In this document: one piece after another, positions 1 to 64,000 of the stretch
Layout: the number at the start of each line of letters is the position of its first letter
Position numbering within the stretch: the stretch's first letter is position 1
Program-made: the position numbers and the translations under genes
The notes under the pieces: model-generated
The model's database searches: none
Seen by the model: only the letters and a program-made list of their open reading frames with translations
What the model was told of the DNA's origin: nothing
Sequence record: PX393109.1
Length of the DNA: 64,000 nt
Source of the DNA: a phage
Reading direction: 5' to 3' (one strand)

Positions 1-756
1 CTCGACGAGCTGAACGAATACAATCACTGGAAATACGGTCTGAAGTACAACATCCTGTTCTACTTCTTCCTGCAGAAAACCGACACTCCGTCTGATAACT
101 GGAAGCCGAATACTCTGTATGCGGTGATCGGTAACGGTAAGGTGGCTAACGCACTGACCGACTTCATTACGGCGCTGGCGGAAGACTCTCCGGAAGTTCT
201 GGAAGGTATGCTGGATAAAGACATCAAAGGCTCTCCGGTTAAGATTACCGTAGTACGTGGTAATCAGGGTTCTGTAACCTTCACTCCGCTGTTCAGCAAA
301 GCTGATCCGGTAGTTGCAGATCAGACCTACCAGCCGCTGGCTCAGGCGTACATCCGTGAAGGCTTCGACAAAGACAAATACGTAGGTCTGGTCAAGCGTG
401 TCCGTAAAGATCTGGACGAAATTCGTTCCCAGCGTAAGGCTAAAGGTCTGCCGCTGGTTGGCGAAGATGGCTTCGAAGAGCTTAAAGCTGAAGAAGAGGC
501 TAAGGCCGAAGAATCTAAGGAAGAGTCCGGTGATCAGAAAGCCGACGACAAATCTGACGCTAAGTCTGATGTTAAGTCCGACGCGAGCTCTGCCGAAGAT
601 AAGTCTGAAGATAAAGGCGAGTCTAAAGAAGACGCTGCTGACGACAAATCTGACGCCAAATCTGAAGATAAAACTGAAGATGCCGGCGACGATAAGTCTG
701 ACGAAGACAAAGAAGAAGGTGGTGCTGCCTCTCGCTTCGCCAAATTCCGTAAATAA
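1..756 (+). CDS. hypothetical protein, 5' partial (continues upstream of window); Lys/Ser/Asp/Glu-rich low-complexity C-terminal tail; possible ssDNA-binding/accessory protein
   Basis: Open frame from window edge to TAA at 754-756; C-terminal KSDAKSD-type repeats; followed by hairpin terminator. Function is inference only. Confidence 0.5.
   Translation, partial: LDELNEYNHWKYGLKYNILFYFFLQKTDTPSDNWKPNTLYAVIGNGKVANALTDFITALAEDSPEVLEGMLDKDIKGSPVKITVVRGNQGSVTFTPLFSKADPVVADQTYQPLAQAYIREGFDKDKYVGLVKRVRKDLDEIRSQRKAKGLPLVGEDGFEELKAEEEAKAEESKEESGDQKADDKSDAKSDVKSDASSAEDKSEDKGESKEDAADDKSDAKSEDKTEDAGDDKSDEDKEEGGAASRFAKFRK
532..714 (+). repeat. imperfect tandem coding repeat (AAR-TCT-GAC type units encoding K-S-D/E-D-K)
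   Basis: Repeated gacgacaaatctgacgc / aagtctga units visible in sequence; gives rise to spurious alternative-frame ORFs 398..760(+) and 534..743(-). Confidence 0.6.
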
Positions 757-769
757 TTAATTAACTAAT

Positions 770-795
770 AAAGGGACTTCGGTCCCTTTATTTTT
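770..795 (+). terminator. rho-independent terminator (GGGAC-TTCG-GTCCC + T-run)
   Basis: Perfect hairpin with UUCG tetraloop followed by tttattttt. Confidence 0.7.
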
Positions 796-812
796 GACGC
801 TCTAGGTAGACT

Positions 813-1670
813 ATGAATGATATACCGTTAATACCAGTCGATTGTCAGTGGTTGACGCTTCGTAACTGGTTCGCAGCCGGTAAGTCTCAGGATTTAGGTC
901 CTACAGTCGCCTCTACTATCGGTAGTGTAGCGAAGTTGATTAAGGAAGACGGATATAGCTCCGAACTAATCATGCTGTACGATCGGGGTAAGTGGCGATA
1001 CAGACCTAAGGATAAGAATCCAGAGTATAAGGCCAATCGTGAGTACGACGAGAGTTTCGAAGCATTGTGGGCTGCTATGAATGTTCTTCACGAGCAGATC
1101 TTCCCGTCGCTGGGTATTAAATGTATCCAGGTGTCTGGTGTGGAAGCCGATGATTTAGGCTACTACTATGCTCATTCTGGTCGTCCGGTCATGTTACACT
1201 CACGAGACCGAGACTGGTACTTATCCATTAATGAGAATACTTGTGTCCTGAATCCGGATGATGGTTTAGTAGATCTTCCCTGGTTGATGAAGACCTACGA
1301 TCTGGATGATCATAAGGATTACCTCATCTACAAAGCCATCGTCGGGGACGGCTCCGACAACATTCCAGGAGTGGCTACTGGCTTGAAGACTGTTAAGGAA
1401 GCGATTAACGCTTACAAAGATGGTTCGCTAAGCCAATCGGTAGAGTTCCGTGTTCGTTCCAATATGGAGCTAATGCGACTCGACAGGATTCTGACTGATA
1501 CCGAAGTCCACAACATCATTAAGGAGCAGGAGTCTAAGGTACAGATGCAACAGCGTATCTTACCGACTCTGGAAGAGTTCTGTCCAGGTCACAGATTTCC
1601 TCCGTATTTCCATGGTGTACTGGGTAAGTACAACAGATGCGTTACGGCTAAGATACTGGAGTCGGCATGA
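813..1670 (+). CDS. 5'-3' exonuclease / flap endonuclease (FEN family)
   Basis: H3TH-type motif IVGDGSDNIPGV and acidic metal-binding clusters typical of T5 D15/T4 RNase H/Pol I 5' nuclease domain. Confidence 0.8.
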   Translation: MNDIPLIPVDCQWLTLRNWFAAGKSQDLGPTVASTIGSVAKLIKEDGYSSELIMLYDRGKWRYRPKDKNPEYKANREYDESFEALWAAMNVLHEQIFPSLGIKCIQVSGVEADDLGYYYAHSGRPVMLHSRDRDWYLSINENTCVLNPDDGLVDLPWLMKTYDLDDHKDYLIYKAIVGDGSDNIPGVATGLKTVKEAINAYKDGSLSQSVEFRVRSNMELMRLDRILTDTEVHNIIKEQESKVQMQQRILPTLEEFCPGHRFPPYFHGVLGKYNRCVTAKILESA

Positions 1671-4432
1671 AAATGTTAATTGCTGCTGATATTCATATTC
1701 ATGAGTTTCAGCAACATAACTCGGAAGGGTTTCGGCTAAAGCAGTTTATCAGATTGGCTCATCGTATGGTGGAGATGGGTAAGGAACATAAAGTTACTTG
1801 CCTATCTATCGCTGGCGACTTGGTGCATAAGGCTCAGCACGAGCCTAAGATTGCACATGCTACTTCCCAGTTTATGGACATCCTCGGTGAGCAGTTCTCC
1901 GAGATTTACTACATTCTGGGTAACCACGACATTAACTCCAAATCGGTAGATGCTGATCACTATCAGAACTCGCTGGTGCCGATCCTGGCTGGTAAGGCGG
2001 AGTATGTCGATGGTAAGATCCTGAACTTAGGTGGCCGTAAGGTCGCCTTCAGCGACTGGCGTCCGACTCAGGACTTTAGCTTCATCCAGGATAAAGTAGA
2101 TGTCCTAATCGGCCATATTACCCTGTCCTCGATGTTCGGTCAGGAGTTCGACGATACTAAGTACGATCTGGGATTTGCGGGTGACATCCACCGTCCTATC
2201 AGCATCGGTCATACTCACTCGGTGAACGTGCCTATTCCTCATGGGATGGGTGATAGTCAGGAAGGCAGTCTGGTACTGCTGGATCTCAAAGATCTTTCCT
2301 GGCAGCGGGTTCCGGTAGAGTCTGATTCCTTTAAGTACTTAAAGATGTACTGGGAAGATGAGGTTCCTGTCGGATTGGACAATTACCCACATCTGGTAGT
2401 TCGTGAACGAGCTCAGATGATGGATGCTTCACGCATCTCGGTTAAGTCTATTGATGTCGAAGAAGTTATCGATAAAGTCGTTCGGGCTAAAGGTCTTAAA
2501 GATATCCATGATGAGATGTCTACCCACGTTGATCGTTCCGAGTCGGTATTCGACCTCAACTTTACCTTAAATAGCATTAAGGTAGAGAACTTCCGTAGCA
2601 TCGATAAGTTGGAGCTGGACTTTAAGAAAGGTCTGACTTATCTCTACGGCGAAACCGGTAATGGTAAATCCTCGCTGTTACGAGCTCTGAACTACTGCTT
2701 AACTGGTAGCGACAGTCCTCGTAACGTGGTGAGACTCGGTCAGGACCATCTTCTGGTAGAAGTGATGCTGGAGTATGGTGGTCGTGAATTCCTGATCAGT
2801 CGCCATTGGGCTGGTGGTCAGACGTTCCGAGTCTGGATTGATGGCGATGAGATGGATGGCGGAAGTATTCGTGAGCGTGAAGCTAAGCTCTGGGAGATGC
2901 TGCCATTCCTCGAACACTTCGATCTTCTGTACCGCTCCCAGAACAGTCCTCCGTTCCTTAGCCAGTTCGGATTCAACGAGCGTATCAACCTGATAACGAA
3001 GATGCTTGGTCTTACCGTAATTAACCAGTACGAAGCTGTCGCAAAGGCCTCGGCTAAGAACTGTAAGGTAGAGATCGGTAATCTCCAGACTCAGGTTACT
3101 GCTCAGGAAGAAGTCCTTAAGACGATGGAGGATCACGATTTCTCCAGACTCAAGGACGTAAGTGATCTGGAAGAGGCTAAATCCCGAATCCTTCCTCAGA
3201 TTGATGATATTCGTCAGAAGATCCGGGAGCTGGGTAATTTGGATAGTAAGCTACAGAGTCTTCAGATGTTGGAAGACTCGCTGGCTGCGTTCAATATAGA
3301 CTTTAGCGAAGAAGAGGTTAACTCCGCACTCGCTAATGTCCGTGGCGAAATTACTCTGCTAGATGCCGAAGTGTCGGAAGTAGAAGGGAATATTCGTTCG
3401 CTCCATAACCAGAGCGAATCTCTAACTAAGGAGTTGACTCGTCTGGAACAGGAGTTGACTAAGTTAGAGACAGAAATGCGGAATATTCCCACTACCTGTC
3501 CTACCTGTAAACAGTCTCTTAAGGAAGAGGACATTAAGCAGGTACAGAGCTCTATCAGAAGTAAGATGGATGAGCTCGAGACACAGGGATCTGTATCTGT
3601 GTCTAAGTTGGATGCTGTGGAAGCTGAGATAAGTAAGGCTCCTAAGTCTGATGAAATCCGACAGAAGCTGGCTCTTAAGAATAACGAATTAGTCGAACTC
3701 CGTCGTAAGTCCGGTCTGCTAAACGATGTGGCCACTCTTCGCCAGAAGATTCATACCGTCAATAGCGATGTGGAAGTGCTTAAGAATAAGACTAAGTCCT
3801 ATTCCTCCGTGCAAGTTCTGGAAGAGGAAGTCGCTAAGCTGGAACAAGAGCTTATCGAGATTAACTCCACTATCGGAGCTATGGCTACTCTTCGTAGTCT
3901 TAAGTCTCGTATGGACGATGCTCAGACGAAGCTGGATAAGGCTAACTCTGAGCTGGCTACTCTTCAGCCTAAGTATCAGAAGCTGGTGGAGTATCAGAAT
4001 CTGTTCACTAATAGCGGTGACGTAACTGCTTCTATCTTTAAGGAAGTGGCTGCGATGATGACTGGTGGTGATATGGTCATCTCTACCGTTCGTGAACAGG
4101 CTAATGGAAATATCAAGATTGACTTTGATGTTCAATACAAAGTCGGTGAGTTCCTGATTCCGTATTCTGATCTCTCTGGTGGTCAGCAGAACCTGGTGGA
4201 CGTACTGTTCATCGGTAAGCTGATTAGCCTTAGTAAAGGTGCTGGATGCCTGATTCTGGATGAGTCGTTGAAGAATCTGGATGTGAATACTCTGGACATA
4301 GCTATCGATGCTCTCCAGGACATTCCGGTTAATCACATCATCCTGGTTACTCATGTACCTACGTTCCAGAGATATAATACTAAAATCGGTGCCTACCTTT
4401 CCAATAACGTAACTACGTTTATGGAAGAGTAG
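1667..4432 (+). CDS. fused SbcD(Mre11)-like nuclease / SbcC(Rad50)-like ATPase
   Basis: N-term calcineurin-like phosphoesterase motifs (ADIHIHE, GDLVH, GNHD); then Walker A GETGNGKSS, coiled-coil region with CPTC zinc-hook-like motif, signature LSGGQQ and Walker B LILDE at C-term. Confidence 0.75.
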   Translation: MKMLIAADIHIHEFQQHNSEGFRLKQFIRLAHRMVEMGKEHKVTCLSIAGDLVHKAQHEPKIAHATSQFMDILGEQFSEIYYILGNHDINSKSVDADHYQNSLVPILAGKAEYVDGKILNLGGRKVAFSDWRPTQDFSFIQDKVDVLIGHITLSSMFGQEFDDTKYDLGFAGDIHRPISIGHTHSVNVPIPHGMGDSQEGSLVLLDLKDLSWQRVPVESDSFKYLKMYWEDEVPVGLDNYPHLVVRERAQMMDASRISVKSIDVEEVIDKVVRAKGLKDIHDEMSTHVDRSESVFDLNFTLNSIKVENFRSIDKLELDFKKGLTYLYGETGNGKSSLLRALNYCLTGSDSPRNVVRLGQDHLLVEVMLEYGGREFLISRHWAGGQTFRVWIDGDEMDGGSIREREAKLWEMLPFLEHFDLLYRSQNSPPFLSQFGFNERINLITKMLGLTVINQYEAVAKASAKNCKVEIGNLQTQVTAQEEVLKTMEDHDFSRLKDVSDLEEAKSRILPQIDDIRQKIRELGNLDSKLQSLQMLEDSLAAFNIDFSEEEVNSALANVRGEITLLDAEVSEVEGNIRSLHNQSESLTKELTRLEQELTKLETEMRNIPTTCPTCKQSLKEEDIKQVQSSIRSKMDELETQGSVSVSKLDAVEAEISKAPKSDEIRQKLALKNNELVELRRKSGLLNDVATLRQKIHTVNSDVEVLKNKTKSYSSVQVLEEEVAKLEQELIEINSTIGAMATLRSLKSRMDDAQTKLDKANSELATLQPKYQKLVEYQNLFTNSGDVTASIFKEVAAMMTGGDMVISTVREQANGNIKIDFDVQYKVGEFLIPYSDLSGGQQNLVDVLFIGKLISLSKGAGCLILDESLKNLDVNTLDIAIDALQDIPVNHIILVTHVPTFQRYNTKIGAYLSNNVTTFMEE

Positions 4433-4436
4433 TTAG

Positions 4437-4462
4437 ATGGGGTCTTCGGACCCCATTTTTGT
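4437..4462 (+). terminator. rho-independent terminator (GGGGTC-TTCG-GACCCC + T-run)
   Basis: Hairpin plus atttttg directly after stop of 1667..4432. Confidence 0.7.
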
Positions 4463-4470
4463 GTAGATTA

Positions 4471-4560
4471 TTTTATTTTTCAAATAATGAAAAATAAAAC
4501 GATTTATGAGCCGTCTTTAAGCCCGTTCTTTTGGGTGGCGGGGCGTTCCCGCTGCGGCTC
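4471..4560 (+). promoter_or_regulatory. class B conserved intergenic element (TTTTTCAAATAA...AAAGCCCGTTCTTTTGGGTGGGGCG + GC-rich segment)
   Basis: One of 6 near-identical elements; upstream of small gene 4581..4823 with leader TAATTTGGGATAAAATC-ATG. Confidence 0.55.
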
Positions 4561-4580
4561 TTCTAATTTGGGATAAAATC

Positions 4581-4823
4581 ATGGCTATAATCAAAAGTTC
4601 ACGTGGTGGTGCTGTTCTGGTTGCAATCGCTAACTCTGCTGAAATTCAGCACACCCCAGGCCTCGATACAAAGTTCAATGTTCACTTCTCTAGCCAAATC
4701 GGTGGTTATGACTCCAGCTTCAATACCCTGTTCGAAGCGGTTATGGAATGCGCTAAGTTTTCCTGCAAATTTGATGCAGAAGAAGTGGCCGAGTTCCTGA
4801 AAGTCACAGGGGAAGCTGCATAA
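4581..4823 (+). CDS. hypothetical small protein (80 aa)
   Basis: ATG preceded by class B element and GGGAT SD-like leader. Confidence 0.5.
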   Translation: MAIIKSSRGGAVLVAIANSAEIQHTPGLDTKFNVHFSSQIGGYDSSFNTLFEAVMECAKFSCKFDAEEVAEFLKVTGEAA

Positions 4824-5086
4824 TGGTTAAGCTTCTCGAAGTCACTAAATTCAATACGGTGGTGGTTATGTCGGTAAACCTGAAATGCGCCATTGTATAT
4901 TACCCTAACCAGGATCAGTACGAAGTGGTTAAGGAGCCCATGAAGGAAGCTCGTGTGGTTATGTCGACCGAATCTGGTCGCTTCGCCAGGGAAATGGCTA
5001 AGGAGTTGGACTCCTTCTTTAATGGAACTCTGGATGAGTTCTTTGAGCTGTCTGGTTGGTACGCTCTTCCAGAACCGCTCCTTTGA
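4823..5086 (+). CDS. hypothetical protein (87 aa)
   Basis: ORF with ATGG overlap to upstream stop; class A motif overlaps its 3' end. Confidence 0.45.
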   Translation: MVKLLEVTKFNTVVVMSVNLKCAIVYYPNQDQYEVVKEPMKEARVVMSTESGRFAREMAKELDSFFNGTLDEFFELSGWYALPEPLL

Positions 5087-5110
5087 GCCCTCCAAAGGCT
5101 GTTAAACTGT
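5075..5110 (+). promoter_or_regulatory. class A conserved promoter-like motif (CCGCTCTTT-N~9-AAAGGCTGTTAA-RNTGT), copy 1
   Basis: Motif recurs 16 times, always + strand and 25-90 nt upstream of a start codon. Confidence 0.6.
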
Positions 5111-5141
5111 GCGAGCTTATTTAAACCTGACCGGAGAAACT

Positions 5142-7127
5142 ATGTCAGAACATGCTATTGAAATCACAAGATTGCGTTACCCTGATAACGTTCGTCAGAA
5201 CGTGTCGATGTATCTGGGCGACCCGATTAACTACACTCATCCTCTCCAGGAAATAATCAATAACGCGGAGGATGAGCTGCTTAATGGTCATGCCAACCTG
5301 GTGCAGATCATTAACCGTGAATCCTATAAATTGGTTACCGACAACGGTCGCGGCATTCCTATCTACGCTGATCCGGAAGATCCGACTAAGTCAATCCTGT
5401 TCTCTACTGTAACAGATCTTCACGCAGGTTCCAAGCTGGGTGATAACCGCGAAATCACTTCCGGTACTCACGGTGTAGGTAGCTCTGCTGTTAACGCAGT
5501 GTCTGAGCGCTTTATCGTGATTCGCCGTGTTATGCAGGGTGATAAGGCACACATCCCTATGGAGCCTGGTCAGTTCTACGTGCTTGGCTTCCGTCGTGGT
5601 ATCATGCAGATTGATGCCGTAATCAATGATCTGAACGATCTTCACGATGACGGTATTCCGGATGAAGTGCTGGAGACCTTAAAGGCTACTGACTTCTCTA
5701 CAGCAGTCTTCCTGGTTCCTGATGCTACTCTGTACCGCAGCATCTGGTCTGATGTGGACACGGTTCCTCTGAAGATCTCCCTGATTGGTCGAGATGCCAC
5801 TATCACCGTAAATGGTGAAGCTCTGGCTACCTGGGACTTCCGTGCGGATGTTGCCGAAAATGAGAAGCTGTTCCTGGACTCTACTGTTAAGTATGAGTTC
5901 TCGTTCAACGATCGTCTGACATTCTCCGGAGAGCTGGGCTATTCTGATAAGAATATGTCTTACTCCCACGTGGACATGATCAACTTGATCAATAACCCGC
6001 ATGGTGGTCTGCATGAGAAATTGGTCACGAGAGCGCTCGGCGGCATGCTGAATAAAATCAACTCGGCCATCACTGTTGGTGATGCTAAGCTGGGTCTGAT
6101 CGTGTTCACTAACGTCTTCTCCAGCTACCGTACTGCATTCTCCTCCCAGACTAAGGAGAAGCTGACTGGTCTCGGTATGTCCTGGAGCGACTGGGAAATC
6201 TATGCCAAGAATCAGCTGATGCTGGATGATGAGCAGATCAATGATTACGACTATTATGGCGAGTACTTCTTCTATGAGAAAGAATGCCTTAGTCAGCTCA
6301 CATTCTACTTCAGCCTGGTTTATGAGCAGAATAAGCAGTTCTTCGATGCTCTGATTGCCAAGATCCTGGCTTACAAAGCCAGCCTGAATAAACTCTCCAA
6401 CATGGACTTCATTAAATCCAAGCTGGTGATGGGTGACGATCATCGTAAGGCCGCTATGGACGGAGACATGGCGAAGATCTACGAATCTCCGTCTGACCGC
6501 TGGGATCTTCGTGAACTGTTCATCACAGAGGGTCCGTCTGCTTCGGGTAACATCATCAAACTGCGTAACGAGTATCAGTCGGTGCTTCCGCTCCGTGGTA
6601 AGATGCGTAACTCGGCTTCCATGGATATTATGGAGTTCGTGAATAACCCAGAACTGCTGGCGATCATTAACACTATCGGCTGCGGCATGGGTTCTATGTT
6701 CGACCTGGATAAAGCACGCTACGGTAAGGTCATCATTATGACTGACCTGGATGTGGATGGTCAGCACATCAGTAATCTCATCAGTTCAATCTTCCTCATC
6801 CATGCTCCTGAGCTGGTTAAGGATGGTCGTCTGTATAAACTCGAAGCTCCGTTCTATGTGGTCAAGAACGGTAAGAAGACCGAGTTCTACTACGCCGATG
6901 AGAAGGATAAGATCGACTTCGATAAGTCCTATGTCGAACGTCGTAAGGGTCTCGGTTCCTACACAGAGGAAGAGACTGAGCAGTTCATCGTGAATGCGAA
7001 GACTCGCCGTCTTATCCAGGTCACCTACGATGATAACGAAGAGCATCTCGATGCCGCTCGTAAATTGTTGTACTCATCTCGTGCTCGTCGCCAACTGTTA
7101 GAAGACTACGGTCTGTTTAAGGAGTAA
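5142..7127 (+). CDS. type II DNA topoisomerase large subunit (GyrB-like ATPase + Toprim; T4 gp39-like)
   Basis: GHKL ATPase boxes (NNAEDE, DNGRGIP, GTHGVGSS) and Toprim LRGK...YGKVIIMTDLDVDGQHI. Start moved to ATG 5142 (track start 5109 is GTG). Confidence 0.8.
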   Translation: MSEHAIEITRLRYPDNVRQNVSMYLGDPINYTHPLQEIINNAEDELLNGHANLVQIINRESYKLVTDNGRGIPIYADPEDPTKSILFSTVTDLHAGSKLGDNREITSGTHGVGSSAVNAVSERFIVIRRVMQGDKAHIPMEPGQFYVLGFRRGIMQIDAVINDLNDLHDDGIPDEVLETLKATDFSTAVFLVPDATLYRSIWSDVDTVPLKISLIGRDATITVNGEALATWDFRADVAENEKLFLDSTVKYEFSFNDRLTFSGELGYSDKNMSYSHVDMINLINNPHGGLHEKLVTRALGGMLNKINSAITVGDAKLGLIVFTNVFSSYRTAFSSQTKEKLTGLGMSWSDWEIYAKNQLMLDDEQINDYDYYGEYFFYEKECLSQLTFYFSLVYEQNKQFFDALIAKILAYKASLNKLSNMDFIKSKLVMGDDHRKAAMDGDMAKIYESPSDRWDLRELFITEGPSASGNIIKLRNEYQSVLPLRGKMRNSASMDIMEFVNNPELLAIINTIGCGMGSMFDLDKARYGKVIIMTDLDVDGQHISNLISSIFLIHAPELVKDGRLYKLEAPFYVVKNGKKTEFYYADEKDKIDFDKSYVERRKGLGSYTEEETEQFIVNAKTRRLIQVTYDDNEEHLDAARKLLYSSRARRQLLEDYGLFKE

Positions 7128-7129
7128 TT

Positions 7130-8377
7130 ATGGAACAGGTAAAGATTTCTGAATTCATCACCAAGAACTACACTGACTACAGTGTGTACTGTGCTCTTCA
7201 TCGTGTAGTTCCTGGTATCGATGGCCTGATTCCTGCTCAGCGTCGTATCTACATGGCGCTGAATAGCATTGCTCGCGGGAAGCTGGTTGGGACTCTGAGT
7301 GCTATCTCCGAGACTCAGTCGCTCCACCCATTCGGCGACCAGTCTATCGATGGAACTATCTCTCGTCTGGCTCGTATCGGAGCTATTGATGGTCAGGGTT
7401 CCTTCGGTGTGAAACTGTTGGAAGAAGTACCTGGTGCGGCTCCTCGTTACACGAAGGTTGGCCTGAACGAAGATCGTGCAGAGTACTACTTCGGCTTAGC
7501 GGACTATGTTCCGCAGGTGGAAGGTGAAGAGAAGATGGAATATGCGTACCTTCCGGTGCCGATTCCGTATGCTCTGATGTACGGTACCTTCTCATGGGCT
7601 ACGGGGATTCAGTCTCGTATTCCAGCGTTCACCTATGAGTCACTGCTGGATGCTTATGAGCATGATGACTACAATCTGCTTAAGGCTCAGTACGGTTACG
7701 ATATCGTGCCTGCTAAGTCTGACCTTAAGCAGCTGTGGGAAACTGGTGTAGGTCGCCTCGGTCTTAGCCTTAAGGTGACTCGTGTCAATACCGATACCAT
7801 CGACATCATCGGGTCTGGTGAGGTGATTACTCCTCGCATCGGCTTCCTGAATAAGTGGCTGTCCGAAGGTAAGATCCTGGTCAAGAACATGTCCAAGGAT
7901 AAGATCTATATCCGAGTAATGAAGGCTCCACGTATCAGAACCATCGATATGGACGAGGTTCACGAAGCATGCATGAATATTGCTTACATGAACCGCTCGC
8001 ATCGTATCCAGGTAGCTTATAATGGCCAATTGGTGACGATGGGTATTCGCGACTGGATTGCAGTCACGATGGCTCTCTACAATCAGGCATTCTCCGTCCA
8101 TAAGACTGAGTCGCTTAAGAAGATTGACCGAGACATCGAGATTTACCAGATTCTTCCTAAAGTGGGCGAGCTGGTTATGCAGGATAAGTCTGATGCTCAG
8201 ATCATCAAAGCTCTCGGTATTACCCAGGAAGTGTTGAATTCCTGCCTTAGCCGTAGCATTAGCATGTTGCGTAAGAAAGATCACGACGACCGCATTGCTA
8301 ATCTGCAAGAGCGTCGTGCTAAGGTAGAGAATCAGACTTCTGATGAGATGATTCAGAAGATGATCGGTAAACTGTAA
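7130..8377 (+). CDS. type II DNA topoisomerase DNA-cleavage subunit (GyrA N-terminal-like; T4 gp52-like)
   Basis: IPAQRRIYMAL and active-site-Tyr region AAPRYTKV resemble GyrA/ParC breakage-reunion domain. Confidence 0.75.
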   Translation: MEQVKISEFITKNYTDYSVYCALHRVVPGIDGLIPAQRRIYMALNSIARGKLVGTLSAISETQSLHPFGDQSIDGTISRLARIGAIDGQGSFGVKLLEEVPGAAPRYTKVGLNEDRAEYYFGLADYVPQVEGEEKMEYAYLPVPIPYALMYGTFSWATGIQSRIPAFTYESLLDAYEHDDYNLLKAQYGYDIVPAKSDLKQLWETGVGRLGLSLKVTRVNTDTIDIIGSGEVITPRIGFLNKWLSEGKILVKNMSKDKIYIRVMKAPRIRTIDMDEVHEACMNIAYMNRSHRIQVAYNGQLVTMGIRDWIAVTMALYNQAFSVHKTESLKKIDRDIEIYQILPKVGELVMQDKSDAQIIKALGITQEVLNSCLSRSISMLRKKDHDDRIANLQERRAKVENQTSDEMIQKMIGKL

Positions 8378-8382
8378 CTAAC

Positions 8383-8410
8383 TAGGGTGACTTCGGTCAC
8401 CCTAATTTTT
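8383..8410 (+). terminator. rho-independent terminator (TAGGGTGAC-TTCG-GTCACCCTA + T-run)
   Basis: Perfect 9-bp stem, UUCG loop, aattttt. Confidence 0.7.
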
Positions 8411-8424
8411 GGATATGTACAATA

Positions 8425-8460
8425 CCGCTTCTTTTACGGCTCCAAAGGCTGTTAAGGTGT
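8425..8460 (+). promoter_or_regulatory. class A conserved promoter-like motif, copy 2
   Basis: CCGCTTCTTTTACGGCTCCAAAGGCTGTTAAGGTGT upstream of 8482. Confidence 0.6.
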
Positions 8461-8481
8461 CGAAACTAATGAGGACAGAAC

Positions 8482-9222
8482 ATGTTTGGTAAACATATCG
8501 AGTGTAACTTCGTTCCTGGTACTAAGGTCACGAAGGCTTCACTGGGCAACGGAGGTACCTCCTACTTAGTCCAGAAGCACTTTCTCCAATGGATGCTCCG
8601 TAACGAAATTATCTCCGGGCCAATCCTGGATATGGGATTAGGTCGTGGAGAGATCGGTCTAGCTCTCCGTAACGCAGGATTCGAAGGTCAGATCACAGGT
8701 CTGGACATCTGCGAAGACTACATCAAAGGCAGTGTAAATGTATATAGCGATATCTACATCTGCAATATCGTTGAACTGCTGAAAGATCTTCCTATTGAAG
8801 AGCTGGATAAATTCGGCACTATTATCTGGCTAGATGTGTTGGAGCATCTGGATAGCGAAGATGGGCTTATGGTGTTGTCTAAGCTATTCCAGTCTAAGGC
8901 TAAAATCGTGATCGGTACTCCTAACTACGAGTATCGTCAGCGTGGTACGGAGACTAATCCTTTCGAGGAACATAAATCTCACTGGGACTGCCGACTCCTT
9001 ACCCAGTTTAATCCAGATCTCGCACTGTTCGATAACATTGGTGCTGCTACTTATCTGTGGGATCAATCGGATAAGACCGGTAATATTCCTCTGCTTAAGT
9101 ACGAGCAGTCTAAGGTACAGAAACGTGAAGTGCCTAAGCTGCTGGAAGATACCGGATTTGGTGAAGGAATCTGGGATGTAACAGCTAAGGTGAAGATAGC
9201 AGATCTCTCCGAATTAAAGTAA
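8482..9222 (+). CDS. class I SAM-dependent methyltransferase
   Basis: Motif I ILDMGLGRGEIG, acidic post-I GLDICEDY, motif II-like IIWLDVLEHL. Confidence 0.6.
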   Translation: MFGKHIECNFVPGTKVTKASLGNGGTSYLVQKHFLQWMLRNEIISGPILDMGLGRGEIGLALRNAGFEGQITGLDICEDYIKGSVNVYSDIYICNIVELLKDLPIEELDKFGTIIWLDVLEHLDSEDGLMVLSKLFQSKAKIVIGTPNYEYRQRGTETNPFEEHKSHWDCRLLTQFNPDLALFDNIGAATYLWDQSDKTGNIPLLKYEQSKVQKREVPKLLEDTGFGEGIWDVTAKVKIADLSELK

Positions 9223-9265
9223 TATATACATAGCCATCTTACGAGGTGGCTAGATATCTATTATT

Positions 9266-9301
9266 TCGCTCTTTTTAGGGTTCGAAAGGCTGTTAGGTTG
9301 T
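9266..9301 (+). promoter_or_regulatory. class A conserved promoter-like motif, copy 3 (GTTAGG variant)
   Basis: TCGCTCTTTTTAGGGTTCGAAAGGCTGTTAGGTTGT upstream of 9324. Confidence 0.55.
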
Positions 9302-9323
9302 ACAAGTTAACTGAGGAATTAAA

Positions 9324-10232
9324 ATGAAGAAGTTAGATTTGATGATTGGCTGCACTAACCACACAGCAGCTACACTATCCCAGATTCTTAAGATGGGTGT
9401 AAGTCTGGACCAGGTTATGGTAGTTGATCAGGATCATACCAAGCATGGTTCAGTAGCGTTAACTGCTCCTCGTGAGGGATCAGTACGACTTCCTTATTTC
9501 GACTCGGTTATCGAAGAGCTGAATCAGGGTAAGTACCGCAATCCGGAAAGCTACATCTATACCAAAATCGGTAACGATCTGCACGCTATCGAAAGTACGT
9601 GGTCTAAAGCTGACCAATTATCCTGCCTTCGCTCCGAAGCTAATCTGGGAACTATGCCTGATTCGCTGATTGTACCGTCGTTTAGACTGTACCAGAAGCC
9701 TCAGGAGGCGTTTGTACGCCGTGATCGTGTTCACGGGGGCAAGGGTGCAGGCACTATGTCGGACCTTCTGGGGGACTCCCCAATTTTGGTCTGTGATAAG
9801 GCGCCGGACGAATATACTACTTCTCTGGTACTTCAAGCAGATGTTATCGACGGTATGGTAGTTGCCTGGGATCTTCTGGTTAGCCCGAGCGGGTTCAAGG
9901 ATTATGCAGATATTTTCACTATCCAGGGTAAATCCTACGAAGATACTGACTTCACTCCGTACTGCCATAACTACGTTATATCTACTGATGCCCGTGGATT
10001 CGGCTATAGTCATTCGGTAGACCACTTCGAAGATGTTGCGCAATTCGTTGCAGACGCATGTAACGTACGCGAGGGTATGATGAGCACTGAGCTCTTCTGT
10101 ACTCGGGATCTTCAGGAGTGCTTCTATATCGAAACCAACTTCCGTAGTGCGGACATCGTCCTCGCTACTTCACCTGCTGGCTACGCATACGTCCGTCGCC
10201 AGTTAATCGCTAAGGGCGTAATTGAGGAATAA
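9324..10232 (+). CDS. hypothetical protein (302 aa), member of putative modification cluster
   Basis: ORF with own class A motif and RBS; no confident domain assignment from sequence alone. Confidence 0.5.
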   Translation: MKKLDLMIGCTNHTAATLSQILKMGVSLDQVMVVDQDHTKHGSVALTAPREGSVRLPYFDSVIEELNQGKYRNPESYIYTKIGNDLHAIESTWSKADQLSCLRSEANLGTMPDSLIVPSFRLYQKPQEAFVRRDRVHGGKGAGTMSDLLGDSPILVCDKAPDEYTTSLVLQADVIDGMVVAWDLLVSPSGFKDYADIFTIQGKSYEDTDFTPYCHNYVISTDARGFGYSHSVDHFEDVAQFVADACNVREGMMSTELFCTRDLQECFYIETNFRSADIVLATSPAGYAYVRRQLIAKGVIEE

Positions 10233-10235
10233 TCA

Positions 10236-11618
10236 ATGTCAGATTCAAAGGTAGTTACCTGGGGGACGGTGCTAGTAACGGTGGGTATCATACTCGCCAT
10301 TATGTTAGCTCCCACCCAGTTTGGTGCTGTAATGGACTGGAGTAAGTCTGTATTCATATCTCAGTATGGATTCATATTTACCTGGTCTTCGCTGATCTTC
10401 CTAGCGTTCCTGGCATTCTTTGTATTCAGCAAGCATGGTAACATTAAGCTGGGTAAAGGTGCTCCGAAATATAATCGCTTTACCTATTACTCCATGATGT
10501 TTAGTACCGGTATGGGTGTATCCATGATTTATTATGGTGTACTCGAACCTATGTACCATCAGCAGGAGGGTATGTCCGAACGTCAGAATATGGTAACTAC
10601 CTTCTTTGACTGGGGACTTAACGCATGGGCAGTTTATGCAGTCGTAGGGGTGGCATTCGGGTACTTACTGCATGTACGTGGTGAAGACCGTCCGCTTAAT
10701 CAGTTATTCAAGTCCCGAGCTCTGAATAACCTTAATACGATAAGCTTACTCTTCTCTACCATCATAGGCTTAACCCTGTCGTTCGTCTACGCAGTAGGCC
10801 CGATCAGTTCCGGATTTAAAGAGTTCCTGGGAGTGGATGTTGGTCCTTACACCATTATCGCGCTCCTGACTCTGGGTACTGTACTTAGTGCCGTAACTGG
10901 TGTCGATCGTGGGGTTAAGTGGTTATCCAGATATAATGTAATCGTAGCTCTATCTATTATGGCATTCGTTGCTGTAAGTGGTACATTCTTCGAATACCTC
11001 TGGAAGACCATCACCTATTCTGGTAGCTATCTGCTCCAGATTATTCCTATGTCAGTAAACATCGGCAGTACTGCTGAAGAGAAGCAATGGCTGGCTAGCT
11101 GGCCTTATGCTTACTATGCAGCCTGGGTAGGTTGGGCATTATTCGTCGGAGCGTTTGTGGCACGTATCTCTTACGGCCGTACTATTCGCGAACTGATCCT
11201 CGGATGTGTACTGTTCCCTACCATCATCAGTAACGTCTGGTTTACCGTATTCGGTGTAGCTGGTCTACAACATGGTGCTCAGGATATCTTCCAGCTTCTG
11301 GCTAATTTCCCAGGCGGATGGATATTCTCGGTAATTACCCTCGTGTCTGTGATCCTGTTCTTTATTACAGGTCATGACTCAGCAGGTATTACGGTAGAGT
11401 CCATGACCGCTCCTAGAACTCGTGTATTCTGGATTGTAAGCATGGGTGTAGTTGCTGCTGCACTTAACTGGGCAGGTGGCGACGTAGTAACTGTAACGAA
11501 GACTCTGGTAGCTGTATCGGCTGTTCCGGTACTGATTGGGGTATTGTGTATTCTATTCGGGTTCCTCAAGATCTTTGTACCTAAAGTATTCTTGGCTAAG
11601 GAAACTCCGCCTGTTTGA
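10236..11618 (+). CDS. BCCT-family transporter (betaine/carnitine/choline transporter-like)
   Basis: Multi-TM protein with Trp-rich BCCT signature region AWVGWALFVGAFVARISYGRTIRELILG, as I recall it from BetT/CaiT/OpuD. Confidence 0.7.
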   Translation: MSDSKVVTWGTVLVTVGIILAIMLAPTQFGAVMDWSKSVFISQYGFIFTWSSLIFLAFLAFFVFSKHGNIKLGKGAPKYNRFTYYSMMFSTGMGVSMIYYGVLEPMYHQQEGMSERQNMVTTFFDWGLNAWAVYAVVGVAFGYLLHVRGEDRPLNQLFKSRALNNLNTISLLFSTIIGLTLSFVYAVGPISSGFKEFLGVDVGPYTIIALLTLGTVLSAVTGVDRGVKWLSRYNVIVALSIMAFVAVSGTFFEYLWKTITYSGSYLLQIIPMSVNIGSTAEEKQWLASWPYAYYAAWVGWALFVGAFVARISYGRTIRELILGCVLFPTIISNVWFTVFGVAGLQHGAQDIFQLLANFPGGWIFSVITLVSVILFFITGHDSAGITVESMTAPRTRVFWIVSMGVVAAALNWAGGDVVTVTKTLVAVSAVPVLIGVLCILFGFLKIFVPKVFLAKETPPV

Positions 11619-11642
11619 TGACCTAAAAGGCTGTTAAGGTGT
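11607..11642 (+). promoter_or_regulatory. class A conserved promoter-like motif, copy 4
   Basis: CCGCCTGTTTGATGACCTAAAAGGCTGTTAAGGTGT overlapping 3' end of transporter gene. Confidence 0.55.
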
Positions 11643-11653
11643 CAGAGGCGTAC

Positions 11654-11686
11654 GGGGTTAGGTCTCTACGGCCTAACCCCATTTTT
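11654..11686 (+). terminator. hairpin terminator (GGGGTTAGG...CCTAACCCC + ATTTTTG)
   Basis: 9-bp stem and T-run located between class A copy 4 and the next gene; shares CCCCATTTTTGTGTAG tail with terminator at 4437. Confidence 0.6.
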
Positions 11687-11704
11687 GTGTAGCGAGGATT
11701 AATA

Positions 11705-12316
11705 ATGAAGTCACGACTGATTATCAGCCCACATCACGATGATGAGATTCTGGGTTGCGGAGGTATTATGAGCAAATTCCGCGATGACCAATTCTTCATC
11801 CTCGAAGTAACTGCTCCGGACGAGACCCGTCGTGGCGAAGCCGAAGCAGCATTCGGTGTCTATCCGAATATCAAAGAAGTACATTGCCTGGAGCGTAACG
11901 ATGCCTCCACAGGCGATGGTATGACTCAGAAGGATATTCCGCAATTGGCTAAGGATATTGCGGACTATGTTGCTAAAATCAGGCCGGATGTAGTCTATAT
12001 TCCGTTCAGTAGCCTACACCAGGACCATCAACTAGTTAATCATGCTGCTCGTGTAGCTCTCCGAGCGTATAACTGGCTTATCCTGGAATATGAGTATGCC
12101 GAGTCCCTGACCCAGTTCGGTCAGATGGAACCTAATTACTTCGAGCGTCTGAATAAGGACGATATTGAGTGTAAGTGCCAGGCTATGGGACGATTCGACT
12201 CCCAGATTAAGTCAGACCGAGATACCCAGAGTATCTTAGCCCTAGCCACCTTACGTGGATATTCCGCCCAGTGGCCGTACGCCGAAGGGTTTCGCTTAGT
12301 TCGTCAAATTGGATAA
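11705..12316 (+). CDS. PIG-L/LmbE-family deacetylase (N-acetyl-sugar deacetylase-like)
   Basis: N-terminal ISPHHDDEILGCGG and HQDH motifs characteristic of the zinc-dependent LmbE/PIG-L fold. Confidence 0.65.
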   Translation: MKSRLIISPHHDDEILGCGGIMSKFRDDQFFILEVTAPDETRRGEAEAAFGVYPNIKEVHCLERNDASTGDGMTQKDIPQLAKDIADYVAKIRPDVVYIPFSSLHQDHQLVNHAARVALRAYNWLILEYEYAESLTQFGQMEPNYFERLNKDDIECKCQAMGRFDSQIKSDRDTQSILALATLRGYSAQWPYAEGFRLVRQIG

Positions 12317-12322
12317 ATAATT

Positions 12323-13357
12323 ATGACCACCAAAGTAGCTTTTATCATCCCAACCTATCATCGTCTGAAGTCGGTACTCCGTCAGATTCAGTCGTTCAAA
12401 GATGCTAAAAAGACTGACGACTCTATTGAGTATCGCTTCTTCTACTTTATTCAGGATGCCTCCGAAGAAGATAAGGCAATTCTGGAAGAGCAGTTTGGTG
12501 GGGATGAGCAATTTAATTTCTGTCATAGCCCTAAGTACGAAAATCCGGTAATCGGAGAAATCCGTGCCCATGCTCTGGATAAAGCATGGATTGTAATGGA
12601 GAAGCAGGACTGGTGCCCAGACATCTGCTACTTCGTGGATGATGATGTCTGGTTCGCCGACGATATCTTCCATCTGGATCGGTCCATTATCGACTTCGAG
12701 GGATCTGAGTTTGAGATGGCGTTCGTCCGTAGCTTCAAGAACCGTAACTACAAGATTGTTGAACTCTGCGATCGTCAGTCCCATAATAACACTGCTCCGG
12801 CTACTGACCTGGGTATTATGGTCAAGACTAGCGAGAAGATGTTCTGGCTGTTCGATAAGACCTTCCAGCAACTCACTGTAGGTGAGGATTGCTACCTGTT
12901 GTTTAAAGGTATGGCGATGGGATGGAAAGTGGGCCAGGTAACCGGTACTGGTAGCTCGTTCTACTGGGATGAGAACTGGTTAATGGACACCTCTTCTAAT
13001 GGCGGTGGTATTCACGAAGTCACCGTAGCTAAGCTAGGCTACTCTCCGAAAGATATGGTAACTCGTAATGAGCTGCTTAGCCGTCCAGATAAGTCCTACG
13101 TACAGTGGCATTGTGCAGATATGTTCCACTATGACTCTGCAGATAGCTCGTTCCGTCGTATTCGTCCCAACATCCAGGAATACTTGAAAGAGTATTGTAC
13201 GGCTACCGAAGATGCAATTATCCGAGCTCCTGGTGCTGGGGTAATGAAGTTCGATGGAACTAACCGTACGGTATTCGGATTAAACAAAGACTATTCCTAC
13301 TTAACTGATCTCAATGATAAGTGGCTGAGTTGGGCATCAGCTAATTCGCTTCTTTGA
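12323..13357 (+). CDS. GT-A fold glycosyltransferase (family 2-like)
   Basis: N-terminal AFIIPTYHR and DXD-type YFVDDD motifs. Confidence 0.5.
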   Translation: MTTKVAFIIPTYHRLKSVLRQIQSFKDAKKTDDSIEYRFFYFIQDASEEDKAILEEQFGGDEQFNFCHSPKYENPVIGEIRAHALDKAWIVMEKQDWCPDICYFVDDDVWFADDIFHLDRSIIDFEGSEFEMAFVRSFKNRNYKIVELCDRQSHNNTAPATDLGIMVKTSEKMFWLFDKTFQQLTVGEDCYLLFKGMAMGWKVGQVTGTGSSFYWDENWLMDTSSNGGGIHEVTVAKLGYSPKDMVTRNELLSRPDKSYVQWHCADMFHYDSADSSFRRIRPNIQEYLKEYCTATEDAIIRAPGAGVMKFDGTNRTVFGLNKDYSYLTDLNDKWLSWASANSLL

Positions 13358-13382
13358 TGAGCTAAAAGGCTGTTACATTGTG
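13346..13382 (+). promoter_or_regulatory. class A conserved promoter-like motif, copy 5 (core embedded in hairpin GGCTGT..ACAGCC)
   Basis: TCGCTTCTTTGATGAGCTAAAAGGCTGTTACATTGTG. Confidence 0.55.
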
Positions 13383-13404
13383 ACAGCCTACGGAGAAATT
13401 AAAT

Positions 13405-14484
13405 ATGAAAATTGCAGTAACTAACTTTTCGCCATGCAGCGATAAATCCATCATCGCCAGTAACACTCTGGCATCCTGGTTAGCCTACGGACTTCAGGCG
13501 GACTTGCTGGATGATACTCCTAAGTTTGTTAAGGCTATGGAAGATGGCACCAAATATGACGTGATCATCGCCGTCAATGGTGTTCCTACCTTCTGTAAGT
13601 TCCGCGATGAGATGTATAAATTCTGGGTAGACCAGGCGGACCTCGGAGCTAAGTTTTACTGGATTGGTCAAGATTATTCATCACGTATGCGTATCCAGGG
13701 TCCGCAGTGGCGACACATCACAGCAGCTACGACATTTAAAGTAGTAGCAGCATTCGAGCGTACTTCCTGGGGTAATCAGTACTCCCCTAGCGAAGAGAAC
13801 TATCACCACATTAACTGGAACCGTCTTACCTACGTTCCTGGTCGTAAGCCTCGCTACGGCTCATCTGATAAACCAGACAATAGCCTGCTGTATTACGGTG
13901 CTGCTCGTGAAGGTCGCTTCCATAAGTTCACTCAGTACTTCTCCCAGCAGGATGGTCTGGAACTGTTTATGTCGGTGCCTAGCTACAAAGCTCAGATGTC
14001 TATCGCTAAACATACTGGTGGTCTTGCTGGATTTGACGGCTACGAGCAGGAAAACTGGGAAGAGCTGGATCCTAAAGAACGTAAGTGGCTGGGGCCTGCT
14101 GCTCCTATTAACTGGCTGCCTAAGTTTAAGCTGTCAGAGATGCTGGATGAAGTGGCTAAATACGCAGCGGTACTGCTTATTGAAGACTGGAACTCTAGTA
14201 ACTCGTTCTATACCAGCCCACCTAACCGTTATTATGAATACCTGAGCTCTGGTACTCTGATGTTGGTGGATAAAGATGCTGCCGGAACAATAATCCGGAG
14301 CGGCGTCCCCGAAGAGCTGCTGGCTCCTCTGATCGTCTCCAGTAATGCGGAGATTGCAGAGAAACTGAAAGATCGTGATGCTCTGCTGAAACATCAGTAT
14401 GAGAATCTGTATCTGCGCAAGGATTACGCACAAGAACTTCAGGATGAAGTAATCGACTACTTTACCAAAGAAGGTATTCTTTAA
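13405..14484 (+). CDS. DNA beta-glucosyltransferase-like protein (T4 BGT-like, GT-B fold)
   Basis: Several colinear blocks resemble T4 beta-glucosyltransferase as I recall it (MKIAVTNFS vs MKIAIINMG; YDVIIAVNG; YYGAAREGRFHK vs YGGSFRSGQRE; RYYEYLSSGTLMLVD vs RVWETMASDAVMLID). Recall-based, needs alignment. Confidence 0.5.
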   Translation: MKIAVTNFSPCSDKSIIASNTLASWLAYGLQADLLDDTPKFVKAMEDGTKYDVIIAVNGVPTFCKFRDEMYKFWVDQADLGAKFYWIGQDYSSRMRIQGPQWRHITAATTFKVVAAFERTSWGNQYSPSEENYHHINWNRLTYVPGRKPRYGSSDKPDNSLLYYGAAREGRFHKFTQYFSQQDGLELFMSVPSYKAQMSIAKHTGGLAGFDGYEQENWEELDPKERKWLGPAAPINWLPKFKLSEMLDEVAKYAAVLLIEDWNSSNSFYTSPPNRYYEYLSSGTLMLVDKDAAGTIIRSGVPEELLAPLIVSSNAEIAEKLKDRDALLKHQYENLYLRKDYAQELQDEVIDYFTKEGIL

Positions 14485-15455
14485 TGTCAACACCGTTAGG
14501 TCTGCATTACGAAGGACTCCTTGGGATGATAAATCCTGAGGAGTTACGGGAGTATGTGGAGTATAACCGTGAACGTACAGAGGTTTATTATAAGAAGGAG
14601 GTGCTTAAGCTGCCTCCTCCGTGGACGGAACATAAGTGGATTAGTAAGTTCAAATTCACTAACGTGTTCCGTAAGCACGATCGTGAAACAGTGTGGGCTA
14701 TTAAGAACATTCTGGAGAACGATTCTTTAAGCTGGGAGAGTAAAGCACTTAATGTAGTACTCTTCCAGATGATAAACCGTGGTGATTCATATATGGATCG
14801 CTTCCGCAGAGTCCTTCCTCTTTATGAGATGAGCTATGACGACATACATAACATGGGTCGCGAAGAGCTACGTCGTTATGAGGATGGTCCTCCGTTCACC
14901 GCTCCACAGCAATCAAATGCCTACTTCCTTAGCACAGCAGTTAAGATGGCTAATGAAGTATGTCCAGAGGATATTAAGTACAGTGTAGCTGCCAGAGCCT
15001 ATCTGGTGAAGACCTACAGTGATCCTATCTTATGGGCATGGAAGTCTCCGTTCGCTACCGAGGCTATCGAGCATCTGTTACAGGTATCTGGATTAGGTCC
15101 GTTCATGGCATATCAATGCTGGGCAACTATGTCCTACTCTAAAGAGACTGCGTATACAGATAATGACGCTATCGTATGTGGACCTGGGACTCAGGATGGG
15201 GTATGGTACATGATTAATGACCAGAATCCTCCCTGTGGTTATCAGGTATTCGTGGAATGGTGGTATCAGAACATCAAAGAGATATGTGCACATTTCGGGT
15301 ATTCATGGGAACCGGAGAAATGGTTCCACTTCATGCCAGAGGATGAGCGATTCTATACTCGCCAGATGTTCACCAACTCATTCTGCGAATTCTCGAAACT
15401 ACATAAACTGAATCACGAGATCCGTATGAGACCTCGCTGGTATAAGTTTAGCTAG
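14484..15455 (+). CDS. hypothetical protein (323 aa), member of putative modification cluster
   Basis: ORF translationally coupled (TAATG) to upstream gene; no confident domain. Confidence 0.5.
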   Translation: MSTPLGLHYEGLLGMINPEELREYVEYNRERTEVYYKKEVLKLPPPWTEHKWISKFKFTNVFRKHDRETVWAIKNILENDSLSWESKALNVVLFQMINRGDSYMDRFRRVLPLYEMSYDDIHNMGREELRRYEDGPPFTAPQQSNAYFLSTAVKMANEVCPEDIKYSVAARAYLVKTYSDPILWAWKSPFATEAIEHLLQVSGLGPFMAYQCWATMSYSKETAYTDNDAIVCGPGTQDGVWYMINDQNPPCGYQVFVEWWYQNIKEICAHFGYSWEPEKWFHFMPEDERFYTRQMFTNSFCEFSKLHKLNHEIRMRPRWYKFS

Positions 15456-15481
15456 TTCACATTTACACCAGCCTTTTTAGT

Positions 15482-15517
15482 CCGCTCTTTTAGGGTCTTG
15501 AAAGGCTGTTAAAATGT
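15482..15517 (+). promoter_or_regulatory. class A conserved promoter-like motif, copy 6
   Basis: CCGCTCTTTTAGGGTCTTGAAAGGCTGTTAAAATGT. Confidence 0.6.
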
Positions 15518-15544
15518 GGGAAAGATTCTTAATTGGAGAGAATA

Positions 15545-16267
15545 ATGAGAGACTATAGTATCCCAGGCTACAGTGTAATTATGTCTGGTGCGCAGGGTAC
15601 CGGTAAATCTACCCTGGCTAAAGGTTGGGAAGAATCAACCGAATGTACCTTCCGTGCAGTACAGACTCGTGACCATCTTCCTCTGGGAGTAACATCCCAT
15701 ATGGATATTCTGCGCTTAGCTGTAGAAGATCCTATGGAAGCGGTAGAGTTCCAGCTGCGTCTTATTCGTCAGCGAACTCAGATGTTCAAGGATGCCTACA
15801 ATCGTGGCGAGTTGATCGTCAGTGATCGTGCGGTATTCGATTCGTACGTTTACTTCCTGCTGCATAACAGTATGTTTGCCAGCCAGGAAGCTCGTGATGA
15901 GGCATTACGTCTCAGTAACGAGTCTATTGATTATTATAACATGACTCTGTTCTTCAATACGAAGGATAAGAGTATTGAGGACAATAACTTCCGTGTTGTT
16001 GATCCTGAATACTCTGTAGCAGTCAGTTCTACTCTCCTTAAGGTAACTATGCGTGCCTACGAGGAGCGATTCGGTGCTGCGTTGTGTAATTCTGTAACTC
16101 TGAATCATCCGGTGTATCCTGGATCAATCACAGCTCGTTTTACTAATACTGGTAAAGGTATTATGATCCTGAACGAGCCATCTGGTATGATCCCTCAGGA
16201 GGCCCGTCTGGAGTTACTGTCCTCTGCAGTTAAGTCTATTGATTCAGTGCGTAAGGACTCTAAATGA
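15545..16267 (+). CDS. P-loop nucleotide/deoxynucleotide kinase (dNMP kinase-like)
   Basis: Walker A MSGAQGTGKST near N-terminus, DR..FDSYVY lid-like region; size and layout resemble dNMP/dNK kinases. Start at ATG 15545 (track start is TTG). Confidence 0.55.
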   Translation: MRDYSIPGYSVIMSGAQGTGKSTLAKGWEESTECTFRAVQTRDHLPLGVTSHMDILRLAVEDPMEAVEFQLRLIRQRTQMFKDAYNRGELIVSDRAVFDSYVYFLLHNSMFASQEARDEALRLSNESIDYYNMTLFFNTKDKSIEDNNFRVVDPEYSVAVSSTLLKVTMRAYEERFGAALCNSVTLNHPVYPGSITARFTNTGKGIMILNEPSGMIPQEARLELLSSAVKSIDSVRKDSK

Positions 16268-17337
16268 TCTCGGTAATTCGCGGTAACAGTAATACTGAAA
16301 TCCTGGTTAACAGCATCAATACTATGGATAAGGCTGGTGAGTTGCAGAAGTCCAGAACTTCTGTTAACTCTTCGGCGGTAGTATCCATCGGTCATGCTGT
16401 AGTTGAGTTAAGTAATCCGATTAATCGTTGGATGGCTCATCCAGAACGTAAAGACAATATCCTCGGAATTATGGGGGAAGTATTGTGGGTACTGTCTGGT
16501 GGCTATGCAATCGATAACTGGATGTCGATTATGGTTCCTCGCGCTAAGATGTTTAGCGATGATATGGTTACCTGGCGTGGTGCTTACGGTGAGCGTCTGT
16601 ATAACTACGATCAACTCCAGACTGTAACAGACCGCCTCCGTTCTGACCTGGGTAACCGTAAGTGCGTGGCTACTATTCACGATCCCAGCCGTGATTCTGA
16701 TGTAGGTCTGGTAAACAGCATTGGCAGCATCAATACCGCAGATATGATCTGCAACATTGCTCTATCGTTTAAGTACCGTAATGGTGGTCTGGACTGCACG
16801 GTATTCAACCGTAGTAATGATCTAATCTGGGGATTGACTAACGTTAATCTGGTGGAGTTCACGATCATCCAGGAAATCATCGCAACTATGCTCAAAGTAG
16901 ATATGGGCAACTATGTGGTGATGACGGATGATCTCCACTGGTATCCGGAAGTGTCGAACATCAAGAAGCAGGTAAGTAATATCCGAGCTTATGTTGACGA
17001 CATTAATGAAGCTCCGGTAACTACGATTGATCTCGGATCACTTAATTCCTGGTATAAGATCCGTACCTACTTCCAGCATTACATCGCTACTCTTGAAGAT
17101 GCTGCTTCTCGTTATAATAGCGATCACAGTATTCTAGAATACGTAATGGAAGATGTTGGTCGAGAGTTCCAACCAGGATCAACTCTGGATGTGATGATGT
17201 GGTTAGCAGGCGCTCATTATCTATGTAAGACTACTGGAGCTCACATGTCTATCCAGTGCGAGCATCTGGTTAATTCACCATTCGTGAAATGGGTCGCGAA
17301 CCGCCTCGGGGATAAGTCTCCGTTTATTCTGGAATAA
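16264..17337 (+). CDS. thymidylate synthase / deoxypyrimidylate hydroxymethylase superfamily enzyme (ThyA-gp42 fold)
   Basis: Colinear ThyA-family motifs: EVLWVLSGG, WRGAYGERLY, DQLQ..RKCVATIHDP, catalytic-Cys region MICNIAL, NRSNDLIWGL, DDLHWY. The RSND and C-x-N features resemble T4 dCMP hydroxymethylase more than canonical ThyA. Confidence 0.7.
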   Translation: MISVIRGNSNTEILVNSINTMDKAGELQKSRTSVNSSAVVSIGHAVVELSNPINRWMAHPERKDNILGIMGEVLWVLSGGYAIDNWMSIMVPRAKMFSDDMVTWRGAYGERLYNYDQLQTVTDRLRSDLGNRKCVATIHDPSRDSDVGLVNSIGSINTADMICNIALSFKYRNGGLDCTVFNRSNDLIWGLTNVNLVEFTIIQEIIATMLKVDMGNYVVMTDDLHWYPEVSNIKKQVSNIRAYVDDINEAPVTTIDLGSLNSWYKIRTYFQHYIATLEDAASRYNSDHSILEYVMEDVGREFQPGSTLDVMMWLAGAHYLCKTTGAHMSIQCEHLVNSPFVKWVANRLGDKSPFILE

Positions 17338-17373
17338 CCGCTCTTTTTAGGGCTCGAAAGGCTGTTAAGGTGT
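17338..17373 (+). promoter_or_regulatory. class A conserved promoter-like motif, copy 7
   Basis: CCGCTCTTTTTAGGGCTCGAAAGGCTGTTAAGGTGT. Confidence 0.6.
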
Positions 17374-17420
17374 GGGAGGCAACTTCCATACCTTTATTTT
17401 TGTAACTTAGGAGAAATTAC

Positions 17421-18020
17421 ATGAAAGATCTTTTTAAGGTACCAGTGTGTACCAATAACGTGAATCGTTTCGCAGGTAAGCAAGTACTGTCTCATCGCTC
17501 TACTATCTCGGAGCATAGCTTCGAAGTTACTTACTACTCTACTCTGATTGTTCAGAAACTGGTGATGGATGGATTTTTAACTGCTGAGCAGGGTCTGGAA
17601 GTAAATCAGTACTCGTTGGTTCACGACATTCCAGAGATCTTTACAGGTGATGTCCCCTACACTGCTAAGGCTCGCTTCCCAGAGTTAAAAGAGACTCTGA
17701 ATAAAGTTGAGCAGGAAATCTGGGAAGAGGTACTTCCTACTTTCCGCACTCCTGCATCTGCCGAAGCTAAGTTCATCTGTAAAGTTGCAGATGCTATTGC
17801 GGTATCTCGTGAGATCATGACTGAGTTCAGCATGGGTAACATCTTCTTTGGCGAAAGCGAGCTGGAGAACTGCCGCAACATCTTCAGTACCTGCTTCAAT
17901 AAGTACAAAGACGAAGTGAGTGATGATGTATGGATGGGTACTCTCCAGTCTCTTCTCCATATGGCACATGGTAGTTCAATAGAGCACCTGGTTAAAGAGA
18001 CTATTGGCAATGCAGATTAA
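17421..18020 (+). CDS. HD-domain phosphohydrolase (YfbR-like 5'-deoxynucleotidase)
   Basis: HSFEV...VHDIPEIFTGDVP...KVADAIAV matches H...HD...D metal-binding pattern of YfbR-type HD nucleotidases. Confidence 0.65.
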   Translation: MKDLFKVPVCTNNVNRFAGKQVLSHRSTISEHSFEVTYYSTLIVQKLVMDGFLTAEQGLEVNQYSLVHDIPEIFTGDVPYTAKARFPELKETLNKVEQEIWEEVLPTFRTPASAEAKFICKVADAIAVSREIMTEFSMGNIFFGESELENCRNIFSTCFNKYKDEVSDDVWMGTLQSLLHMAHGSSIEHLVKETIGNAD

Positions 18021-18330
18021 TATTCCTGAAACTGTTTACGTTGAGAGCTCGTTCGCTCGGACAATTGGTGCTGACGATCAGCACAGTAGTCGTATTGCTC
18101 CAATGAAGCTGCGTAAGAGTGGCTACATTGTTGGAGCTGGCTCATCGGTAGAGTTTCCGGTAGATAGTACGGTAACTGTCGACTCTATCTCTAATCTTTC
18201 TGTATCTTACCTGGGCTTAACTGCTCAGGTATTCTCTACAGACGAAGGTAAGTGGATTCGTCTGACTAACTCTAACAAGAACCATGCAGTACGCATCCAT
18301 GCGGGTCAGAGTTTAGTCTATGGAAATTGA
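18010..18330 (+). CDS. hypothetical protein (106 aa)
   Basis: ORF overlapping 3' end of HD gene; no domain recognised. Confidence 0.4.
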   Translation: MQINIPETVYVESSFARTIGADDQHSSRIAPMKLRKSGYIVGAGSSVEFPVDSTVTVDSISNLSVSYLGLTAQVFSTDEGKWIRLTNSNKNHAVRIHAGQSLVYGN

Positions 18331-19312
18331 GTCTCTAACTCGTATAAATGAATACTTGGTTAGGGTTACTCCCAGAGTTTACATGTTCGAAGCAGATAAG
18401 TATCCTGGTAATGTCCAGATAGCTAACGAACATAAGGGGGAGGAGCTCCGACTGTGTCCCACCTGTGAACTTATGGGGGAACCGAACTCTAAGTGGACAT
18501 TTTACTGGAACTACAATAAGCAGACTGGAATATGCCATCGTTGCCATTGTAAGTTCATACCTTTCTCGAATAAGAGTAAGGAAGAGTTAGAATTAGAGCT
18601 AACTATCCGTGGGTGGATAGCTCATTCTGATAAGCAGGTAGTCCGGAGTTTATCTTCGGTGCCAGAGATTCAGTATGAGAGGATGTTTGATCCTCCTTCT
18701 GATTTCTGTAAAGAGTATTTGGCTAACCGCAACCCGCTCCTACAGGGTATGGAAGATTATTTCCAGATCCGCGAACTTAAGGGAGTAGGTGTGGCAGCTC
18801 CGATGTATTTTAAGGGTAAGATCATATCTTATACGATGCGTCTGTACGAGCCGATAGGTAAAAGGAAATACCATATTCCTCCTGGGGATAAGTATATCTA
18901 TAGTCCGAATCGTGCTCTGAAGACTAGTCTATACGGAGGTATGACTAAGTTCAGCTTATGCGAGGGTATGTTTGATGCTTTCGCAATGTTGCTGTTAGGC
19001 TACGATAACCCATTAGCTGTCCAGGGATCTTTCCTCACCGATACCCAGGCCAGGATGATGAGTCAGTTCTTCCCGGAAGAAGGTCAGATATTTCTTGACA
19101 GTACGGATTTATCTTTTGAACTGCGCAATAGCGTAAGACAGAAGGTGAAGAGTATTCGTCAACTGCGAGTAGTCTACAGCGATGGTGAGGATCCTGAGGA
19201 ATTACTAATACGGAAACTGCAGAATGGTACTGATGAGTTCATCCAGTCCGTATTAGACAGAAGAGAGAACTTAATATGCAATATGATGTCGAAGGAATCC
19301 TCGATAGCGTAG
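18320..19312 (+). CDS. DNA primase (zinc-ribbon + Toprim, DnaG-like)
   Basis: CPTC...CHRCHC zinc-binding motif followed by Toprim-like CEGMFDA and DSTD acidic motifs. Confidence 0.6.
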   Translation: MEIESLTRINEYLVRVTPRVYMFEADKYPGNVQIANEHKGEELRLCPTCELMGEPNSKWTFYWNYNKQTGICHRCHCKFIPFSNKSKEELELELTIRGWIAHSDKQVVRSLSSVPEIQYERMFDPPSDFCKEYLANRNPLLQGMEDYFQIRELKGVGVAAPMYFKGKIISYTMRLYEPIGKRKYHIPPGDKYIYSPNRALKTSLYGGMTKFSLCEGMFDAFAMLLLGYDNPLAVQGSFLTDTQARMMSQFFPEEGQIFLDSTDLSFELRNSVRQKVKSIRQLRVVYSDGEDPEELLIRKLQNGTDEFIQSVLDRRENLICNMMSKESSIA

Positions 19313-20913
19313 TGGAGGAGACGTTCCCGGACTTTAGCTATCGAGCTAATCAGCGCGAAACTATCATCAAGATTCTGGATGCGTTCATTAATAAGAATAA
19401 GAAGACGGTGCTGCTGAATGCTCCTACCGGTGCTGGTAAATCGTGGATCTCTCGAATCGTAGCCGAAGTAATTAATCAGCTGTTCGAGACCGATTCTCTA
19501 TTCATTACCAAGACGATTGCTCTCCAGCAGCAGTATCTTCGCGACTTTAAGGATATGAAGCAGTTGATGGGTGCTACGAACTATAGCTGCCACACAGACC
19601 TGACTCTGCCCATTCCTCCGAAGAAGAAACATCACCCTACCTGTCGCTATCGTAAGACGGACGGGTGCTGTGAGTATGCGGCAGCTCGTAATGCGTGGAA
19701 AGATTCACCACTTAAGAACCTTAACTATGCATTCTTCTTTACTGCGGATGGTAAGTACACTGCAGAAGGACTGCTGGTGGCGGACGAAGCCCATACTCTG
19801 CCAGGATCTCTTATTGATCGCTCCGAAGTTACTATCAACATCAGTCGTCTTATGGACCTAACTCCAGAATTCGACATGGGGGATTACATTCCGGTTGCTG
19901 AGATTCAGAGGACTAAGCACTTCAAGATCAACTACATCTTCGACCTGCTACCATATCTTACCCAGGCTAAATCTGTTCTATACGCTCAGATTCGTGATCT
20001 GGAGAAGGCTATCGAGAAGTTCGATGCTATCGGTAACAAGGCTCAGGTAGAGTCGCTGATCGCGAGTAAACTGGGACCTCTGGAATCTCGAGCTAGCCTG
20101 GCTTCAGAGACCGTGTCCGGGATTAATACAATCATCGCTACGGATCCAGATCAGTGGGTACTGTACGAAGATACTGGTGAGCGAGATCTGATGTTTAAGT
20201 TCAAGCCACTGGAAGTACTGGACTCTTCAGCTAGCTTGATTATGCATCCAGAGTATCGTCTGCTGATGACTGCTACTCCGTTTAATCTTATCTATGATCT
20301 GAAACTGAGCATGGATGATACGGAAGTAATCACTACTGATTATGCATGGCCTCTGGAGAATCGTCCGTTTATTGTGGAACGTTCTCTTCCTAGCATGAAC
20401 TTCAAGACTAAGGCGGATGTGTTCCCGGAATATGTAGAAGCTCTGGATAACTTCCTGGAGGGACTGGGAGATGACACTGCTTGCGGACTGGTTCACTCTG
20501 CATCGTATGCTAATGCTGAGGAGATCAAGAAGTTAAGTAAGTATGCCGACCGTATGTACATTCCCACCTCTAGGGAAGTGCGAGACATCACTAAGCTGAT
20601 GACTCCTGGTCGCATTATCGTGTCTCCGTCTATTCTGGAGGGCGTGGACTTACATGGCGATCTTGCCAGATTCCAGGTATTCTTCAAGATCTCCTATCCT
20701 AACCTGGGTGATCTCTGGGTAGAGCGCAAGAAAGTGCGTGATCCGGAGTGGTATAATATCCAGCCTATGATAGCCATCATCCAGGGTAGTGGTCGTGCTG
20801 TACGTAGCCATGACGATTTCGCAGTAACCTACATGATGGACCCATCCTTCCAGAGACTGCTGGATAACCTTAAGGGACAAGTGCCCGAGTGGTTCCTACA
20901 GACCCTCATCTAA
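19276..20913 (+). CDS. SF2 DEAH-box helicase (DinG/Rad3-like)
   Basis: Walker A LLNAPTGAGKS, DEAH box LVADEAHTLP, C-terminal EGVDLHG and QGSGRAVR motifs. Confidence 0.7.
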   Translation: MQYDVEGILDSVVEETFPDFSYRANQRETIIKILDAFINKNKKTVLLNAPTGAGKSWISRIVAEVINQLFETDSLFITKTIALQQQYLRDFKDMKQLMGATNYSCHTDLTLPIPPKKKHHPTCRYRKTDGCCEYAAARNAWKDSPLKNLNYAFFFTADGKYTAEGLLVADEAHTLPGSLIDRSEVTINISRLMDLTPEFDMGDYIPVAEIQRTKHFKINYIFDLLPYLTQAKSVLYAQIRDLEKAIEKFDAIGNKAQVESLIASKLGPLESRASLASETVSGINTIIATDPDQWVLYEDTGERDLMFKFKPLEVLDSSASLIMHPEYRLLMTATPFNLIYDLKLSMDDTEVITTDYAWPLENRPFIVERSLPSMNFKTKADVFPEYVEALDNFLEGLGDDTACGLVHSASYANAEEIKKLSKYADRMYIPTSREVRDITKLMTPGRIIVSPSILEGVDLHGDLARFQVFFKISYPNLGDLWVERKKVRDPEWYNIQPMIAIIQGSGRAVRSHDDFAVTYMMDPSFQRLLDNLKGQVPEWFLQTLI

Positions 20914-20921
20914 AGATACCT

Positions 20922-20957
20922 CCGCCTTTTTAGCGGCCTAAAAGGCTGTTAAATTGG
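20922..20957 (+). promoter_or_regulatory. class A conserved promoter-like motif, copy 8
   Basis: CCGCCTTTTTAGCGGCCTAAAAGGCTGTTAAATTGG. Confidence 0.6.
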
Positions 20958-20982
20958 CGGAGGTTTATTTTTGGAGTTAAAC

Positions 20983-23900
20983 ATGTTTCTGAATCACAAT
21001 TTAGTTGGCGAAGTAGACTATGTCATTATCGGGGACGAGCGCGAGAATAATGATGCTCCTCCGTTTGCTGCATCGAATGCTGGCCAAACTCTTGATGTAG
21101 CGCTAATTACAGCTGGGGTACATAACAAAGTTGGTCTGATAGAGATCAACAGAGATGGTACTTTCGAAGAGCTGTCTAACATAGACGAAATCCGTGATAA
21201 GGATGGTCTCAACTTTTACGAGCTGTGTGAAAAGCATGGCGTTAAGCATGTAATGACTTTGGGTCGCCAATTAGCTGCGACTATATCCCCAGGCTATACG
21301 CATAAGAAGACTCTGGATAAGCTACTGAAGTTCCCTCTGGGTAACATACCGGAGTATAACTTTAAGCTAGCTGTAGTCATGCACCATGCCCAGGTTGAAC
21401 GTAATCTGGATTCTGATCCTGGTATACTTGATTCGTGGATTGATCGTTTTAAGTTTCTGGTATTCGGCCAGAAAGAATCCGAATATAATGTAGAGTGGGA
21501 ATTCGTCGACTGGAACGGCCTCCAGGAGTTCCTTAACGACATTATGTGGTCTGGGTACAAAGGCTATCTCGGCCTCGACTATGAGTCTAACGCAGCTGAT
21601 TTATTCTCGGTAGACTTCCGGATCACTGGATTCAGTATCGCTAAGAAGATTGGTGATAAGGATGCCAAGTCCGTATGGTACAATGTTACCGGTAAAGAGA
21701 CTCCGGAACAGCTAGGATTCTTGCGTGACTTCCTGGTTAAGTTCCAGGAGCAGATCGTGGCGTTTAACTGTCCGTACGAGATTAAGACTACGTGGCATTG
21801 GTTAGACGTATTCTGCAAGTTTATCGATGCGATTGTAACTCTGACTATGCATGGCGAACGGAGCTCGTTGAAAGATGCTGCTCGTCGTTATTTACATGCA
21901 GACTTCTGGGAAGGGTCGGTACACGAATGGAAGGATCGTTGGGCAGCTATCTTCAAGGATATGAAGAAGCGTTGTACTCCTGAGCAGATTGCAGAGATTC
22001 AGTCTGGCGAGTTCAATATTGAGCATCACCTAGCTCTTAAAGCTGAGTACGAGAAACTCGTGGAAGCGGCTCCGACTAAGGCGGCTAAGAATCGTATTCC
22101 TGTTAACTTCAACCAGTTTATGCTGGATAAGATAGCCGAACTATCGGAGGAGCTCGAAGAATCCGAGATTATTTACTTGGCATCGTTCTACCCATATGAG
22201 TGGGGTGCGATTCCTCGTGAGATTCTTGGGGAGTACTGCTGCTATGACTCCGCGTACGGTGTGTTCATCCACGAGATGTTTTACGATAAGTATAAGGATG
22301 GGTATAACGTATATATGTTACATCCATACCTGGCATCTATCTTCGAAGCTAACGGTATTCGTTGGGATGACGAAGAGGCGACTAAAGAGTACGACTATTG
22401 CATGAGCAAAATGTCGGAGCACTTGGTTAGCCTAATCCCTAACCTTAAGTTACCTCCTGACCAGATGCTTACAGCTCGCGACTTTATCTATCGAGAGTTG
22501 CCGTACGAGAACGTATGGTACACTCCTGGTGGACAAGAGCGCCGTAAGATGGTTACTACTCTGGCTGGGAAGATTGCTGATCTGTCAGGATTCTTCAACC
22601 CTAACAGTAACGATAAGGCTAATAAGGAGAAGTTCTGGAAAGCCTATCTTACTGATGAAGTAGAGATGTGTACCATGCTATGGTCTGTAATGGACCAGCT
22701 TAAGGTGCATGACTACTGGGATAAAACCCTGCTGGCGATCTCTAAGGGGTTCGTGCCTAAGGATTCGGAGAAGCTGGAGAGGGAATTCTTCCGGGAGTTT
22801 CCGGTAGATGAGATCTTAACCAGGATCATCCAATTCGGGGATACTGCTGAGTCTAAGCATGTTCGGGAGTTAATTGCCATGTGCGTCCAGGACGGTCTGG
22901 AAGCTTATGAAGAGCGATTCACGAATAAGTTTAAAGCGGATGTTCTCGATGCCCAATTGGCTATTCACCAGTTGATGTTGGGAGTTAATCCGGATGACGA
23001 GTCTACCTGGAATACATCGTTCCGTATGATGGTTGACCTGAAGATGTATAAGCGTCACTACAAACAGATTGCTACATACATTGATGGTAAGGTAGGACGC
23101 CAGACGGTATGGGCAGCTAAACTACGTGATGGTTTACCTCCGCTGCGAGTTCGTAAGTACGACTGGGATAATCCGAAGTTGCAGGATGGTGAAGATTGCT
23201 ACATCATGACTCCGGACTTTAACTCGTTGGCTGCGATTACATCTCGTTGGCAGGCAGGTATTCATAACGTTCCTGGCGACAGTACTCTGCGTAACATCTG
23301 GGTATCTAAGCCGGAGGGTGGCCTGTGGTACCACCAGGACTTTAGCCAGGCTGAGCTGGTGATGGTTAGCGTGTTCGCCGATGACTCGGATATGAAGAAC
23401 GTATTCTTATCTGGTGGCGACATGCACCGATTCGTTAGCTCGATTGCATACCAGAAGTCTGAACCTGAAGTAACTGATGTTGAGCGTAAGGGTGGTAAGG
23501 CGATTAACTTCGCATTAGTATACCAGTCTAGCCTTGAATCGGTAGCGATGGTTGCTACTGGTGGTGATATGGAGCGTGCTCAGAATCTGATGGACACGGT
23601 ATTCGGTAAGTTTACCGGTCTTAAGGCATGGATTGATGCTACCAAGAAAAATGGCTTCGAGACTGGGTATGCTTATGGTTACTTCGGTAACCGTATCAAC
23701 CTGGAAGGTACCAACGTTAACTCTACTTCGGTGAACTATCCTATCCAGAATACTTCGTCGATGGTTGCTGGCGCAGGTATGTACTTCCTGGATGAGGACT
23801 TTAAGCAGTCCAATATGGAGGCCGAGACTCACATCATGGTCCACGACTCCTTGGATACCACATCCGGAATCAACGAGATGTTCAAGGTGTTCCAGAAGAC

Positions 23901-24270
23901 TCGTGAGAATATGGAGGGGGCTATTCGTGAACTCTGGGATATGCCTATGCGCACTGATATCGAATTCGGTGCTCGGGGCGGTTCCTTGATGGGTCTGGAT
24001 GACTATGGAGTTAACGAAGATGGTTCCGGATGGCTGATCGTTGAGGGTCGTGAGTCTGCATTGGAGAAACTACTGGAAGCTCTCGATCAGTATAGCCAGT
24101 GGACTCCATACGTAGAGATCCTTAAGGAGAAGGAGAAGTTAAACTCTATAGCTAACAGCTTCAACTCCAAATCCGGTATTCGTTCCGACGGTACAGGCTG
24201 GGGATGTAAGTATATCGAGCTTAAGGCTAAAATAACTCTGGAGCCTAAACATGGCGAGAAAGCAGCGTAA
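20983..24270 (+). CDS. family A DNA polymerase (Pol I-like) with N-terminal extension
   Basis: Motif A DFSQAELVMVS, motif B KGGKAINFALVYQ, motif C VHDSLD; N-terminal region has DEDD-like exonuclease motif LGLDYES. Start at ATG 20983 (track start is TTG). Confidence 0.8.
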   Translation: MFLNHNLVGEVDYVIIGDERENNDAPPFAASNAGQTLDVALITAGVHNKVGLIEINRDGTFEELSNIDEIRDKDGLNFYELCEKHGVKHVMTLGRQLAATISPGYTHKKTLDKLLKFPLGNIPEYNFKLAVVMHHAQVERNLDSDPGILDSWIDRFKFLVFGQKESEYNVEWEFVDWNGLQEFLNDIMWSGYKGYLGLDYESNAADLFSVDFRITGFSIAKKIGDKDAKSVWYNVTGKETPEQLGFLRDFLVKFQEQIVAFNCPYEIKTTWHWLDVFCKFIDAIVTLTMHGERSSLKDAARRYLHADFWEGSVHEWKDRWAAIFKDMKKRCTPEQIAEIQSGEFNIEHHLALKAEYEKLVEAAPTKAAKNRIPVNFNQFMLDKIAELSEELEESEIIYLASFYPYEWGAIPREILGEYCCYDSAYGVFIHEMFYDKYKDGYNVYMLHPYLASIFEANGIRWDDEEATKEYDYCMSKMSEHLVSLIPNLKLPPDQMLTARDFIYRELPYENVWYTPGGQERRKMVTTLAGKIADLSGFFNPNSNDKANKEKFWKAYLTDEVEMCTMLWSVMDQLKVHDYWDKTLLAISKGFVPKDSEKLEREFFREFPVDEILTRIIQFGDTAESKHVRELIAMCVQDGLEAYEERFTNKFKADVLDAQLAIHQLMLGVNPDDESTWNTSFRMMVDLKMYKRHYKQIATYIDGKVGRQTVWAAKLRDGLPPLRVRKYDWDNPKLQDGEDCYIMTPDFNSLAAITSRWQAGIHNVPGDSTLRNIWVSKPEGGLWYHQDFSQAELVMVSVFADDSDMKNVFLSGGDMHRFVSSIAYQKSEPEVTDVERKGGKAINFALVYQSSLESVAMVATGGDMERAQNLMDTVFGKFTGLKAWIDATKKNGFETGYAYGYFGNRINLEGTNVNSTSVNYPIQNTSSMVAGAGMYFLDEDFKQSNMEAETHIMVHDSLDTTSGINEMFKVFQKTRENMEGAIRELWDMPMRTDIEFGARGGSLMGLDDYGVNEDGSGWLIVEGRESALEKLLEALDQYSQWTPYVEILKEKEKLNSIANSFNSKSGIRSDGTGWGCKYIELKAKITLEPKHGEKAA

Positions 24271-24520
24271 GGGTGGCCGAAAGACCTCCCCTAAAGTCTT
24301 GGTATCTAATCCGAGACGTCCTGGTAAGACAACTGCTCATAAAATAGCTATGGGCATTGATCCGGCTAAGCCTGGGTCTGAGAAGACTGTGGTAGCTAGC
24401 ATGGCTGATATGATGGGAAATAAGCCGTGTTTGGTGCTTACTACCAAGAAGGGTACCGCATTCTTCGCTCATAACGAACCTGCGCATGTAATGGCATGGA
24501 AGTATGGGCTAATTCGATAA
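24251..24520 (+). CDS. hypothetical basic protein (89 aa)
   Basis: ORF overlapping polymerase 3' end; Lys/Arg-rich N-terminus. Confidence 0.35.
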   Translation: MARKQRKGGRKTSPKVLVSNPRRPGKTTAHKIAMGIDPAKPGSEKTVVASMADMMGNKPCLVLTTKKGTAFFAHNEPAHVMAWKYGLIR

Positions 24521-24522
24521 AA

Positions 24523-24558
24523 CCGCTCTTTTGATGACTCGAAAGGCTGTTAAAGTGT
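24523..24558 (+). promoter_or_regulatory. class A conserved promoter-like motif, copy 9
   Basis: CCGCTCTTTTGATGACTCGAAAGGCTGTTAAAGTGT; followed by 5' UTR hairpin GATGGTG..CACCATC. Confidence 0.6.
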
Positions 24559-24632
24559 TTGGGCGAAAAGGGTAGCTCCCCTGATGGTGCCGCTTCACCA
24601 TCTAGCCCATTTTATTCTAAGCGGAGAATATT

Positions 24633-25358
24633 ATGACACATGAAGAGTTTCTGAGTAAGTATTACAACTTTACCACGCAAAGATGGATTTGTCCGTATTG
24701 CGACGATCCAGATACCTCTTATAATTATAAGAGATCATTTGGTGTCCATCTCCGGAAGTGCCACAATAAAACTGCGCTAGACATACCTAAGGATATTATA
24801 ACTGATCCTGGGTATGGCGTATGTCTAAACTGTGGAGGAGAGTCTACTTTCCGTGGATTAGTTCAAGGTCACTCTAACTTCTGCAGCACCACATGCAGTA
24901 ATAATTATCCTAAACATAGAGATGTCGTTAGGAAAATATTTGTAGAGAATCAGAAGGATCCAAATTTTAGATTAAAGAATGCAGAATCTATACGTAAAAC
25001 TTACTCTGATCCAGAGAAACGAGCTAGCTGTGATAGGCAGATAGCTCTAGCCTCTCTTAATGAAGAGTGCTATTTTTATATTTGGGTAGTGGACGACTCG
25101 TTCGTGAAAATAGGAGTGACTAACGATCCACACTCCAGGATACGTAATGTTATTCCCGAATTCTTTAAGATGAATAAATTAGATGCCACTGACTTAGAGT
25201 ATGATATTAAAGTATCTACTCCTAGAGTCGACTACGACCTAGTCAAGCATATTATCCAGAGTGGCCATACAGAAGTTAGGAGAATAGAATTCCTTCCGTT
25301 AATACGGGAGAAATTAGAAGCTAAACTTAAGGAAGGAGCTTCTACCCAGGATGACTGA
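24633..25358 (+). CDS. Cys-rich (zinc-finger-like) protein with T5orf172/GIY-YIG-like region; AT-rich, atypical codon usage
   Basis: CxxC/C2HC clusters at N-terminus; central FYIWVVDDSFVKIGVTN resembles the GIY-YIG-like T5orf172 core; heavy AGA/ATA/TTA codon use unlike flanking genes. Confidence 0.4.
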   Translation: MTHEEFLSKYYNFTTQRWICPYCDDPDTSYNYKRSFGVHLRKCHNKTALDIPKDIITDPGYGVCLNCGGESTFRGLVQGHSNFCSTTCSNNYPKHRDVVRKIFVENQKDPNFRLKNAESIRKTYSDPEKRASCDRQIALASLNEECYFYIWVVDDSFVKIGVTNDPHSRIRNVIPEFFKMNKLDATDLEYDIKVSTPRVDYDLVKHIIQSGHTEVRRIEFLPLIREKLEAKLKEGASTQDD

Positions 25359-25394
25359 TCATCATCCTTTTATGTCGACATATTGGAGAAAATA

Positions 25395-26846
25395 ATGACT
25401 AAGGCCCAAAATTTACTCACTCTGTTGATGAGTGAACAAATAGTGGACGAGGATCTAGCCTCGGTAGAGCGTTTCATCGACCAGCGTATGATTGATCACG
25501 CTGTCGCTGACATCGAGAAGAATGGTAAGAGCAGTCAATGGTATACTATGTTCCGCAAGATGCAGAATACCAGTGATGCTAACCTGCGTGACTACTATTC
25601 TTATCTTATGATGATGCCCCAGCAGATGGCTAAGAATTTGCTACGAGAGTTCGTACAGAAAGAAGTTCGTTCTGGTACGTTCTCTGCTGATGCATTCTTT
25701 GCGGAAGATGGCGAAGGTGGCTCTACCCAGCTGAACATGATGGATGCTTATGAGACTCCGGATGGTTCTGCTATGGGTATGTTCACAGAGTTGGCTGCCA
25801 GCAACAGAAATAATAACCCTGAAGAGATCACTACGATAAACGATTTTTTAGATAAGTTTATCAACCATCCTAAACTATCTTCCAGCTCTAAGCTAGTGGT
25901 AATTGCCCGATTGATTACTGGTGATGCGGCAGGTCGTGGTAGCATGACGAGTGGTGCTGGTCTGCAGCTCAACGAGTTTGTGGACGATCTACCGAAGGAG
26001 TATGATCAGGTCATGGCTCAGATCAAGCGTCTTATCGATGCTGGATTCACTATGGACCAGATTAACTCCACCATGATCTTACGTGGTGCAGAACGTACCG
26101 ACGATCAGGGTAATAAGAAGTCCGTAGCGCAGCTGGTGACTAACCATAAGATCAACCAGACTGGCGATAACGTAACTCAGGTAATTAAGGATCTGACTGG
26201 CCAGGATGTGAAGGTTACTCCTGACGGTCGCTGGGATCTGAAACCTGTTTACCGCTGGTTGATGGGACGATCTGTCAACGAAGATCTGTCTAAGGGAGAA
26301 GTCCCTGATATGATCAAAGACGATGGTGGTCGCTGGTACATTAAGTACAAGGACATGGTTTGGAACCCGACTAAGAACGAGTTCATGAATCTGTCCGAAG
26401 CATCCGACGATGATCTGTCCGCATGCTACACTACCGATATGGCTACTGCTAACTCCTGGAAGCTATCTGCTGCTGAGAGTACGGCTATGCCTGAGGGAGT
26501 AGACGAAGCGGCTCCGTCGGAAGTGCTCCGTCGCGTTAACAAGGTTATCGAAGTACTGATGGGCGGTAAAGGTTCTGTACGTACCTCCGACCTTATCAGC
26601 ACTCTGGTCATCTTCGTAGCGCTGGCTAAGCAGGTTAAGTCACCAGTCATTAAGACCTGGCCATCCCAGGATATTAAAACTGTGGCTCGTAAATACCTGA
26701 AGGATGCTAAGTCTGGTAGTCCTAAGGCTAAGCGCGGAGTACTAGCCATGATTATGTCTGTAATCATGAAGCTTAATCCTCGTCTGCAGCAATCCTGGCG
26801 TAAACAGTCCCAACGTATTACCCAGGCAATCAGCAAAGCTCGCTGA
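25395..26846 (+). CDS. hypothetical protein (483 aa)
   Basis: Long ORF with RBS GGAGAAAATA-ATG; no domain recognised. Confidence 0.5.
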   Translation: MTKAQNLLTLLMSEQIVDEDLASVERFIDQRMIDHAVADIEKNGKSSQWYTMFRKMQNTSDANLRDYYSYLMMMPQQMAKNLLREFVQKEVRSGTFSADAFFAEDGEGGSTQLNMMDAYETPDGSAMGMFTELAASNRNNNPEEITTINDFLDKFINHPKLSSSSKLVVIARLITGDAAGRGSMTSGAGLQLNEFVDDLPKEYDQVMAQIKRLIDAGFTMDQINSTMILRGAERTDDQGNKKSVAQLVTNHKINQTGDNVTQVIKDLTGQDVKVTPDGRWDLKPVYRWLMGRSVNEDLSKGEVPDMIKDDGGRWYIKYKDMVWNPTKNEFMNLSEASDDDLSACYTTDMATANSWKLSAAESTAMPEGVDEAAPSEVLRRVNKVIEVLMGGKGSVRTSDLISTLVIFVALAKQVKSPVIKTWPSQDIKTVARKYLKDAKSGSPKAKRGVLAMIMSVIMKLNPRLQQSWRKQSQRITQAISKAR

Positions 26847-26852
26847 TTCACT

Positions 26853-26875
26853 AGGCCAAGGATGGCCTATTTTTC
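26853..26875 (+). terminator. hairpin terminator (AGGCCA-AGGA-TGGCCT + T-run)
   Basis: Stem-loop plus tattttt after stop at 26846. Confidence 0.55.
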
Positions 26876-26975
26876 AAAAATATTTTTCACTATTGAATGT
26901 TTTTGAAAAATAAAACGAACTTTGAACCTCCTCAAAGCCCGTTCTCTTGGGTGGGGCGGGTTGGCCGCTTCACGG
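26869..26975 (+). promoter_or_regulatory. class B conserved intergenic element, copy 2
   Basis: TTTTTCAAAAATA...GAAAAATAAAACGA...AAAGCCCGTTCTCTTGGGTGGGGCGGG followed by TATAAT 12 nt before the RBS. Confidence 0.55.
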
Positions 26976-26999
26976 TTCATTATAATACGGAGTTAAATC

Positions 27000-27239
27000 A
27001 TGACAATCATTTCTCAATCCCGCTACGATGAAATCATCACCACCACCTCTTTCGGCGAACTGGTTGAGGCAATCCCAGCTGAGTCTTGGGAAGAGTTTGA
27101 TAAAGGTAACCATGCTGCTCTGGTTCCGGCTATCCGTGAGCATGTTCCTGCAGAAATCCTTAAAGGAATCGGCCTTGATTCCTCGGATGAGGCTGGGATA
27201 ACTAACCTGGTCTACATGATCGCTACCCAAGGATTCTAA
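27000..27239 (+). CDS. hypothetical small acidic protein (79 aa)
   Basis: ORF flanked by class B elements on both sides. Confidence 0.5.
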   Translation: MTIISQSRYDEIITTTSFGELVEAIPAESWEEFDKGNHAALVPAIREHVPAEILKGIGLDSSDEAGITNLVYMIATQGF

Positions 27240-27242
27240 TCA

Positions 27243-27326
27243 AAAATAAGTTTCAAAAAGACGCTTCCTGGCGAAGTCTGAGACGTCCCACAGCCCGTTA
27301 ACTTGGGGCGGGGCGTTTCCCCGCCG
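27243..27326 (+). promoter_or_regulatory. class B conserved intergenic element, copy 3 (variant core ACAGCCCGTTAACTTGGGGCGGGGCG + hairpin GGCGGGG/CCCCGCC)
   Basis: Core and perfect 7-bp GC hairpin 27307-27325. Confidence 0.5.
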
Positions 27327-27372
27327 AATGATCCGTCGCGTTTCCTGCGACCTTGAAAGACTGGAGAAAGTC

Positions 27373-27840
27373 ATGTATACATCCCTTTTCGCTGCCTTCC
27401 AACAAGCTGCTCCTTCTATCGCTGAGCAGTTCCGTCCTAATGCCGATCCTCAAGCTCGACTGGTCTCTCGGACCAAGCATGGTCGAGAAATCCCCGATCA
27501 AGAATTCTCAGAGTTATGGAACGTTCAGTCCGCCATCTTTCGCCGTAAGATGAAAGGTAGGAAGGAAATTGAATCAGTTCCAGCTACAGACTGGGCTGCT
27601 CGTATGAGTGGTGGAATTAAGTCTGTAAGCCTCATGTACCGTGATCTCATAAATCTTCTGAAGACCCATGAAATAGACTACGACTGGCTTAATGAAGTTG
27701 CAGTGGTTGGTTCTGACCGAGTGTATATTCCGGTGATTCACATGACAGATGTGATCAACGAAATGTATAAGTTTAAATCCCATATCGTTGTAAATGATAG
27801 CGTAGGGAATAACGTCCACTTAGTTCTGGAGGCTTTATGA
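27373..27840 (+). CDS. hypothetical protein (155 aa)
   Basis: ATG with GGAGAAAGTC spacer; ORF to 27840. Confidence 0.45.
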   Translation: MYTSLFAAFQQAAPSIAEQFRPNADPQARLVSRTKHGREIPDQEFSELWNVQSAIFRRKMKGRKEIESVPATDWAARMSGGIKSVSLMYRDLINLLKTHEIDYDWLNEVAVVGSDRVYIPVIHMTDVINEMYKFKSHIVVNDSVGNNVHLVLEAL

Positions 27841-28181
27841 TTAGTGACGAGTTCAAGAAGGAACATGGTCTGGTGACCTTGGCAGATGTTGATGGCTTCG
27901 AGGAGGCCGCTCTGCGTAAGTTCGCCGACCTGATCCTCACCGAGCCTGATAAGGTTGTGGCTGGGTCGTCTCATAACGATCACTGGGCCATGGTGATTGA
28001 GCAGTATATCCTGTCTGGCCGTTACCCAGTGATTCGTTCTGGTGAAACTGATCCTATCGATGGGATATCAGAGGTTATTACTGTGTACGGCTTTAATGCA
28101 CAGCGTATTGGTTATGATGGTCAGTGTGGAGTATTCCTGGTTGATCATCAGGCTGAGGAGATTATCAATGCAGTACTTTGA
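27837..28181 (+). CDS. hypothetical protein (114 aa)
   Basis: Start overlaps upstream stop (ATGA). Confidence 0.45.
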   Translation: MISDEFKKEHGLVTLADVDGFEEAALRKFADLILTEPDKVVAGSSHNDHWAMVIEQYILSGRYPVIRSGETDPIDGISEVITVYGFNAQRIGYDGQCGVFLVDHQAEEIINAVL

Positions 28182-28482
28182 TCTGTCTAAGGCTACTTTC
28201 CGCCAGCGTAAATCGTATCAGATGCTCAGTAATCTGTTCGACCGTGTTAACTACCGTGGGGTATTTGCTTCCTCTACAGGTTTCCCGTATATCCTGGTGG
28301 ATAAGGGAGATCAGACTATTTCCATAACTGTTCGAGTTCCTCATAAGAACGACGAGCAGCGTCGGGAGATCTACTACAAGATCTTCCACAACTTCGCTAC
28401 TGACTTACCTCAGGATCCGAAGATTTTCCGCCATTCCGACCGAGTGGTTAGTTACCTTGAAAACTTATCCGTAGCTGCATAA
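28168..28482 (+). CDS. hypothetical protein (104 aa)
   Basis: In-frame ATG overlapping upstream stop; the longer track ORF from 28042 overlaps the upstream gene. Confidence 0.4.
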   Translation: MQYFDLSKATFRQRKSYQMLSNLFDRVNYRGVFASSTGFPYILVDKGDQTISITVRVPHKNDEQRREIYYKIFHNFATDLPQDPKIFRHSDRVVSYLENLSVAA

Positions 28483-28501
28483 TAATTTGGAGAATTAAGT
28501 A

Positions 28502-30016
28502 ATGATCGTATCAAAGTCCTTGAATGAATTACACCGTCTTATTGATATGAAAGAAGCAACCTACACCACTCCGGTGCGTTTTTACTTCTCTGATGGTCCT
28601 AAAGAAACTACTATCGGTCGACTGTTTATTTGGGAAATCAGCGGCTATCTTCCAGAGAAAGAAATAGATAAGAAGGAATCTGCGAAGATCGTCTCTTACA
28701 TCAATAATAACTATACTCCGGAAGTGGCTGGTCGCCGACTGCATAAGTTGCAGCAGTTCGGATTTCATAAGGCTACTCAGTCTGGTCTGAGTTTATGTTA
28801 CGACGACACTAAGTTTGACTTCGGTATAGACTTTCCAGCCATGACTCAGGAACTCGGTAAGATGGGGTACGAGGATCGTCTGGCTGCTGCGGATAAAGTC
28901 ATCAACGAATGTACCGATCGCTGGTTTAAGGAAGTAGACCGTCATAATCCGCTGTATGCGATGGGTGTATCTGGTGCTCGTGTATCTCCTCCCCAGGTTC
29001 GTTCGATGGTGGTGGCTAAAGGCCTTCTGGTGGGCATGACTGGCAAGATCATGCCGATGCCGATCATGGAGAACTTAAGCTCTGGATTATCTCCCATCAA
29101 CTACTTCAATACCTGCGGACCTGCTCGTAAGGGTCTGGCTGGTAACTTCTTCCTGGTACCTGCGACTGGTTGGTTTGCTCGCCAGCTGGTTAACTGTTCC
29201 AGAGAGTTGTCTATTGTAGAAGAAGACTGCGGAACTAAGGAAGTAATCACCTTACCTAAGAAATCAGCACTGTATCGATTCACTAGCGACCGAATAATGG
29301 TTACTAAAGAGAATGTGGATCAGCTGGCGGATGAAGAAGGTAATGTGAAAGTCCTTAGCCCTATCACCTGTGAATCAACTAAGGGTGGGGTATGTCAGCA
29401 TTGCTGTGGTATGGATCCCGCTAAGCCTGCTAACTTCTTCCCTATTAACTTCGGTATTGGAACGGCGTCGGCGCAACATATCTCCGAACCATCTACTCAG
29501 GCTGGTCTCCGTGGTAAGCATACATCTGGTTCGACTACGCTTAAGGAATTCGGTACTTCGGTAAGTAACTCCTTAGCCGATATCCTGAAGACGGTAGGTG
29601 GCCGAGGAACTGCGGTGGCTCAGGTATCTGAGTCTAAGTATAAGTGCATCACGGATCTTGCCCACGAAACTGGATCAGCAATTAAAGGTGCAGAGTTAGC
29701 TGCGATTCAGCTTAAGCACATCTTCGACGACATCGGTATCGGTATCGCATCGATTCACCATGAGATCATTGCTCGCGGTTGTACTGATCTGGTTAAGATG
29801 AATAATGGACGAATCGGTGTTCGCAGCATGGGAGATAAGGGTGAGGTACTGGCGATTAAAGCCGATGCCATCCCTACGAAGCATCCCAGCTGGTTGAAGT
29901 CTATTGGCCATGGTAACGTTAAACGTAGACTTACTGATGCAGTGCTTAATGGTGATGTTAGCTTCGGAACCCGTTCCGAGATGATCATTGCTGGGTTAAA
30001 TCTGAATAACAAATAA
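28502..30016 (+). CDS. RNA polymerase beta-prime-like subunit, C-terminal half (bridge helix/trigger loop region)
   Basis: NTCGPARKGLAGNFFLVPATGWFARQLV resembles beta-prime region F (STHGARKGLADTALKTA..GYLTRRLV); ASAQHISEPSTQAGLRGKH resembles trigger-loop AAQSIGEPGTQLTMRTFH. Confidence 0.75.
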   Translation: MIVSKSLNELHRLIDMKEATYTTPVRFYFSDGPKETTIGRLFIWEISGYLPEKEIDKKESAKIVSYINNNYTPEVAGRRLHKLQQFGFHKATQSGLSLCYDDTKFDFGIDFPAMTQELGKMGYEDRLAAADKVINECTDRWFKEVDRHNPLYAMGVSGARVSPPQVRSMVVAKGLLVGMTGKIMPMPIMENLSSGLSPINYFNTCGPARKGLAGNFFLVPATGWFARQLVNCSRELSIVEEDCGTKEVITLPKKSALYRFTSDRIMVTKENVDQLADEEGNVKVLSPITCESTKGGVCQHCCGMDPAKPANFFPINFGIGTASAQHISEPSTQAGLRGKHTSGSTTLKEFGTSVSNSLADILKTVGGRGTAVAQVSESKYKCITDLAHETGSAIKGAELAAIQLKHIFDDIGIGIASIHHEIIARGCTDLVKMNNGRIGVRSMGDKGEVLAIKADAIPTKHPSWLKSIGHGNVKRRLTDAVLNGDVSFGTRSEMIIAGLNLNNK

Positions 30017-30024
30017 CTTGGGAG

Positions 30025-30717
30025 ATGGATGTGGGCAAGATCTATAATCCCCTGCTGATCCATACAGTAGGGGACAGTATATGCTACGAGGGACGTAAGT
30101 TCATAGGTACAGATGCCCTACAACCAGTCTGGTATAATGGGATAGAGTCGCATATAGACGACATAGACGACTTTTGGACTACCGATTGGTATCCTATCAG
30201 AAACTTCACTATCGCAGGAAGTAAGGCGGTACTCCGGAGAAATCTGGCATGTGAAGGGTTCGGTGGTATGCAACTGTACTATCTGTTGGCTACTCACAAA
30301 ACCTATATTAATGAAAAATATCGACATAATCTTATTGACGATATTAGTAATCGGCGGTATTACGGAATGGGCAATGGTATTCTACGGATTGTGGAAGAAC
30401 TATTGAAGTCGTTCCCTACTATCATAACAGATGATCGTTTCATAATTAAGGAACTAGGGGATATGGTGGTCCCTATAGAAGACGTGATTACTTGCGGACG
30501 TAGAGATCGTAAGCTGTACTCTAAGGAAACCGTAAGAGACTACATCAATAAGCAGCGCATCCAGGATCTGTCTTCCCAAGGTCGGGTAATGACTCTGCTA
30601 TTGTCTAATGTGGAATTATCCAGCGCAATTATCTATGAGACTCAGGATAAGCGTAACTGTGCATGTACGATGATTAACTATCGTCGCTCTCGCAAGATGC
30701 CTCCTAACCAAAAATAA
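30025..30717 (+). CDS. hypothetical protein (230 aa), AT-rich with atypical codon usage, inserted between RNAP subunit genes
   Basis: ORF with GGGAG RBS; rich in ATA/AGA/AAA codons relative to flanking genes. Confidence 0.45.
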   Translation: MDVGKIYNPLLIHTVGDSICYEGRKFIGTDALQPVWYNGIESHIDDIDDFWTTDWYPIRNFTIAGSKAVLRRNLACEGFGGMQLYYLLATHKTYINEKYRHNLIDDISNRRYYGMGNGILRIVEELLKSFPTIITDDRFIIKELGDMVVPIEDVITCGRRDRKLYSKETVRDYINKQRIQDLSSQGRVMTLLLSNVELSSAIIYETQDKRNCACTMINYRRSRKMPPNQK

Positions 30718-30720
30718 TTG

Positions 30721-30798
30721 AAATTTATTTTTCAAATAACCGATTTTTGGGAACTCATAAAGCCCGTTCTTTTGGGTGGGGCGCGGTCGCGCTTCACT
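30721..30798 (+). promoter_or_regulatory. class B conserved intergenic element, copy 4
   Basis: AAATTTATTTTTCAAATAACCGATTTTT...AAAGCCCGTTCTTTTGGGTGGGGCGCGGTCGCGC. Confidence 0.55.
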
Positions 30799-30824
30799 GG
30801 ATAATCTAATTTGGAGCTAATACT

Positions 30825-31580
30825 ATGTCGCGTTTATGGTGGCTGGTATTACTTCGCGCTTTGATAGCAGGTAACCGAGCGACTGAGAGGTCGCTCTTTG
30901 AATTCTCTAATTGGGATAGACCAATGACCGCTAACTATAAGTTCCATGAAACATTCAACATTGCTAACACTGGGGACGAGTACATCGACTTATCCTTCTA
31001 TGATAGCGCACTAGATTCAGGAGATTTACGTTCGCTAGACCGTAACATTGCTCGTGTTAACAATAATCCATATGTTGCCGATTCTATCGTATCGCATGAG
31101 TATCTTCGGGTAGTTAACCCAACTGGTTATATGGCTAAAACTGGTGATACTCGTCACGAAGATAAAGAAACGATGGATCGTCGTCACATAATGTCCTTTA
31201 ACGAGTCTACTCTCGTAACGGACGATGATGGCGAAAGTCGTGTGGAATTAATCGATCCTGCTTCCATTAGCCCAGACCAGAAATCACCCATAGCGCGTTC
31301 TCGTGATCTGAAGCTCCTGGTGAACGGTGTAATCGATTACATCATGCAGAAATATCCTGCTAAACGTGAAGCTAGTTTGAAGATGTTTGCGTTTATGATG
31401 GTAGTGAGTGGTGCTGACCAGAGTGTCACACATCCTACTCTTCGTCGCTACATCAATCATCTTCGCCAACAACAACCTGTGCAGTTCAAATACATGCATC
31501 AGTATTGTGGTACTCAGCATGCGGCTAAAGTAGCTCGTGAAATCGTTCGTGAAGCCTATACTGTCGTCGCTAAGCCTTGA
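30825..31580 (+). CDS. hypothetical protein (251 aa)
   Basis: ATG preceded by TAATTTGGAG leader and class B element. Confidence 0.5.
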   Translation: MSRLWWLVLLRALIAGNRATERSLFEFSNWDRPMTANYKFHETFNIANTGDEYIDLSFYDSALDSGDLRSLDRNIARVNNNPYVADSIVSHEYLRVVNPTGYMAKTGDTRHEDKETMDRRHIMSFNESTLVTDDDGESRVELIDPASISPDQKSPIARSRDLKLLVNGVIDYIMQKYPAKREASLKMFAFMMVVSGADQSVTHPTLRRYINHLRQQQPVQFKYMHQYCGTQHAAKVAREIVREAYTVVAKP

Positions 31581-31595
31581 TTAGGAGAAATTAAA

Positions 31596-33164
31596 ATGAA
31601 ATTAAAGTTATCTATTGCAACTGATGATGTAATCCGTGCCGAGTCCAGTGGTGAAGTAACCAGTATGGGCATGTATAACCTTAAGTTCCATGATCCTAAG
31701 CCATTCACTGGTGGGTTATTCTGCCAGCGTATCTTCGGACCTCTGGTAACTGGTAAGTGTGAGTGTGGTAACCAGCTGGTTATGGGAGCGCCTCCGTGTA
31801 ATGTGTGCGGTATGGTAGCTATGCATCGTGAATCTCGTCGCCGCCGTATGGGTCACATCGAGACGATCGTTCCTTATGTGAATCCATTAGCTATCAAACG
31901 TATGGCTGCGCTATTCGGATTCCCAGAGCGAGAATTCGGTCAGTTCCTTATCGGTAAATATCGCTTCGTAGTTCAGGAAGCTGGTCTGGCAGCTAAGATG
32001 GTTGGTGATGATCGGGAGCGGGTTCGTGAGGCTAATGCTGCTCTTCCGGAATATGAAGATCGTGAGAAGTATGCGATGTTCTACTCTAACACTATCCCAG
32101 TTCAGGATAGCACGAAGCGCCTCGCAGTGGTAATGATTAAGATCCGCCGTATGTCAGAGCACGAGTCATCAGAGTTAGGTCTTCTGAGTCTTATCCAGGC
32201 ATTGGTAGCTAATCATGCTGATATGAAAGCCTATATCGAAGAGTGCGAAGATCCTACAGTAATCAATAGTGGTTATACAGAGTTCAGCGACTTCTATAAC
32301 ACTACGGTGCTGGTGAATCCTCCTAGCTATCGTGATGTTGGCATCAGCAATGGGGTAATGTCGTATCATCCGACTAACTTACTCTACCTGCGAATCCTGC
32401 GCCATGCTATCCGTATCAGAAGTATTCGCGATACTGCCGAGGCCAGCGAAGCGTTGTTATCTCTGATTCCTCGTGAATCTATTGTAATGCAGAAGATGGT
32501 TAACGGACTAATCCTGGAGGGCACTAAGGACTATCGAGGTAACTTAATTAAGCCGATGATCAATAATCTTAAAGGTAAGGGTGGTCGAATCCGTGGTAAC
32601 CTGTTAGGTAAGCGCGTTGATTACTCCGGTCGTTCTGTAGTTACTTCGGCTCCGCATCTTCCGCTGGATACTCTTGGTGTACCGTTCAAGATGATGTACG
32701 AATTACTTCAGCCAGACATCCTGGGTGAGCTGGAGAACTTATATGGTGGCCCGACTAACGAAGGGTACAACATGTACGACATCAGCAATAAAGTCCAGCG
32801 TATGTACAAGAATAAGTCCCGAGTAGCTCTGGAAGTATGCTGGAGACTGTGTGAGAATGCCACGGTGTTCATGAACCGTGCACCATCCCTACACCGTTAC
32901 TCAGTATGGGGATTTAAGGTCAGACCTCACATGGGTAAGGAGATTCAGGTTCCTCCGATGGCTATGGGTGGTCAGAACATGGACGTGGATGGTGATACCG
33001 CAGCAATTCACCGTGTACTGACTGATCGTGCTTGCTGGGAAGTACGTAGCCTGATGATGGTTAACCAGAACATCAACAGCTCTATTGACTTCGATAGTCC
33101 GGTCGTGAAGCCGTCCCACGAAATGGTGGTAGGTCTGTTCCAGGCAACTACGGTGGATATGTAA
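31596..33164 (+). CDS. RNA polymerase beta-prime-like subunit, N-terminal half (zinc ribbon to catalytic loop)
   Basis: GGLFCQRIFGP...CECG...CNVCG...RRRRMGHIE resembles the beta-prime N-terminal zinc-binding region; NMDVDGDTAAIH matches catalytic NADFDGDQMAVH near C-terminus. Confidence 0.75.
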   Translation: MKLKLSIATDDVIRAESSGEVTSMGMYNLKFHDPKPFTGGLFCQRIFGPLVTGKCECGNQLVMGAPPCNVCGMVAMHRESRRRRMGHIETIVPYVNPLAIKRMAALFGFPEREFGQFLIGKYRFVVQEAGLAAKMVGDDRERVREANAALPEYEDREKYAMFYSNTIPVQDSTKRLAVVMIKIRRMSEHESSELGLLSLIQALVANHADMKAYIEECEDPTVINSGYTEFSDFYNTTVLVNPPSYRDVGISNGVMSYHPTNLLYLRILRHAIRIRSIRDTAEASEALLSLIPRESIVMQKMVNGLILEGTKDYRGNLIKPMINNLKGKGGRIRGNLLGKRVDYSGRSVVTSAPHLPLDTLGVPFKMMYELLQPDILGELENLYGGPTNEGYNMYDISNKVQRMYKNKSRVALEVCWRLCENATVFMNRAPSLHRYSVWGFKVRPHMGKEIQVPPMAMGGQNMDVDGDTAAIHRVLTDRACWEVRSLMMVNQNINSSIDFDSPVVKPSHEMVVGLFQATTVDM

Positions 33165-33694
33165 TGAAGAAACATGCTATCGGTGAGAAAGATGTTGGTA
33201 GAGTTATCCACTTCGAGGGTACTCCCGAACGCGGTCTGGACCCTGCGGGCTATATAACAATCTTCTCAGATGCATCGTACTGTCATAAGAGTAAGGCTGC
33301 TGGTTTCGGAGGATGGATTCGTCTTCCTGGTGAGCAGCGAGCTCATATAACTCGCGGAGGATTTACTGCTGTAGATAATAACTGGGCAGAGCTAGAAGGG
33401 ATCATGAAGACCCTATGGTTTGCCATGACTAAGACAGCATTCGATGGTGTTAGGGTAGTCGTCCAATGCGATTGCGAATGGGCATTAAAGGAATTCATAG
33501 ATAAGCATATGGAAATGCTTCGCGATCTTAACCCTAAGTCCATTAAGGTTAAGCATGTCAAAGGTCATCAGAAGTTCAATAATCCTCGCTACAAAGTAAA
33601 TAATCTCTGTGATGAGATAGCTAAGCAGGAAATGGTTAAGTATAGAAATAAACTTAAAGGATACACAGATGCTGGGATTTTTAGTGGTGCATAA
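33164..33694 (+). CDS. rnhA: ribonuclease H (type 1)
   Basis: ITIFSDASY..AGFGGWI, NNWAELEG, VVVQCDCEWA, VKGHQKFNNPRYKVNNLCDEIAKQ align with RNase HI catalytic D-E-D-D/H motifs. Confidence 0.7.
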   Translation: MKKHAIGEKDVGRVIHFEGTPERGLDPAGYITIFSDASYCHKSKAAGFGGWIRLPGEQRAHITRGGFTAVDNNWAELEGIMKTLWFAMTKTAFDGVRVVVQCDCEWALKEFIDKHMEMLRDLNPKSIKVKHVKGHQKFNNPRYKVNNLCDEIAKQEMVKYRNKLKGYTDAGIFSGA

Positions 33695-33968
33695 GGAGCA
33701 CGGTGCTCTCTGTGGAGTAAACGAGTTTTACACCTCATGGACCGGTCTCGGCTGTAATCCAGATACCACCGCAGCATTCTTCGAGACTTATGAAGAGGCT
33801 GGATTAATATCTGAACTGTTGCAAGATCCAAACGTATCAGTATTCGGACCAATCTATCAAGACTCTGAAGTAACTGATAAGATTCCTGTAAGTATTGTGG
33901 AATCGTTGGGTATCAAATGCTCCTACTATAGGCAGGAGCCCGAAAATAAACTACCATGGCCATGGTGA
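33669..33968 (+). CDS. hypothetical protein (99 aa)
   Basis: ORF overlapping RNase H 3' end; weak evidence. Confidence 0.3.
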   Translation: MLGFLVVHKEHGALCGVNEFYTSWTGLGCNPDTTAAFFETYEEAGLISELLQDPNVSVFGPIYQDSEVTDKIPVSIVESLGIKCSYYRQEPENKLPWPW

Positions 33969-33973
33969 TAAAA

Positions 33974-34480
33974 ATGAATAAAGCTGAAGTAGTGTTAGGA
34001 CTTGTACAGTCCGTGGACGAGGGTTACTCCTCGGTAAAATTCTGTCCAGACTCTGATGCCTGGATAGATAATCTTAAGCAGGTTATCTCTGAAGTAGCTG
34101 ATTATGATAAGCTTAACTTCGATACCGGTCACGATAACCACTGCACCCTTATGTATGCTCCGGGGACTGGTGCTCCGGATGAGGGAACTATTGCTGATCT
34201 GGTAGGTAGCAAACTTCATCTGAAGAATCCTCGCTATGAGATCTTCGGTGAGAATGCTAACTACCTGGTGCTGGCGTTCGATAGCGATCTGCTACAATCG
34301 TTTAACTATCGACTCCGTGCATCTGGGGAGGTACCGTCTGAGATCAGTGCGGAATACTCTCCTCACATAACTCTGGCCAAGGACGTAGAGAATCTGGATA
34401 TCTCTACTCTACCAGAATTACCGACCGATCTGTATTTAAACATCACTAGCGTAACTGCTGAGGAAATCAAGAATGACTAA
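33974..34480 (+). CDS. hypothetical protein (168 aa)
   Basis: ATG after GGTGATAAAA; ORF to 34480. Confidence 0.45.
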   Translation: MNKAEVVLGLVQSVDEGYSSVKFCPDSDAWIDNLKQVISEVADYDKLNFDTGHDNHCTLMYAPGTGAPDEGTIADLVGSKLHLKNPRYEIFGENANYLVLAFDSDLLQSFNYRLRASGEVPSEISAEYSPHITLAKDVENLDISTLPELPTDLYLNITSVTAEEIKND

Positions 34481-34817
34481 GAAGACTACTGGTAACAAAA
34501 TTAACCTGGACATGTTTCATCTGATGTATGCTAAGCAACTGGGTATGGAACCTGCTGCTTACGCTGCTAAGGTTAATTCAGACCAGGAGTTCCGTCACCA
34601 GGTAGAGACTGCGTTCTCTGGGTATGCAGTAGCTGTAAATGCTCTTCGCCTCCAGATCATCGGTGGCTCTAAGCTGTCTATTGAAGAGATAGCTCCTGGT
34701 GTGGCTAAGATCCGTCTGGGAGTGGGTGAGTGGGAGTTAGACAATACTCCTAAGAATACAGAAGTAGCTCTGGATGATTTCCTGATCTCCAGTAACTTTC
34801 TGACTGCCGCCGTTTAA
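34473..34817 (+). CDS. hypothetical protein (114 aa)
   Basis: Overlapping start (ATGACTAA); ORF to 34817. Confidence 0.45.
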   Translation: MTKKTTGNKINLDMFHLMYAKQLGMEPAAYAAKVNSDQEFRHQVETAFSGYAVAVNALRLQIIGGSKLSIEEIAPGVAKIRLGVGEWELDNTPKNTEVALDDFLISSNFLTAAV

Positions 34818-34842
34818 TACGGTCCAAAGGCTGTTAACTTGG
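34808..34842 (+). promoter_or_regulatory. class A conserved promoter-like motif, copy 10 (core forms 5' arm of terminator hairpin)
   Basis: CCGCCGTTTAATACGGTCCAAAGGCTGTTAACTTG. Confidence 0.55.
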
Positions 34843-34876
34843 GGAACGCCCTCGGTTAACAGCCTATTTTTATTTA
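34830..34876 (+). terminator. hairpin terminator whose 5' arm is the class A core (GGCTGTTAAC...GTTAACAGCC + T-run)
   Basis: 10-bp perfect inverted repeat followed by tatttttattt. Confidence 0.6.
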
Positions 34877-34892
34877 CTCGTTAAGGTACGAT

Positions 34893-35198
34893 ATGAAGTC
34901 CACTAAACCAGTCGAATTCTTTGACTTACTGACCACCATGGCCATAGCTGGTTACACATCCGATGATCCCAACATGGTGGTTAAGAATATTGCTCGTCGG
35001 AATAAGAAGTTCTTCCCATCTGCTGATCGTAAGATGCTGGATGTGGTAATTAACCATAAACACCCAGCAGCAACTGTAATTAAGGCGGTATCTAATCTGC
35101 TAGGCACTGAAGTGGACGCTAAGTACATAGCTACTGTAATCCACACTACCGGAAGATTTTATCATAAGGTGGTAGCTAATGATTCTGTATCATCGTAG
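34893..35198 (+). CDS. hypothetical protein (101 aa)
   Basis: ATG after AAGGTACGAT; ORF. Confidence 0.45.
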   Translation: MKSTKPVEFFDLLTTMAIAGYTSDDPNMVVKNIARRNKKFFPSADRKMLDVVINHKHPAATVIKAVSNLLGTEVDAKYIATVIHTTGRFYHKVVANDSVSS

Positions 35199-35529
35199 TA
35201 AGCATAAATGGGATTGGCCTAGTTATGAGCTCATCCAGACCTTATCGCAGGGATGGGGTCCGGAGTTAGGCCTATATACCTGTAATGTAGATAATCTCTA
35301 CAATAGCCATGGGACCTATCTTTACGAGATAACTCTGAAGAAGTTCATTCGTCCCAGAGTGATTACAGTTACCGAGCTTAAGCATGTGCGAGATCTTGCC
35401 GCTATGAGAGAAGTCTTTATGGAGCAAGGATGGCAGGTGCTTAAGGTAGTGGAAGATAATGGGGAGTCTGTAATCTTCGTTATCATGGATATGGACTGTA
35501 TTGATACCATCGTTCGACACGAAAAATAA
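35179..35529 (+). CDS. hypothetical protein (116 aa)
   Basis: Overlapping start; ORF to 35529. Confidence 0.4.
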   Translation: MILYHRSKHKWDWPSYELIQTLSQGWGPELGLYTCNVDNLYNSHGTYLYEITLKKFIRPRVITVTELKHVRDLAAMREVFMEQGWQVLKVVEDNGESVIFVIMDMDCIDTIVRHEK

Positions 35530-35530
35530 A

Positions 35531-35610
35531 ACGTTTTATTTTTCAAATAAACGATTTTTGAACCGTCCTAAAGCCCGTTCTTGTGGGCGGGGGCGTCAAG
35601 GCGCTTCCCG
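35531..35610 (+). promoter_or_regulatory. class B conserved intergenic element, copy 5
   Basis: TTTTATTTTTCAAATAAACGATTTTT...AAAGCCCGTTCTTGTGGGCGGGGGCG. Confidence 0.55.
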
Positions 35611-35642
35611 GTTCATCAAATCGTCTAATTTGGGATAAAACT

Positions 35643-35927
35643 ATGAAAATCGCTCAACTGCTCGCTGCTCTGGCAAATGACACTCTGGTAACTGACTACA
35701 TGGGTGTTTCAGTAAACTACAATTCCAACTGGGTAAGTGCGGTTGGTGAAAAGATCATCGGTTTCAAAGCTTACACTGGTCCAGAAGTGTTTCCTGAAGA
35801 AAGTCACTTCGCTTCCGACGGTTCTGATACAGTCGAGATGCTGGACCCAGGTACCGGTGCAGTGGTGGCTAAGTGTGAGGATGGTCTGTTCGAAGCGATC
35901 TTCGAAGAAGTAGACGTCCAGTTCTGA
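35643..35927 (+). CDS. hypothetical protein (94 aa)
   Basis: ATG after TAATTTGGGATAAAACT leader identical in style to gene 4581. Confidence 0.5.
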   Translation: MKIAQLLAALANDTLVTDYMGVSVNYNSNWVSAVGEKIIGFKAYTGPEVFPEESHFASDGSDTVEMLDPGTGAVVAKCEDGLFEAIFEEVDVQF

Positions 35928-35936
35928 TTCCAATCT

Positions 35937-35960
35937 GGAGGACTTCGGTCCTCCTAATTC
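35937..35960 (+). terminator. hairpin (GGAGGAC-TTCG-GTCCTCC), terminator-like
   Basis: Perfect stem with UUCG loop; weak T-run. Confidence 0.45.
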
Positions 35961-35986
35961 TTCCCCTTTATAATTTGGAGCTAATT

Positions 35987-36361
35987 ATGACTAACCAAGA
36001 ATTCATTCAAAAGTTCGACGCTAAAACTGCTTTCGAGAACATGCTGGCAGAAGTAGAATCAATGATCAATATGTCCGATTTGGTGGCTACTCCAGAAGTC
36101 CGCGAAGTACGTGGTCAGGTTTACGTGAGTGGTTCTACCGAGGACGTTATGTGCCAGATGAACATCCCGATGTTCAAATCCATGTGGATCCATATCTCCG
36201 GAGGCCCTCTGGATGACAAGACTGGTGCATGGTTCGAAGTTGGTTACCGCTACGAGCACCACGATGGTGGTTCGAATGGCCACCGTATTGCCCAGTTCGT
36301 GGTTGATATGAGTGGCGAAATCACGGTTCGTCGTCCGACTTTCACTAAAGAAGCAAAATAA
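35987..36361 (+). CDS. hypothetical protein (124 aa)
   Basis: ATG after TAATTTGGAGCTAATT (track start is TTG). Confidence 0.5.
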   Translation: MTNQEFIQKFDAKTAFENMLAEVESMINMSDLVATPEVREVRGQVYVSGSTEDVMCQMNIPMFKSMWIHISGGPLDDKTGAWFEVGYRYEHHDGGSNGHRIAQFVVDMSGEITVRRPTFTKEAK

Positions 36362-36371
36362 GGGGATCCTC

Positions 36372-36590
36372 ATGAACAAGCTCCGCTACCGTCTTGCTGT
36401 CCAGGTCAATGGTGTCCACTCCTTCACCATCCAGGGTAATGCTCCGAGTGCTCGTAAGCTGATAGAGCAATTCCAGACGTGGTACAAATTTATGGAGCCG
36501 GAGCTTGCTTATCAGGAGATAGAGTATCTACCGATGCGTGCTGACACACGCGACGTTAAAACCGAACTTTCCGTAACTCGTATTGCATAA
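36372..36590 (+). CDS. hypothetical protein (72 aa)
   Basis: ATG after AAGGGGATCCTC. Confidence 0.4.
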   Translation: MNKLRYRLAVQVNGVHSFTIQGNAPSARKLIEQFQTWYKFMEPELAYQEIEYLPMRADTRDVKTELSVTRIA

Positions 36591-36602
36591 CTTGGTGATA
36601 AA

Positions 36603-37016
36603 ATGAAGAAATTAATTGCTGCTTCTTTGATTCTGGCATCAGTCACAGCCCATGCTGGTAAAGATCCTCGTGTAGCTTCTGCTATGGAAGCTGATGTCAT
36701 TACTGCACTGTTGGCTAAGTCGTATGTTGAAGAGTGCCCAGAGTACAGTCTTGCTGAAGTGTTGTACTCTGCTAAAGAAGCGATGGTCCTGCCTGTTATG
36801 GATCATGGGCATAAGTCAGCAATCGTCCAGTTTAATGGCATAGGGTCTGATGGTAAGCCAGCAGTGATCCGCTCCCTGATTCATCTGGATCCGGTAGAAG
36901 TAGTTACAACTTTATCCGTAGAGAAAACTGGTGCGACTAAGGAAGATCTCAGTGACGCTAATGATCTGATCCTTCCATCCCTATGCACCGTAGCTGCGAA
37001 CGAATCTTTCCGTTAA
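36603..37016 (+). CDS. putative secreted/periplasmic protein (signal peptide)
   Basis: N-terminal MKKLIAASLILASVTAHA signal-peptide-like sequence. Confidence 0.5.
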   Translation: MKKLIAASLILASVTAHAGKDPRVASAMEADVITALLAKSYVEECPEYSLAEVLYSAKEAMVLPVMDHGHKSAIVQFNGIGSDGKPAVIRSLIHLDPVEVVTTLSVEKTGATKEDLSDANDLILPSLCTVAANESFR

Positions 37017-37047
37017 TATAGTATAATCTAATCTGTTAGGAGTTATT

Positions 37048-37359
37048 ATGAAAAACATCGATATCGCTAAACTGTTCCTTATATCTCGTCTGTATCGTCT
37101 GTCTAATTCTTCCTCGATGATTCTGTGGTATATCTCCGGAACCGCTTCGGGAGCCACGATCAACGAGTTAACTGTCTTTGCTGATAGCAAAGCATCACTG
37201 GGTCAAATCCCTCGTACGTCCATCTATTATGTATGTAATAAGTTGGAGAAGGATGGCTGGTTGATCAAAACGACCACTGCCTCGGAAGAGGGTGGTCGTC
37301 CGTGCAATTTATACTCTCTGAGCCATCGTGCTCGTTTCTTCCTCGACCTGAATAAGTAA
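37048..37359 (+). CDS. hypothetical protein, possible winged-helix DNA-binding protein
   Basis: Small protein; wHTH assignment is a weak guess from pattern (LYSLSHRARFF). Confidence 0.4.
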   Translation: MKNIDIAKLFLISRLYRLSNSSSMILWYISGTASGATINELTVFADSKASLGQIPRTSIYYVCNKLEKDGWLIKTTTASEEGGRPCNLYSLSHRARFFLDLNK

Positions 37360-37368
37360 GGTGCCGCT

Positions 37369-37749
37369 ATGTCTGTATACTTCAGAGCCGTAGTTGGTGG
37401 TCACGTAGTCGATGAAGATAACGTCAAGATCGTAACGACGAGTCTTGTTGGGTTACGGGACACTATTAACAAGGATGACCTCCTCCCGATTCACTACAAC
37501 ACTATTGTAGACCAATTAATTCAGGTGGAAACCGAAGATGGTCTATGCGGAAGCTTAGCGGAGCGAGTTGCTCAACCTATAGATCTGCTGGGTCTGTCCT
37601 TAAGGACCTCAGCTCTTCTTGATGAGCAACATGAGAATATGACTGTGGATCAAATTAAGTTCCTGGTCAAATTATCGAAGATGCTTACTGCCTTAGCTGC
37701 AATCAGTCATACCTATACACTGATAACAACAAATCTAATGTGGAGCTAA
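37369..37749 (+). CDS. hypothetical protein (126 aa)
   Basis: ORF with RBS. Confidence 0.4.
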   Translation: MSVYFRAVVGGHVVDEDNVKIVTTSLVGLRDTINKDDLLPIHYNTIVDQLIQVETEDGLCGSLAERVAQPIDLLGLSLRTSALLDEQHENMTVDQIKFLVKLSKMLTALAAISHTYTLITTNLMWS

Positions 37750-37751
37750 CC

Positions 37752-46651: not shown

Positions 46652-46894
46652 ATGGGAGAACGTCAGGAATTGACTCTTAACGATAAGATGCGTAGCGCTA
46701 TGCATCGTGAGATGGAAGAAGCTATTAATGGTATGCGTAAGAATACCAGACGTAACCAGGATCGCGTAGTTCAGAAGATCCGCAAGAAATACCAAAAGAT
46801 GGGAGTTAAATTACATGCCTTCTCTTGGTGGCCGATTAGGTGTATCGGTACATGTGGATATGGTGGTGGAGAAAGCCATCATTCATCCCAATAA
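46652..46894 (+). CDS. hypothetical protein (80 aa)
   Basis: ATG after GAGGAGGACAC; 3' end overlaps next ORF by 80 nt. Confidence 0.35.
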   Translation: MGERQELTLNDKMRSAMHREMEEAINGMRKNTRRNQDRVVQKIRKKYQKMGVKLHAFSWWPIRCIGTCGYGGGESHHSSQ

Positions 46895-47072
46895 CACCAT
46901 AGAAGCAACTATTCTTGAGCCTGAAGATAAACGTGGCGAGAGGGTACGTGCTGATAACTACAAACTGATCAACGAAGATGGTGTTCAGTACGCAGTCACC
47001 AGTAAAGGTAAGCTGGGTCTGGTAACTCGTACCGAGCATCAGAACTATGTCTACACGGATCTCCGTAAATGA
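46815..47072 (+). CDS. hypothetical protein (85 aa)
   Basis: ORF overlapping upstream gene in another frame. Confidence 0.35.
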   Translation: MPSLGGRLGVSVHVDMVVEKAIIHPNNTIEATILEPEDKRGERVRADNYKLINEDGVQYAVTSKGKLGLVTRTEHQNYVYTDLRK

Positions 47073-47254
47073 AGTTTGTGCAGATCAGAGTAAAGACTGA
47101 TGACTATGTTAAGTTATCAGAGCTACTTACCCAGATGCAGGTAGGCCATGAGTTAATCGGTAACTTCGGAGAGATGGCTAGCGCTATTGCTAATCCCATG
47201 ACTCCGGAACAGCAGGATGTCATTATTCGTGAAGTGGGAGCACATTGCACATAA
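47069..47254 (+). CDS. hypothetical protein (61 aa)
   Basis: ATGA overlap start. Confidence 0.35.
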   Translation: MKFVQIRVKTDDYVKLSELLTQMQVGHELIGNFGEMASAIANPMTPEQQDVIIREVGAHCT

Positions 47255-47442
47255 TGAGCATGTTTAATCCTGGGGATAAAGTCCTACACGAGAAGTCTGG
47301 TAATCATTATCATATTCTGGATGATGAAGTATATCTGGAAGAAACTAATGAGCGTGCCTATGTCTATCGTGGTAAGGACTTTAAGAAATGGGTCCGACGC
47401 GCCTCCGAGATGGAGGATGGGCGATTTACTAAAATAGGGTAA
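47245..47442 (+). CDS. hypothetical protein (65 aa)
   Basis: ORF. Confidence 0.35.
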   Translation: MHIMSMFNPGDKVLHEKSGNHYHILDDEVYLEETNERAYVYRGKDFKKWVRRASEMEDGRFTKIG

Positions 47443-47443
47443 T

Positions 47444-47689
47444 ATGGTTAAGGCAGCCGATGTAGATAAGATTCACTACGGTATGCAGGCTCTTAAAGAA
47501 CTGGAAAGGCAGTACAATATCATCGAAGAAAGTACTGGTCATGTGGCGTTGGGTATCACTATCCAGTCTCAGTACCAGGACGATGCCTTCATTGATGCAA
47601 TACGTCCAGCAGTTCTTGCCGAGTTATCTCGCCGTATTGATGATAAGCGACTAGAGCTGGAGAGGTTAGGCGTTAGTTTCTCTGAGTAG
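47444..47689 (+). CDS. hypothetical protein (81 aa)
   Basis: ORF. Confidence 0.4.
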   Translation: MVKAADVDKIHYGMQALKELERQYNIIEESTGHVALGITIQSQYQDDAFIDAIRPAVLAELSRRIDDKRLELERLGVSFSE

Positions 47690-47750
47690 TATTATCGATG
47701 GTACTTACGAGTGCCATCTATTAATATTGCTGTTAATCTTAGGAGATATT

Positions 47751-48083
47751 ATGAGCAACATTATTGCAACTGCAGAACACGTACGTCTGGCTCGTGAACA
47801 TAAGCAGCAGGTAGATAAAGAGAATGCCCTGAAGTTCCTGGACGAACACTGGAACGATGGTTTCGACGCTATCAATAAGATGCTGATCACTCACTTCAGT
47901 GCGGATGTACATCTTACCCAGCTGGACGAAGCATTTAAGGGAGACCGAGCACTCCTGAATAAGGATGGCAAGACTACCAACACTACGGTGCTGTCTAATC
48001 TGTACCATGCTCTAGGATTTAAGGTAAGCTACTCTATGTCCTCTAACTACCGCAACGAGAGGATATTCATCGAACTGGGGTAA
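47751..48083 (+). CDS. hypothetical protein (110 aa)
   Basis: ATG after TTAGGAGATATT. Confidence 0.45.
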   Translation: MSNIIATAEHVRLAREHKQQVDKENALKFLDEHWNDGFDAINKMLITHFSADVHLTQLDEAFKGDRALLNKDGKTTNTTVLSNLYHALGFKVSYSMSSNYRNERIFIELG

Positions 48084-48085
48084 CC

Positions 48086-48295
48086 ATGGCTATAACGATA
48101 GGAGTATTGATAGGGGTAGTTATGATACTCCTGTTCAGATTGGCTTTATTAAAAGATCGCTTATCTAAGCTAAACTCAGATCTTAATTCCGTTAAGACTT
48201 TGCTGGGTAAGTGTAACGATTTACGTAAAACGAAAGGAACTAACGATGAAAAAGATTCTTGTAGTTGCTCTTCTTGCAACAAGCGGAATGGCTAG
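48086..48295 (+). CDS. small membrane protein (69 aa)
   Basis: N-terminal TM helix ITIGVLIGVVMILLF. Confidence 0.4.
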   Translation: MAITIGVLIGVVMILLFRLALLKDRLSKLNSDLNSVKTLLGKCNDLRKTKGTNDEKDSCSCSSCNKRNG

Positions 48296-48464
48296 CGCAT
48301 CAGTAAATATCGAATGCTTCGGTCCGGATGGTCGGTCTCTGTATAGTGAGCCTAATGCTCAACGCTATGTAATCGAGACTGCGGCAACCACCATCTGGGA
48401 CAGTAGTGGTAATCCAGTAGTGATCACTGCTGCGGCACCATGCATCATTACTCCGAATAAGTAG
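48246..48464 (+). CDS. small secreted protein (signal peptide, 72 aa)
   Basis: MKKILVVALLATSGMASA signal-peptide-like N-terminus; RBS GAAAGGAAC. Confidence 0.45.
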   Translation: MKKILVVALLATSGMASASVNIECFGPDGRSLYSEPNAQRYVIETAATTIWDSSGNPVVITAAAPCIITPNK

Positions 48465-48654
48465 GAGCTACTGTGGACCGCAAACTTATAGAAGTAACCG
48501 TAGTCGTCGAAGTACCAGACACAGCATCCGATTCCGATATTAAGGACTTTGTAGATGTGGAGTTCGGAGAATGTGGAGGTATGAGACTGGATAACCCATG
48601 CCTAGACGACTACGATATTGAATCAGCAACATGGAAACATATTAAGGAGTAACG

Positions 48655-48942
48655 ATGCAGATCTTAGATGAGAACATCGTATCTGAAGCTCAAAAATTGA
48701 TCGAATCTGGACGAATCATGCCTTACATTAACGAGGTATGGAAGGGGTGGACTGACTGGGATACAGTAGCTAAGCGGACCGGATTCGATATTCGCACTGA
48801 TAAGGTTACTGATCTGGAGTCCGCTAAGAGGTTCGCGAAATGGTGTCACCATCTATGGGAAACCCTTCCGGATAAACCATGGATTCGTCATGGTCCATTC
48901 TTCCAGATCTGCGATTTCGCCGAATATCACTGCTGGGAGTAA
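48655..48942 (+). CDS. hypothetical protein (95 aa)
   Basis: ATG after AAGGAGTAACG. Confidence 0.45.
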   Translation: MQILDENIVSEAQKLIESGRIMPYINEVWKGWTDWDTVAKRTGFDIRTDKVTDLESAKRFAKWCHHLWETLPDKPWIRHGPFFQICDFAEYHCWE

Positions 48943-48943
48943 T

Positions 48944-49234
48944 ATGAAATTATCAGCTATTGGTGGGTTTCTACCGGTAATTATGGTGATCGTTATAATC
49001 TTCATTTTAAGCATCTTCATTTTAAGCAGGTGTTACGACGAATCTGGAGCAACTAAAACCCTAAATAACAGTGGATTCACCAATGTAACGATACATGGGA
49101 GATCCTGGTTTAAGTGCTCCAAGAATGGTATGTTCTCCACTAAATTTTCAGCAACTAGTCCTACTGGCACCAAAGTAACAGGAGCAGTATGCGGAGGATG
49201 GTTAGCTGGTAATGTAATCAGACTGGATGACTAA
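48944..49234 (+). CDS. membrane protein (96 aa)
   Basis: N-terminal TM LPVIMVIVIIFILSIFIL; ATG after GGGAGTAAT. Confidence 0.45.
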   Translation: MKLSAIGGFLPVIMVIVIIFILSIFILSRCYDESGATKTLNNSGFTNVTIHGRSWFKCSKNGMFSTKFSATSPTGTKVTGAVCGGWLAGNVIRLDD

Positions 49235-49235
49235 T

Positions 49236-49340
49236 ATGCTGGACGGCGCTGGATTTCTTATAGTGATCGGATTCTTCCTGGGATTGCTCTTCTGCTCATT
49301 CTGTGTAGCTATGGGATGGGAGATTCATCCGTTATGGTAG
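49236..49340 (+). CDS. small hydrophobic peptide (34 aa)
   Basis: ATG 2 nt after upstream stop; MLDGAGFLIVIGFFLGLLFCSFCVAMGWEIHPLW; below track cutoff. Confidence 0.3.
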   Translation: MLDGAGFLIVIGFFLGLLFCSFCVAMGWEIHPLW

Positions 49341-49531
49341 ATAAGATTCCGATTCATATGACTACTGGTATGCATTTTGAATATAACGGAGAGATGGTCT
49401 GTATGGTACGTGGTAGCCTGGTTATGGACGAACACACCGCTACATGTTCCGTGGCTAATGACGATGTTATATTCGAGAATGTAGACGCAACAACCATGGT
49501 GGAACCTAGACCAGGAACACTGTACGGTTAG
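49334..49531 (+). CDS. hypothetical protein (65 aa)
   Basis: ORF; start overlaps upstream stop. Confidence 0.35.
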   Translation: MVDKIPIHMTTGMHFEYNGEMVCMVRGSLVMDEHTATCSVANDDVIFENVDATTMVEPRPGTLYG

Positions 49532-49589
49532 CATAGCCTATAGGGTATTTCGGTGCCCTATGTGAAATGTTAACGTTAGGAGTAATCAA

Positions 49590-49778
49590 ATGCATACGTT
49601 AGATATATCTGACGAGGCTAAACGAATTTTAGAAGAGTTAGACGACTGGAGTGGTCCTATCTCTAAGCTGATCGCCAAGCTGAAAGATGTAGAGAACATT
49701 GAAGGTGATATCGATGTTACCTTCGATGCTGGTTATAATAATGTATCTATAATTGCAGGAGTTGATGATGAACAGTAA
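49590..49778 (+). CDS. hypothetical protein (62 aa)
   Basis: ATG after TTAGGAGTAATCAA. Confidence 0.4.
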   Translation: MHTLDISDEAKRILEELDDWSGPISKLIAKLKDVENIEGDIDVTFDAGYNNVSIIAGVDDEQ

Positions 49779-50322
49779 ACTTAGGTTAGCTCCTCATCTG
49801 TACAATAGAATGCTGAAAGAGTTGATGGATGCCGTAATGACTTATGGCCAGACTCAGCAGCTCCGTACACATCTGGCTAAGGTAGTGGATCAATACGTAG
49901 AGCCGGACCATCCACATACCAGACCCGCTCCTCAGTTTTATCAGGCAACATGGTCTTGGCGTAGCTGGGAAGTAAATGCCGTAATTACTGCAGAAGATTA
50001 CAAACTACTAGAATCTCGTCCGGATGTTAAGGTAGTCATGAGAGACTTCCGTGGCTATGGTAACGATGAGGAGTTCTCCTTCTCAGATTTATCGTTTACT
50101 CCCATCGATGCTGGTATGGCATCTAACTTCGCGGTAATGAGTTGCTCAGTAAACGAAGAGGTACTATTCGATCTCTTATCCGCAGTTAAGTTACAGATTC
50201 AGAGAGATGAGGTAATTGAAGAGATCGGATGCAACCGCTGCGGTGGTGCTGGTCAAGCAGTGATAGACCATGGCGAGCTCGGTATTGAGCATATGGTATG
50301 TCCTCATTGCAATAAGAAATAA
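49765..50322 (+). CDS. hypothetical protein with C-terminal CxxC..CxxC zinc-ribbon (185 aa)
   Basis: GCNRCGG...CPHCNKK at C-terminus. Confidence 0.4.
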   Translation: MMNSKLRLAPHLYNRMLKELMDAVMTYGQTQQLRTHLAKVVDQYVEPDHPHTRPAPQFYQATWSWRSWEVNAVITAEDYKLLESRPDVKVVMRDFRGYGNDEEFSFSDLSFTPIDAGMASNFAVMSCSVNEEVLFDLLSAVKLQIQRDEVIEEIGCNRCGGAGQAVIDHGELGIEHMVCPHCNKK

Positions 50323-50332
50323 GGAAGTATCT

Positions 50333-50887
50333 ATGAGTAGTAATCGTAATGTAGTGGAAGAGACTCTGGACTTAATCAACAATCTCTTCCGCAGTAAATT
50401 AAGTGGTGATCTCAATGCTATGGAGTTCACCATGAGCCGTAAAGAAGTAGCAGACATCCTCAATCACGTGAAGATGTCTATCACGAATAACTGCGTCGCT
50501 ATTCCTGATGGTCTGCATCCTGATACTCGTGAGTTGGTTCTGGACTTCGCTGGGAAGATGGCTAAGAAGTTACATAAAGCCCAGGTTAAGTATGGATTCA
50601 CCAACGGATGGCGTCATCCTAACTGGGATACGGCTAAGGGTAATGATCAGTTCGAAGACCCTACCCAGTGCATCATCGCATTTAGCCACCATATCGATAA
50701 GGGTGATCCTGTCGACGTGGCTAACTACTGCGCATTCATGGATTGGCATGGATGGTCCGCTAAATATGTCCCTGCCCCACACACTGTCACCATCGACAAT
50801 AAGGGTATGGTAGGGTCCATTAAACCAGCAACCGAGCCTGGATATGGGACCGATTATGTTGGTAGCATAGGAGACATGCCTCAGTGA
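50333..50887 (+). CDS. hypothetical protein (184 aa)
   Basis: ATG after AAGGAAGTATCT. Confidence 0.45.
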   Translation: MSSNRNVVEETLDLINNLFRSKLSGDLNAMEFTMSRKEVADILNHVKMSITNNCVAIPDGLHPDTRELVLDFAGKMAKKLHKAQVKYGFTNGWRHPNWDTAKGNDQFEDPTQCIIAFSHHIDKGDPVDVANYCAFMDWHGWSAKYVPAPHTVTIDNKGMVGSIKPATEPGYGTDYVGSIGDMPQ

Positions 50888-50895
50888 ATAAAATA

Positions 50896-51111
50896 ATGAT
50901 GATGGGTATACTCGAAAATATTGTAACCCTTATCTGCATGACTGTTCTAGTATTGGGCCTTTATTATATGGGAGCATCATGGTGGTCGGCTATACCTGGG
51001 CTATTGGTATTCAATCTTAGTTCTGTTAAGTATAAGGAAACTAAGTCTGTTGGTCACCCAGAGAATACCACACCAACTGGGGAGGTTGCTGCTCCTCCTA
51101 AGGACAGATAA
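50896..51111 (+). CDS. small membrane protein (71 aa)
   Basis: Two hydrophobic segments; start uncertain (GTG 50884 possible). Confidence 0.4.
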   Translation: MMMGILENIVTLICMTVLVLGLYYMGASWWSAIPGLLVFNLSSVKYKETKSVGHPENTTPTGEVAAPPKDR

Positions 51112-51422
51112 TGGAACAGTTCCGCATTGAATTAAAGATATGGAGCGCAGATATCGGGGAACGCCCTCCGGAGGGGGACGTTAACTGGAGAACTGCCTAC
51201 TGCATTTTAGGTCCTGTTAATGAAGAAGACTGGACTTTAGATAAAGATAAGGCTACTTTGCTTAGTTATGACCGTCTGGATGAGCTAAATCTGTTCGGTT
51301 TAGCTGCAAGATGCCGTAATTCCCTACGTTTATCTAACTGGGAACTAGGCTCCGTGAACATAATTAAGCTGGTAGATCCTGAGCTTATCCATATCAACAT
51401 AACGATAGATAAAGAGTATTAA
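51111..51422 (+). CDS. hypothetical protein (103 aa)
   Basis: ORF, overlapping start. Confidence 0.4.
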   Translation: MEQFRIELKIWSADIGERPPEGDVNWRTAYCILGPVNEEDWTLDKDKATLLSYDRLDELNLFGLAARCRNSLRLSNWELGSVNIIKLVDPELIHINITIDKEY

Positions 51423-51432
51423 GGAGCTTAAA

Positions 51433-51666
51433 ATGGATAAAGAGTTAAATGGTGCAGAAGAAGATGTTCTGTACAAATTATTCTGGTTCGGACCAGCAGC
51501 AGACGGAGACCTACCATCTAAATCTGGAGCATCTGGCTTGGTAGATAAAGGATTAGCTGCCTGGTTTAAGGGTAATAATCTCTGCCCTAAGATTTATGAT
51601 GACCGTAACATGTGTATGCTTACTTCCCTTGGGGTAGACTTAGCCAGAAATAAGTATACTAAATAA
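51433..51666 (+). CDS. hypothetical protein (77 aa)
   Basis: ATG after AAGGAGCTTAAA. Confidence 0.45.
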   Translation: MDKELNGAEEDVLYKLFWFGPAADGDLPSKSGASGLVDKGLAAWFKGNNLCPKIYDDRNMCMLTSLGVDLARNKYTK

Positions 51667-51668
51667 AA

Positions 51669-51704
51669 CCGCTCTTTTGTACGGTCAAAAGGCTGTTAAA
51701 CTGT
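51669..51704 (+). promoter_or_regulatory. class A conserved promoter-like motif, copy 13
   Basis: CCGCTCTTTTGTACGGTCAAAAGGCTGTTAAACTGT; followed by 5' UTR hairpin ATAGAGCA..TGCTCTAT. Confidence 0.6.
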
Positions 51705-51778
51705 AGAGGTTATTCCTATAGAGCATCTGATGGTGCTCTATGTGAATAGTCTTAGGAGATATTAGGAGATATTAAGAT

Positions 51779-52138
51779 ATGTTTGAGAAATTAAAATCTA
51801 TATTTAAAACTGTTCCAGCAATTCCCTTACTGACTAAATCGGAAGAGCGACTAGCTTATGAGAATATGATCCGTACTGGGGACCCTACCGAATTTATCAG
51901 AATGTTGGATAATGACGAAATCCGGATGATTCGTAAAGATACATGGACTTGGGTAAGCGCTAATGGTGTAATCCATGTCTATAACGATATTTACGGTCCG
52001 GAAGTTAAGCTGGGAGGAGTAAGTGCGTTAATTGACTGTAATGGTGATGCTTACGGTCTATCTTACGAAGATGGTAAGAGAGTATATAACGCAATCTGGG
52101 ACTCCTGCGACCGCTCCAGGAGGATGGCTCATGTTTAA
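51779..52138 (+). CDS. hypothetical protein (119 aa)
   Basis: ATG after duplicated TTAGGAGATATTAGGAGATATTAAGAT. Confidence 0.45.
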   Translation: MFEKLKSIFKTVPAIPLLTKSEERLAYENMIRTGDPTEFIRMLDNDEIRMIRKDTWTWVSANGVIHVYNDIYGPEVKLGGVSALIDCNGDAYGLSYEDGKRVYNAIWDSCDRSRRMAHV

Positions 52139-52301
52139 GTTACTTATTATAAGTAGTATTGTTGCTCGGGATGCTCCATCAGTTCACTCGGTAATTGCGG
52201 AATTTGAGACTAAAGATCAAGCAGATCGTGCCTACGACAAAATGGTGGAATCTGCCAACCCTCAGTCCTGGGTATCTAACAAAGTAGTGAAACTTTACTA
52301 A
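52131..52301 (+). CDS. hypothetical protein (56 aa)
   Basis: ATG after GGAGGATGGCTC; overlapping upstream gene end. Confidence 0.35.
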   Translation: MFKLLIISSIVARDAPSVHSVIAEFETKDQADRAYDKMVESANPQSWVSNKVVKLY

Positions 52302-52830
52302 TAGCTGAGTTCTATTAAGGCACCTAACGGCCTAATAGTTGCTCTTCCGTAAAACAGATTCGATAGTCTGGGAAGAGCAGCTATATACTCTCATTAAGTA
52401 ATGCGTATACATAGGGCACGATTAAGTTACGTCTCCGGCTATGGTTGCATTACGAATAGTTAGGTAGTGTCCCTATTCAGATTGTCCGGAACTGGATAGA
52501 GGATGAAGGTATTGTCGAGACCTTAGTGGGGACTGATGCGAACTACACTAAGGTTTATACCCTCTCAACATTCTTAGGGGCATCTACGTAGTATACCTTG
52601 CGTCACGCGTAGGGTGAGCGAGTTAAAGCCCAAAGTGGCTTTAGGGAGCGAATCCCAGGGGGAGGCTCGGGTGGGCAAGGTCAGAGTCTCCGGAGGAGCT
52701 TAGTCTCGTGTACGCGGCGGCTCTGCCAGCCGCCGCTACACTCCAATTGGTTAAATTAGATAAGGGGCCGGTAGTTCCTACGTCCATTAGTTTAGGAGTT
52801 ATTATTTGATTATGTTGAGGAACACTATTA
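52302..52830. other. 529-bp non-coding region with multiple GC-rich hairpins (candidate structured RNA or cis-acting element)
   Basis: No convincing ORF/RBS on either strand; hairpins GCTCTTCC..GGAAGAGC (52341-52378), AAAGCC..GGCTTT (52626-52643), GCGGCGGCT..AGCCGCCGC (52714-52736); lacks class A/B motifs. Confidence 0.4.
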
Positions 52831-53064
52831 ATGATCGTAGTTACTGAAGAGTATATTACCTCCCAGTCTAAGGCTGGTGGGAAGGCTGTTGGAAGAGTAG
52901 CAATAGCTAAACTAACCAATATGGGTTATGTTCCTAAGGACACTCCTAAGCCACCAGCACCATGGATATGGGAAAAGGAGAATGGCAGGATTATGGCTAT
53001 TACCCAGTATATGGGGCCATTCAGACTCAAGATCGAATACTTAGTAGATCTGGAAGATTCGTAG
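52831..53064 (+). CDS. hypothetical protein (77 aa)
   Basis: ORF. Confidence 0.4.
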   Translation: MIVVTEEYITSQSKAGGKAVGRVAIAKLTNMGYVPKDTPKPPAPWIWEKENGRIMAITQYMGPFRLKIEYLVDLEDS

Positions 53065-53065
53065 G

Positions 53066-53101
53066 CCGCTCTTTTTAGGTGCTGAAAGGCTGTTAAGGTG
53101 T
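53066..53101 (+). promoter_or_regulatory. class A conserved promoter-like motif, copy 14
   Basis: CCGCTCTTTTTAGGTGCTGAAAGGCTGTTAAGGTGT. Confidence 0.6.
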
Positions 53102-53124
53102 CAGAACTACTGTTAGGAGAAATT

Positions 53125-53319
53125 ATGACTACTGAAGAAAAGATGATCCATATGTACAATCAGGTTCATGGTCCTATCTCTGCTTCCTGTTACTGGGAGT
53201 ATGATGAAGAGACTAACGAATTGATCTGCATGAAAGATGGCCATGAATGCTGGCGGACATCTAGAGAAGAGATTCTGTTTGACTATATCACTAAGGATAT
53301 GACAGATGCCACAGTTTAA
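53125..53319 (+). CDS. hypothetical protein (64 aa)
   Basis: ATG after TTAGGAGAAATT. Confidence 0.45.
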   Translation: MTTEEKMIHMYNQVHGPISASCYWEYDEETNELICMKDGHECWRTSREEILFDYITKDMTDATV

Positions 53320-53458
53320 GTGCTCCTGGTGTAAACAACATAAGGATGAGACTCCTATCGATATGTCGGAGTATGGTCTCGAACCAGTATGTCTTACCTG
53401 TATGCAGGTAATCGAAGAGCAGGCTATGGGAGGAGGCTCCGATGATGACGAGGAGTAA
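53306..53458 (+). CDS. small zinc-ribbon protein (50 aa)
   Basis: CSWC...CLTC pattern, acidic C-terminus; below track cutoff. Confidence 0.35.
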   Translation: MPQFKCSWCKQHKDETPIDMSEYGLEPVCLTCMQVIEEQAMGGGSDDDEE

Positions 53459-53663
53459 TCCCGTACAGATTAATGCTCTCTGTCTAGATGGTGTCTGGAT
53501 GGCGAGTTGGGAATATTACAAAGCTAAGGATGCTAAGAAAGAGGCTGAGTTTACTGGAGAGCCGAAAGTAATTAAGCGTAGTAAGGCTAACGAAGATTGC
53601 TACTGCGGATCTGGCAAGAAGGTAAAGAATTACCCATGTAAACAATACGTCCTGAAAAGATAA
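53442..53663 (+). CDS. hypothetical protein (73 aa)
   Basis: ORF overlapping upstream small gene. Confidence 0.35.
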   Translation: MMTRSNPVQINALCLDGVWMASWEYYKAKDAKKEAEFTGEPKVIKRSKANEDCYCGSGKKVKNYPCKQYVLKR

Positions 53664-53672
53664 GGAATAATT

Positions 53673-53927
53673 ATGTACTTTACTGATAATATGATCGTAG
53701 GACTGATGATTGCTTATGTCATCGGTGGGATCATCGTTTATCCGATTGCTGCTTATGTTACTGGCAGATTCCGTATTAAGCATGGTGGCTACACAGTATT
53801 GGCTACGGTATTTTGGCCGTTAATCCCTTTCGTGATCGTGGCAGTTATCATAACTAAACTGGCCGAAATAGCTTGCACGAAAGGGTTCCACTACCTCCGC
53901 GATCTCGGTGAGAAACATGCCAATTAA
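53673..53927 (+). CDS. membrane protein (84 aa, 2 TM)
   Basis: Hydrophobic segments IVGLMIAYVIGGIIVYPIAAYV and LATVFWPLIPFVIVAVII. Confidence 0.45.
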   Translation: MYFTDNMIVGLMIAYVIGGIIVYPIAAYVTGRFRIKHGGYTVLATVFWPLIPFVIVAVIITKLAEIACTKGFHYLRDLGEKHAN

Positions 53928-54486
53928 TTTCAGTATGCAGAGTCTTGAAGACTTTGTACCAGAGCATGGTAAGAGCGTAGTAGTCTTCTACCACGAGCGA
54001 TTCTATTCCCGAGTAGAAATGCTACAGATGCAAGTAGAGTTCCACTACCAGATGATAGATGGCGATGGCTGCCCAGTTCCTCAGTGGGCATGCTATGATA
54101 ATCGTGACGACATACCGTTCGATAAGCCATTCATCTGGAAAGATAAGCAGGTTAAGTTCCTTACTCTGGACGACTGTATGGAAATACATAATCGTCATCC
54201 CAAGCACCACTATCGTTACTGGTGGGTTAAGGACTGGTTCCTAACTGGCGGAGGAAATAGCCAGTTAAATAGGGAACAGCTGGCGGAGATGTCGTTAGGG
54301 ATTATGAGTGCCGAACAGTTTAGTGCTGAGCTGGATAAGGGATGTGCTGATCTGGAAGCCAAGCGTATCTTACGTGAATTAACTCGTGAATCCCGTACTG
54401 GATATTGTGAGAAGCATGGCACTCGTCAGCTGGGTAAGGACCTATGTGATGTGTGCCGTATTGAACGTGCATTTATGGAGGGATGA
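53917..54486 (+). CDS. hypothetical protein with Cys-rich C-terminus (189 aa)
   Basis: ATG 53917 (track start is GTG); C-terminal CEKHG...CDVC. Confidence 0.4.
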   Translation: MPINFSMQSLEDFVPEHGKSVVVFYHERFYSRVEMLQMQVEFHYQMIDGDGCPVPQWACYDNRDDIPFDKPFIWKDKQVKFLTLDDCMEIHNRHPKHHYRYWWVKDWFLTGGGNSQLNREQLAEMSLGIMSAEQFSAELDKGCADLEAKRILRELTRESRTGYCEKHGTRQLGKDLCDVCRIERAFMEG

Positions 54487-55142
54487 TGCGGATCTGGACC
54501 GACAAGAACTCTATTCTGGAGTTTATCGGAGAGTACCGATTCCTATCTAACTTTTATCCTGTTCCTATTGAGGATAAGAATCCTTACGGGAACGAGACTC
54601 TTCCCTCCCTTACTTACCCTAGTGTGGAGCATGCCTATCAAGCATCTAAGTCTCCATCACTAGCCCATCGTCTTATCATAGCTAGACTTCATACTCCTGG
54701 TGAGGCCAAGAGATATGGACGTAAGCTGCCCATTACTGAATCGTGGAAGGAACAGAGAGTAGATGTGATGGAACACCTACTCCGGATTAAATTCGCGAAA
54801 GGTGGGGAGCTAGCTCAAAAATTGACCGATACTTGGCCTAAGGAGCTGGTCGAAGGAAATACCCACGGAGATTCCTTCTGGGGTATGACTCGTGAGGAGT
54901 ACAAGTCCGTCCTCACTGGTATTAATATGCTCGGACGATTACTGATGAAACTTCGGGAGGAGTTAGTTATGGAACAAATGACCAAGGAGACAGGATCGTT
55001 TGCGGAGTGGCATAAACTGCTGCACCAATACGCTCAGTCTCGTGGCGGTAGCGCTGCTGATGCGGAAGCCTGGCGGGATGATTACGATGAAGGTAAGACC
55101 CCTAAGCAGGCCTACGACGATGAGTGGGGCGAAGAAGACTAA
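54483..55142 (+). CDS. NADAR/YbiA-family protein (DUF1768; N-glycosidase / ADP-ribose-processing fold)
   Basis: FLSNFYPVPI...YPSVEHAYQASKS...GEAKRYGRKLP..SWKEQRVDVMEHLLRIKF...HGDSFWG colinear with E. coli YbiA as I recall it. Confidence 0.7.
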   Translation: MMRIWTDKNSILEFIGEYRFLSNFYPVPIEDKNPYGNETLPSLTYPSVEHAYQASKSPSLAHRLIIARLHTPGEAKRYGRKLPITESWKEQRVDVMEHLLRIKFAKGGELAQKLTDTWPKELVEGNTHGDSFWGMTREEYKSVLTGINMLGRLLMKLREELVMEQMTKETGSFAEWHKLLHQYAQSRGGSAADAEAWRDDYDEGKTPKQAYDDEWGEED

Positions 55143-55150
55143 CCTATCTT

Positions 55151-55180
55151 AGCGCTCTTTAGGGAGCGCTATTTTTATTT
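55151..55180 (+). terminator. rho-independent terminator (AGCGCTC-TTTAGGG-GAGCGCT + T-run)
   Basis: 7-bp stem then atttttattt; loop contains the CTCTTTAGGG core shared with class A/B motifs. Confidence 0.65.
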
Positions 55181-55196
55181 AATGTTGGGAGTAATT

Positions 55197-55436
55197 ATGG
55201 AACAACCTATCCAAGCAGTAACTAATGCGGTTGGGAGCATGCAGATCGTGGGTTATGATACCTATGAGCAAGTAGCTCAATCAGTTAAACTCGATCCTCG
55301 CAAGAAGCGTCGTGGTCATCGTCGAGCAGCTAAGAGTCTGCTTAGTAATGGTGGGGTCTTCAATAACTACTCTGCACCAGGAACTACATTCTGGTGGGTC
55401 GCACAATGGCATCTTAAGAAGGCACGTAATGGCTGA
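55197..55436 (+). CDS. hypothetical protein (79 aa)
   Basis: ATG after TGGGAGTAATT. Confidence 0.45.
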   Translation: MEQPIQAVTNAVGSMQIVGYDTYEQVAQSVKLDPRKKRRGHRRAAKSLLSNGGVFNNYSAPGTTFWWVAQWHLKKARNG

Positions 55437-55782
55437 AGATACTGGGATTCATGACGGACGCTGGGAAGATCGATATAACTCAGTACGACAGGAATTAGAC
55501 ACTACTAAGGCTAATCTGAGTAAGGCTAGAGTAGAGAATGCTGAAAACCGAGCTATGCATCATCGTATTATTCAGATGGCTATTGATGATGGCTGGACTG
55601 GTGATCATAATAGTAATGTTGAGGATGCAGTAAAATTCCTATCGGGTAGAGAGCGTAAAGTAACTACCCCTAAAATTCATTACACAGATCATATCACAAT
55701 AGGTAAGGCATCTCCAGTATATGATGCCGTTGAAGTAGATACATTATTAACCAGTCTAGGGTATACTGTGGATAAGGATTAA
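55429..55782 (+). CDS. hypothetical protein (117 aa)
   Basis: ATGGCTGA overlap start. Confidence 0.4.
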   Translation: MAEDTGIHDGRWEDRYNSVRQELDTTKANLSKARVENAENRAMHHRIIQMAIDDGWTGDHNSNVEDAVKFLSGRERKVTTPKIHYTDHITIGKASPVYDAVEVDTLLTSLGYTVDKD

Positions 55783-55784
55783 TT

Positions 55785-55820
55785 CCGCCGTTTCTTACCC
55801 TCGAAAGGCTGTTAAATTGT
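55785..55820 (+). promoter_or_regulatory. class A conserved promoter-like motif, copy 15
   Basis: CCGCCGTTTCTTACCCTCGAAAGGCTGTTAAATTGT. Confidence 0.6.
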
Positions 55821-55846
55821 TGCACCTCAACTGATAAGGATAACCG

Positions 55847-56560
55847 ATGTCTACTAAGATGATGCCACACCATCTGGCTCCGAATAAACTGTTTAACCGA
55901 TTCCTGTCATATCACGACTCCTACCACTGCGCAATTGACATCGAGACCGAGTATCTCGATTTTAAAGAGCCTGGGGTAGTTCTATCTGTAGGTATGGTGA
56001 CGGTTGGTCCTGATCACTACTCCCACGTCTACTTCACTATTGATCGAGAAGAGTCGCTGGCTCTGGGTATGAAGTCTGACCCTAACGTAGTTGAATGGCT
56101 CAACACTCTCCCGAAACCCGTCCGTGATGCTGCATATGCTAATCCAGTATCTGTTGACGAAGCTCTGGATATCATCGAAGAGTACGTAGCTAAGGTACTA
56201 CAGGATCCTGGTTGCCAGATGTTGAACTTCATCGGTAACGCACCAGAGTTCGACCAGGGATTCCTGGATTGGTACTTTAAGGCTAAAGGACGTAAGACCC
56301 CGTTCCTACACTGGATGAATCGAGATTACCGCACTCTGGCTAGTCTGCAGCTGATCTCATTCGATGATCGTCGCATGATTAAAGAAGAACTGAGTAGCCA
56401 GCACGAGTCTATGTCTGATCACCATGCATTGTTCGATGCGATGCTGGAAGCTAAGACTTGGGTTCGCACCATCAATCGTGTAAAAGAGTTACAGGATCTG
56501 GAGCACGAGGTGAATACCATGATTGCTATGCAGGGTAACTCTGTGGAAGATGGAGAGTAA
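55847..56560 (+). CDS. DEDDh 3'-5' exonuclease (DnaQ/RNase T-like)
   Basis: Exo I CAIDIETEY, and C-terminal H...D motif HHALFDAMLEA. Confidence 0.65.
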   Translation: MSTKMMPHHLAPNKLFNRFLSYHDSYHCAIDIETEYLDFKEPGVVLSVGMVTVGPDHYSHVYFTIDREESLALGMKSDPNVVEWLNTLPKPVRDAAYANPVSVDEALDIIEEYVAKVLQDPGCQMLNFIGNAPEFDQGFLDWYFKAKGRKTPFLHWMNRDYRTLASLQLISFDDRRMIKEELSSQHESMSDHHALFDAMLEAKTWVRTINRVKELQDLEHEVNTMIAMQGNSVEDGE

Positions 56561-56873
56561 GCTTTGTCGGGTGGTTAATATACGTACCAATCCTAACTAC
56601 GATTTATATGTTGGGAGAGGTACTATATTCGGGAATAAGTGGAGCCATAAAGATTTACCTAACGCTATTAACGTAGGTTCCCGAACATTAGCCATCGCGA
56701 AATACAGACTATGGTTCCACCAGCAAGTAAAAGATGGCCACATAAGCATCTCCTACTTACGGACTCTTAAGGGTAAGACTTTAGGGTGCTCCTGCTTACC
56801 GTTACCATGTCATGCTCAAGTTATAGCTGACTTCGTTAATTCATTACCTGACGAAGATTCCGCTCTTTCGTAG
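56550..56873 (+). CDS. hypothetical protein (107 aa), Cys-rich C-terminal region
   Basis: ATG overlapping upstream gene; LGCSCLPLPCHA motif; family not assignable with confidence. Confidence 0.4.
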   Translation: MESKLCRVVNIRTNPNYDLYVGRGTIFGNKWSHKDLPNAINVGSRTLAIAKYRLWFHQQVKDGHISISYLRTLKGKTLGCSCLPLPCHAQVIADFVNSLPDEDSALS

Positions 56874-56895
56874 CCTCCAAAGGCTGTTAAACTGT
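56860..56895 (+). promoter_or_regulatory. class A conserved promoter-like motif, copy 16
   Basis: CCGCTCTTTCGTAGCCTCCAAAGGCTGTTAAACTGT overlapping stop of upstream gene. Confidence 0.6.
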
Positions 56896-56911
56896 TGGAA
56901 AGGAAATCTCT

Positions 56912-57136
56912 ATGCAATCACGTCGTATTGGTTTGTTAAGCGGTATCGGTATGGTTCTGGCTGGATTAGGTCATATGTGGCCCACCCCAGCAGTGTCTGC
57001 TAAAGGCTATGACGGATTCCGTCGCGCCTGTACCAAGGTAAGCTGCCCTAAGACTACTACAGCATCTGCATTAAAGCGTGCGGCTAAGAAGGCTAAAGGC
57101 CGTAAGGTTAATAAGCAACGTCACAAGGGTAAATAA
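56912..57136 (+). CDS. small protein with N-terminal hydrophobic segment and basic tail (74 aa)
   Basis: GLLSGIGMVLAGLG hydrophobic; C-terminal KKAKGRKVNKQRHKGK. Confidence 0.4.
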   Translation: MQSRRIGLLSGIGMVLAGLGHMWPTPAVSAKGYDGFRRACTKVSCPKTTTASALKRAAKKAKGRKVNKQRHKGK

Positions 57137-57516
57137 TGTCTCATATGACCCGAGAAGAAATCGTATTGATGGTGGCTAAGGTGTGTCACGAAGCTAATCG
57201 TGCATACTGCCATTCTATCGGAGACTTCACCCAATTAAGCTGGGAAGCAACATCCGATGAAATAAAACAGTCGGCTATTGATGGAGCGTATAACTGCTTA
57301 CACAATAACCGTATCAGCCCAGAAGAGTCCCATGAATTCTGGGTTAAAACTAAAAAGGAGCAGGGCTGGAAGTATGGAGAAATCAAAGATCTCGCAGCTA
57401 AGACGCACCCGTGTATGGTTCCATATTCACGGTTGCCGGAAGAGCATCGAGTCAAAGATCACCTCTTCACCAGCATCTGCGCAGCATTCATTAAACAGTA
57501 CAAAAGGGCATCATGA
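57136..57516 (+). CDS. hypothetical protein (126 aa)
   Basis: ORF with ATGTCTCATATG start region. Confidence 0.4.
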
Positions 57517-57983
57517 TGACCGTAGTTCAAGTAAAGAAAACTATTAACTGGGACGACTCTCTGGAGTTACCGAAATACGCTAAAGCTGGTGATGCTGGTC
57601 TTGATCTTCGTGCGATGATTAAGACTGACGAAATCGATAAAATCGCTGTAAATCCTGGCGAAACTATCCTGGTCCCTACCGGTCTAGCGATCAACATCGG
57701 CGATCCGAACATCGCTTCTGTGATTCTTCCCCGCAGCGGCCTCGGCCATAAAAATGGCATCGTACTGGGTAACTTGGTTGGTCTTATCGACTCCGGCTAT
57801 CAAGGAGAACTGATGGTGTCTGTGTGGAACCGTAGTAACGAATCTTTCGTTATTAACCACGGCGACCGTATCGCTCAAATGGTGTTTCTTCCCGTTATCC
57901 ATCCAGAGCTCCAGCTTGTGGATAAATTCTCTGATGTTTCTGAACGTGGCGACGGTGGGTTTGGCCATTCCGGGATTAAGTAA
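57513..57983 (+). CDS. dut: dUTP diphosphatase (trimeric dUTPase)
   Basis: Canonical dUTPase motifs [27 protein letters not shown], and C-terminal [10 protein letters not shown]. Confidence 0.85.
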
Positions 57984-58065
57984 TCCTGGGGTAGTTAGAC
58001 TACGGTAATTACTATTGACCTCTTTGCGGAGAGGTCAATGTTATTCTACCATAGAACCGAGGAAT

Positions 58066-58269
58066 ATGATGGATATTGAGCAACTAACTAAGGATCTTAA
58101 TCGTAACCAGATTACGGTTATTCGTTCGGAGCACTTAGCTCCCAAGACTATGATCGTGTCTGATGATATCTGGGGCACATTCAAGAATAATAATAATAAT
58201 AATAATAATAATGCTACTGTAGAAGCTACAGATGAAGAATCTGTTAAGAACATGCTGGAGCATCCGTAA
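58066..58269 (+). CDS. hypothetical protein with poly-Asn tract (67 aa)
   Basis: ATG after CCGAGGAAT; contains (AAT)9 encoding N9. Confidence 0.4.
   Translation: MMDIEQLTKDLNRNQITVIRSEHLAPKTMIVSDDIWGTFKNNNNNNNNNATVEATDEESVKNMLEHP
58186..58212 (+). repeat. (AAT)9 trinucleotide microsatellite within coding sequence
   Basis: aataataataataataataataataat read directly. Confidence 0.9.
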
Positions 58270-58892
58270 TGATCCTTGGTAAATCTTATATTGAGCAGGC
58301 AATTACTCAAGGATTATGGACCTATCACAGTTATCTGGACAATCAGGAACCACGAATCGGACAGAATAGTGTAGATGTACGCTTAGCTCCGTTCTTCCTG
58401 GTTCCTCAAAAGATGCCTGATGGCCATGTAGTAGATCCCTATAAACCATGTACTCTTCCGGAGTATCGCGAGGTAGAGGCACTATACTACGATCTTAAAC
58501 CTGGGGAGTTCATCTTAGGCTCAGCATCTGAACGTATCGACTGTACTACCATGTTGCCTGAGAAGTGGTTCGAGCATTATGACCCACGATACCGTAACAG
58601 CACTGTAGACCGTGGTGTGGCATTCTGTCAGCATTACGACGGTCGCAGCACTATGGGTCGTCTGGGAATACTGAGCCATGTCAGTGCAGGTTTCGGGGAC
58701 TTTGGATTCAAGGGAGCATTTACTCTAGAGATTGTTAACCTAAGCCCTAACACTATCCGACTGCGTTCTAACATGCGCATCGGTCAGATTTACTTTACTG
58801 AGGTTGCTGGTGGTGGCTACGACCTTTACAAAGGTTACGACCAGACTGACTTTAAACCAGTCGCACCAATCATAGGTCGCGATCGTTTCTAA
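58269..58892 (+). CDS. dcd: dCTP deaminase-like (Dcd/dUTPase superfamily)
   Basis: NSVDVRLAPFF and GRSTMGRLGILSHVSAGFGDFGFKGAFTLEIVN colinear with E. coli Dcd (VDVRLG; GRSSLARLGLMVHVTA..DPGW.G...LEF.N) as I recall it. Confidence 0.65.
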   Translation: MILGKSYIEQAITQGLWTYHSYLDNQEPRIGQNSVDVRLAPFFLVPQKMPDGHVVDPYKPCTLPEYREVEALYYDLKPGEFILGSASERIDCTTMLPEKWFEHYDPRYRNSTVDRGVAFCQHYDGRSTMGRLGILSHVSAGFGDFGFKGAFTLEIVNLSPNTIRLRSNMRIGQIYFTEVAGGGYDLYKGYDQTDFKPVAPIIGRDRF

Positions 58893-58904
58893 TTAGGAGA
58901 AATT

Positions 58905-59282
58905 ATGTACAACGCATTCAACGGACCTCATCCAGAGGCTCTGCCGGTAATCGACGAAGCTAATCTGGTAAAGCGCTTCCGCGAGAGCTATGCTAGCCAG
59001 GTTGATTTAAAACAAATCATAGTTCTGGCATGTAATCAGCGTAAAGCTGCTATCCAGGATAAAATCGACCAGTTAAATAAGGCCAAAGTTCGTTTAATCG
59101 ACAGTCTGGCTGGTGAAGGTACTAAGTTGGGTGCGGCTGATATTAGCGACCAGGTCAGAGGCATGGTCGCAGATACCAATAATCTCCAATCGTTAATCAA
59201 AGAGATTGACGACTCGGTGAACATGGTATTCTCAGCTCTGGGTGGGCTACTGGAAGAGCCCACCACAGAGAAATCTCTGTAA
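58905..59282 (+). CDS. hypothetical protein (125 aa)
   Basis: ATG after TTAGGAGAAATT. Confidence 0.45.
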   Translation: MYNAFNGPHPEALPVIDEANLVKRFRESYASQVDLKQIIVLACNQRKAAIQDKIDQLNKAKVRLIDSLAGEGTKLGAADISDQVRGMVADTNNLQSLIKEIDDSVNMVFSALGGLLEEPTTEKSL

Positions 59283-59313
59283 TCCGTCACGGATGATTAA
59301 TTTGGAATGAACT

Positions 59314-59676
59314 ATGACTTCTGCCGATTGCGTAGCTATGGTCGTCTACTATGAGGCCAGGGGAGAGTCGGAACGTGGGCAGTTAGCTGTAGCCCACGTG
59401 GTACTCAACCGAGCGAAGAAATACGGTATAAGCCCATGTAAGGTAGTTAAAAACAGGAATACCTTTCCGTGGTACCGTCACATCTCTTACCAGAATATGA
59501 AAGATCCTAAATCTAAGGCATCTGCTATTCATATTGCGGCAAGAGTTAAATACAGTGAAGATCCCACATTCGGGGCTACTCACTTTCATAATGTAAAGGT
59601 TAGGCCTAACTGGAAGGGCTATAGAATGACAGCCAGAATAGGCGACCACAAGTTCTATAAGAAGGTAAAGAAATGA
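59314..59676 (+). CDS. cell-wall hydrolase, SleB/CwlJ-like (Hydrolase_2 family)
   Basis: AMVVYYEARGESERGQLAVAHVVLNR matches the SleB-type catalytic-domain start. Confidence 0.65.
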   Translation: MTSADCVAMVVYYEARGESERGQLAVAHVVLNRAKKYGISPCKVVKNRNTFPWYRHISYQNMKDPKSKASAIHIAARVKYSEDPTFGATHFHNVKVRPNWKGYRMTARIGDHKFYKKVKK

Positions 59677-60227
59677 CTTTGAGTAATATGGATATAGACA
59701 ACCTAATCGGTATGTTGGGAGGTACAGCAGTACTCGTTCTAACAGTCCGTCCTATCGACCAGGCTGAGAGCTATGATATAGTAGTCCGAGAGTCTAGCTT
59801 TGAATTCGAGCAAGCTCTTCGTCATGCTATGCACGATCTGACTATTACCAATAACGGTATTAAGCACCGTCTACTTAAAGTGTCGATAGGTATTAAATCG
59901 TCCGATGTATTCGCTAATCCTGATATCGTAAAGACCTGGGAAATCTGCGATAATCCACACACTCCTAAGATGAACGAAGCTATCGAGCGCGACCAGCAGT
60001 ATCAAGAAGTCGTTCATCAGGCGGTAGAGCTAGTATTTTTACTTAGCAACTGCCAGACTATTTATTCAGCGTATGAAGGCAAGGTCGATATGACTCAAGA
60101 GTCGGTTCGGGAGGCCGTTCGTGTATCTCTTTTCAATATCTTATCTGGTAAGTCAGAAACCAAGATGGATGCTGAAGTAGAGAAGGTAATTAAACCATTC
60201 CGGGAATTATTTGTACGGAGTATCTGA
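59673..60227 (+). CDS. hypothetical protein (184 aa)
   Basis: ATGA overlap start; N-terminal hydrophobic segment. Confidence 0.4.
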   Translation: MTLSNMDIDNLIGMLGGTAVLVLTVRPIDQAESYDIVVRESSFEFEQALRHAMHDLTITNNGIKHRLLKVSIGIKSSDVFANPDIVKTWEICDNPHTPKMNEAIERDQQYQEVVHQAVELVFLLSNCQTIYSAYEGKVDMTQESVREAVRVSLFNILSGKSETKMDAEVEKVIKPFRELFVRSI

Positions 60228-60469
60228 TGGACTTGATGAAATTAAACATCAAACTAGAGGGAGTGTGTAAGGCAGGGATAGTGAAGGTATGCTATAACTG
60301 TAAAGAGCACCCCACTCTACGTCTTGACGAGAATAACCACTTACATCTGGAGTGTCCTAACTGTAAATGGGACGACCATGAAGTGGTTACTGATTTAGAT
60401 ATGGAAGATGAAGCAGTTGCTGATCGTGAGCTGGGGCTTATGGTCGAGATGTGGAATCGTCATAACTAA
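60227..60469 (+). CDS. small zinc-ribbon protein (80 aa)
   Basis: CYNC...CPNC motifs. Confidence 0.4.
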   Translation: MDLMKLNIKLEGVCKAGIVKVCYNCKEHPTLRLDENNHLHLECPNCKWDDHEVVTDLDMEDEAVADRELGLMVEMWNRHN

Positions 60470-60480
60470 ATTAATCTACA

Positions 60481-60523
60481 CAAAAATGGGACTCACTCTA
60501 TCACGAGTGAGTCCCATTTATTT
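60481..60523. terminator. bidirectional rho-independent terminator at strand switch (GGGACTCACTC-TATCAC-GAGTGAGTCCC flanked by A-run and T-run)
   Basis: 11-bp perfect stem between convergent + and - gene blocks; aaaaat upstream, atttattt downstream. Confidence 0.75.
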
Positions 60524-60854
60524 AGTGCTTAAAGATGCCGATGATGGCGTCGTTAAACAATCCTACCAGTACACTAATAATTGCTAACGCACCACTCCAG
60601 AATTTAATCTTGTCATTTACTTCCTTAATCTCCTTCCTTAGATCATCCTGCTCATCTTCAAGGTCAGAAATCTTCTTAGACATGAAATTCTGTGCAACGA
60701 CTAGCTCACGGATATCCGCTAATATCTCCGTCTGCTTACGAGAAGACTCCATAAGTTGATCAAGGATTACTCCCTGAAACTTCTGGTTAGATTCAAGTCT
60801 CGCTAGCCTATCGAGTTGGTGTCCACCGAACTCAGACTCTTCCCTCTCGCGCAT
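60522..60854 (-). CDS. coiled-coil protein with C-terminal TM segment (110 aa)
   Basis: Charged helical region then hydrophobic ALAIISVLVGLF at C-terminus; last gene of the minus-strand block. Confidence 0.4.
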   Translation of the reverse strand: MREREESEFGGHQLDRLARLESNQKFQGVILDQLMESSRKQTEILADIRELVVAQNFMSKKISDLEDEQDDLRKEIKEVNDKIKFWSGALAIISVLVGLFNDAIIGIFKH

Positions 60855-60864
60855 ACAAGATTCC

Positions 60865-61074
60865 TCACTTCTGATTGCTCTCTAGGCAATCTATATAAGA
60901 TACCAATTTAGCTAATTCAGCGTTAGGAATCCTGATCCCGTCTTTTTCCGCTATCGCTGCTATCGGTGGACGGTCGCACCTTACCTTCGGCGTCTGCATC
61001 TGTACCGGTAGGCTGTTGCAGCTTACCAAACTTAGACTCCCAAGCACCAGTAGGGTCATTTTTAATTTCTTCAT
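60865..61074 (-). CDS. outer-membrane lipoprotein, o-spanin-like (Rz1-like)
   Basis: Signal peptide with lipobox LVSC and Pro-rich mature region; embedded/overlapping in a different frame with 60923..61153. Confidence 0.5.
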   Translation of the reverse strand: MKKLKMTLLVLGSLSLVSCNSLPVQMQTPKVRCDRPPIAAIAEKDGIRIPNAELAKLVSYIDCLESNQK

Positions 61075-61153
61075 CTTTCTTCTCCCGAGAGCGAGTCTGC
61101 ATAGCAGATACGAGTAGGGTAATAAGCTGAAGAATAAGAGTAAGAGCTTTCAT
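60923..61153 (-). CDS. small protein with N-terminal TM/signal segment (76 aa); possible spanin partner
   Basis: Strong RBS AAAAGGAG before ATG; MKALTLILQLITLLVSA hydrophobic N-terminus. Confidence 0.4.
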   Translation of the reverse strand: MKALTLILQLITLLVSAMQTRSREKKDEEIKNDPTGAWESKFGKLQQPTGTDADAEGKVRPSTDSSDSGKRRDQDS

Positions 61154-61156
61154 ACC

Positions 61157-61573
61157 TTACTCCTTTTTACCCTCTGGATTTTTGATCAGAGACTTACCGT
61201 AATCAAGGGCATCAATAGCCTGGGTAGCCTTACTCACTAGGTGCGGATCATCCTGAGTTTGGACTACGTCGGAAAGAACCTGCTTAGCTTTATCCATGGT
61301 CTGCACTTTCTGCTCATCCTGAGCGGCAGCTTTCTTATCTACCCTGGCAGCTGATTTAGGCAAGTTCAGAGCGACGAAGTTTAAGATGGACGATGCATAA
61401 CCGAGGTATTTCTTAATTACCCCAATGTATTCGTCGTCTTTAGTATTAGGAGTGATCTTAGCGATCTTCTCCAGAGCTTGCACCAGCACTGATGCGAAGC
61501 CGATGATGGCTAGTGCAAGAGCGATGTAATCATCGATCTTGGATCCATCAAGTACATCCAGGATATTGTCCAT
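61157..61573 (-). CDS. membrane protein, holin- or i-spanin-like (138 aa)
   Basis: N-proximal TM YIALALAIIGFASVLVQAL followed by helical charged domain; immediately downstream of endolysin gene. Confidence 0.45.
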   Translation of the reverse strand: MDNILDVLDGSKIDDYIALALAIIGFASVLVQALEKIAKITPNTKDDEYIGVIKKYLGYASSILNFVALNLPKSAARVDKKAAAQDEQKVQTMDKAKQVLSDVVQTQDDPHLVSKATQAIDALDYGKSLIKNPEGKKE

Positions 61574-61587
61574 TATTGATCACCATA

Positions 61588-62235
61588 TTAAAGAGTTAAA
61601 GTCTGATTTGCTCTGCGTAGTACAGGCAGTCGGTCAGGTACGGTCGCAGCAGACCCATTTATCTTCTGGGTTACTTTGGTGAATGCGTCCTGATCTGCTA
61701 ATTGATTTAATTTATTTTTATCCCAGAACCACCCTGCAGTAAGCATGATCGTTTCGAAATCCGTCTCTACTAACTCTGGATCTTCTACCAAACGGTCATC
61801 GCCAAAGATACTCAAAGAGGCCTCTCGATAGTTAGCTTTGCCAGTTAGATGCATAGCTCCACGGCCAATGTACTTATACCCATCTCCGCTAGCTGGAGTT
61901 CCGTTACCCATGCGATTAGCATACACCTGATTGGCTAACTTCTCAGGGTCGCGTATGTAAGCATTAGCATTAAGCTTACCAGGTTCACCGCGAAGAGTAA
62001 ATCTACTCGGCCACACAGCTACCAGACGAGACGCAGAGGTATAATACAGGGACTCCACAAACTTAGTGTAGTCCCGAGTTTCAAAGGCAGTCTGCGCCAT
62101 AAAATAGCGCAGACGACGATTGGTATTGATACCGTAACGCTCGATAGTAGTATTAATGGCGGGTAGCAGCTTTTCCAGCACTTCCGTTGAAGTTGTCGGG
62201 AGGAACTTCTTCAGCTGGTCAAGTGTAACGCTCAT
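61588..62235 (-). CDS. endolysin, glycoside hydrolase family 19-like (chitinase-class lysozyme)
   Basis: YFMAQTAFET, YKYIGRGAMHLTGKANY typical of phage GH19 endolysins. Confidence 0.7.
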   Translation of the reverse strand: MSVTLDQLKKFLPTTSTEVLEKLLPAINTTIERYGINTNRRLRYFMAQTAFETRDYTKFVESLYYTSASRLVAVWPSRFTLRGEPGKLNANAYIRDPEKLANQVYANRMGNGTPASGDGYKYIGRGAMHLTGKANYREASLSIFGDDRLVEDPELVETDFETIMLTAGWFWDKNKLNQLADQDAFTKVTQKINGSAATVPDRLPVLRRANQTLTL

Positions 62236-62259
62236 ATTATACCCCTACCTAGTTAAGGC

Positions 62260-62436
62260 TCACTTCTGAGCCTGTTTTCTCTGGAGAGCCACCTGTAGTG
62301 ACTCTATTTCGACCCATCCCTGGCCATCGAATCTCCATCTTTTACCCTGCAAAGACTGGAAGATTGAGTTTACCGGCGCTACTGCCGGTATTTCTGTTTC
62401 GAATCCAGTCTTGAACCATGGTTCGTTGCTAGACAT
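62260..62436 (-). CDS. hypothetical small protein (58 aa)
   Basis: Minus-strand ATG with GGAGTAAAC RBS between tail-fiber-like and endolysin genes; below track cutoff. Confidence 0.35.
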   Translation of the reverse strand: MSSNEPWFKTGFETEIPAVAPVNSIFQSLQGKRWRFDGQGWVEIESLQVALQRKQAQK

Positions 62437-62445
62437 GTTTACTCC

Positions 62446-64000
62446 TTAACTAAAGTATGCGCGAACGTTCTTAACGAACGGACGGTTAACTGGGTTGGAT
62501 AGAGACAGGGTGATACGGATGCGGGTATTAGCCACATTTACTCCTGACAGTTTGTAAGGTACAGTGTACCACCCATCTCCCAGAGCGGTTCCGGTACTCC
62601 CTGACAAGGCTACCCATTCGCTATCCTTCTGGTACTGAACGGTTACGCTAGCACCAGATGGTACATACTGATCCAGGATGACGTTAAGAGTTACCGGAGT
62701 AATGTTACCGTTAGGGATACTGAACTGACGCTGGGTATATACCCCAGGAGTATCAGTAGTACCAGAACGGAAGATGACGCCACCGAAGACCTTCGGAGAT
62801 ACGGTAGGATCACCGGTATTAAACTCAGCCATCAGACTGAAAGTACCAGAGAAGTTCTCAGTATACGTTTCAGAGTTAACGTTGAGGTTAATGTTATCAG
62901 TACCGTTAGTGAGATAGAATCTCACGGAGGTATTTGCCGGAGTCTCAATATCAGCAGTAAGCGAAAGACTGTTGGTATTGCTAGCTACCGTTACAGAACC
63001 CAAGTTAACAGTGCGAGTAGAACTATAGTCAGCAGCATGGAGACGATACACCAAGTCTTCATCCTGAACTGGAGACCAGGTAGATTCGTTCGCAGAAGTC
63101 AGAAGAACACCCTGAGCTGGCTGATTCACTACATACTGCTGCTTATCGGGATCATATCCGTTTATCTTAGCTGTGGCTACCTTACCCTGATAGTTAGCCG
63201 TAGCAACTATGATGGCATACTCAGTACCACCAGTCACTGTTACTGGATAACGAAGATTGATCTTGTTCCACCCCAGTACACACTTATTAGCCGGAACTTC
63301 ACCGAAGCCATAAAGCTGAGTGGAGTTAGGGATACCTACCAAAGTAGGGACCAGTTTAATCTGGAGTGTGTTAGTAGGCAGCTCAGTCAGATAGATAGAT
63401 ACTGCGTTAATATCACGAGTAGCCTGGATAGTGAAGGTCTGAGCCACTGGATCGTAACCCCACGGAACAGCACCACCAGTCCAGTTCTGACCGTAGTCGA
63501 CTTTACCAGAGTTGTAGATGGTTACGGTACCGCGAGTAATAGCCTTAGTGGTCTTACCAGTAGCAACATACTGATACGTACCGTTAACCAAACCACCAGA
63601 CAGCATATGAGCATACTGTACAGCACCGTTATCATCCGCAGTCAAGGTAACCACTGGCAGGTTACGGAAAGTAAGATCAATCTGTTCGTTGGCAGCATAC
63701 CCAGATAGCTTAATCGTGATCGTAGTATCTACCGGCAGAAAGCCACCATGGAAGTACGACCAGAAGCTACGAGTATCGATCTTAGCTGGTGAAACAGAGA
63801 TCATCGCCTGAGGTACCTGACCAGACCCAGCATACGGGTTGATGCGGGTGTCCTTAGTACGGAATTCCTGAGACTGAATTACGGTATCAGTGAATGATAA
63901 CATAATACCATCAGGAGCCAGACTGGACTGCCGTGAGAAAGATGCTCCGATGAACAGCTGACCATCATCGATAATGGCGTTGTTGGTTAATCCAGCATCA
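62446..64000 (-). CDS. virion structural protein, tail-fiber/receptor-binding-like, 5' partial (frame stays open to window edge)
   Basis: Long Ser/Thr/Asn/Gly/Val-rich beta-type sequence; the in-frame reading upstream of the first Met (63903) has no stop to position 64000. Confidence 0.55.
   Translation of the reverse strand, partial: DAGLTNNAIIDDGQLFIGASFSRQSSLAPDGIMLSFTDTVIQSQEFRTKDTRINPYAGSGQVPQAMISVSPAKIDTRSFWSYFHGGFLPVDTTITIKLSGYAANEQIDLTFRNLPVVTLTADDNGAVQYAHMLSGGLVNGTYQYVATGKTTKAITRGTVTIYNSGKVDYGQNWTGGAVPWGYDPVAQTFTIQATRDINAVSIYLTELPTNTLQIKLVPTLVGIPNSTQLYGFGEVPANKCVLGWNKINLRYPVTVTGGTEYAIIVATANYQGKVATAKINGYDPDKQQYVVNQPAQGVLLTSANESTWSPVQDEDLVYRLHAADYSSTRTVNLGSVTVASNTNSLSLTADIETPANTSVRFYLTNGTDNINLNVNSETYTENFSGTFSLMAEFNTGDPTVSPKVFGGVIFRSGTTDTPGVYTQRQFSIPNGNITPVTLNVILDQYVPSGASVTVQYQKDSEWVALSGSTGTALGDGWYTVPYKLSGVNVANTRIRITLSLSNPVNRPFVKNVRAYFS

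Follow-up and report, generated by a model that had tools for sequence, protein, structure and literature searches.

Does the ThyA-like enzyme encoded at this locus act on dUMP or on dCMP, and is the group that it places on the base a methyl or a hydroxymethyl? The question arose in a first-pass annotation of a phage DNA stretch of 64,000 nucleotides (record PX393109.1; the whole stretch is hereafter called the window), which had recognized in a 357-aa ORF an enzyme of the ThyA/gp42 superfamily with hydroxymethylase-like features, but had considered its specificity undecidable by eye. The same annotation had pointed out that this specificity decides which base is modified, and on that point our analysis is in full agreement. 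The ORF very probably encodes a folate-dependent dUMP 5-hydroxymethyltransferase, and is organized as follows.

16264..17337, + strand: predicted dUMP 5-hydroxymethyltransferase (5-hmdUMP synthase) ORF, ATG start, 357 aa plus stop
16264..16989, + strand: ThyA-like catalytic core, aa 1 to ~242
16990..17334, + strand: helical C-terminal domain, ~aa 243-357 (115 aa), in place of the short ThyA tail

Affiliation with the ThyA/gp42 superfamily was confirmed by matches to the Pfam profile PF00303 (Thymidylat_synt; E 4.7e-12, 46 bits, cutoff 24.3) and to PHROG 3676 ('thymidylate synthase'; E 7e-71), both of which lie far beyond chance level. The superfamily residue set is complete: C163, E72, Y108, R183, D186, H225 and Y227 are all present, as equivalents of the Cys nucleophile, Glu58, Tyr94, Arg166, Asp169, His207 and Tyr209 of E. 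coli ThyA. The AF2 model of the protein is of high confidence (pLDDT 92, pTM 0.93). Between the ORF and its counterpart in phage EP_H11 there are 34 synonymous and 13 non-synonymous codon differences, none of which affects a catalytic residue, and the ORF is under purifying selection. It is not a canonical ThyA, however, since every one of the six NCBIfam thymidylate synthase equivalogs scores below its cutoff (29-44 bits, against cutoffs of 108-405). 'Thymidylate synthase' is nonetheless the annotation given to its counterparts in IME392 and EP_H11 and in most of the related phages. No second ThyA was detected in the window by single-sequence phmmer over all 333 ORFs, a test of low sensitivity, and for IME392 a single thymidylate synthase homologue is listed (PMC12686479).

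The window is ~98% identical to coliphage IME392, and the ORF product shares 99.7% identity with IME392 AXY86077.1; the ThyA homologue of IME392 is already in print as the presumed source of 5-hmdUMP. Above 48% identity to the query we found only IME392, EP_H11 and one metagenomic relative (83%). The closest relatives retrieved by BLASTP and tblastn (E ~1e-24 to 1e-71) form the dUMP hydroxymethylase clade. In BLASTP these are the enzymes of Acinetobacter phage Ab1-TPeters (48%, 8e-71), RP13 (ORF86; 34%, 9e-60) and ViI-like phages (41%, 2e-58), the SPO1-like gp29 orthologue (33%, 4e-34), PhiW-14 gp231, named deoxyuridylate hydroxymethyltransferase (33%, 1e-32), and the M6-like PAE1 enzyme (33%, 7e-24); E. 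coli ThyA and T4 gp42 gave no BLASTP match to the query. The phages of these relatives are documented makers of 5-hmdU or of 5-hmdU-derived thymidines (PMC8989533, PMC5889632, PMC5977210). A signature of the form Asp ... Cys-Asn ... Asn is shared by all six reference relatives and by 110-111 of 112 database homologues, and the query appears as a divergent branch of the dUMP hydroxymethylases.

The active site was mapped by three independent and concurring alignments (phmmer to PDB ThyAs and MilA, and two runs of MAFFT), whose reference sequences were verified to be 100% identical to E. coli ThyA and to T4 gp42. Two stretches contain the most informative residues.

16741..16755, + strand: active-site loop D160-M-I-C163-N164, from the alignments, with Cys163 as nucleophile
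16810..16848, + strand: segment R183-S184-N185-D186 ... G190 ... N195, equivalent to E. coli R166, S167, C168, D169, G173 and N177

Relative to E. coli ThyA, C163 corresponds to C146, N195 to N177, D160 to L143, D186 to D169, S184 to S167, R132 to R126, E72 to E58, Y108 to Y94, and H225/Y227 to H207/Y209. Conversely, His147 is replaced by Asn164 and Trp83 by Phe97, and the Trp80 position is occupied by Ala or a gap in the alignments. The catalytic Cys reported in the first pass is thus Cys163; the DQLQ motif lies at aa 116-119, the 'SRR-type' motif reads N131-R132-K133, and the cytosine-specifying position indeed lacks an Asp, its residue being Asn195. The reported C-x-N, in contrast, was a misreading, as the sequence is C163-N164-I165, with Asn immediately after Cys, whereas T4 gp42 has C-T-N. 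RSND is present (aa 183-186), but it does not serve as a T4-like cue, being shared by SPO1-like and M6-like dUMP hydroxymethylases.

According to published rules, Asn at the E. coli N177 position denotes dUMP and Asp dCMP, Leu at the L143 position denotes a methyl product and Asp or Glu a hydroxymethyl one, and D169N is the mark of flavin-dependent 5-hydroxy-dCMP synthases (PMC13326640). In T4 dCH the substrate water is activated by Asp145, which precedes Cys by three residues, and the D145N variant is inactive; in ThyA the C-terminal tail seals the site (PMC6400193). Finally, Ala176/Lys133 of MilA, against Ser/Arg elsewhere, go with a preference for ribose over deoxyribose (PMC5175136). In the query, Asn195 is predicted to specify uracil, and Ser184, together with Arg132, deoxyribose. 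Asp160 lies three residues before Cys163, at the position of both E. coli Leu143 and T4 dCH Asp145; the first pass had correctly seen hydroxymethylase-like features in the protein. Asp186 is the predicted equivalent of the folate-orienting Asp, and its retention argues for an enzyme that depends on folate, not for a flavin-type 5-hydroxy-dCMP synthase. Leu143, Trp80 and Trp83, which guard hydride transfer in ThyA, are lost, and the sealing tail is replaced. The full conservation of ThyA folate-reduction residues that had been named as evidence against a hydroxymethylase is therefore not observed, and the hydroxymethylase reading stands. All published discriminating positions, namely E. coli N177, L143, D169, S167/R126 and the C-terminal tail (PMC13326640, PMC6400193, PMC5175136), agree in predicting dUMP as substrate and a hydroxymethylated product. 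The specificity previously held to be undecidable is in this way indicated both by the alignment positions and by the nearest relatives.

These residues are highly conserved within the family: among 112 homologues, Asp occupies the D160 position in 111, Cys163 is invariant, Asn164 is found in 108, 110 carry Asn where E. coli ThyA has N177, and all of them carry Asp where it has D169. The residue preceding Asp160 is Ala159 in the query and Lys in 97 of the 112 relatives. A Ser/Thr-x-Tyr motif which, in combination with the Asp three before Cys, has been described as the dCH hydroxymethylation signature (PMC6400193) is absent, the query reading G106-A107-Y108. The SPO1-like, ViI-like and PhiW-14 enzymes, too, have neither Ser nor Thr two positions ahead of the catalytic Tyr. 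Because these reference dUMP hydroxymethylases lack it, the motif seems specific to cytosine enzymes, and T4 dCH Ser94-x-Tyr96 was dropped as a general hydroxymethylase marker.

The N-terminal extension proposed in the first-pass annotation could not be substantiated, as position 10 of the Pfam profile aligns at query aa 21 and E. coli Met1 at ~aa 15. Since the conserved Tyr (Y227, E. coli Y209) is followed by 130 residues in the query and by 55 in E. coli, the C-terminal part accounts for ~75 of the 93 additional residues. The C-terminal residues are predicted to be helical (helices at 263-283, 290-298, 307-324 and 339-351) and, in a fold comparison of the model, superpose on the extra domain of MilA, which that enzyme requires for folding. 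This C-terminal extension is a trait of the whole family.

The genes relevant to pyrimidine metabolism and DNA modification in the window, with one orphan ORF from the same neighbourhood, are the following.

13405..14484: orphan ORF, 359 aa
14484..15455, + strand: PF18723 protein ('HMUDK_hel', aGPT-Pplase clade 1 type), 323 aa; PF18723 E 4.8e-35
15533..16267, + strand: P-loop kinase, 244 aa; AAA_28 E 2e-9, PHROG 2107 'thymidylate kinase' E 1e-11
17421..18020, + strand: HD-domain YfbR-like 5'-deoxynucleotidase homologue, 199 aa; PF12917 E 1.7e-14
57513..57983, + strand: dUTPase (dUTP to dUMP), 156 aa; PF00692 E 1.9e-35
58269..58892, + strand: dCTP deaminase-like protein (dCTP to dUTP), 207 aa; PF22769 E 9.5e-24

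The stop codon of the kinase gene overlaps the start of the hydroxymethylase gene (ATGA). Homologues of this kinase were found only in IME392, EP_H11, Acinetobacter phage Ab1-TPeters and RP13, and always adjoin ThyA-like, HD or replication genes. The kinase has no sequence match in the PDB, and a profile built from four homologues matches the ViI-like 5-HMUDK and the PhiW-14 dNMP kinase over the P-loop alone. Since the order kinase, ThyA-like, HD, replication is kept in Ab1-TPeters and RP13, we favour a nucleotide kinase, which would act on 5-hmdUMP, over a cryptic 5-hmdU DNA kinase. The PF18723 protein is of the same family as PAE1 Orf49 and of the M6 gp55 type, a family whose presence marks gene clusters for thymidine hypermodification; aGPT-Pplase1 has been recorded in the literature for RP13, EP_H11 and IME392. 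The HD protein probably depletes thymidine nucleotides, judging by its homology, and the order ThyA-like then HD recurs in PAE1, Ab1-TPeters and a Logan contig (L009). In Ab1-TPeters and L009 the wider gene order around the hydroxymethylase is repeated as well. A dCTP deaminase is likewise given for IME392 (PMC12686479, Table 1). The surroundings expected of a dUMP hydroxymethylase, an enzyme tied to a hypermodification context (PMC5889632, PMC8989533), are thus all found: dUMP supply, kinase, HD enzyme and PF18723 protein.

The conserved block beside the gene comprises the PF18723 protein, the orphan P-loop kinase, a PIG-L-type de-N-acetylase, three orphan proteins and a full-length phage-encoded BCCT (betaine/choline/carnitine-type) transporter, which may import a group destined for DNA; it includes neither the known 5-hmdU DNA kinase nor the amino acid:DNA transferase. 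The orphan ORF of 359 aa has only two homologues in 5.8 billion sequences and an AF2 pLDDT of 42.5, and PDB sequence searches with the 344-aa and 302-aa ORFs returned nothing usable. PF18748 kinase, PF18724 ADDT and Nmad5 were not detected in the window by single-sequence phmmer over all 333 ORFs, again a test of low sensitivity. The ViI gene order (~320-aa ORF, kinase, ThyA homologue, ~190-aa ORF) was considered and rejected as a case of synteny: the flanking proteins are not similar by BLASTP, and the upstream kinase of ViI-like phages is a true PF18748 5-HMUDK, which that of the window is not, so the correspondence is only superficial.

A reaction scheme can be proposed, in which the chemistry and substrates are predicted from what was observed for the ORF: its fold, its homology, the identity of key residues and its genomic surroundings. 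By analogy with the superfamily, Cys163 would attack C6 of dUMP. Asn195 would hold the base, and Ser184, His225, Tyr227, Arg183 and, from the partner subunit, Arg132' would hold the sugar and phosphate. Methylene-tetrahydrofolate, activated by Glu72, would donate CH2 to C5, and the C5 proton would be taken by Tyr108 and a bound water, yielding an exocyclic methylene intermediate. Because the solvent-excluding Leu143, Trp80/Trp83 and tail are absent and Asp160 lies three residues before Cys, water would add to this methylene in place of the tetrahydrofolate hydride, and 5-hmdUMP would be released along with tetrahydrofolate, instead of dTMP with dihydrofolate. For its dUMP the phage would draw on a dCTP deaminase and a dUTPase of its own; phosphorylation of 5-hmdUMP is probably the task of the P-loop kinase, which is translationally coupled to the hydroxymethylase, and the HD enzyme probably clears thymidine nucleotides. 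The family-A polymerase of the phage would then insert 5-hmdU where T would go, and further changes to the base are probably made by the products of neighbouring genes, the PF18723 protein among them. The assignment builds on homology and on residue rules most of which were worked out for ThyA, T4 dCH and MilA; no solved dUMP hydroxymethylase structure was among the PDB search matches.

Could the ORF nevertheless encode a divergent but true thymidylate synthase, providing dTMP for phage replication? PF00303 scores above threshold, the related phage genes carry that name, and Cys, the dUMP-binding residues, Asn177, Asp169, Glu58 and Tyr94 are all kept. We consider this very unlikely, given the replacement of Leu143 by Asp and of His147 by Asn, the disappearance of Trp80 and Trp83, the exchange of the ThyA tail for a 115-aa helical domain, NCBIfam equivalog scores far under cutoff, nearest relatives from 5-hmdU-making phages and hypermodification marker genes all around. 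A cytosine-specific hydroxymethylase, acting on dCMP as T4 gp42 or on CMP as MilA, would make cytosine the modified base; its occurrence here is highly improbable, with Asn195 instead of Asp at the specificity position, even if MilA is the top PDB match both by sequence (E 3e-13) and by fold, and if RSND and the Asp three before Cys are common to T4 gp42. Two cytosine-type homologues (e.g. P0007) read C-T, M-R-S-N-D and Asp instead, Ser184 and Arg132 speak against a ribonucleotide substrate, a T4 gp42 search does not pick up the ORF, and the dCTP deaminase and dUTPase of the phage supply dUMP. The likelihood of a flavin-dependent pyrimidine C5-hydroxylase of the RB69 gp48 / DLP3 gp80 type is negligible, as the query has neither the diagnostic D169N (Asp186, with Asp in 112 of 112 relatives) nor N177D (Asn195).

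A further alternative retains dUMP and the exocyclic methylene but not plain 5-hmdUMP as product, the methylene being trapped by a nucleophile other than water or handed over directly to a partner; the enzyme would then feed a long-linker phosphate/sugar thymidine modification of the SP-15, YerA41 or Carin-5 type. [quoted passage not shown] This alternative is nonetheless unlikely: the active-site signature equals that of the proven 5-hmdUMP makers SPO1 and PhiW-14, the sequence gives no sign of a second substrate site, the homologous C-terminal domain of MilA is distant from the active site (PMC5175136), and SP-15 itself relies on enzymes of another family. As its 'thymidylate synthases' are ThyX-type, SP-15 was discarded as an enzyme model.

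Hydroxymethylation of dUMP, the preferred reading, is a known first step of thymine replacement in some phages, and the query is most likely an ordinary member of that family; as the family and the residue rules are already published, the enzyme call alone is routine. It would imply that the base modified by the phage is thymine (via 5-hydroxymethyluracil), not cytosine, and that the database label 'thymidylate synthase' is functionally misleading for this gene and for hundreds of relatives. The downstream genes of the lineage do not correspond to the characterised pathways of ViI, M6, PaMx11 and SH-Ab 15599. We tentatively raise the possibility that 5-hmdUMP feeds a not-yet-described thymidine hypermodification in the E. 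coli phage lineage of IME392, EP_H11 and the metagenomic relative. As a starting point for further work, the enzyme call itself flags an easily grown coliphage lineage as a likely carrier of hypermodified thymine.

Among known systems, canonical ThyA (E. coli, PDB 1aob/2tsc) shares with the query the fold, the covalent-catalysis residues and the dUMP-binding residues, including Asn177, but has Leu143, Trp80, Trp83, His147 and a C-terminal tail that seals the site, none of which the query retains. T4 gp42 resembles the query in RSND, in the Asp three before Cys, in the lack of a ThyA tail and presumably in hydroxymethylation chemistry; its base-specificity residue, however, is Asp179, where the query has Asn195. 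MilA, the mildiomycin CMP 5-hydroxymethylase (PDB 5jnh, 5b6d), is ~20% identical to the query and combines an Asp at the base-specificity position with Ala176/Lys133 favouring ribo-CMP; in place of these features of MilA/BcmA CMP hydroxymethylases the query has Asn195, Ser184 and Arg132. The flanking hypermodification genes of ViI and M6 differ from those of the query, in whose window PF18748 kinase and PF18724 transferase went undetected. The greatest overall likeness is to the phage dUMP hydroxymethylases (SPO1 gp29, PhiW-14 gp231 and those of ViI-like Ackermannviridae, M6/YuA-like phages, RP13 and Acinetobacter phages), with 33-48% core identity. These enzymes share with the query the Asp three before Cys, Cys-Asn, (N/Q)-R-S-x-D and Asn, a length of ~350-380 aa that includes a helical domain at the C-terminus, and the proximity of kinase, HD/dUTPase and thymidine-hypermodification genes.

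The 357-aa ThyA-superfamily protein of this phage is, as predicted from its active-site residues, most likely a dUMP 5-hydroxymethyltransferase. It is encoded by:

16264..17337, + strand: ThyA-superfamily protein, 357 aa, ATG start

Pfam assigns the protein to PF00303 (E 4.7e-12, clearing the curated cutoff), and PHROG places it in family 3676, 'thymidylate synthase' (E 7e-71). At the DNA level, the window is 97.7% identical to Escherichia phage vB_EcoM_IME392, whose AXY86077.1 is 99.7% identical to the protein, and 95.8% identical to phage EP_H11, from which the gene differs by 34 synonymous and 13 non-synonymous codon changes that leave the catalytic residues untouched. The family matches, the copies in other phages and the ratio of codon changes indicate a real gene under selection.

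The protein was aligned with E. coli ThyA (100% identical to PDB 1aob), T4 dCMP hydroxymethylase gp42 (100% identical to the T4 genome records), a fragment of MilA, the CMP 5-hydroxymethylase of mildiomycin biosynthesis (taken from a PDB alignment), and phage ThyA homologues (ViI-like, SPO1-like, PhiW-14 and M6-like PAE1); Acinetobacter phage Ab1-TPeters and Ralstonia phage RP13 were added later, and 112 database homologues were also compared. The equivalences with E. coli ThyA (Ec) agree between the phmmer and MAFFT alignments.

Residue equivalences between the protein and E. coli ThyA
E72: Ec E58
Ala or gap: Ec W80
F97: Ec W83
Y108: Ec Y94
R132 / K133: Ec R126 / R127
D160: Ec L143
C163: Ec C146
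N164: Ec H147
N182: Ec Q165
R183, S184, N185, D186: Ec R166, S167, C168, D169
G190: Ec G173
N195: Ec N177
H225 / Y227: Ec H207 / Y209

Most motifs named in the first-pass annotation are present (DQLQ at 116-119, RSND at 183-186, and Cys163), although its 'SRR' position reads N-R-K (131-133) and its C-x-N is in fact C163-N164.

Published rules bear on the specificity that this annotation had called ambiguous. At Ec 177, Asn specifies dUMP and Asp dCMP; at Ec 143, a bulky hydrophobic residue accompanies a methyl product, Asp/Glu a hydroxymethyl one; and flavin-dependent 5-hydroxy-dCMP synthases are marked by D169N (PMC13326640). In the ternary complex of the T4 enzyme the substrate water is activated by Asp145, three residues before the Cys, and D145N is inactive (PMC6400193). 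The ribose preference of MilA derives from Ala176 and Lys133, where deoxy-specific enzymes have Ser and Arg (PMC5175136). At Ec 177, 143 and 169 and MilA 176 and 133, our protein has Asn, Asp, Asp, Ser and Arg, respectively, pointing under these rules to uracil, a hydroxymethyl product, folate dependence and deoxyribose; this pattern is common to 110-111 of the 112 homologues.

The PF00303 match would suit a true dTMP synthase, which Asp160 nevertheless makes very unlikely, and every NCBIfam thymidylate synthase equivalog scored far below its own cutoff on the protein. A dUMP-derived product other than 5-hmdUMP is somewhat less improbable, if still unlikely. Asp160 would suit a cytosine hydroxymethylase, but Asn195 renders that reading highly improbable. 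One element of the proposed signature of the T4 enzyme, Ser/Thr two residues before Tyr, is absent from the protein (G106-A107-Y108); because in the alignment it is missing from the SPO1-like, ViI-like and PhiW-14 enzymes too, we treat this element as specific to cytosine enzymes. A flavin hydroxylase is scarcely credible with Asp at Ec 169.

The predicted dUMP hydroxymethyltransferase has its closest relatives among phages (BLASTP): homologues in Ab1-TPeters (48% identity, 8e-71), RP13 (ORF86, 34% over 328 aa, 9e-60) and PAE1 (33%, 7e-24), a ViI-like enzyme (41%, 2e-58), an SPO1-like gp29 orthologue (33%, 4e-34) and PhiW-14 gp231, named deoxyuridylate hydroxymethyltransferase (33%, 1e-32). 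BLASTP of the protein gave no match to E. coli ThyA or T4 gp42, and phmmer with T4 gp42 matched nothing in the window. SPO1, PhiW-14, ViI and M6 are reference phages for 5-hmdU or 5-hmdU-derived thymidines in DNA, and their ThyA homologue is described as a dUMP hydroxymethylase (PMC8989533, PMC5889632, PMC5977210).

The surrounding genes include:

14484..15455, + strand: PF18723 protein (E 5e-35), upstream
15533..16267, + strand: P-loop kinase, upstream, ATGA overlap with the start codon of the ThyA-like gene
17421..18020, + strand: HD YfbR-like nucleotidase, downstream
57513..57983, + strand: dUTPase
58269..58892, + strand: dCTP deaminase-like gene

The last two provide a route to dUMP, and phmmer detected no further ThyA-like ORF in the window. 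The orphan kinase, translationally coupled to the ThyA-like gene, has homologues only in IME392, EP_H11, Ab1-TPeters and RP13, and is a candidate kinase for either 5-hmdUMP or 5-hmdU in DNA. After the HD gene come primase, helicase and a 1099-aa family-A polymerase; the order from kinase to polymerase recurs in Ab1-TPeters and a metagenomic relative, and slightly altered in RP13. A 108-aa ORF without family match (18004..18330, +) lies between the HD gene and the primase, annotated in EP_H11, unannotated in IME392 and kept in the metagenomic relative (113 aa). In the polymerase (20971..24270, +), Pfam matches only the polymerase domain (aa 766-1001) and assigns nothing to the N-terminal 750 aa; a PolX-like protein (39788..40561, +) and an NAD-dependent ligase (40626..42569, +) are also encoded. 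This trio is reported in hypermodified-T phages of the SP15/YerA41/RP13-like type, and the polymerases there have an N-terminal UDG domain.

More interesting than the enzyme call is what the neighbouring conserved block may do with 5-hmdU; besides the PF18723 protein and the orphan kinase, it encodes a BCCT transporter, a PIG-L deacetylase and orphan proteins. The PF18723 protein shares its family with PAE1 Orf49 (M6 gp55 type) and has been reported in RP13, EP_H11 and IME392 as aGPT-Pplase1 (preprint 10.1101/2025.03.26.645540). The full-length BCCT-family (betaine/carnitine/choline) transporter (10236..11618, +; PF02028, E 4e-92) sits within this DNA-metabolism and modification block, falls under every NCBIfam substrate-specific cutoff, has close copies among genuine phage genomes only in IME392 and EP_H11, and keeps its position in the metagenomic relative (75-83% identity). 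Adjoining it is a PIG-L/LmbE-type de-N-acetylase (11705..12316, +; PF02585, E 7e-14). In the hypermodified-T phage Carin-5, a GlcNAc deacetylase is predicted close to the polymerase (PMC12686479), a parallel that hints at an amino-sugar step in DNA modification. Three co-directional orphans of the block (9324..10232, 302 aa; 12323..13357, 344 aa; 13405..14484, 359 aa; all +) match no family in Pfam, PHROG or NCBIfam; for the 359-aa one, 5.8 billion sequences yielded only two homologues, and AF2 gave no usable model (pLDDT 42.5). Upstream of the block, the metagenomic relative (Logan contig SRR21194222_4349) carries extra genes, among them a phosphatidylserine-decarboxylase-like protein (3750..4406; PF02666, 31 bits, above cutoff) and one weakly matching a DXD glycosyltransferase; at this place in the window lies a weak SAM-methyltransferase-like ORF (8482..9222), so the modification genes of this lineage vary. 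A second small cluster (43204..45977, +), with DUF7217 (E 2e-77) and weak MptE-like and group-1 glycosyltransferase matches, may be a sugar-transfer module. A NADAR-domain gene (54483..55142, +; PF08719, E 8e-27) may serve anti-defence, as proteins of this family have been associated with reversing DNA ADP-ribosylation.

IME392 AXY86077.1 has been listed, as the only thymidylate synthase homologue of that phage and beside a dCTP deaminase, as 'necessary to the biosynthesis of 5hmdUMP' (PMC12686479, Table 1). RP13, EP_H11 and IME392 were inferred to have modified thymidines, with no 5-hmdU DNA kinase detectable in the group (preprint 10.1101/2025.03.26.645540). Neither work analysed the active-site residues or tested the protein, and our residue-level call is thus a firmer version of an existing inference: the protein is a new member, itself uncharacterised, of an enzyme type already known.

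Its extra length is not N-terminal, as had been proposed: Pfam places aa 21 at profile position 10, and E. coli Met1 falls near aa 15. The stretch beyond the conserved Tyr227 (Ec Tyr209) runs to 130 residues, versus 55 in E. coli; ThyA closes off its site for hydride transfer with the C-terminal tail (PMC6400193). The AlphaFold2 model (pLDDT 92, pTM 0.93; 96-sequence alignment) has a helical domain at residues ~243 to 357. PDB searches found no dUMP hydroxymethylase structure. With Foldseek, the model matched ThyAs over the core only (TM ~0.5, normalised to query length) and MilA over ~360 aligned columns (E 5e-17, TM 0.71/0.79). MilA likewise has an extra C-terminal helical domain, of five helices, away from the active site and required for solubility (PMC5175136); as family members span 346-383 aa, the extension is therefore no oddity but a family trait common to MilA.

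Follow-up and report, generated by a model that had tools for sequence, protein, structure and literature searches.

A probable T5orf172-class homing endonuclease gene in a polymorphic slot close to the DNA polymerase gene of a phage

We analyzed a 64-kb stretch of coliphage DNA (sequence record PX393109.1), here referred to as the window. The ORF 24633–25358 probably represents a homing endonuclease gene (HEG) that is free-standing and belongs to the T5orf172 class of phages, with DNA cleavage and homing predicted from its sequence and context. A HEG in this polymerase-proximal slot is a clear example of a familiar class of mobile genes, and an ordinary one.

Gene, surroundings and base composition

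The upstream neighbour of the ORF encodes a family-A DNA polymerase, as indicated by a PF00476 match on the orthologue in the related contig L003. Starting 363 bp downstream of this gene, the ORF is located within a short spacer. The order is DNA polymerase gene, small conserved ORF, spacer with the ORF and a conserved gene of 483 aa. The following features were assigned:

24251–24520, + strand: conserved ORF of 89 aa, left border of the slot and outside the element; present in every relative with 78–98% aa identity
24554–24632, + strand: HEG-linked leader, identical in Escherichia phage EP_H11 despite another gene body there
24583–24602, + strand: variant hairpin, part of the leader
24606–24618, + strand: motif CCCATTTTATTCT, part of the leader
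24623–24626, + strand: ribosome-binding site GGAG, 7 nt 5' of the ORF, part of the leader
24633–25358, + strand: free-standing HEG-like gene, 241 aa, ATG start, low GC content and atypical codons
25348–25368, + strand: terminator-like hairpin over the stop codon (AGGATGA-CTGATCA-TCATCCT, then TTTAT), from a scan for terminator-like structures
25395–26015, + strand: 5' portion of the 483-aa gene (25395–26846) that follows downstream, mosaic HEG-linked flank

The GC content of the ORF was 0.388 compared to a window mean of 0.456 (sd 0.021, 726-bp windows). It belonged to the lowest 0.4% of all 726-bp windows and had the lowest GC content in the neighbourhood of the polymerase gene. GC3 was 0.355, compared to 0.462 on average over the genes (z = -2.1), and a CAI-like index gave z = -1.6. 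AGA and AGG together accounted for 63% of the Arg codons, ATA for 56% of the Ile codons and TTA for 40% of the Leu codons. The remaining 67 long ORFs had shares of 16%, 14% and 16%, respectively. The pooled enrichment of these four codons was highly significant (Fisher p = 4.5e-10). An earlier note on this DNA had described an AT-rich gene with atypical usage of exactly these codons and had proposed deviation statistics on GC content and codons as a check. Once computed, the ORF clearly deviated in both, which bears the description out.

One further island of low GC content was observed within the 64 kb at about 51.1–52.4 kb. We considered this island as a second HEG and rejected it, since it consists of small ORFs without matches to the module HMMs and is conserved in the related phage IME392. 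Searches with the same HMMs detected no paralogues of either module of the 241-aa protein within the window.

Modules of the 241-aa protein

A tblastn search with the 241-aa protein found no match in 50,697 phage genomes, which puts relatives out of reach of a simple similarity search. A word-indexed search of 5.8 billion clusters returned one protein with 99% identity and, when performed with an alignment of the C-terminal part (A3), nothing. Additionally, NCBIfam contained no match to the protein. Alignments and profiles of remote homologues led to the following assignment:

24690–24764, + strand: zinc finger 1 of the C2H2 type (C20, C23, H39, H44), based on ligand columns, Pfam matches of homologues and AF2
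24822–24896, + strand: zinc finger 2 of the Cys4 type 'GY..FCS..C' (C64, C67, C84, C88), YacG/FCS-like, based on conservation and Pfam matches of homologues
24909–25052, + strand: helical 'DPxxR/NPxI' repeats (residues about 93–140) between the fingers and the nuclease-like domain, based on AF2 helices
25059–25292, + strand: divergent T5orf172 nuclease-like domain (residues about 143–220), based on PHROG, HMM and hhalign

Residues 1–130 are a conserved putative DNA-binding module composed of the two zinc fingers and helical repeats. The ligands of both fingers were each conserved in at least 90% of 121 homologues, and C64, C67, C84, C88 as well as S85 were invariant in a 14-member family alignment. 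In the region of zinc finger 1 the Pfam models zf-C2H2 and ROS_MUCR were matched by 13 and 12 homologues, respectively. The family profile matched solved DNA-binding C2H2 fingers at E-values of 2e-4 to 2e-3, and the single-sequence query gave a weak match to CTCF at this finger. For zinc finger 2, homologues matched Pfam YacG and zf-FCS_1, and YacG structures were found with the family profile at an E-value of about 0.1. In the AF2 model the pLDDT was about 90 at the first and 90–95 at the second finger. Helices were predicted at residues 93–107, 110–125 and 127–138 with a pLDDT of about 80. Relatives carry an expanded set of the homologous repeats (alignment A4), and in DUF7487 proteins the repeat region makes up the first half of the Pfam DUF7487 model.

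This N-terminal module was common to 120 remote relatives (E-values down to 1.8e-12), in which it is almost exclusively joined to nuclease domains. The partners were DUF7487 (38 relatives), MTES_1575 (13), DUF559 (8), T5orf172 (7) and MUG113 (7), and more rarely endonuclease I (2), TnsA-like and HNH domains. The combination of one module with interchangeable nuclease domains points to a HEG-type design. The domains DUF723, DUF4397 and CapR were not seen by Pfam in the 241-aa protein or its relatives.

The second module, residues about 143–220, is supported as a divergent T5orf172 domain (GIY-YIG clan) with predicted nuclease activity. It carries the motifs Y147-F-Y149-I150 and V158-K159-I-G161-V-T163, both lying in the segment 'CYFYIWVV..FVKIGVT' (residues 146–163), followed by R169, L188-E189 and G211-H-T-E214. 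Residues Y149, K159 and G161 were invariant in the 14-member alignment.

In a direct Pfam scan T5orf172 and GIY-YIG were not significant and neither PF10544 nor PF01541 was matched. No nuclease model of Pfam passed its cutoff; from the GIY-YIG clan, MUG113 alone was matched, at residues 158–173 (E = 0.28), with 12.2 bits at a gathering cutoff of 22.3 bits. PHROG 681, annotated as 'endonuclease', matched the protein at an E-value of 2.5e-6. A five-sequence HMM of the C-terminal part (A3) retrieved nine proteins, seven of which carried Pfam T5orf172 or MUG113 above the cutoff at the same coordinates. Furthermore, an independent HMM consisting only of eight Pfam-verified T5orf172 domains scored 18.4 bits at residues 143–190, compared to a maximum of 10.7 bits in 2000 shuffles. 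Finally, hhalign aligned the subclade profile to the verified profile over 76 columns (96%, E = 4.9e-9) with the motifs YxYI, KIGxT, R, LE and TE(W) in register. The independent HMM and hhalign both speak against a coincidental T5orf172 likeness.

The zinc-finger-like Cys clusters claimed in the earlier note thus proved to be a conserved C2H2 and Cys4 module. Its proposal of a T5orf172/GIY-YIG-like core is upheld by transitive and profile–profile evidence; the HMM search named there as a check was negative with Pfam directly and significant with profile methods.

R169 aligned to the catalytic Arg of the family in hhalign. The candidate for the catalytic Glu, the counterpart of E75 in I-TevI and E180 in Odn, differed by alignment, being E214 ('GHTEV' vs 'GRTEW') in A3 and hhalign and E219 ('RIEF') in the MAFFT alignment A4. 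The family His of 'LE..lH' corresponds to Lys193 in the 241-aa protein. This exchange looks like a subfamily trait and not like decay, since it is common to three of the four subclade members. With the single-sequence query, verified T5orf172 domains aligned to the first half of the domain only; the second half aligned with subclade profiles only. The subclade relatives P0076 and P0083 were Pfam-negative at E <= 0.01, and P0028 had no match to T5orf172 or MUG113 at this threshold.

The predicted order of structural elements fits the GIY-YIG fold (beta-beta-alpha...alpha-beta-alpha), with strands at residues 147–154 and 157–163, helices at 166–176 (including R169) and 201–209, a short strand at 217–218 (DSSP EE) and a helix at 221–235, at a pLDDT of only 28–68. 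From the single sequence AF2 reached a pLDDT of 36, and with the 14-sequence alignment confidence was gained in the N-terminal module only. A Foldseek search of the PDB with the AF2 model gave nothing significant and did not retrieve solved GIY-YIG structures. A structure search of BFVD gave weak matches to endonuclease, GIY-YIG and T5orf172 proteins.

Polymorphism of the slot and its flanks

The slot was compared in about ten related genomes or contigs. Relatives have a YerA41-like polymerase and code for thymidylate synthase, dCTP deaminase and dUTPase. Homologues of the 89-aa neighbour were used to find further loci; scanning IMG/VR with the 483-aa protein gave no loci, and the exact sequence of the 89-aa protein in the window had no entry on record. 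The locus is also carried by the Logan runs SRR13089947, SRR10902853/4, SRR26903504, SRR33788027 and SRR21194222. In five relatives (IME392, L006, L007, L008 and L010) the slot was empty, with a spacer of 135–139 bp. In the IME392 record MH719082, the spacer and the initial ~600 bp of the 483-aa gene lie at about 23,900–24,700. Three metagenomic contigs (L003–L005) carried the same gene as the window, and in EP_H11 the slot was filled by another zinc-finger/GIY-YIG-like gene of low GC content (0.37). Compared to IME392, the ORF 24633–25358 is the largest window-specific insertion within the 64 kb. We take the empty slot as the ancestral state, because some of the relatives with an empty slot are only about 75–80% identical overall.

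The gene was intact in all four copies (the window and L003–L005) with only 4 nt differences to the contigs. It was 99.4% identical between genomes with backbones about 3% apart. The DNA of the left flank was 98–100% identical to IME392 up to position 24553, where the homology stops. From there on the window and EP_H11 were 100% identical across the leader and the first 11 codons. The motif at 24606–24618 was also present once in the empty-site spacers. Additionally, in a comparison with the spacers of the five empty sites, the hairpin over the stop codon resembled the GGGA-CTGATCA-TCCC hairpin of the empty-site spacer.

On the right side, the first ~80 bp of the 483-aa gene were 100% identical in all four HEG-carrying genomes and 46% identical to IME392. 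In L003, sequence similar to IME392 (97–100%) returned at about 25836–25926; in the window it returned at about 26016. The mosaic extends over the 5' ~100–600 bp of the 483-aa gene with genome-specific breakpoints. Taken together with this mosaic flank, the near-identical gene in diverged backbones argues for recent mobility. This right flank was probably co-converted with the gene, and the putative endonuclease would be the cause. However, the N-terminus of the 483-aa protein is variable in every lineage, so the divergence of the flank may be partly independent of the HEG. We rejected the idea that the flank shares the AT-rich codon usage of the gene (GC3 of 0.49 vs 0.48 in IME392).

The presence/absence polymorphism among related phages, suggested earlier as a further check, comprises empty, occupied and alternatively occupied slots. 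Presence, absence and replacement of the gene as well as the mosaic flank support the claim of a free-standing, HEG-like mobile insertion.

In the mechanism we propose, the N-terminal module with its C2H2 finger, YacG/FCS-like Cys4 finger and helical repeats would bind a specific DNA sequence. The C-terminal T5orf172 domain would cut nearby via R169 and either E214 or E219, the Arg and Glu typical of the superfamily. During mixed infection with a relative lacking the gene, the enzyme would cut the empty IME392-type allele at a site within or close to the spacer or the 483-aa gene's 5' end. With the HEG-carrying genome as template for recombinational repair, the gene would be introduced along with a right flank of variable length. 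A different sequence in the spacer and in the initial ~80 bp of the 483-aa gene would protect the HEG-carrying allele.

Comparison with known systems and alternative readings

The closest parallel is given by the phage T5orf172 HEGs of ICP1, T5-like and other phages (Barth, Dunham & Seed 2023, PMC10448857). Those with zinc-finger regions cluster beside essential genes, including the DNA polymerase gene, at boundaries of genetic exchange, and homing has not been verified experimentally for any T5orf172 HEG (PMC10448857). The gene in the window shares with them the zinc-finger terminus opposite the T5orf172 terminus, the free-standing and variable presence beside replication genes including that of DNA polymerase at an exchange boundary, and evidence of domain or cassette swapping. 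In contrast, its T5orf172 domain is too divergent for Pfam with Lys in place of the family His, its module consists of C2H2, YacG/FCS-like Cys4 and DPxxR repeats without DUF723, DUF4397 or CapR, and it is present as a single copy in the 64-kb window and not as an expanded family.

The T5orf172 protein Odn of ICP1 (gp88) is a proven nuclease which depends on a conserved Glu, with the variant E180A being inactive, and it is the sole biochemical proof of DNA cleavage by this domain type (PMC8263062). Like Odn, the 241-aa protein is predicted to join a sequence-specific DNA-binding domain at its N-terminus to a C-terminal T5orf172 domain, which has the conserved Arg and a candidate for the conserved Glu. 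However, Odn carries a RepA_N mimic that targets a satellite origin, whereas the 241-aa protein has generic HEG fingers and shows genomic signs of self-propagation.

In SegA–SegG of T4 and in I-TevI a GIY-YIG catalytic domain is tethered to a separate DNA-binding region like 'beads on a string'. The 241-aa protein resembles them in its predicted GIY-YIG-superfamily domain and separate DNA-binding region, I-TevI having a zinc finger as well, and in being encoded by an intergenic free-standing gene. The asymmetric mosaic flank of the window matches the way they cleave a neighbouring gene at a distance from the insertion site and co-convert flanking markers. Their catalytic domain is N-terminal and belongs to PF01541, whereas in the 241-aa protein the predicted nuclease domain stands at the C-terminus, falls into the T5orf172 branch and has no PF01541 match. 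The same module of C2H2 finger, 'CxxC...GY..FCSxxC' and helical repeats is found in DUF7487, DUF559 and MTES_1575 proteins, which presumably are HEG-like phage proteins too. These differ by carrying restriction-endonuclease-like domains (PD-(D/E)xK, Vsr/TnsA-like), and the 241-aa protein has no DUF7487 match.

The EP_H11 occupant (WBU87647.1, 303 aa) lies in the same slot and is identical in the 79-bp leader, the first 11 codons (MTHEEFLSKYY) and the right junction, which takes in the initial ~80 bp of the 483-aa gene. It also has the Cys4 finger and repeat module, scoring 31.8 bits to the N-terminal module compared to at most 8.2 bits in shuffles, and C-terminal 'VYLV..IKVGVT..R..LE..GWTEW' motifs. 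However, its gene body cannot be aligned as DNA and barely as protein, and it lacks the C2H2 finger. The assignment of its nuclease domain is suggestive only, with a weak Pfam GIY-YIG match (E = 0.026) and an hhalign E-value of 0.004.

An alternative we regard as unlikely is that of a decayed or domesticated HEG whose fingers bind DNA and whose C-terminal domain no longer cuts, leaving a site-specific regulator that might act, for instance, on its own leader or on the 483-aa gene. Autorepression by I-TevI is a precedent for a HEG acting as regulator. CapR is another, a repressor derived from T5orf172 HEGs by co-option of their DNA-binding domain (PMC10448857, PMC8096241). In agreement with decay, the N-terminal module is highly conserved and confidently modelled and the nuclease-like half is below threshold in Pfam, poorly modelled, alignable in its second half with subclade profiles only and altered at Lys193. 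However, the core YxYI/KIGxT hairpin has been kept, as have R169 and one Glu of the last motif, and the exchange of His is shared within the subclade. Moreover, a decayed gene is at odds with four intact ORFs and with near-identical copies in diverged backbones next to a mosaic flank.

Alternative HEG-like occupants and co-conversion-like tracts are predicted by homing and not by a weapon acting in trans, and the DNA-binding module consists of generic HEG-type zinc fingers and not of a replication-initiator mimic. Both points weigh against a conflict nuclease directed, like Odn, at competing phages, satellites or host DNA or serving superinfection exclusion, with the variable presence reflecting an arms race. 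T5orf172 domains with borrowed DNA-binding domains do act against satellites (PMC8263062, PMC10448857), and variable presence and foreign composition also suit accessory 'weapon' genes. The possible defence-related role put forward in the earlier note found no counterpart in PADLOC-DB, where nothing was matched at E <= 1 by the 241-aa protein, its two neighbours or the EP_H11 occupant, and we consider a conflict nuclease very unlikely. It is extremely improbable that the ORF is an ordinary acquired accessory gene ('moron') with a coincidental T5orf172 likeness and a polymorphism due to plain recombination at a hypervariable spacer. The insignificant direct Pfam E-value and the lineage-wide variation of the 483-aa N-terminus and spacer hairpin would suit such a gene; the rejection of chance by the independent HMM and hhalign, the near-exclusive pairing of the N-terminal module with nuclease domains and the presence of another gene with this architecture in the EP_H11 slot speak against it.

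With the reading as a HEG, an unannotated database-orphan gene gains a supported identity in a region where the slot neighbours and the EP_H11 occupant are annotated merely as 'hypothetical protein', and a Pfam-invisible branch of T5orf172 nucleases is flagged. The empty allele of IME392 and the alternatively occupied one of EP_H11 are found in cultured coliphages and provide a compact natural test bed for T5orf172 homing. As a recombination hot spot, the polymerase-proximal spacer is relevant to genome annotation and phage engineering.

The shared 79-bp leader, first 11 codons and right junction, yet unalignable gene bodies of the window and EP_H11 genes, suggest that the slot could be a 'landing pad' at which unrelated HEG bodies are swapped in frame, which we consider a tentative and rather doubtful reading. 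If true, leader and N-terminal peptide would form a portable expression and recombination module, and two competing HEGs would replace each other at one site. The window gene would moreover define a T5orf172 subclade with the His to Lys exchange that is invisible to Pfam. The targets and the mutual immunity of the window and EP_H11 HEGs would then be directly comparable.

Composition and surroundings of the AT-rich gene

The gene encoding the 241-aa protein is located between two conserved ORFs close to the DNA polymerase gene. The features of this region are:

20971-24270, family-A DNA polymerase gene, upstream of the 241-aa gene (PF00476 on the orthologue)
24251-24520, conserved basic ORF of 89 aa, overlapping the last 20 nt of the polymerase gene
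24623-24626 (+), ribosome-binding site GGAG of the 241-aa gene
24633-25358 (+), ATG-initiated ORF of 241 aa
25395-26846, conserved gene of 483 aa

The GC content of ORF 24633-25358 was 0.388 compared with a mean of 0.456 (sd 0.021) for windows of equal length, which is among the lowest 0.4% of all positions. Codon usage was compared with 67 other long ORFs. Here, AGA and AGG made up 63% of the Arg codons (16% in the reference), ATA 56% of the Ile codons (14%) and TTA 40% of the Leu codons (16%), with a Fisher p of 4.5e-10 for the pooled rare codons and a GC3 z-score of -2.1. The earlier note had described an AT-rich gene with atypical use of these four codons beside a polymerase gene, and the computed statistics and the family-A assignment agree with this description.

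Only one other low-GC island was found in the 64 kb (51091-52367, minimum 0.384). Its small ORFs of 103, 77, 119 and 89 aa did not match zinc-finger or T5orf172 HMMs. Since the island is kept in Escherichia phage vB_EcoM_IME392 (IME392) at 92-96% identity, it is no insertion relative to this phage.

The 89-aa ORF was found in all relatives with 78-98% amino acid identity. Neither PHROGs nor PADLOC assigned it to a family, and a database of 5.8 billion clusters contained only three homologous clusters.

Domain architecture of the 241-aa protein

The protein is nearly an orphan. The search of 5.8 billion clusters returned one protein (99% identical), tblastn against 50,697 phage genomes and the NCBIfam scan gave no match, and Pfam gave only sub-threshold matches (Zn_Ribbon_TF, E 0.096; MUG113, E 0.28 over 16 residues). 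In PHROGs, phrog_681 'endonuclease' matched residues 141-220 with an E-value of 2.5e-6.

When 1.84 billion representatives were scanned exhaustively with phmmer, 120 remote relatives were identified, nearly all of which match residues ~15-130. The Cys clusters described before are present, and in the alignment of the relatives the putative ligands C20, C23, H39, H44, C64, C67, C84 and C88 are at least 90% conserved, with the consensus C..C-x12-15-H-x4-H...YY...C..C...GY..FCS..C. The family profile matched solved DNA-binding C2H2 fingers at finger 1 (E 2e-4 to 2e-3) and YacG at finger 2 (E about 0.1). Residues 1-130 were modelled by AlphaFold with a pLDDT of 80-95 from a 14-sequence alignment. 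The remote relatives carry DUF7487 (38 proteins), MTES_1575 (13), DUF559 (8), T5orf172 (7), MUG113 (7) and phage endonuclease I (2) as well as TnsA-like and HNH domains. Because so many different nuclease domains occur, the N-terminal part is a predicted portable DNA-binding module of nuclease genes.

The C-terminal domain is shared with three remote relatives of similar size (P0076, P0083 and P0028), which likewise lacked matches to Pfam nuclease models. An HMM of the C-terminal domains of this subclade found nine further proteins among 121, seven of which were Pfam T5orf172 and/or MUG113 above gathering score at the coordinates matched. In a non-circular reverse test, an HMM derived exclusively from eight Pfam-verified T5orf172 domains scored 18.4 bits over residues 143-190, compared with 10.7 bits for the best of 2000 shuffles. 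Furthermore, hhalign aligned the four-member subclade profile with the verified T5orf172 profile over 76 columns (96% probability, E 4.9e-9), placing Y147-F-Y149-I, V158-K-I-G-V-T163, R169, L188-E189 and G211-H-T-E214 in register. The segment 'CYFYIWVV...FVKIGVT', on which the initial suggestion of a T5orf172/GIY-YIG-like core was based, is present at residues 146-163; the direct Pfam search gave it only a sub-threshold match, and the profile comparisons support it.

The protein differs from the T5orf172 family by Lys193 in place of the His of 'LE..lH', a replacement found in 3/4 subclade members, and by a shorter loop preceding the last motif. The candidate catalytic Glu falls on E214 in some alignments and on E219 in others. 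For the C-terminal half the structural model was of low confidence, and fold searches were uninformative or weakly consistent. From the profile comparisons we conclude that the C-terminal part is a predicted divergent T5orf172-type (GIY-YIG clan) domain, for which nuclease activity is plausible.

The slot and its flanks in related phages

The window is collinear with IME392, to which most of it is 95-97% identical. Homology breaks off at 24553 and is regained at 25467; no other insertion specific to the window is as large within the 64 kb. The presence/absence polymorphism that had been proposed as a check was found: the slot is empty, with a 135-139-bp spacer containing two hairpins, in five relatives (IME392, L006, L007, L008 and L010), holds the 241-aa gene in the window and three metagenomic contigs (L003, L004 and L005), and holds a different gene of 303 aa in the related phage EP_H11 (L001 3334-4245). 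Since L008 and L010 are empty as well, at only about 65-85% identity to the window, the empty slot is the ancestral state. Across the 726 bp, the gene copies in the three contigs showed just 4 differences; in its backbone, L003, the sole contig long enough to compare, differed from the window by about 3%.

The EP_H11 gene had a GC content of 0.37 compared with 0.46 in its flanks. Its 79-bp leader is identical to that of the window gene, and the two also have the first 11 codons (MTHEEFLSKYY) and the right junction in common; the body is otherwise unalignable. The Cys4 finger and repeat module recurs in its protein (31.8 bits compared with at most 8.2 in 1000 shuffles), together with weak, suggestive GIY-YIG/T5orf172 motifs (Pfam GIY-YIG, E 0.026; hhalign, E 0.004). 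By module and motifs, two different genes with a common architecture thus occupy one slot.

Parts of the spacer found at empty sites flank the window gene, CCCATTT(T)ATT(T)CT at the left and the CTGATCA-loop hairpin at the right, over the stop codon. Their presence on both sides suggests that the gene was inserted by recombination within the spacer rather than by transposition.

Downstream of the 89-aa ORF, the first hairpin (window 24554-24602; L002 3254-3290; L008 about 3780-3830) keeps its structure while the sequence changes, with the arms GGTGGACGG/CCGTTCACC in IME392, TTGGAGATGG/CCATCTCCAA in L008 and GATGGTG/CACCATC in the window. This is probably a terminator or regulatory stem that has been conserved through compensatory changes.

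Up to the junction, the left flank matches IME392 at 98-100% identity. On the right, the flank consists of the 5' end of the 483-aa gene and has a mosaic structure. Its first ~80 bp were 100% identical in all four homing-endonuclease-gene-positive (HEG+) genomes and 46% identical to IME392. L003 is EP_H11-like (98%) to about 25655 and again IME392-like (97-100%) by about 25926; the window is divergent (78-93%) to about 26016 and 97-100% identical to IME392 beyond. Variable-length tracts beside a near-invariant gene would be expected from independent homing with co-conversion or from recombination stimulated by a homing endonuclease gene (HEG). Part of the divergence is intrinsic, since the first ~25 residues of the conserved 483-486-aa protein downstream (window 25395-25475) are hypervariable in all lineages (MENLNKAAVLLSVAGFGEE, METLNKAAVLLTAAGFSEE, MQNVSKAATLLQVVGEDV, MQNVSKAEELLRATRQSED, MTKAQNLLTLLMSEQIVDED); an invariant VERFIDQRM motif follows. 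This protein had no match in Pfam, PHROG or PADLOC.

Proposed homing and alternative readings

The slot polymorphism, the mosaic right flank and the zinc-finger module joined to a T5orf172-type domain support the reading of the gene as a free-standing HEG of the phage T5orf172 kind, of which it would be a new and divergent member; this fits the earlier note's suggestion of a homing-endonuclease-like gene. We infer a homing mechanism in which, in HEG-less genomes, the module would recognise a site within or close to the spacer or the downstream gene's 5' end and the T5orf172 domain would cut there. Repair from a co-infecting genome carrying the gene would copy it with a variable length of right flank, and the carrier would be protected through its replaced spacer and gene start. 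This mirrors the known behaviour of the T4 Seg endonucleases. It is also like the mechanism proposed for T5orf172 HEGs, which are found at exchange boundaries and close to essential genes such as that for DNA polymerase (PMC10448857). Conserved-Glu-dependent nuclease activity of a T5orf172 domain was demonstrated for Odn (PMC8263062), and homing for no family member (PMC10448857).

A domesticated or decaying HEG that now serves as a DNA-binding regulator is unlikely, though the foremost of the alternatives. PADLOC gave no match, which leaves the defence-related option of the earlier note without support, and a conflict nuclease directed at competitors or satellites is improbable. That the likeness to T5orf172 is coincidental is contradicted by the verified-domain HMM and the hhalign comparison and is very improbable. 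With the HEG reading an orphan gene gains an annotation and a T5orf172 subclade invisible to Pfam is revealed; as empty, occupied and alternatively occupied alleles are available in cultured phages, T5orf172 homing could be put to a first experimental test.

Six further points of difference from IME392 may be other mobile or accessory cassettes. IME392 is longer by roughly 290, 980 and 590 bp at window 30828-30836, 43128-43204 and 51415-51434 (~30.8, 43.1 and 51.4 kb), and the window segments 4592-5072, 48946-49232 and 49919-50263 do not match it. Window 1-4592 was only 88.6% identical to IME392 compared with 95-97% for the remainder, which points to a further recombination boundary near 4.6-5.1 kb.

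The phage group has genes for multisubunit RNA polymerase beta and beta' homologues and for thymidylate synthase, dCTP deaminase and dUTPase. IME392 is listed among phages with a YerA41-like DNA polymerase, and YerA41 has hypermodified thymidine. The phage genome may contain modified bases, a feature that would be relevant to any endonuclease with this DNA as its substrate.

Follow-up and report, generated by a model that had tools for sequence, protein, structure and literature searches.

A beta-prime subunit encoded by two genes

The 64,000 nt of phage DNA analysed here (the window; PX393109.1) contain a locus that, on the evidence of its sequence, encodes in two genes an RNA polymerase beta-prime subunit of bacterial type, complete in its catalytic determinants (Table 1). 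An earlier note, made from the letters of the sequence, had identified the downstream gene of the pair as the N-terminal half of beta-prime (beta'N) and the upstream gene as the C-terminal half (beta'C), and both assignments are confirmed. The product of beta'N matches the Pfam families RNA_pol_Rpb1_1 (E = 3.3e-14) and Rpb1_2 (E = 3.4e-23) and includes a zinc ribbon (CxC...CxxC), the clamp coiled-coil region and an NMDVDGD catalytic loop. That of beta'C matches Rpb1_5 (E = 2.8e-12), with Rpb1_3 and Rpb1_4 falling just under the curated cut-off, and includes the bridge helix, a second Zn site, a trigger loop with its His and region H. The match to RpoC also holds for both halves when Salmonella RpoC itself is used (E = 5.6e-53 to beta'N and 1.1e-25 to beta'C).

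Table 1. Features of the beta-prime locus and its upstream region in the window
Feature	Position	Strand	Length	Remarks
Class A element (CCGCTCTTTT-N9-AAAGGCTGTTAAAGTGT)	24510..24567	+		Upstream of HNH ORF and Z
Z	25383..26846	+	487 aa	Predicted mostly helical; homologs adjoin beta-prime genes
Class B element	26904..26969	+		GC-rich hairpin follows it; upstream of 3 or 4 small ORFs, beta'C and Y
beta'C	28502..30016	+	504 aa	Pfam, RpoC match, alignment, mapping
Y	30025..30717	+	230-aa ORF	Probably 228 aa from GTG 30031
Class B element	30729..30794	+		Upstream of X and beta'N
X	30825..31580	+	251-aa ORF	218 aa from Met34 (IME392 annotation)
beta'N	31596..33164	+	522 aa	Pfam, RpoC match, alignment

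Each gene has its own ribosome-binding site, start and stop, and both are full-length with no frameshifts; the ribosome-binding site of beta'N is an AGGAG 9 nt upstream, and its stop overlaps the start of an RNase H gene. In E. coli/Salmonella beta-prime numbering, beta'N ends at about residue 518 and beta'C starts at about 535, such that the split falls approximately 50 residues past the catalytic loop, after the active-site domain. Across both halves, Rpb1 domains 1-5 align collinearly with Salmonella RpoC, and the two Zn sites, the NADFDGD-type loop, the bridge helix and the trigger loop are all shared with the bacterial protein. By contrast with bacterial RpoC (1,407 aa), the phage beta-prime comprises only about 1,026 aa in two polypeptides, lacks SI3, the jaw and the C-terminal tail (all missing from beta'C), and is unaccompanied by rpoB, having the clade-specific proteins X, Y and Z instead.

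In the alignment of beta'N homologs, the N, D, D, G and D of NMDVDGD are invariant; that of beta'C is marked by GPARKGLA...G(W/Y)..RQLV and GIGTASAQHISEPSTQ..LRGKHTSG, with the trigger-loop His invariant. The NxDxDGD, NRAP and GKRVDYSGRS motifs, the trigger-loop His and the Zn ligands are unchanged even in comparison with YerA41 and Salmonella, and the Asp triad, trigger-loop His, bridge helix and both Zn sites are invariant among lineages of 31-58% identity, whether their beta-prime is split or unsplit. This degree of conservation would be unexpected in a mere binding protein, and at around 1,030 aa such a protein would be very costly. It is therefore distinctly unlikely that the phage beta-prime is non-catalytic and shuts off host transcription as a decoy or regulator that ties up host beta, sigma or further factors, even though phage-encoded inhibitors that bind the host polymerase are common and a partner beta subunit is not encoded.

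Absence of a beta subunit

Searches with Salmonella RpoB and YerA41 beta (phmmer), and with an HMM of 28 beta sequences, found nothing in the six-frame ORFs of at least 50 aa from either the window or the complete genome of phage EP_H11, the best match (E = 0.01) being of low complexity. For the part of the phage genome beyond the 64-kb window, the evidence comes from its relatives IME392 and EP_H11, which are 95-96% identical across the locus and have genomes of 111-116 kb. The earlier statement that no beta-like subunit is evident in the window is hence correct, and extends to the complete EP_H11 genome as a stand-in. Similarly, tblastn with YerA41 beta found no match in IME392, EP_H11, RP13, Ab1-TPeters, the RHph phages or Vibrio phages 1.031.O, Va2 and 150E35-1, while the same search does detect the beta subunits of AR9, PBS1 and phiR1-37. 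As the phage beta-prime is about equally close to bacterial RpoC (31% identity for beta'N, with 99% of the query covered) and to any phage enzyme, a beta subunit that had diverged alongside it would be easily detected. Hence, as far as similarity searches can tell, a beta subunit is encoded nowhere in this phage lineage or its clade.

These results bear on the initial interpretation of the locus as a split polymerase of the jumbo-phage type, with beta genes elsewhere, an unusual gene order and unrelated genes inside. As in PhiKZ and AR9, and in cyanobacterial beta-prime, the split follows the active-site barrel; the jumbo-phage pieces are likewise not necessarily adjacent or ordered, and genes for alpha and omega are lacking (PMC7598289). 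There is also a weak similarity to the N-terminal beta-prime of AR9/PBS1; for AR9, 31% of the query aligns with 23% identity, and enzymes of the PhiKZ/AR9 type are thereby far more diverged from the window protein than bacterial RpoC is. However, the jumbo phages encode beta-like subunits of their own, also split, and do not depend on the host polymerase, whereas the complete EP_H11 genome contains no beta-like ORF in any frame. Furthermore, jumbo genomes exceed 200 kb and carry core genes such as a split PolB, while the relatives of the window phage are below jumbo size and have a family A polymerase, and the intervening genes are conserved companions of beta-prime. The analogy is consequently misleading, and this interpretation is highly improbable.

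Gene order and distribution in related phages

The C-terminal half lies upstream of the N-terminal half, with two ORFs in between, exactly as had been described: the order is beta'C, Y, X, beta'N. Two isolate genomes, IME392 and EP_H11, share the C-before-N order, as does L006, a metagenomic contig of independent origin that represents a distinct lineage (the N halves are 47% identical). The recurrence of this order in three independent assemblies rules out an assembly artefact, for which its unusual nature would have been the sole argument. Together with the conservation of catalytic positions in full-length halves that each have their own signals and no frameshifts, this leaves a negligible probability that the two ORFs are an assembly rearrangement, or the decaying remnants, of one gene.

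A beta-less clade can be delimited by three properties: a beta-prime that shares 30-50% identity with the protein of the window, a genome without beta, and an X-family gene adjacent or nearby. It encompasses IME392, EP_H11, Ab1-TPeters, RP13, the RHph_* phages, Vibrio 1.031.O/Va2 and the contigs L006, L013 and L094, and the window locus shares all of these properties. Within it, beta-prime may be unsplit, arranged N then C or C then N, or have its halves 40 kb apart. The inverted order is thus not in itself unusual, contrary to first impressions; the oddity is a catalytically intact beta-prime without beta. Since the halves are separate polypeptides that are assembled after translation, and their order varies freely in the clade, the inversion of the two genes is of no mechanistic significance.

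The beta'C product is 37% identical to RP13 ORF150, and both halves are 30-33% identical to their counterparts in RHph_TM30 and its relatives (Kleczkowskaviridae), Vibrio 1.031.O, Va2 and PHROG 25354, all of the same clade. In Rhizobium phage RHph_TM30 and the Vibrio relatives, an unsplit beta-prime adjoins PolA and no beta is present in the genome. RHph_TM30 has X paralogs upstream of beta-prime, as X is here, but its beta-prime is a single 1,127-aa gene that keeps a jaw-like insert, rather than two reversed genes.

Phages of the YerA41/Carin-5 type resemble the window phage in having a split beta-prime in the replication/early region, a YerA41-like PolA and hypermodification derived from 5-hmdU. 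By contrast, the YerA41 operon is a contiguous beta'N - beta'C - beta, with a 924-aa beta immediately downstream (E = 2.8e-46 to RpoB). Its split site also differs (the N half ends at about 590 and the C half starts at about 675), it has no X family member, and its beta-prime is only 25-27% identical to that of the window over half the length. The RpoC1-RpoC2 pair of cyanobacteria and chloroplasts demonstrates that beta-prime can work as two chains divided behind the active-site domain (PMC7598289), but this is a cellular enzyme with its own beta and adjacent genes in the order N then C.

The single-polypeptide enzyme YonO is similar in being a beta-prime relative on a mobile element with no separate beta gene. 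It reportedly, in work by Forrest et al. in 2017 (cited in PMC10201439), combines both barrels in one chain, with most beta-prime domains absent; the window protein, in contrast, retains Rpb1 domains 1-5 in full, with a single barrel and without any Rpb2-type region.

Companion proteins of beta-prime

The two genes between the halves had been regarded as unrelated to them. Nevertheless, X adjoins or lies near beta-prime in every related lineage examined, Y is syntenic after beta'C, and with the upstream gene Z they form a conserved module in the order Z, beta'C, Y, X, beta'N. Homologs of X are found next to or near beta-prime in Ab1-TPeters (E = 6.6e-13), RHph_TM30 (gp338 and gp336), RP13 (ORF152) and contigs L094, L095 and, weakly, L013; in Ab1-TPeters, RHph_TM30, L013 and L094 they sit immediately 5' of the beta-prime gene or not far from it. 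The family is small (38 clusters among 1.84e9 representatives), and is absent from 79 beta-containing IMG/VR loci and from YerA41, being seen only with beta-less beta-prime. Its conserved N-terminal motif, (F/Y)Y..A.....L..DY.LARVFN.P, is followed by a helical C-terminal domain, modelled by AlphaFold2 as a helical bundle (pLDDT 70-87) for which a search of the model found no fold match.

Y is an orphan protein, with homologs in three clusters only among 5.8e9 proteins and no match in Pfam, PHROG or PDB. It is found directly 3' of beta'C wherever a homolog is detectable, including in L006. The beta'C-Y-X block is syntenic in Ralstonia phage RP13 and contig L095, where the ORFs following beta'C are of 215 aa and have marginal sequence similarity to Y (E = 0.03-0.04). 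The description of Y as AT-rich was overstated, its GC content being 42.7% against 45.6% for the window. Homologs of Z include a 403-aa protein adjoining beta-prime in L006, CDS0042 of Ab1-TPeters (E = 6.7e-44; 1.5 kb downstream of beta'C) and a 553-aa protein in L094 located between the PolA DNA polymerase and X-beta'N; none was detected in the examined regions of RP13 and RHph_TM30, and no relatives were found in Pfam, PDB or by Foldseek. Similarity to sigma factors or known folds was not detected for any of the three proteins. A faint match of Z to Rpb2_3 was discarded, as it is not conserved among Z homologs.

The conservation of Z, Y and X beside beta-prime, with no known function, raises the question of whether the polymerase is self-contained, these or other phage proteins being a cryptic beta whose barrel has diverged past recognition. 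Their combined length of about 970 aa is near that of a minimal beta such as YerA41's, the structure models of X and Z are of low confidence (pLDDT around 55), and some jumbo-phage subunits are nearly past recognition by sequence. However, the beta-prime is only moderately diverged (31% identical to RpoC), so a co-evolving beta should be similarly recognisable, and yet the searches with the beta HMM, RpoB and YerA41 beta were empty. Y (GDS...GRK, GGMQ) and Z (ETPDG) do contain motifs that look beta-like on visual inspection, but their homologs do not conserve them, and X and Z are predicted to be mostly helical, including in the confident parts of their models, and are thus not beta-like barrels. 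Furthermore, Z homologs do not appear in the RP13 and RHph_TM30 regions, and the genes flanking beta-prime in RHph_TM30 and L013 are all small. A cryptic beta is hence unlikely.

Genomic context and promoter-like elements

The module adjoins a PolA-type, family A DNA polymerase upstream, and the RNase H gene and an RNA-ligase-like gene downstream. Genes for hypermodification of DNA include a 5-hmdU DNA kinase (E = 4.8e-35) and a PIG-L-like deacetylase, and the annotation of the relatives adds a thymidylate-synthase-like gene. IME392 is among the phages with a YerA41-like DNA polymerase (PMC12686479), and that of YerA41 replicates T-modified DNA (PMC12686479; PMC10201439).

The position of the module among replication genes, and the uniqueness of its companions to the clade, would be consistent with a novel enzyme, in which the beta-prime barrel functions without a beta-type partner; X, Y and Z might, for example, be unrelated proteins that support its structure, or the enzyme might serve in priming or in the processing of RNA. 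This is very unlikely: to our knowledge, every characterised polymerase of the superfamily, even the YonO and crAss-like enzymes that consist of one chain, forms its active site from two double-psi barrels, and full-length collinearity with bacterial beta-prime, beta-contacting regions included, argues for a canonical partner.

Two classes of element resemble promoters. Class A is present in at least 15 copies in the window, every one intergenic and on the + strand, and class B in five to seven; one of the latter does precede X, as the earlier note had it. The bipartite, non-sigma70 promoter-like motif occurs 18 times against an expectation of 0.11, on the + strand throughout.

A possible hybrid polymerase

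Phages are known either to re-programme the host polymerase with small factors or to encode a complete polymerase of their own, and an intact beta-prime without beta fits neither strategy. As no beta subunit is found anywhere, the phage beta-prime probably works with that of the host: the active centre of this class of enzyme needs a second double-psi beta-barrel, supplied by the beta subunit, and so it is most likely on host beta that the phage fragments assemble. The preferred reading, which is plausible but tentative, is that a two-piece phage beta-prime, aided by X and Z, could combine with host beta and alpha in a chimeric enzyme that reads T-hypermodified DNA from a new bipartite promoter.

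Under this proposal, phage beta'N and beta'C would assemble with host beta, alpha2 and perhaps omega, replacing host beta-prime to give a hybrid core enzyme. X and Z may be accessory subunits for assembly, promoter specificity or both, and could guide the hybrid to elements of classes A and B; any role given to X, Y or Z is a guess. The phage beta-prime, with SI3, jaw and tail missing, might adapt the enzyme to the hypermodified template, and might also, or instead, confer immunity to a phage-imposed shut-off of the host subunit. Active enzyme can be rebuilt from the fragments of a split E. coli beta-prime, and polymerases that combine heterologous subunits have likewise been reconstituted. 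Against the proposal, identity between the phage and host beta-prime is only about 31%, and the C-terminal tail that helps to bind omega is missing from the phage protein, so that it may not be compatible with the host subunits. No precedent for a phage swapping only beta-prime was found in the literature, nor is one known to us.

A pairing of the phage beta-prime with the beta subunit of the host, if real, would be the first catalytic-subunit swap seen in nature, a strategy undescribed for any virus. It would offer a route to asking how a polymerase adapts to bulky thymidine modifications, and the orphan proteins X, Y and Z would become candidates for new polymerase-binding or promoter-specificity factors. 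Two existing annotations can also be amended: AXY86067.1 of IME392, named 'beta subunit', is the N half of beta-prime, and WBU87653.1 of EP_H11, named 'hypothetical', is the C half. The host is E. coli, and IME392 and EP_H11 exist as isolates.

An intact beta-prime subunit in two pieces

Both ORFs that the earlier note had read as halves of an RNA polymerase beta-prime subunit are present, and their RpoC-type identity is upheld by profile and sequence searches. The N-terminal half (beta'N, 522 aa) matches the Pfam domains RNA_pol_Rpb1_1 (E 3.3e-14) and Rpb1_2 (E 3.4e-23), while the C-terminal half (beta'C, 504 aa) matches Rpb1_5 (E 2.8e-12), with Rpb1_3 and Rpb1_4 below threshold. Salmonella RpoC, from a bacterial contig that the phage collection contains, matches both halves (E 5.6e-53 and 1.1e-25, respectively), and both match phrog_25354, a 1,216-position PHROG profile of unknown function (beta'N 9-507, beta'C 615-827). 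The alignments contain the N-terminal zinc ribbon, NRAP, GKRVDYSGRS, NxDxDGD, the bridge helix, the second Zn site and the trigger-loop histidine, all as invariant columns that include phage YerA41 and Salmonella; as had been proposed, the zinc ribbon and catalytic loop lie in beta'N and the bridge helix and trigger loop in beta'C. Because beta'N ends at about residue 518 and beta'C starts at about 535 in host numbering, the cut falls approximately 50 residues past the catalytic loop. Measured against E. coli beta-prime, beta'C has no SI3 insertion, no jaw and no C-terminal tail. The protein's domains and catalytic motifs place it in the RpoC/Rpb1 family. The locus carries a canonical beta-prime that is intact, in two pieces, accompanied by conserved partner genes and without beta. 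In the near-identical Escherichia phages vB_EcoM_IME392 and EP_H11, the annotation of beta'N as 'beta subunit' (IME392) is a mislabel, and beta'C is annotated as 'hypothetical' (EP_H11).

Gene order in related phages

The position of beta'C upstream of beta'N is real. The window locus is 95-96% identical to IME392 (116 kb) and EP_H11 (111 kb), which have the same gene order, and the layout also matches that of L006, a contig from metagenomic data that clearly belongs to another lineage: PolA DNA polymerase, ORF Z, two small ORFs, beta'C, ORF Y, ORF X, beta'N and RNase H (identity to the window 47% for beta'N, 35-36% for Y and 38% for X). Each gene of the locus comes with a ribosome-binding site, a start and a stop of its own, and the probability that an assembly artefact produced the split and reversed order is practically negligible.

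The arrangement varies among the phages whose beta-prime is close to that of the window. It is a single gene in Rhizobium phage RHph_TM30 and contig L013; in Vibrio phages 1.031.O and Va2 the N match is directly followed by the C match; in Ralstonia phage RP13 the subunit is split at the same site as in the window, but beta'N comes first and beta'C five small ORFs later; C then N is the order in the IME392 group and L006; and in Acinetobacter phage Ab1-TPeters 40 kb separate the halves. The split site of YerA41 differs from that of the window. These varied orders imply that the reversed order is one among several rearrangements of independently translated fragments. The inversion had been singled out as unusual; judged from these gene orders, it is not the remarkable feature of the locus.

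Some local irregularities were also seen. The match to beta'N in Ab1-TPeters comes in two pieces that extend across three small annotated CDSs (L004, 9989-11836); an intron, a frameshift or faulty annotation may be the cause. Between Y and X, IME392 has about 400 extra bases (L001, 22216-22722, against window 30717-30825) that are lacking in the window and EP_H11, the match being broken in two there; X is annotated as 218 aa in IME392 and 251 aa in EP_H11.

Search for a beta subunit

The claim that the window has no beta-like subunit holds, and extends to the complete EP_H11 genome. All six-frame ORFs down to 50 aa in both (loci L010, L002, L003 and L011) were searched with Salmonella RpoB, YerA41 beta and a profile of 28 diverse beta subunits, and the best match was a low-complexity one at E 0.01. 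When 50,697 phage records were searched by tblastn, YerA41 beta detected YerA41, GN1, Carin-5, Arash and Vibrio D69-type phages, and reached even AR9, PBS1 and phiR1-37. Left unmatched by this query were IME392, EP_H11, RP13, Ab1-TPeters, ten RHph records, Vibrio 1.031.O, Va2 and 150E35-1, exactly those phages with the beta-prime closest to the window's (30-50% identity). A cryptic beta in the phage, which would complete the enzyme from its own genome, is accordingly rated on these searches as unlikely.

Several candidates were discarded. Look-alike motifs picked out by eye in Y ('GDSICYEGRK', 'YPIRNFTIAG' and 'CEGFGGMQ', as beta GDK..GNKG, PSRM and GEME) and in Z ('ETPDG', with a faint match to Pfam Rpb2_3, E 0.091) were dropped because the residues are not conserved in 35-59% identical homologues; the Pfam match occurs in the two closest Z sequences only. 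RP13 ORF139/140 are topoisomerase subunits. No sigma, alpha or omega homologues were found among 20 further phage ORFs. A scan of IMG/VR with a single protein gave no match; with an alignment it gave 80 loci, of which L013 was the only one belonging to this beta-less clade.

Companion genes

The two genes between the halves had been called unrelated, which does not stand: X and Y keep their place beside beta-prime across related lineages. An X homologue lies directly upstream of beta'N in Ab1-TPeters (E 6.6e-13), two (gp338 and gp336) lie upstream of the unsplit beta-prime of RHph_TM30, and that of RP13 (ORF152) is two genes past beta'C. Contig L094 has X flanked by Z and beta'N, contig L095 has it after a Y-like ORF, and in L013 (IMG/VR) the ORF that immediately precedes the unsplit beta-prime matches it weakly. 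Among 1.84 billion representatives, searched exhaustively with HMMER, the X family has only 38 clusters, all of 146-280 aa, and a 39-sequence X profile found none in 79 beta-containing IMG/VR polymerase loci or in YerA41. Y has only three homologue clusters, and its position directly after beta'C is kept; in RP13 and L095 the slot is occupied by a 215-aa ORF that resembles Y only marginally. Described as AT-rich, Y is only mildly so (42.7% GC against 45.6%). Z lies upstream of the beta'C-Y-X-beta'N locus; one of its homologues sits close to beta'C in Ab1-TPeters (E 6.7e-44), and another separates DNA polymerase from X in L094.

None of the three matches Pfam, PHROGs or PDB sequences, and Foldseek found no known fold for X or Z, the confident parts of whose AlphaFold2 models are helical. 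These results, from models that are weak (pLDDT 54.7 and 55.0) and searches without a match, speak neither for nor against X or Z as sigma-like factors. The Z N-terminus gave recurrent matches to X (E 0.009-0.02, phmmer and hmmsearch, small databases), which profile-profile comparison did not find significant (probabilities of 1.5% and 0.2%); the proposal that X, Y and Z are paralogues with a common N-terminal core-binding motif was set aside. The 241-aa ORF between DNA polymerase and Z, an HNH-like endonuclease (PHROG 681) of 38.8% GC, was not accepted as part of the module; contigs L006 and L007 lack it at this position, which makes insertion of a mobile homing endonuclease the probable explanation.

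Promoter-like elements

A bipartite element of about 34 nt has 18 exact core matches in the window against 0.11 expected, with invariant positions CG...TT...AAAG.C.GTT....TG, all copies being intergenic and on the + strand. It occurs as two variants, class A AAAGGCTGTTAA and class B AAAGCCCGTTCT, the latter followed by a GC-rich hairpin. Class B copies stand ahead of the beta'C-Y unit and, as the earlier note had remarked, the X-beta'N unit; a class A copy stands ahead of Z. The element is lineage-specific and is missing from the minus-strand late block of EP_H11. It is not sigma70-like, and the surroundings of the locus show no excess of sigma70-like sites (11 against 19.4 expected).

Positions of features in the window
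Feature	Position	Strand	Evidence
beta'C	28502-30016		
beta'N	31596-33164		
X (251 aa)	30825-31580		
Y (230 aa)	30025-30717		
Z (487 aa)	25383-26846		
HNH-like endonuclease ORF	24633-25358		PHROG 681
Class A cores	5094, 8444, 11626, 15501, 17357, 20941, 24542	+	core match
Class A cores, continued	34826, 40583, 46619, 51688, 53085, 55804, 56879	+	core match
Class B	26934, 30759, 35570, 39069, plus 4488-4553	+	core match for the first four; GC-rich hairpin after
Thymidine-hypermodification cluster	10236-17337		
BCCT/BetT-type transporter gene (460 aa)	10236-11618		
PIG-L-type deacetylase	11705-12316		
Glycosyltransferase-like ORF, weak	13405-14484		
5-hmdU DNA kinase	14484-15455		E 4.8e-35
Thymidylate-synthase-like gene	16264-17337		

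Comparison with known polymerases and possible function

Jumbo-phage polymerases, to which the locus had been likened, have their own beta-like subunits and genomes of >200 kb, neither of which is found here; a jumbo-type enzyme with beta elsewhere in the genome is very improbable. YerA41 has a contiguous beta'N-beta'C-beta operon whose beta is readily recognised (E 2.8e-46 to RpoB), whereas the window lineage is without beta. YonO-type enzymes carry two barrels in one chain, unlike the protein of the window. Sokolova et al. (PMC7598289) describe only enzymes with both catalytic subunits, and no description of a beta-less phage beta-prime was found in the reviews and papers searched.

Other architectures appeared in IMG/VR. 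A large group of viral contigs (L044, L047, L048, L054-L060, L071, L072, L076, L077, L079, L081-L092) has proteins of roughly 1,400-1,900 aa whose similarity to beta-prime is confined to the active-site barrel region (query residues ~315-518), and beta is absent from the 10 kb around them. They are distinct from the beta-less clade and may be YonO-like enzymes of a single chain. On many contigs, giant single ORFs of ~2,000-2,400 aa (L019, L022, L023, L028, L030, L039, L042, L043 and others) match both RpoB and RpoC and appear to be fused beta-beta-prime genes, and other contigs have beta-prime then beta; phage polymerase gene architectures are thus varied.

Every characterised polymerase of the superfamily forms its active site from two double-psi barrels, the second of which comes from beta. 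As the phage lacks beta, we infer a hybrid in which the beta-prime fragments would assemble with host beta and alpha, displacing host beta-prime. X and Z would then be candidates for helping the enzyme to assemble or for directing it to the class A and class B elements as promoters, and the benefit could be adaptation to hypermodified DNA or evasion of host shut-off. This is the most economical reading, tentative but quite possible. Without a beta, the fragments could instead form a non-catalytic decoy, which is somewhat less likely than a cryptic beta, the catalytic motifs all being retained; less likely again is a novel enzyme independent of beta, which would depart from the two-barrel active site. 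Part of the probability is given to none of these readings. If the subunit swap is true, it would represent a new viral route to transcription takeover.

Genomic context

The window carries a thymidine-hypermodification cluster. IME392 is among the phages with a YerA41-like PolA (PMC12686479), and YerA41 PolA replicates T-hypermodified DNA (PMC10201439). The transporter gene is unusual cargo in a lytic phage. The stretch 33164-34480, directly after beta'N, opens with a gene of RNase H type (Pfam RNase_H, E 1.8e-08) whose start overlaps the beta'N stop and which likewise follows beta'N in L006; farther downstream, ORF 33956-34480 matches a PHROG 'RNA ligase' family. Tandem 12-nt-periodic repeats at 529-683, inside ORF 124-756, encode an acidic low-complexity stretch of (K/D)-S-D type.

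Follow-up and report, generated by a model that had tools for sequence, protein, structure and literature searches.

Each early promoter of phage N4 carries a short hairpin, which the single-subunit virion polymerase requires. In the fold-back inhibition of IS10 and IS50 the promoter of the element is located inside the 5′ arm of an inverted repeat or downstream of it, such that only read-through RNA from outside folds; the ribosome-binding site is then concealed in the hairpin and translation is prevented. Terminators that abut or overlap promoters are already known in both bacteria and phages. For bacteria, the accessible part of one report describes initiation and termination signals of adjacent units that are physically coupled, and the promoters concerned are host sigma-dependent (bioRxiv 10.64898/2026.08.19.745784). 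Phage phiKZ, which encodes its own multisubunit polymerases, has many intrinsic terminators composed of a hairpin and a U-rich tract, as seen by ONT-cappable-seq, and in the accessible part of that report some of these adjoin or follow promoters and give attenuation, the terminator motif has a G+C-rich stem of its own, and sharing of this stem with a promoter core is not described (PMC10914365). Finally, in jumbo phages with polymerases related to the one considered here, conserved blocks that lie upstream of early operons and are centred near −10 proved to be promoters (PMC7598289).

Here we describe a hairpin at about 34.8 kb in a 64,000-nucleotide stretch (the window, meaning all of the DNA that was analysed) of the E. 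coli phage PX393109.1, which encodes its own RNA polymerase. The region around the hairpin shares 98% identity with Escherichia phage vB_EcoM_IME392 (IME392; 116 kb) and 93% with EP_H11 (111 kb), both of them myoviruses in which replication, nucleotide-metabolism and small genes make up one long arm. This long (early) arm is represented in the window by the plus strand as far as about 60.4 kb, and an opposed structural arm makes up the rest of the genome. With genomes of approximately 110–116 kb these are not jumbo phages as phiKZ is; the literature searched contains no promoter, terminator or transcript map for this phage group, and no transcript data for PX393109.1, IME392 or EP_H11. The polymerase β′ subunit is split, with its N-terminal half containing Rpb1 domains 1–2 (E = 3e-23) and its C-terminal half, at 28502–30016, containing Rpb1 domains 3–5 (Pfam/PHROGs); no β-like subunits were identified. 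The nearest β′ relatives outside the E. coli phages are those of the Acinetobacter phages Ab1-TPeters and vB_AbaM_3098 (L003 and L038 in the coordinates below), at 49% identity, followed by those of Ralstonia phage RP13, Rhizobium phages, YerA41 and the PBS1/AR9 group. A search of IMG/VR with the 114-residue protein encoded just upstream of the hairpin returned no relatives, and IME392, EP_H11 and the two Acinetobacter phages were the only genomes usable for comparison. The window also encodes a 5-hmdU DNA kinase domain (14484–15455, E = 5e-35) and IME392 is listed among the phages with a YerA41-type DNA polymerase (PMC12686479), which together suggest hypermodified thymidine in the DNA, and thymidine hypermodification of this phage is thus probable. 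The features discussed below are collected in Table 1.

Table 1. Coordinates in the window of the hairpin region, its flanking transcription units and other hairpins at class A motifs
Feature	Coordinates	Strand	Remarks
Start of upstream unit	class B motif ~30761 (~30.76 kb)	+	precedes the gene for the β′ N-terminal half
Genes of upstream unit	31596–33164; 33164–33694; 33956–34480	+	β′ N-terminal half; RNase H; Acb1-like
Last gene of upstream unit	34473–34817	+	114 aa, no family match (Pfam, PHROGs); stop codon TAA at 34815–34817
Upstream block (U)	34807–34816	+	CCGCCGTTTA; overlaps the stop codon TAA of the upstream gene
Class A core (D block)	34826–34842	+	AAAGGCTGTTAACTTGG; probable −10-like element of a phage-specific promoter
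Outer stem, 5′ arm	34828–34839	+	AGGCTGTTAACT; inside the class A core
Predicted start window	34839–34844	+	+12 to +18 from first A of core
Inner stem-loop	34841–34852	+	GGGG-AACG-CCCU
Outer stem, 3′ arm (anti-core)	34854–34865	+	GGTTAACAGCCT; identical in IME392 and EP_H11
U-rich tail	34866–34875	+	ATTTTTATTT; directly 3′ of the stem
Downstream genes	34893–35529	+	two small genes, 101 and 116 aa; candidate class A-driven unit
Second overlapping module	core 17357–17373; hairpin 17367–17394; module to 17401	+	AAGGTGTGGGAGG...CCATACCTT, −17.6 kcal/mol, then TATTTTT
Class A core with hairpin	core 13365; hairpin 13367–13389	+	CTGT pairs with ACAGCC; 10–11 bp, about −16 kcal/mol
Class A core followed by complete terminator	core 11626–11642; hairpin 11654–11680; TTTTT 11682–11686	+	−19.4 kcal/mol

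The sequence of the site reads AAAGGCTGTTAAC at 34826–34838, GTTAACAGCCT at 34855–34865 and ATTTTTATTT in the tail. A repeat search finds two arms of 11 nt, AGGCTGTTAAC at 34828–34838 and its partner at 34855–34865, which are 100% complementary and 16 nt apart, and RNA folding extends these to an outer stem of 12 pairs, the final one being G-U, that encloses an inner stem in which 34841–34844 pair with 34849–34852 (GGGG/CCCU). The fold of 34826–34875 has an energy of −25.6 kcal/mol (z = −5.85), and none of 200 shuffled sequences was as stable. The tail (AUUUUUAUUU) has U at 8 of its 10 bases; on the minus strand the hairpin is followed by TTT only. The stem starts about 10–11 nt past the upstream stop codon, and the next ATG, at 34893, comes 28 nt beyond its end; both this ATG and its Shine-Dalgarno sequence (34883–34886) lie outside the hairpin. 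The first-pass annotation had the class A core pairing with a downstream arm and a T-run following, and this is borne out, with coordinates right to within 1 nt. With a stem-loop, a U-tract and a position on the sense strand past a coding region, 34828–34875 has the sequence features of an intrinsic terminator, and we refer to it as a putative one. It resembles the phiKZ terminators in combining a stem-loop with a U-rich tail that contains TTAT and in lying in a short intergenic region (PMC10914365).

Several similar sites are present in the window. We scanned for compact hairpins with a run of four or more T residues after them, which gives nine terminator-like sites on the early-arm sense strand. 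Each is intergenic and built in a common style of stem, A or TA, and TTTTT, and the 34828 site is the strongest; it is absent from a simple terminator scan that allows loops of 3–8 nt only, because its outer arms are 16 nt apart. The antisense strand has five candidates, three inside coding sequence and two in the class B region. Canonical terminators without a class A motif are found at 768, 4437, 43160 and 55150. The hairpin at 8383–8404 has a compensatory swap of a G-C for an A-T pair between IME392 and the window/EP_H11 sequences, from which it follows that such hairpins are under selection for structure. At the 34828 site itself the inner part is the only portion that varies among the relatives. 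IME392 has the loop AGCG, and in EP_H11 the loop is one nucleotide shorter and the internal loop is closed by a C-to-A change, which gives a continuous stem of 17 bp. The 12 nt of the outer 3′ arm show no changes across the three genomes, although at 93–98% overall identity this conservation is not significant, and covariation of the outer stem is impossible because the class A motif fixes its 5′ arm. In EP_H11 both of the small genes corresponding to 34893–35529 are deleted, yet the hairpin and the promoter core are kept. A small hairpin at 34809–34823 (CCGUUUAAUACGG) was dropped from consideration as it is not kept in EP_H11.

A hairpin of these dimensions could alternatively be a site for RNase III or a block to exonucleases that fixes and stabilises the 3′ end of the upstream mRNA, with the T-run being secondary. 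For a terminator the stem would be a long one (12 + 4 bp, and 17 bp without interruption in EP_H11), and the related hairpins at other class A cores, described below, are mostly without a T-run. We nonetheless regard a processing signal as unlikely, since the tail ATTTTTATTT is like the tails of the other terminators in the window, and no Rfam family is matched, either in the whole window at the gathering score or in 34600–35100 at E ≤ 1. RNase III sites usually extend for about two helical turns, which the stem here, 16 bp with an internal loop, may not reach.

The 5′ arm of the stem is part of a recurrent motif, class A, which from an alignment of 16 copies is bipartite with the form CCGCTCTTTT-N9-AAAGGCTGTTAA-NN-TGT. 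The core AAAGGCTGTTA occurs as 16 exact copies in the window, all on the plus strand, compared to 1.07 expected, and there are 25 class A copies in IME392 and 24 in EP_H11. In all three E. coli phages every copy is on the sense strand of the replication/early arm, with none antisense and none in the structural arm, and one copy is found where the gene arm begins, in a divergent region in which that strand has no gene upstream of the copy. Comparison of orthologous sites in IME392 and EP_H11 reveals conserved blocks (offsets are counted from the first A of the core): the CTCTTT of the U block and core positions 0 to +9 are without substitutions, positions +10, +11 and +14 to +16 have 0–1 substitutions, the spacer is variable, and divergence climbs sharply after +16. 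The same two-block design is present in Ab1-TPeters and vB_AbaM_3098, with CCTGTTTCTTAA or CTCAAAATTGA upstream, a spacer of about 11 nt, and AAA-N-CCTGTTAA-NN-TGT. The strand bias, the position, the copy at the head of the arm, the conserved blocks, their presence in relatives that share the polymerase, and the parallel with the jumbo-phage motifs all argue for reading class A as the promoter of a phage-directed polymerase, and we consider this quite probable.

Several described signals resemble class A in part and were rejected. The U block resembles the lambda boxA (CGCTCTTT). In lambda-type nut sites boxA is followed at a fixed distance by the boxB hairpin, and there is about one site per operon; between the U and D blocks there is no conserved hairpin, each genome has 16–25 copies, and in the Acinetobacter phages the U blocks do not resemble boxA. 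With the class II terminator of T7 (ATCTGTT) only the five bases CTGTT are shared, and no single-subunit polymerase is annotated in the relatives or found among the scanned proteins. A host sigma-70 promoter was also rejected: the A2 and T6 of TATAAT are missing from TGTTAA, a 19-nt spacer would be needed, and a consensus scan of 34133–35513 finds no sigma-70-like promoter. For sigma-54 (GG-N10-GC) the start would be at about +27, which is past the Shine-Dalgarno sequence found at +18 in some copies. Nor does class A match the consensus sequences compared with it: CTGTTAA-NN-TGT in its bipartite arrangement is unlike the AR9 late motif AACA-N6-T(A/G), the AT-rich early motifs or the phiKZ consensus. 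The motif shares with the jumbo-phage virion polymerase early motifs and the AR9 late promoter a conserved stretch of about 10–12 nt near −10, recognised upstream of operons from the sequence, and an association with split β/β′ polymerases, and differs from them in its unrelated sequence and its −35-like block (PMC7598289). Strings of the class A motif were not found in a relevant context in the literature, and the bipartite pattern has 0 matches in IMG/VR; among metagenome contigs it matches 27 loci, once each and with no multi-copy contig, and these are taken as chance.

The positions of the motif relative to genes also admit a different reading, in which class A is a 3′-end or RNA signal, acting in pausing or termination, in processing or in protein binding, with the hairpin as its terminator. 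A stop codon lies between the U and D blocks, or just before U, in most copies, the ATG that follows may be as near as +26 or as far as about +95, and several copies are followed by a hairpin and a T-run. However, the copy that heads the gene arm in the divergent region has no gene upstream of it on that strand, the bipartite form with fixed spacing and a variable spacer is that of DNA-recognition sites, and terminator-like structures of any kind are present at only 4 or 5 of the 16 copies, and there are separate canonical terminators that lack the motif. On balance a 3′-end signal appears unlikely, and we continue with class A as a probable promoter.

At the EP_H11 97487 site a Shine-Dalgarno sequence, GGAGG, is at +18 to +22, with the annotated coding sequence starting at 97518 (+31), and in many class A units a 5′ hairpin begins 0–3 nt past the TG. 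A Shine-Dalgarno sequence as near as +18 implies a start at +12 to +18, in agreement with a conserved footprint that extends no further than +16; with a start near +17 the U and D blocks are at about −36 to −28 and −14 to −6, respectively. We therefore infer a class A start at approximately 34839–34844, just past the 5′ arm of the hairpin, which would leave this arm untranscribed with the exception of, at most, its last nucleotide (34839). The first-pass annotation had proposed a comparison of the fold with and without the 5′ arm, and the predicted difference is found. The full hairpin, at −25.6 kcal/mol, forms only in the computed read-through RNA that includes the 5′ arm, whereas RNAs beginning at 34840 or 34842 are no better than shuffled sequences (z ~ +1), have no stem beside the U-tract and retain only the 4-bp GGGG/CCCU mini-hairpin.

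These observations suggest that 34828–34875 is an intrinsic terminator which uses the core of a class A promoter as its 5′ arm and lets RNA initiated at that promoter pass, and we put the probability of this reading at roughly 0.55. The terminator would close the upstream unit, which starts from the class B motif near 30.76 kb and comprises the β′ N-terminal half, RNase H, the Acb1-like protein and the 114-residue protein, and the upstream arm of its stem would double as the −10-like core of the class A promoter for the two small genes at 34893–35529. Polymerases arriving from upstream would copy both arms, such that the 12 + 4 bp hairpin forms right before the U-tract and the transcript is released. 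Those initiating at class A would start past the 5′ arm, would have no stem at the U-tract and would read on, with the Shine-Dalgarno sequence and the ATG open and only the small GGGG/CCCU hairpin in the RNA. What is directly observed is the sequence with its fold, how often and on which strand the motif occurs, its conservation in relatives and the recurrence of the design elsewhere; the promoter status of class A, its start and termination by phage or host polymerase are inferred from them.

If transcription from class A started upstream of the 5′ arm, or elsewhere, the hairpin would be a leader attenuator that throttles expression of 34893–35529 from every source. There are complete terminators in predicted class A leaders at 11654–11680, at about 24560–24616 and at L003 43266, and in phiKZ and other phages 42 termination sites were mapped to 5′ untranslated regions immediately past promoters (PMC10914365). 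The placement of a Shine-Dalgarno sequence at +18 elsewhere and of the footprint end at +16 puts the start past the 5′ arm, however, and a start before core position +2 would leave the conserved core downstream of it, unlike any promoter geometry. Attenuation from all sources is accordingly improbable at this site, about as much so as the processing signal considered above.

Overlaps of terminators with class A motifs are not confined to this site. In the second module of the window (Table 1) the hairpin overlaps the AA-NN-TGT end of a class A copy and is identical in IME392 and EP_H11, and the first 4–7 nt of its 5′ arm, which pair beside the U-tract, are upstream of the predicted start. At Ab1-TPeters L003 48546 and vB_AbaM_3098 L038 14577 the core is in the terminator loop with the 5′ arm upstream of the predicted start. 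Orthology of these two modules with the window site was considered and rejected, as the flanking proteins are without similarity, and the two cases are therefore independent of it. At other copies the arrangement differs. The 13367–13389 hairpin has no T-run and ends 3 nt before a Shine-Dalgarno sequence, GGAG, and its IME392 variant has a 9-bp stem and a different loop. The 11654–11680 terminator is in the predicted 5′ leader of the gene at 11705, about 11 nt past the predicted start, and a branched hairpin at about 24560–24608 with TTTTATT (the site extends to about 24616) and the Ab1-TPeters L003 43266 terminator are also wholly downstream of their class A cores. Because the terminators at 11654–11680, ~24560–24616 and L003 43266 are downstream of the cores, promoter-initiated RNA is not consistently protected, and at 34828 the overlap may reflect nothing more than compaction.

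These cases bear directly on two further proposals of the first-pass annotation. The hairpin at 13365 was offered as a weaker version of the 34828 site; it is a good hairpin of 10–11 bp, but it is not a terminator because the T-run is missing. The class A copy and the separate terminator described within 11607–11686 are both present, but the terminator is inside the promoter's own leader and would also act on the RNA of that promoter, making it a leader attenuator and not insulation. The broader idea of compact insulation between adjacent units fits the anatomy of the 34828 site, the 17367–17394 hairpin, L003 48546 and L038 14577, loses its 13365 and 11654 examples, and is plausible at 34828. 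Class B motifs precede the polymerase genes and small-gene blocks and class A motifs the replication and nucleotide-metabolism genes, so that, speculatively, the 34828 site may also separate two temporal classes.

Pairing between a core and a downstream anti-core is itself recurrent. Among the 16 class A copies of the window such hairpins are at 34826, 13365 and, in part, 17357, with the other 13 having none. If a core is compared with the 70 nt that follow it and perfect stems of 8 nt or more are counted, with the expectation taken from random windows, there are 6 in IME392, Ab1-TPeters and vB_AbaM_3098 compared to 0.38 expected, and the arms of these six are 0 to 38 nt apart. The hexamer ACAGCC occurs on the sense strand within 70 nt past the core at 3 of 11 copies in IME392 (0.165 expected, P = 5e-4). 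A T-run follows two of the six strong hairpins and is absent from four, and termination thus accounts for the pattern only in part; selection may act on the hairpin rather than on termination.

The repeat could in principle act in the DNA, as a palindrome for a regulator, an inverted second binding site or an extruded promoter hairpin similar to those of N4. The 3′ arm recreates the core on the minus strand with one mismatch (it is the single core-like match on that strand), anti-cores recur near cores in three lineages, and the polymerase of AR9, a relative of the one here, can read single-stranded promoter DNA (PMC7598289). But arm spacings from 0 to 38 nt are a poor fit to a dimeric binding site, the absence of the repeat from 13 of the 16 class A copies indicates that it is not needed for promoter function, and the minus-strand copy lacks the U block and the TG and has no minus-strand gene nearby, for which reasons an antisense promoter in the 3′ arm was also rejected. 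A DNA-level role is thus very unlikely. The likeness to N4 lies in the inverted repeat at a candidate promoter of a phage-encoded polymerase, and the differences in the class A copies without a hairpin and in the long stem with its U-tract.

It is also conceivable that the repeat has no function and is a harmless by-product of quasi-palindrome template switching or of chance. It is carried by three close genomes only, such that its conservation is uninformative. However, a perfect 11-nt repeat with a T-run falls exactly between two genes, the excess of core/anti-core stems and the ACAGCC enrichment would go unexplained, and chance is excluded for the site on two counts, the 16 core copies where 1.07 are expected and the enrichment of ACAGCC. 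We consider the absence of any function highly improbable.

The reading of 34828–34875 as a terminator that spares promoter-initiated RNA has a parallel in IS10 and IS50. As in those elements the origin of the transcript would decide its fate, provided that the start at 34828 is at +12 to +18; unlike them, the hairpin does not include the Shine-Dalgarno sequence and would be expected to cause termination. The site at 55336 in the IME392 record, where 10-nt arms enclose both Shine-Dalgarno sequence and ATG, is nearer to the IS10 case. A doubtful extension is that in this phage group the core is systematically followed, at a distance of a few to about 40 nt, by its reverse complement, which would mark read-through RNA by its origin. 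Marked RNA would be terminated where a T-run follows (34828; L038 11433), translationally masked where the arms enclose or touch the Shine-Dalgarno sequence (IME392 record 55336; L003 36945 and 65069), or processed. If true, origin marking would provide a genome-wide separation of temporal gene classes without extra intergenic space.

Overlap of a terminator with a promoter is by itself unsurprising in a dense phage genome, and the arrangement at 34828 is tidy rather than unprecedented. The physically coupled signals described in the accessible part of the bacterial report involve host sigma-dependent promoters, whereas that at 34828 would involve a phage-specific motif (bioRxiv 10.64898/2026.08.19.745784). 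What is new is the instance in a little-studied phage group and an undescribed promoter-like motif, with the anti-core pattern being the more original lead. If confirmed, the site would be a clean natural example of a terminator acting only on upstream transcripts, since the downstream promoter removes the 5′ arm, and would offer a compact insulation part for the timing of phage expression and for synthetic biology. The two promoter-like motif classes, the predicted start site and the candidate terminators give a first handle on the transcription signals of the group. Lastly, both this phage and AR9 have non-canonical DNA bases, uracil in AR9 (PMC7598289) and probably hypermodified thymidine here, and with such modification promoter recognition in these phages would parallel the uracil-dependent recognition in AR9.

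Three lineages have hairpins in which a class A core, the downstream block of the bipartite probable promoter motif, pairs with an anti-core (its reverse complement). They lie at class A-type sites that are not orthologous, with six observed and 0.38 expected. In several of the six the 3′ arm touches or encloses the Shine-Dalgarno sequence or the ATG, and most are not followed by a T-run. Complete elements, with both hairpin and T-run, are found within the predicted 5′ leaders of three class A units, two in the window and one in Acinetobacter phage Ab1-TPeters, in the order promoter, terminator, gene; these are possible attenuators. At the 24542 site the hairpin of phage IME392 differs, and the CCCATTTATTT tail is kept at the same position. 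A canonical terminator at 8383–8404 carries a compensatory change, being GGGTGAC/GTCACCC in the window and in phage EP_H11, versus GGGTGGC/GCCACCC in IME392.

The window has a second conserved intergenic motif, class B. Its copies begin with A/T-only palindromes (e.g. AAAAATAAAACGTTTTATTTTT) and T(T/A)TGAAC, after which come AAAGCCCGTTCTTTTGGGTGGGGCGG and a hairpin rich in G+C, and the frame AAAG-NNN-GTT-NNNN-TG is common to the two classes. The 34826 site, where the 5′ arm of the probable terminator hairpin lies inside the class A core, is a hybrid, with the class A core followed by the class B-like GTTAACTTGGGG, as at 27297. One class B copy (39059–39083) is a further fusion of terminator-like with promoter-like signals; here the class B core forms the 3′ arm of a hairpin, and the GGG adjoining its T-run is probably the transcript start. 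To the right of the 34826 site, about 620 bp containing two small genes (window 34905–35520, compared with 7880–8040 of the EP_H11 record) are absent from EP_H11; a five-codon remnant (ATGAAGTTTACCACCTAG) is left, and the class B region comes directly after it.

Coordinates of the features described, in the window unless another phage is named
Feature	Location	Details
Core/anti-core hairpins	IME392 about 55336 (− strand); Ab1-TPeters 36945, 65069; Acinetobacter phage vB_AbaM_3098 11433, 38927, 44109	
Class B copies	4520, 26936, 27292, 30761, 35572, 39071	about −70 to +30 around each
Class A copies with stop codon inside	5094, 9285, 11626, 13365, 15501, 17357, 20941, 34826, 40583, 56879	
Complete hairpin + T-run elements	11654–11686; 24560–24616; Ab1-TPeters 43266–43288	each in the predicted 5′ leader of a class A unit
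Hairpin GAACGGGTTTAAAGCCCGTTC then TTTT	39059–39083	in one class B copy; −11.7 kcal/mol
5-hmdU DNA kinase domain	14484–15455	E 4.8e-35
Thymidylate-synthase-like gene	16264–17337	
Glycosyltransferase-like gene	45009–45977	
Acb1-like protein	33956–34480	anti-CBASS Acb1 family; 28.5 bits, just above the Pfam cut-off of 27

At ten class A copies the gene on the upstream side ends within the motif, its stop codon lying 3′ of the T-run of the upstream block, and the reading frame varies (e.g. CCG CTC TTT TAG versus C CGC TCT TTT TAG); thus the genes run into the promoter-like element. The upstream block contains CGCTCTTT (e.g. at 17338–17347), which resembles the boxA of the lambda nut and rrn antitermination sites. 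We judge this likeness to be coincidental, because boxB is absent, the copies are many, and the upstream blocks of the Acinetobacter phages are not boxA-like. The head of the early arm, which lies beyond the window (IME392 55.3–61.2 kb), has a cluster of eight class A copies in about 6 kb; annotated genes are few in this segment, and two of the copies are 58 nt apart. The opposite strand of the IME392 divergent region carries AAAAGGGTGTTTTTGTG, possibly a third core variant heading the structural arm.

Class B copies lie ahead of the RNA polymerase beta′ genes and also ahead of blocks of small genes. The beta′ gene is split, with the C-terminal half (28502–30016) encoded upstream of the N-terminal half (31596–33164), in separate units that are each headed by class B. 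The GenBank labels of the halves are ‘beta prime’ and ‘beta’, and of the proteins scanned, Pfam recognised none as beta-like (Rpb2). The N-terminal half shares its unit with RNase H and the Acb1-like gene, whose product also matches, at E 2.6e-10, a PHROG with an RNA ligase annotation. Elsewhere, a gene with a 460-residue product (10236–11618) is annotated in the related phages as a BCCT-family or BetT choline transporter; a putative choline transporter is unusual cargo for a lytic phage.

The 5-hmdU DNA kinase domain, together with the glycosyltransferase-like gene and a gene labelled thymidylate-synthase-like by annotation in IME392 and EP_H11, suggests from gene content that the phage DNA contains hypermodified thymidine, in which case what is read at the T-rich promoter-like motifs would be modified bases.
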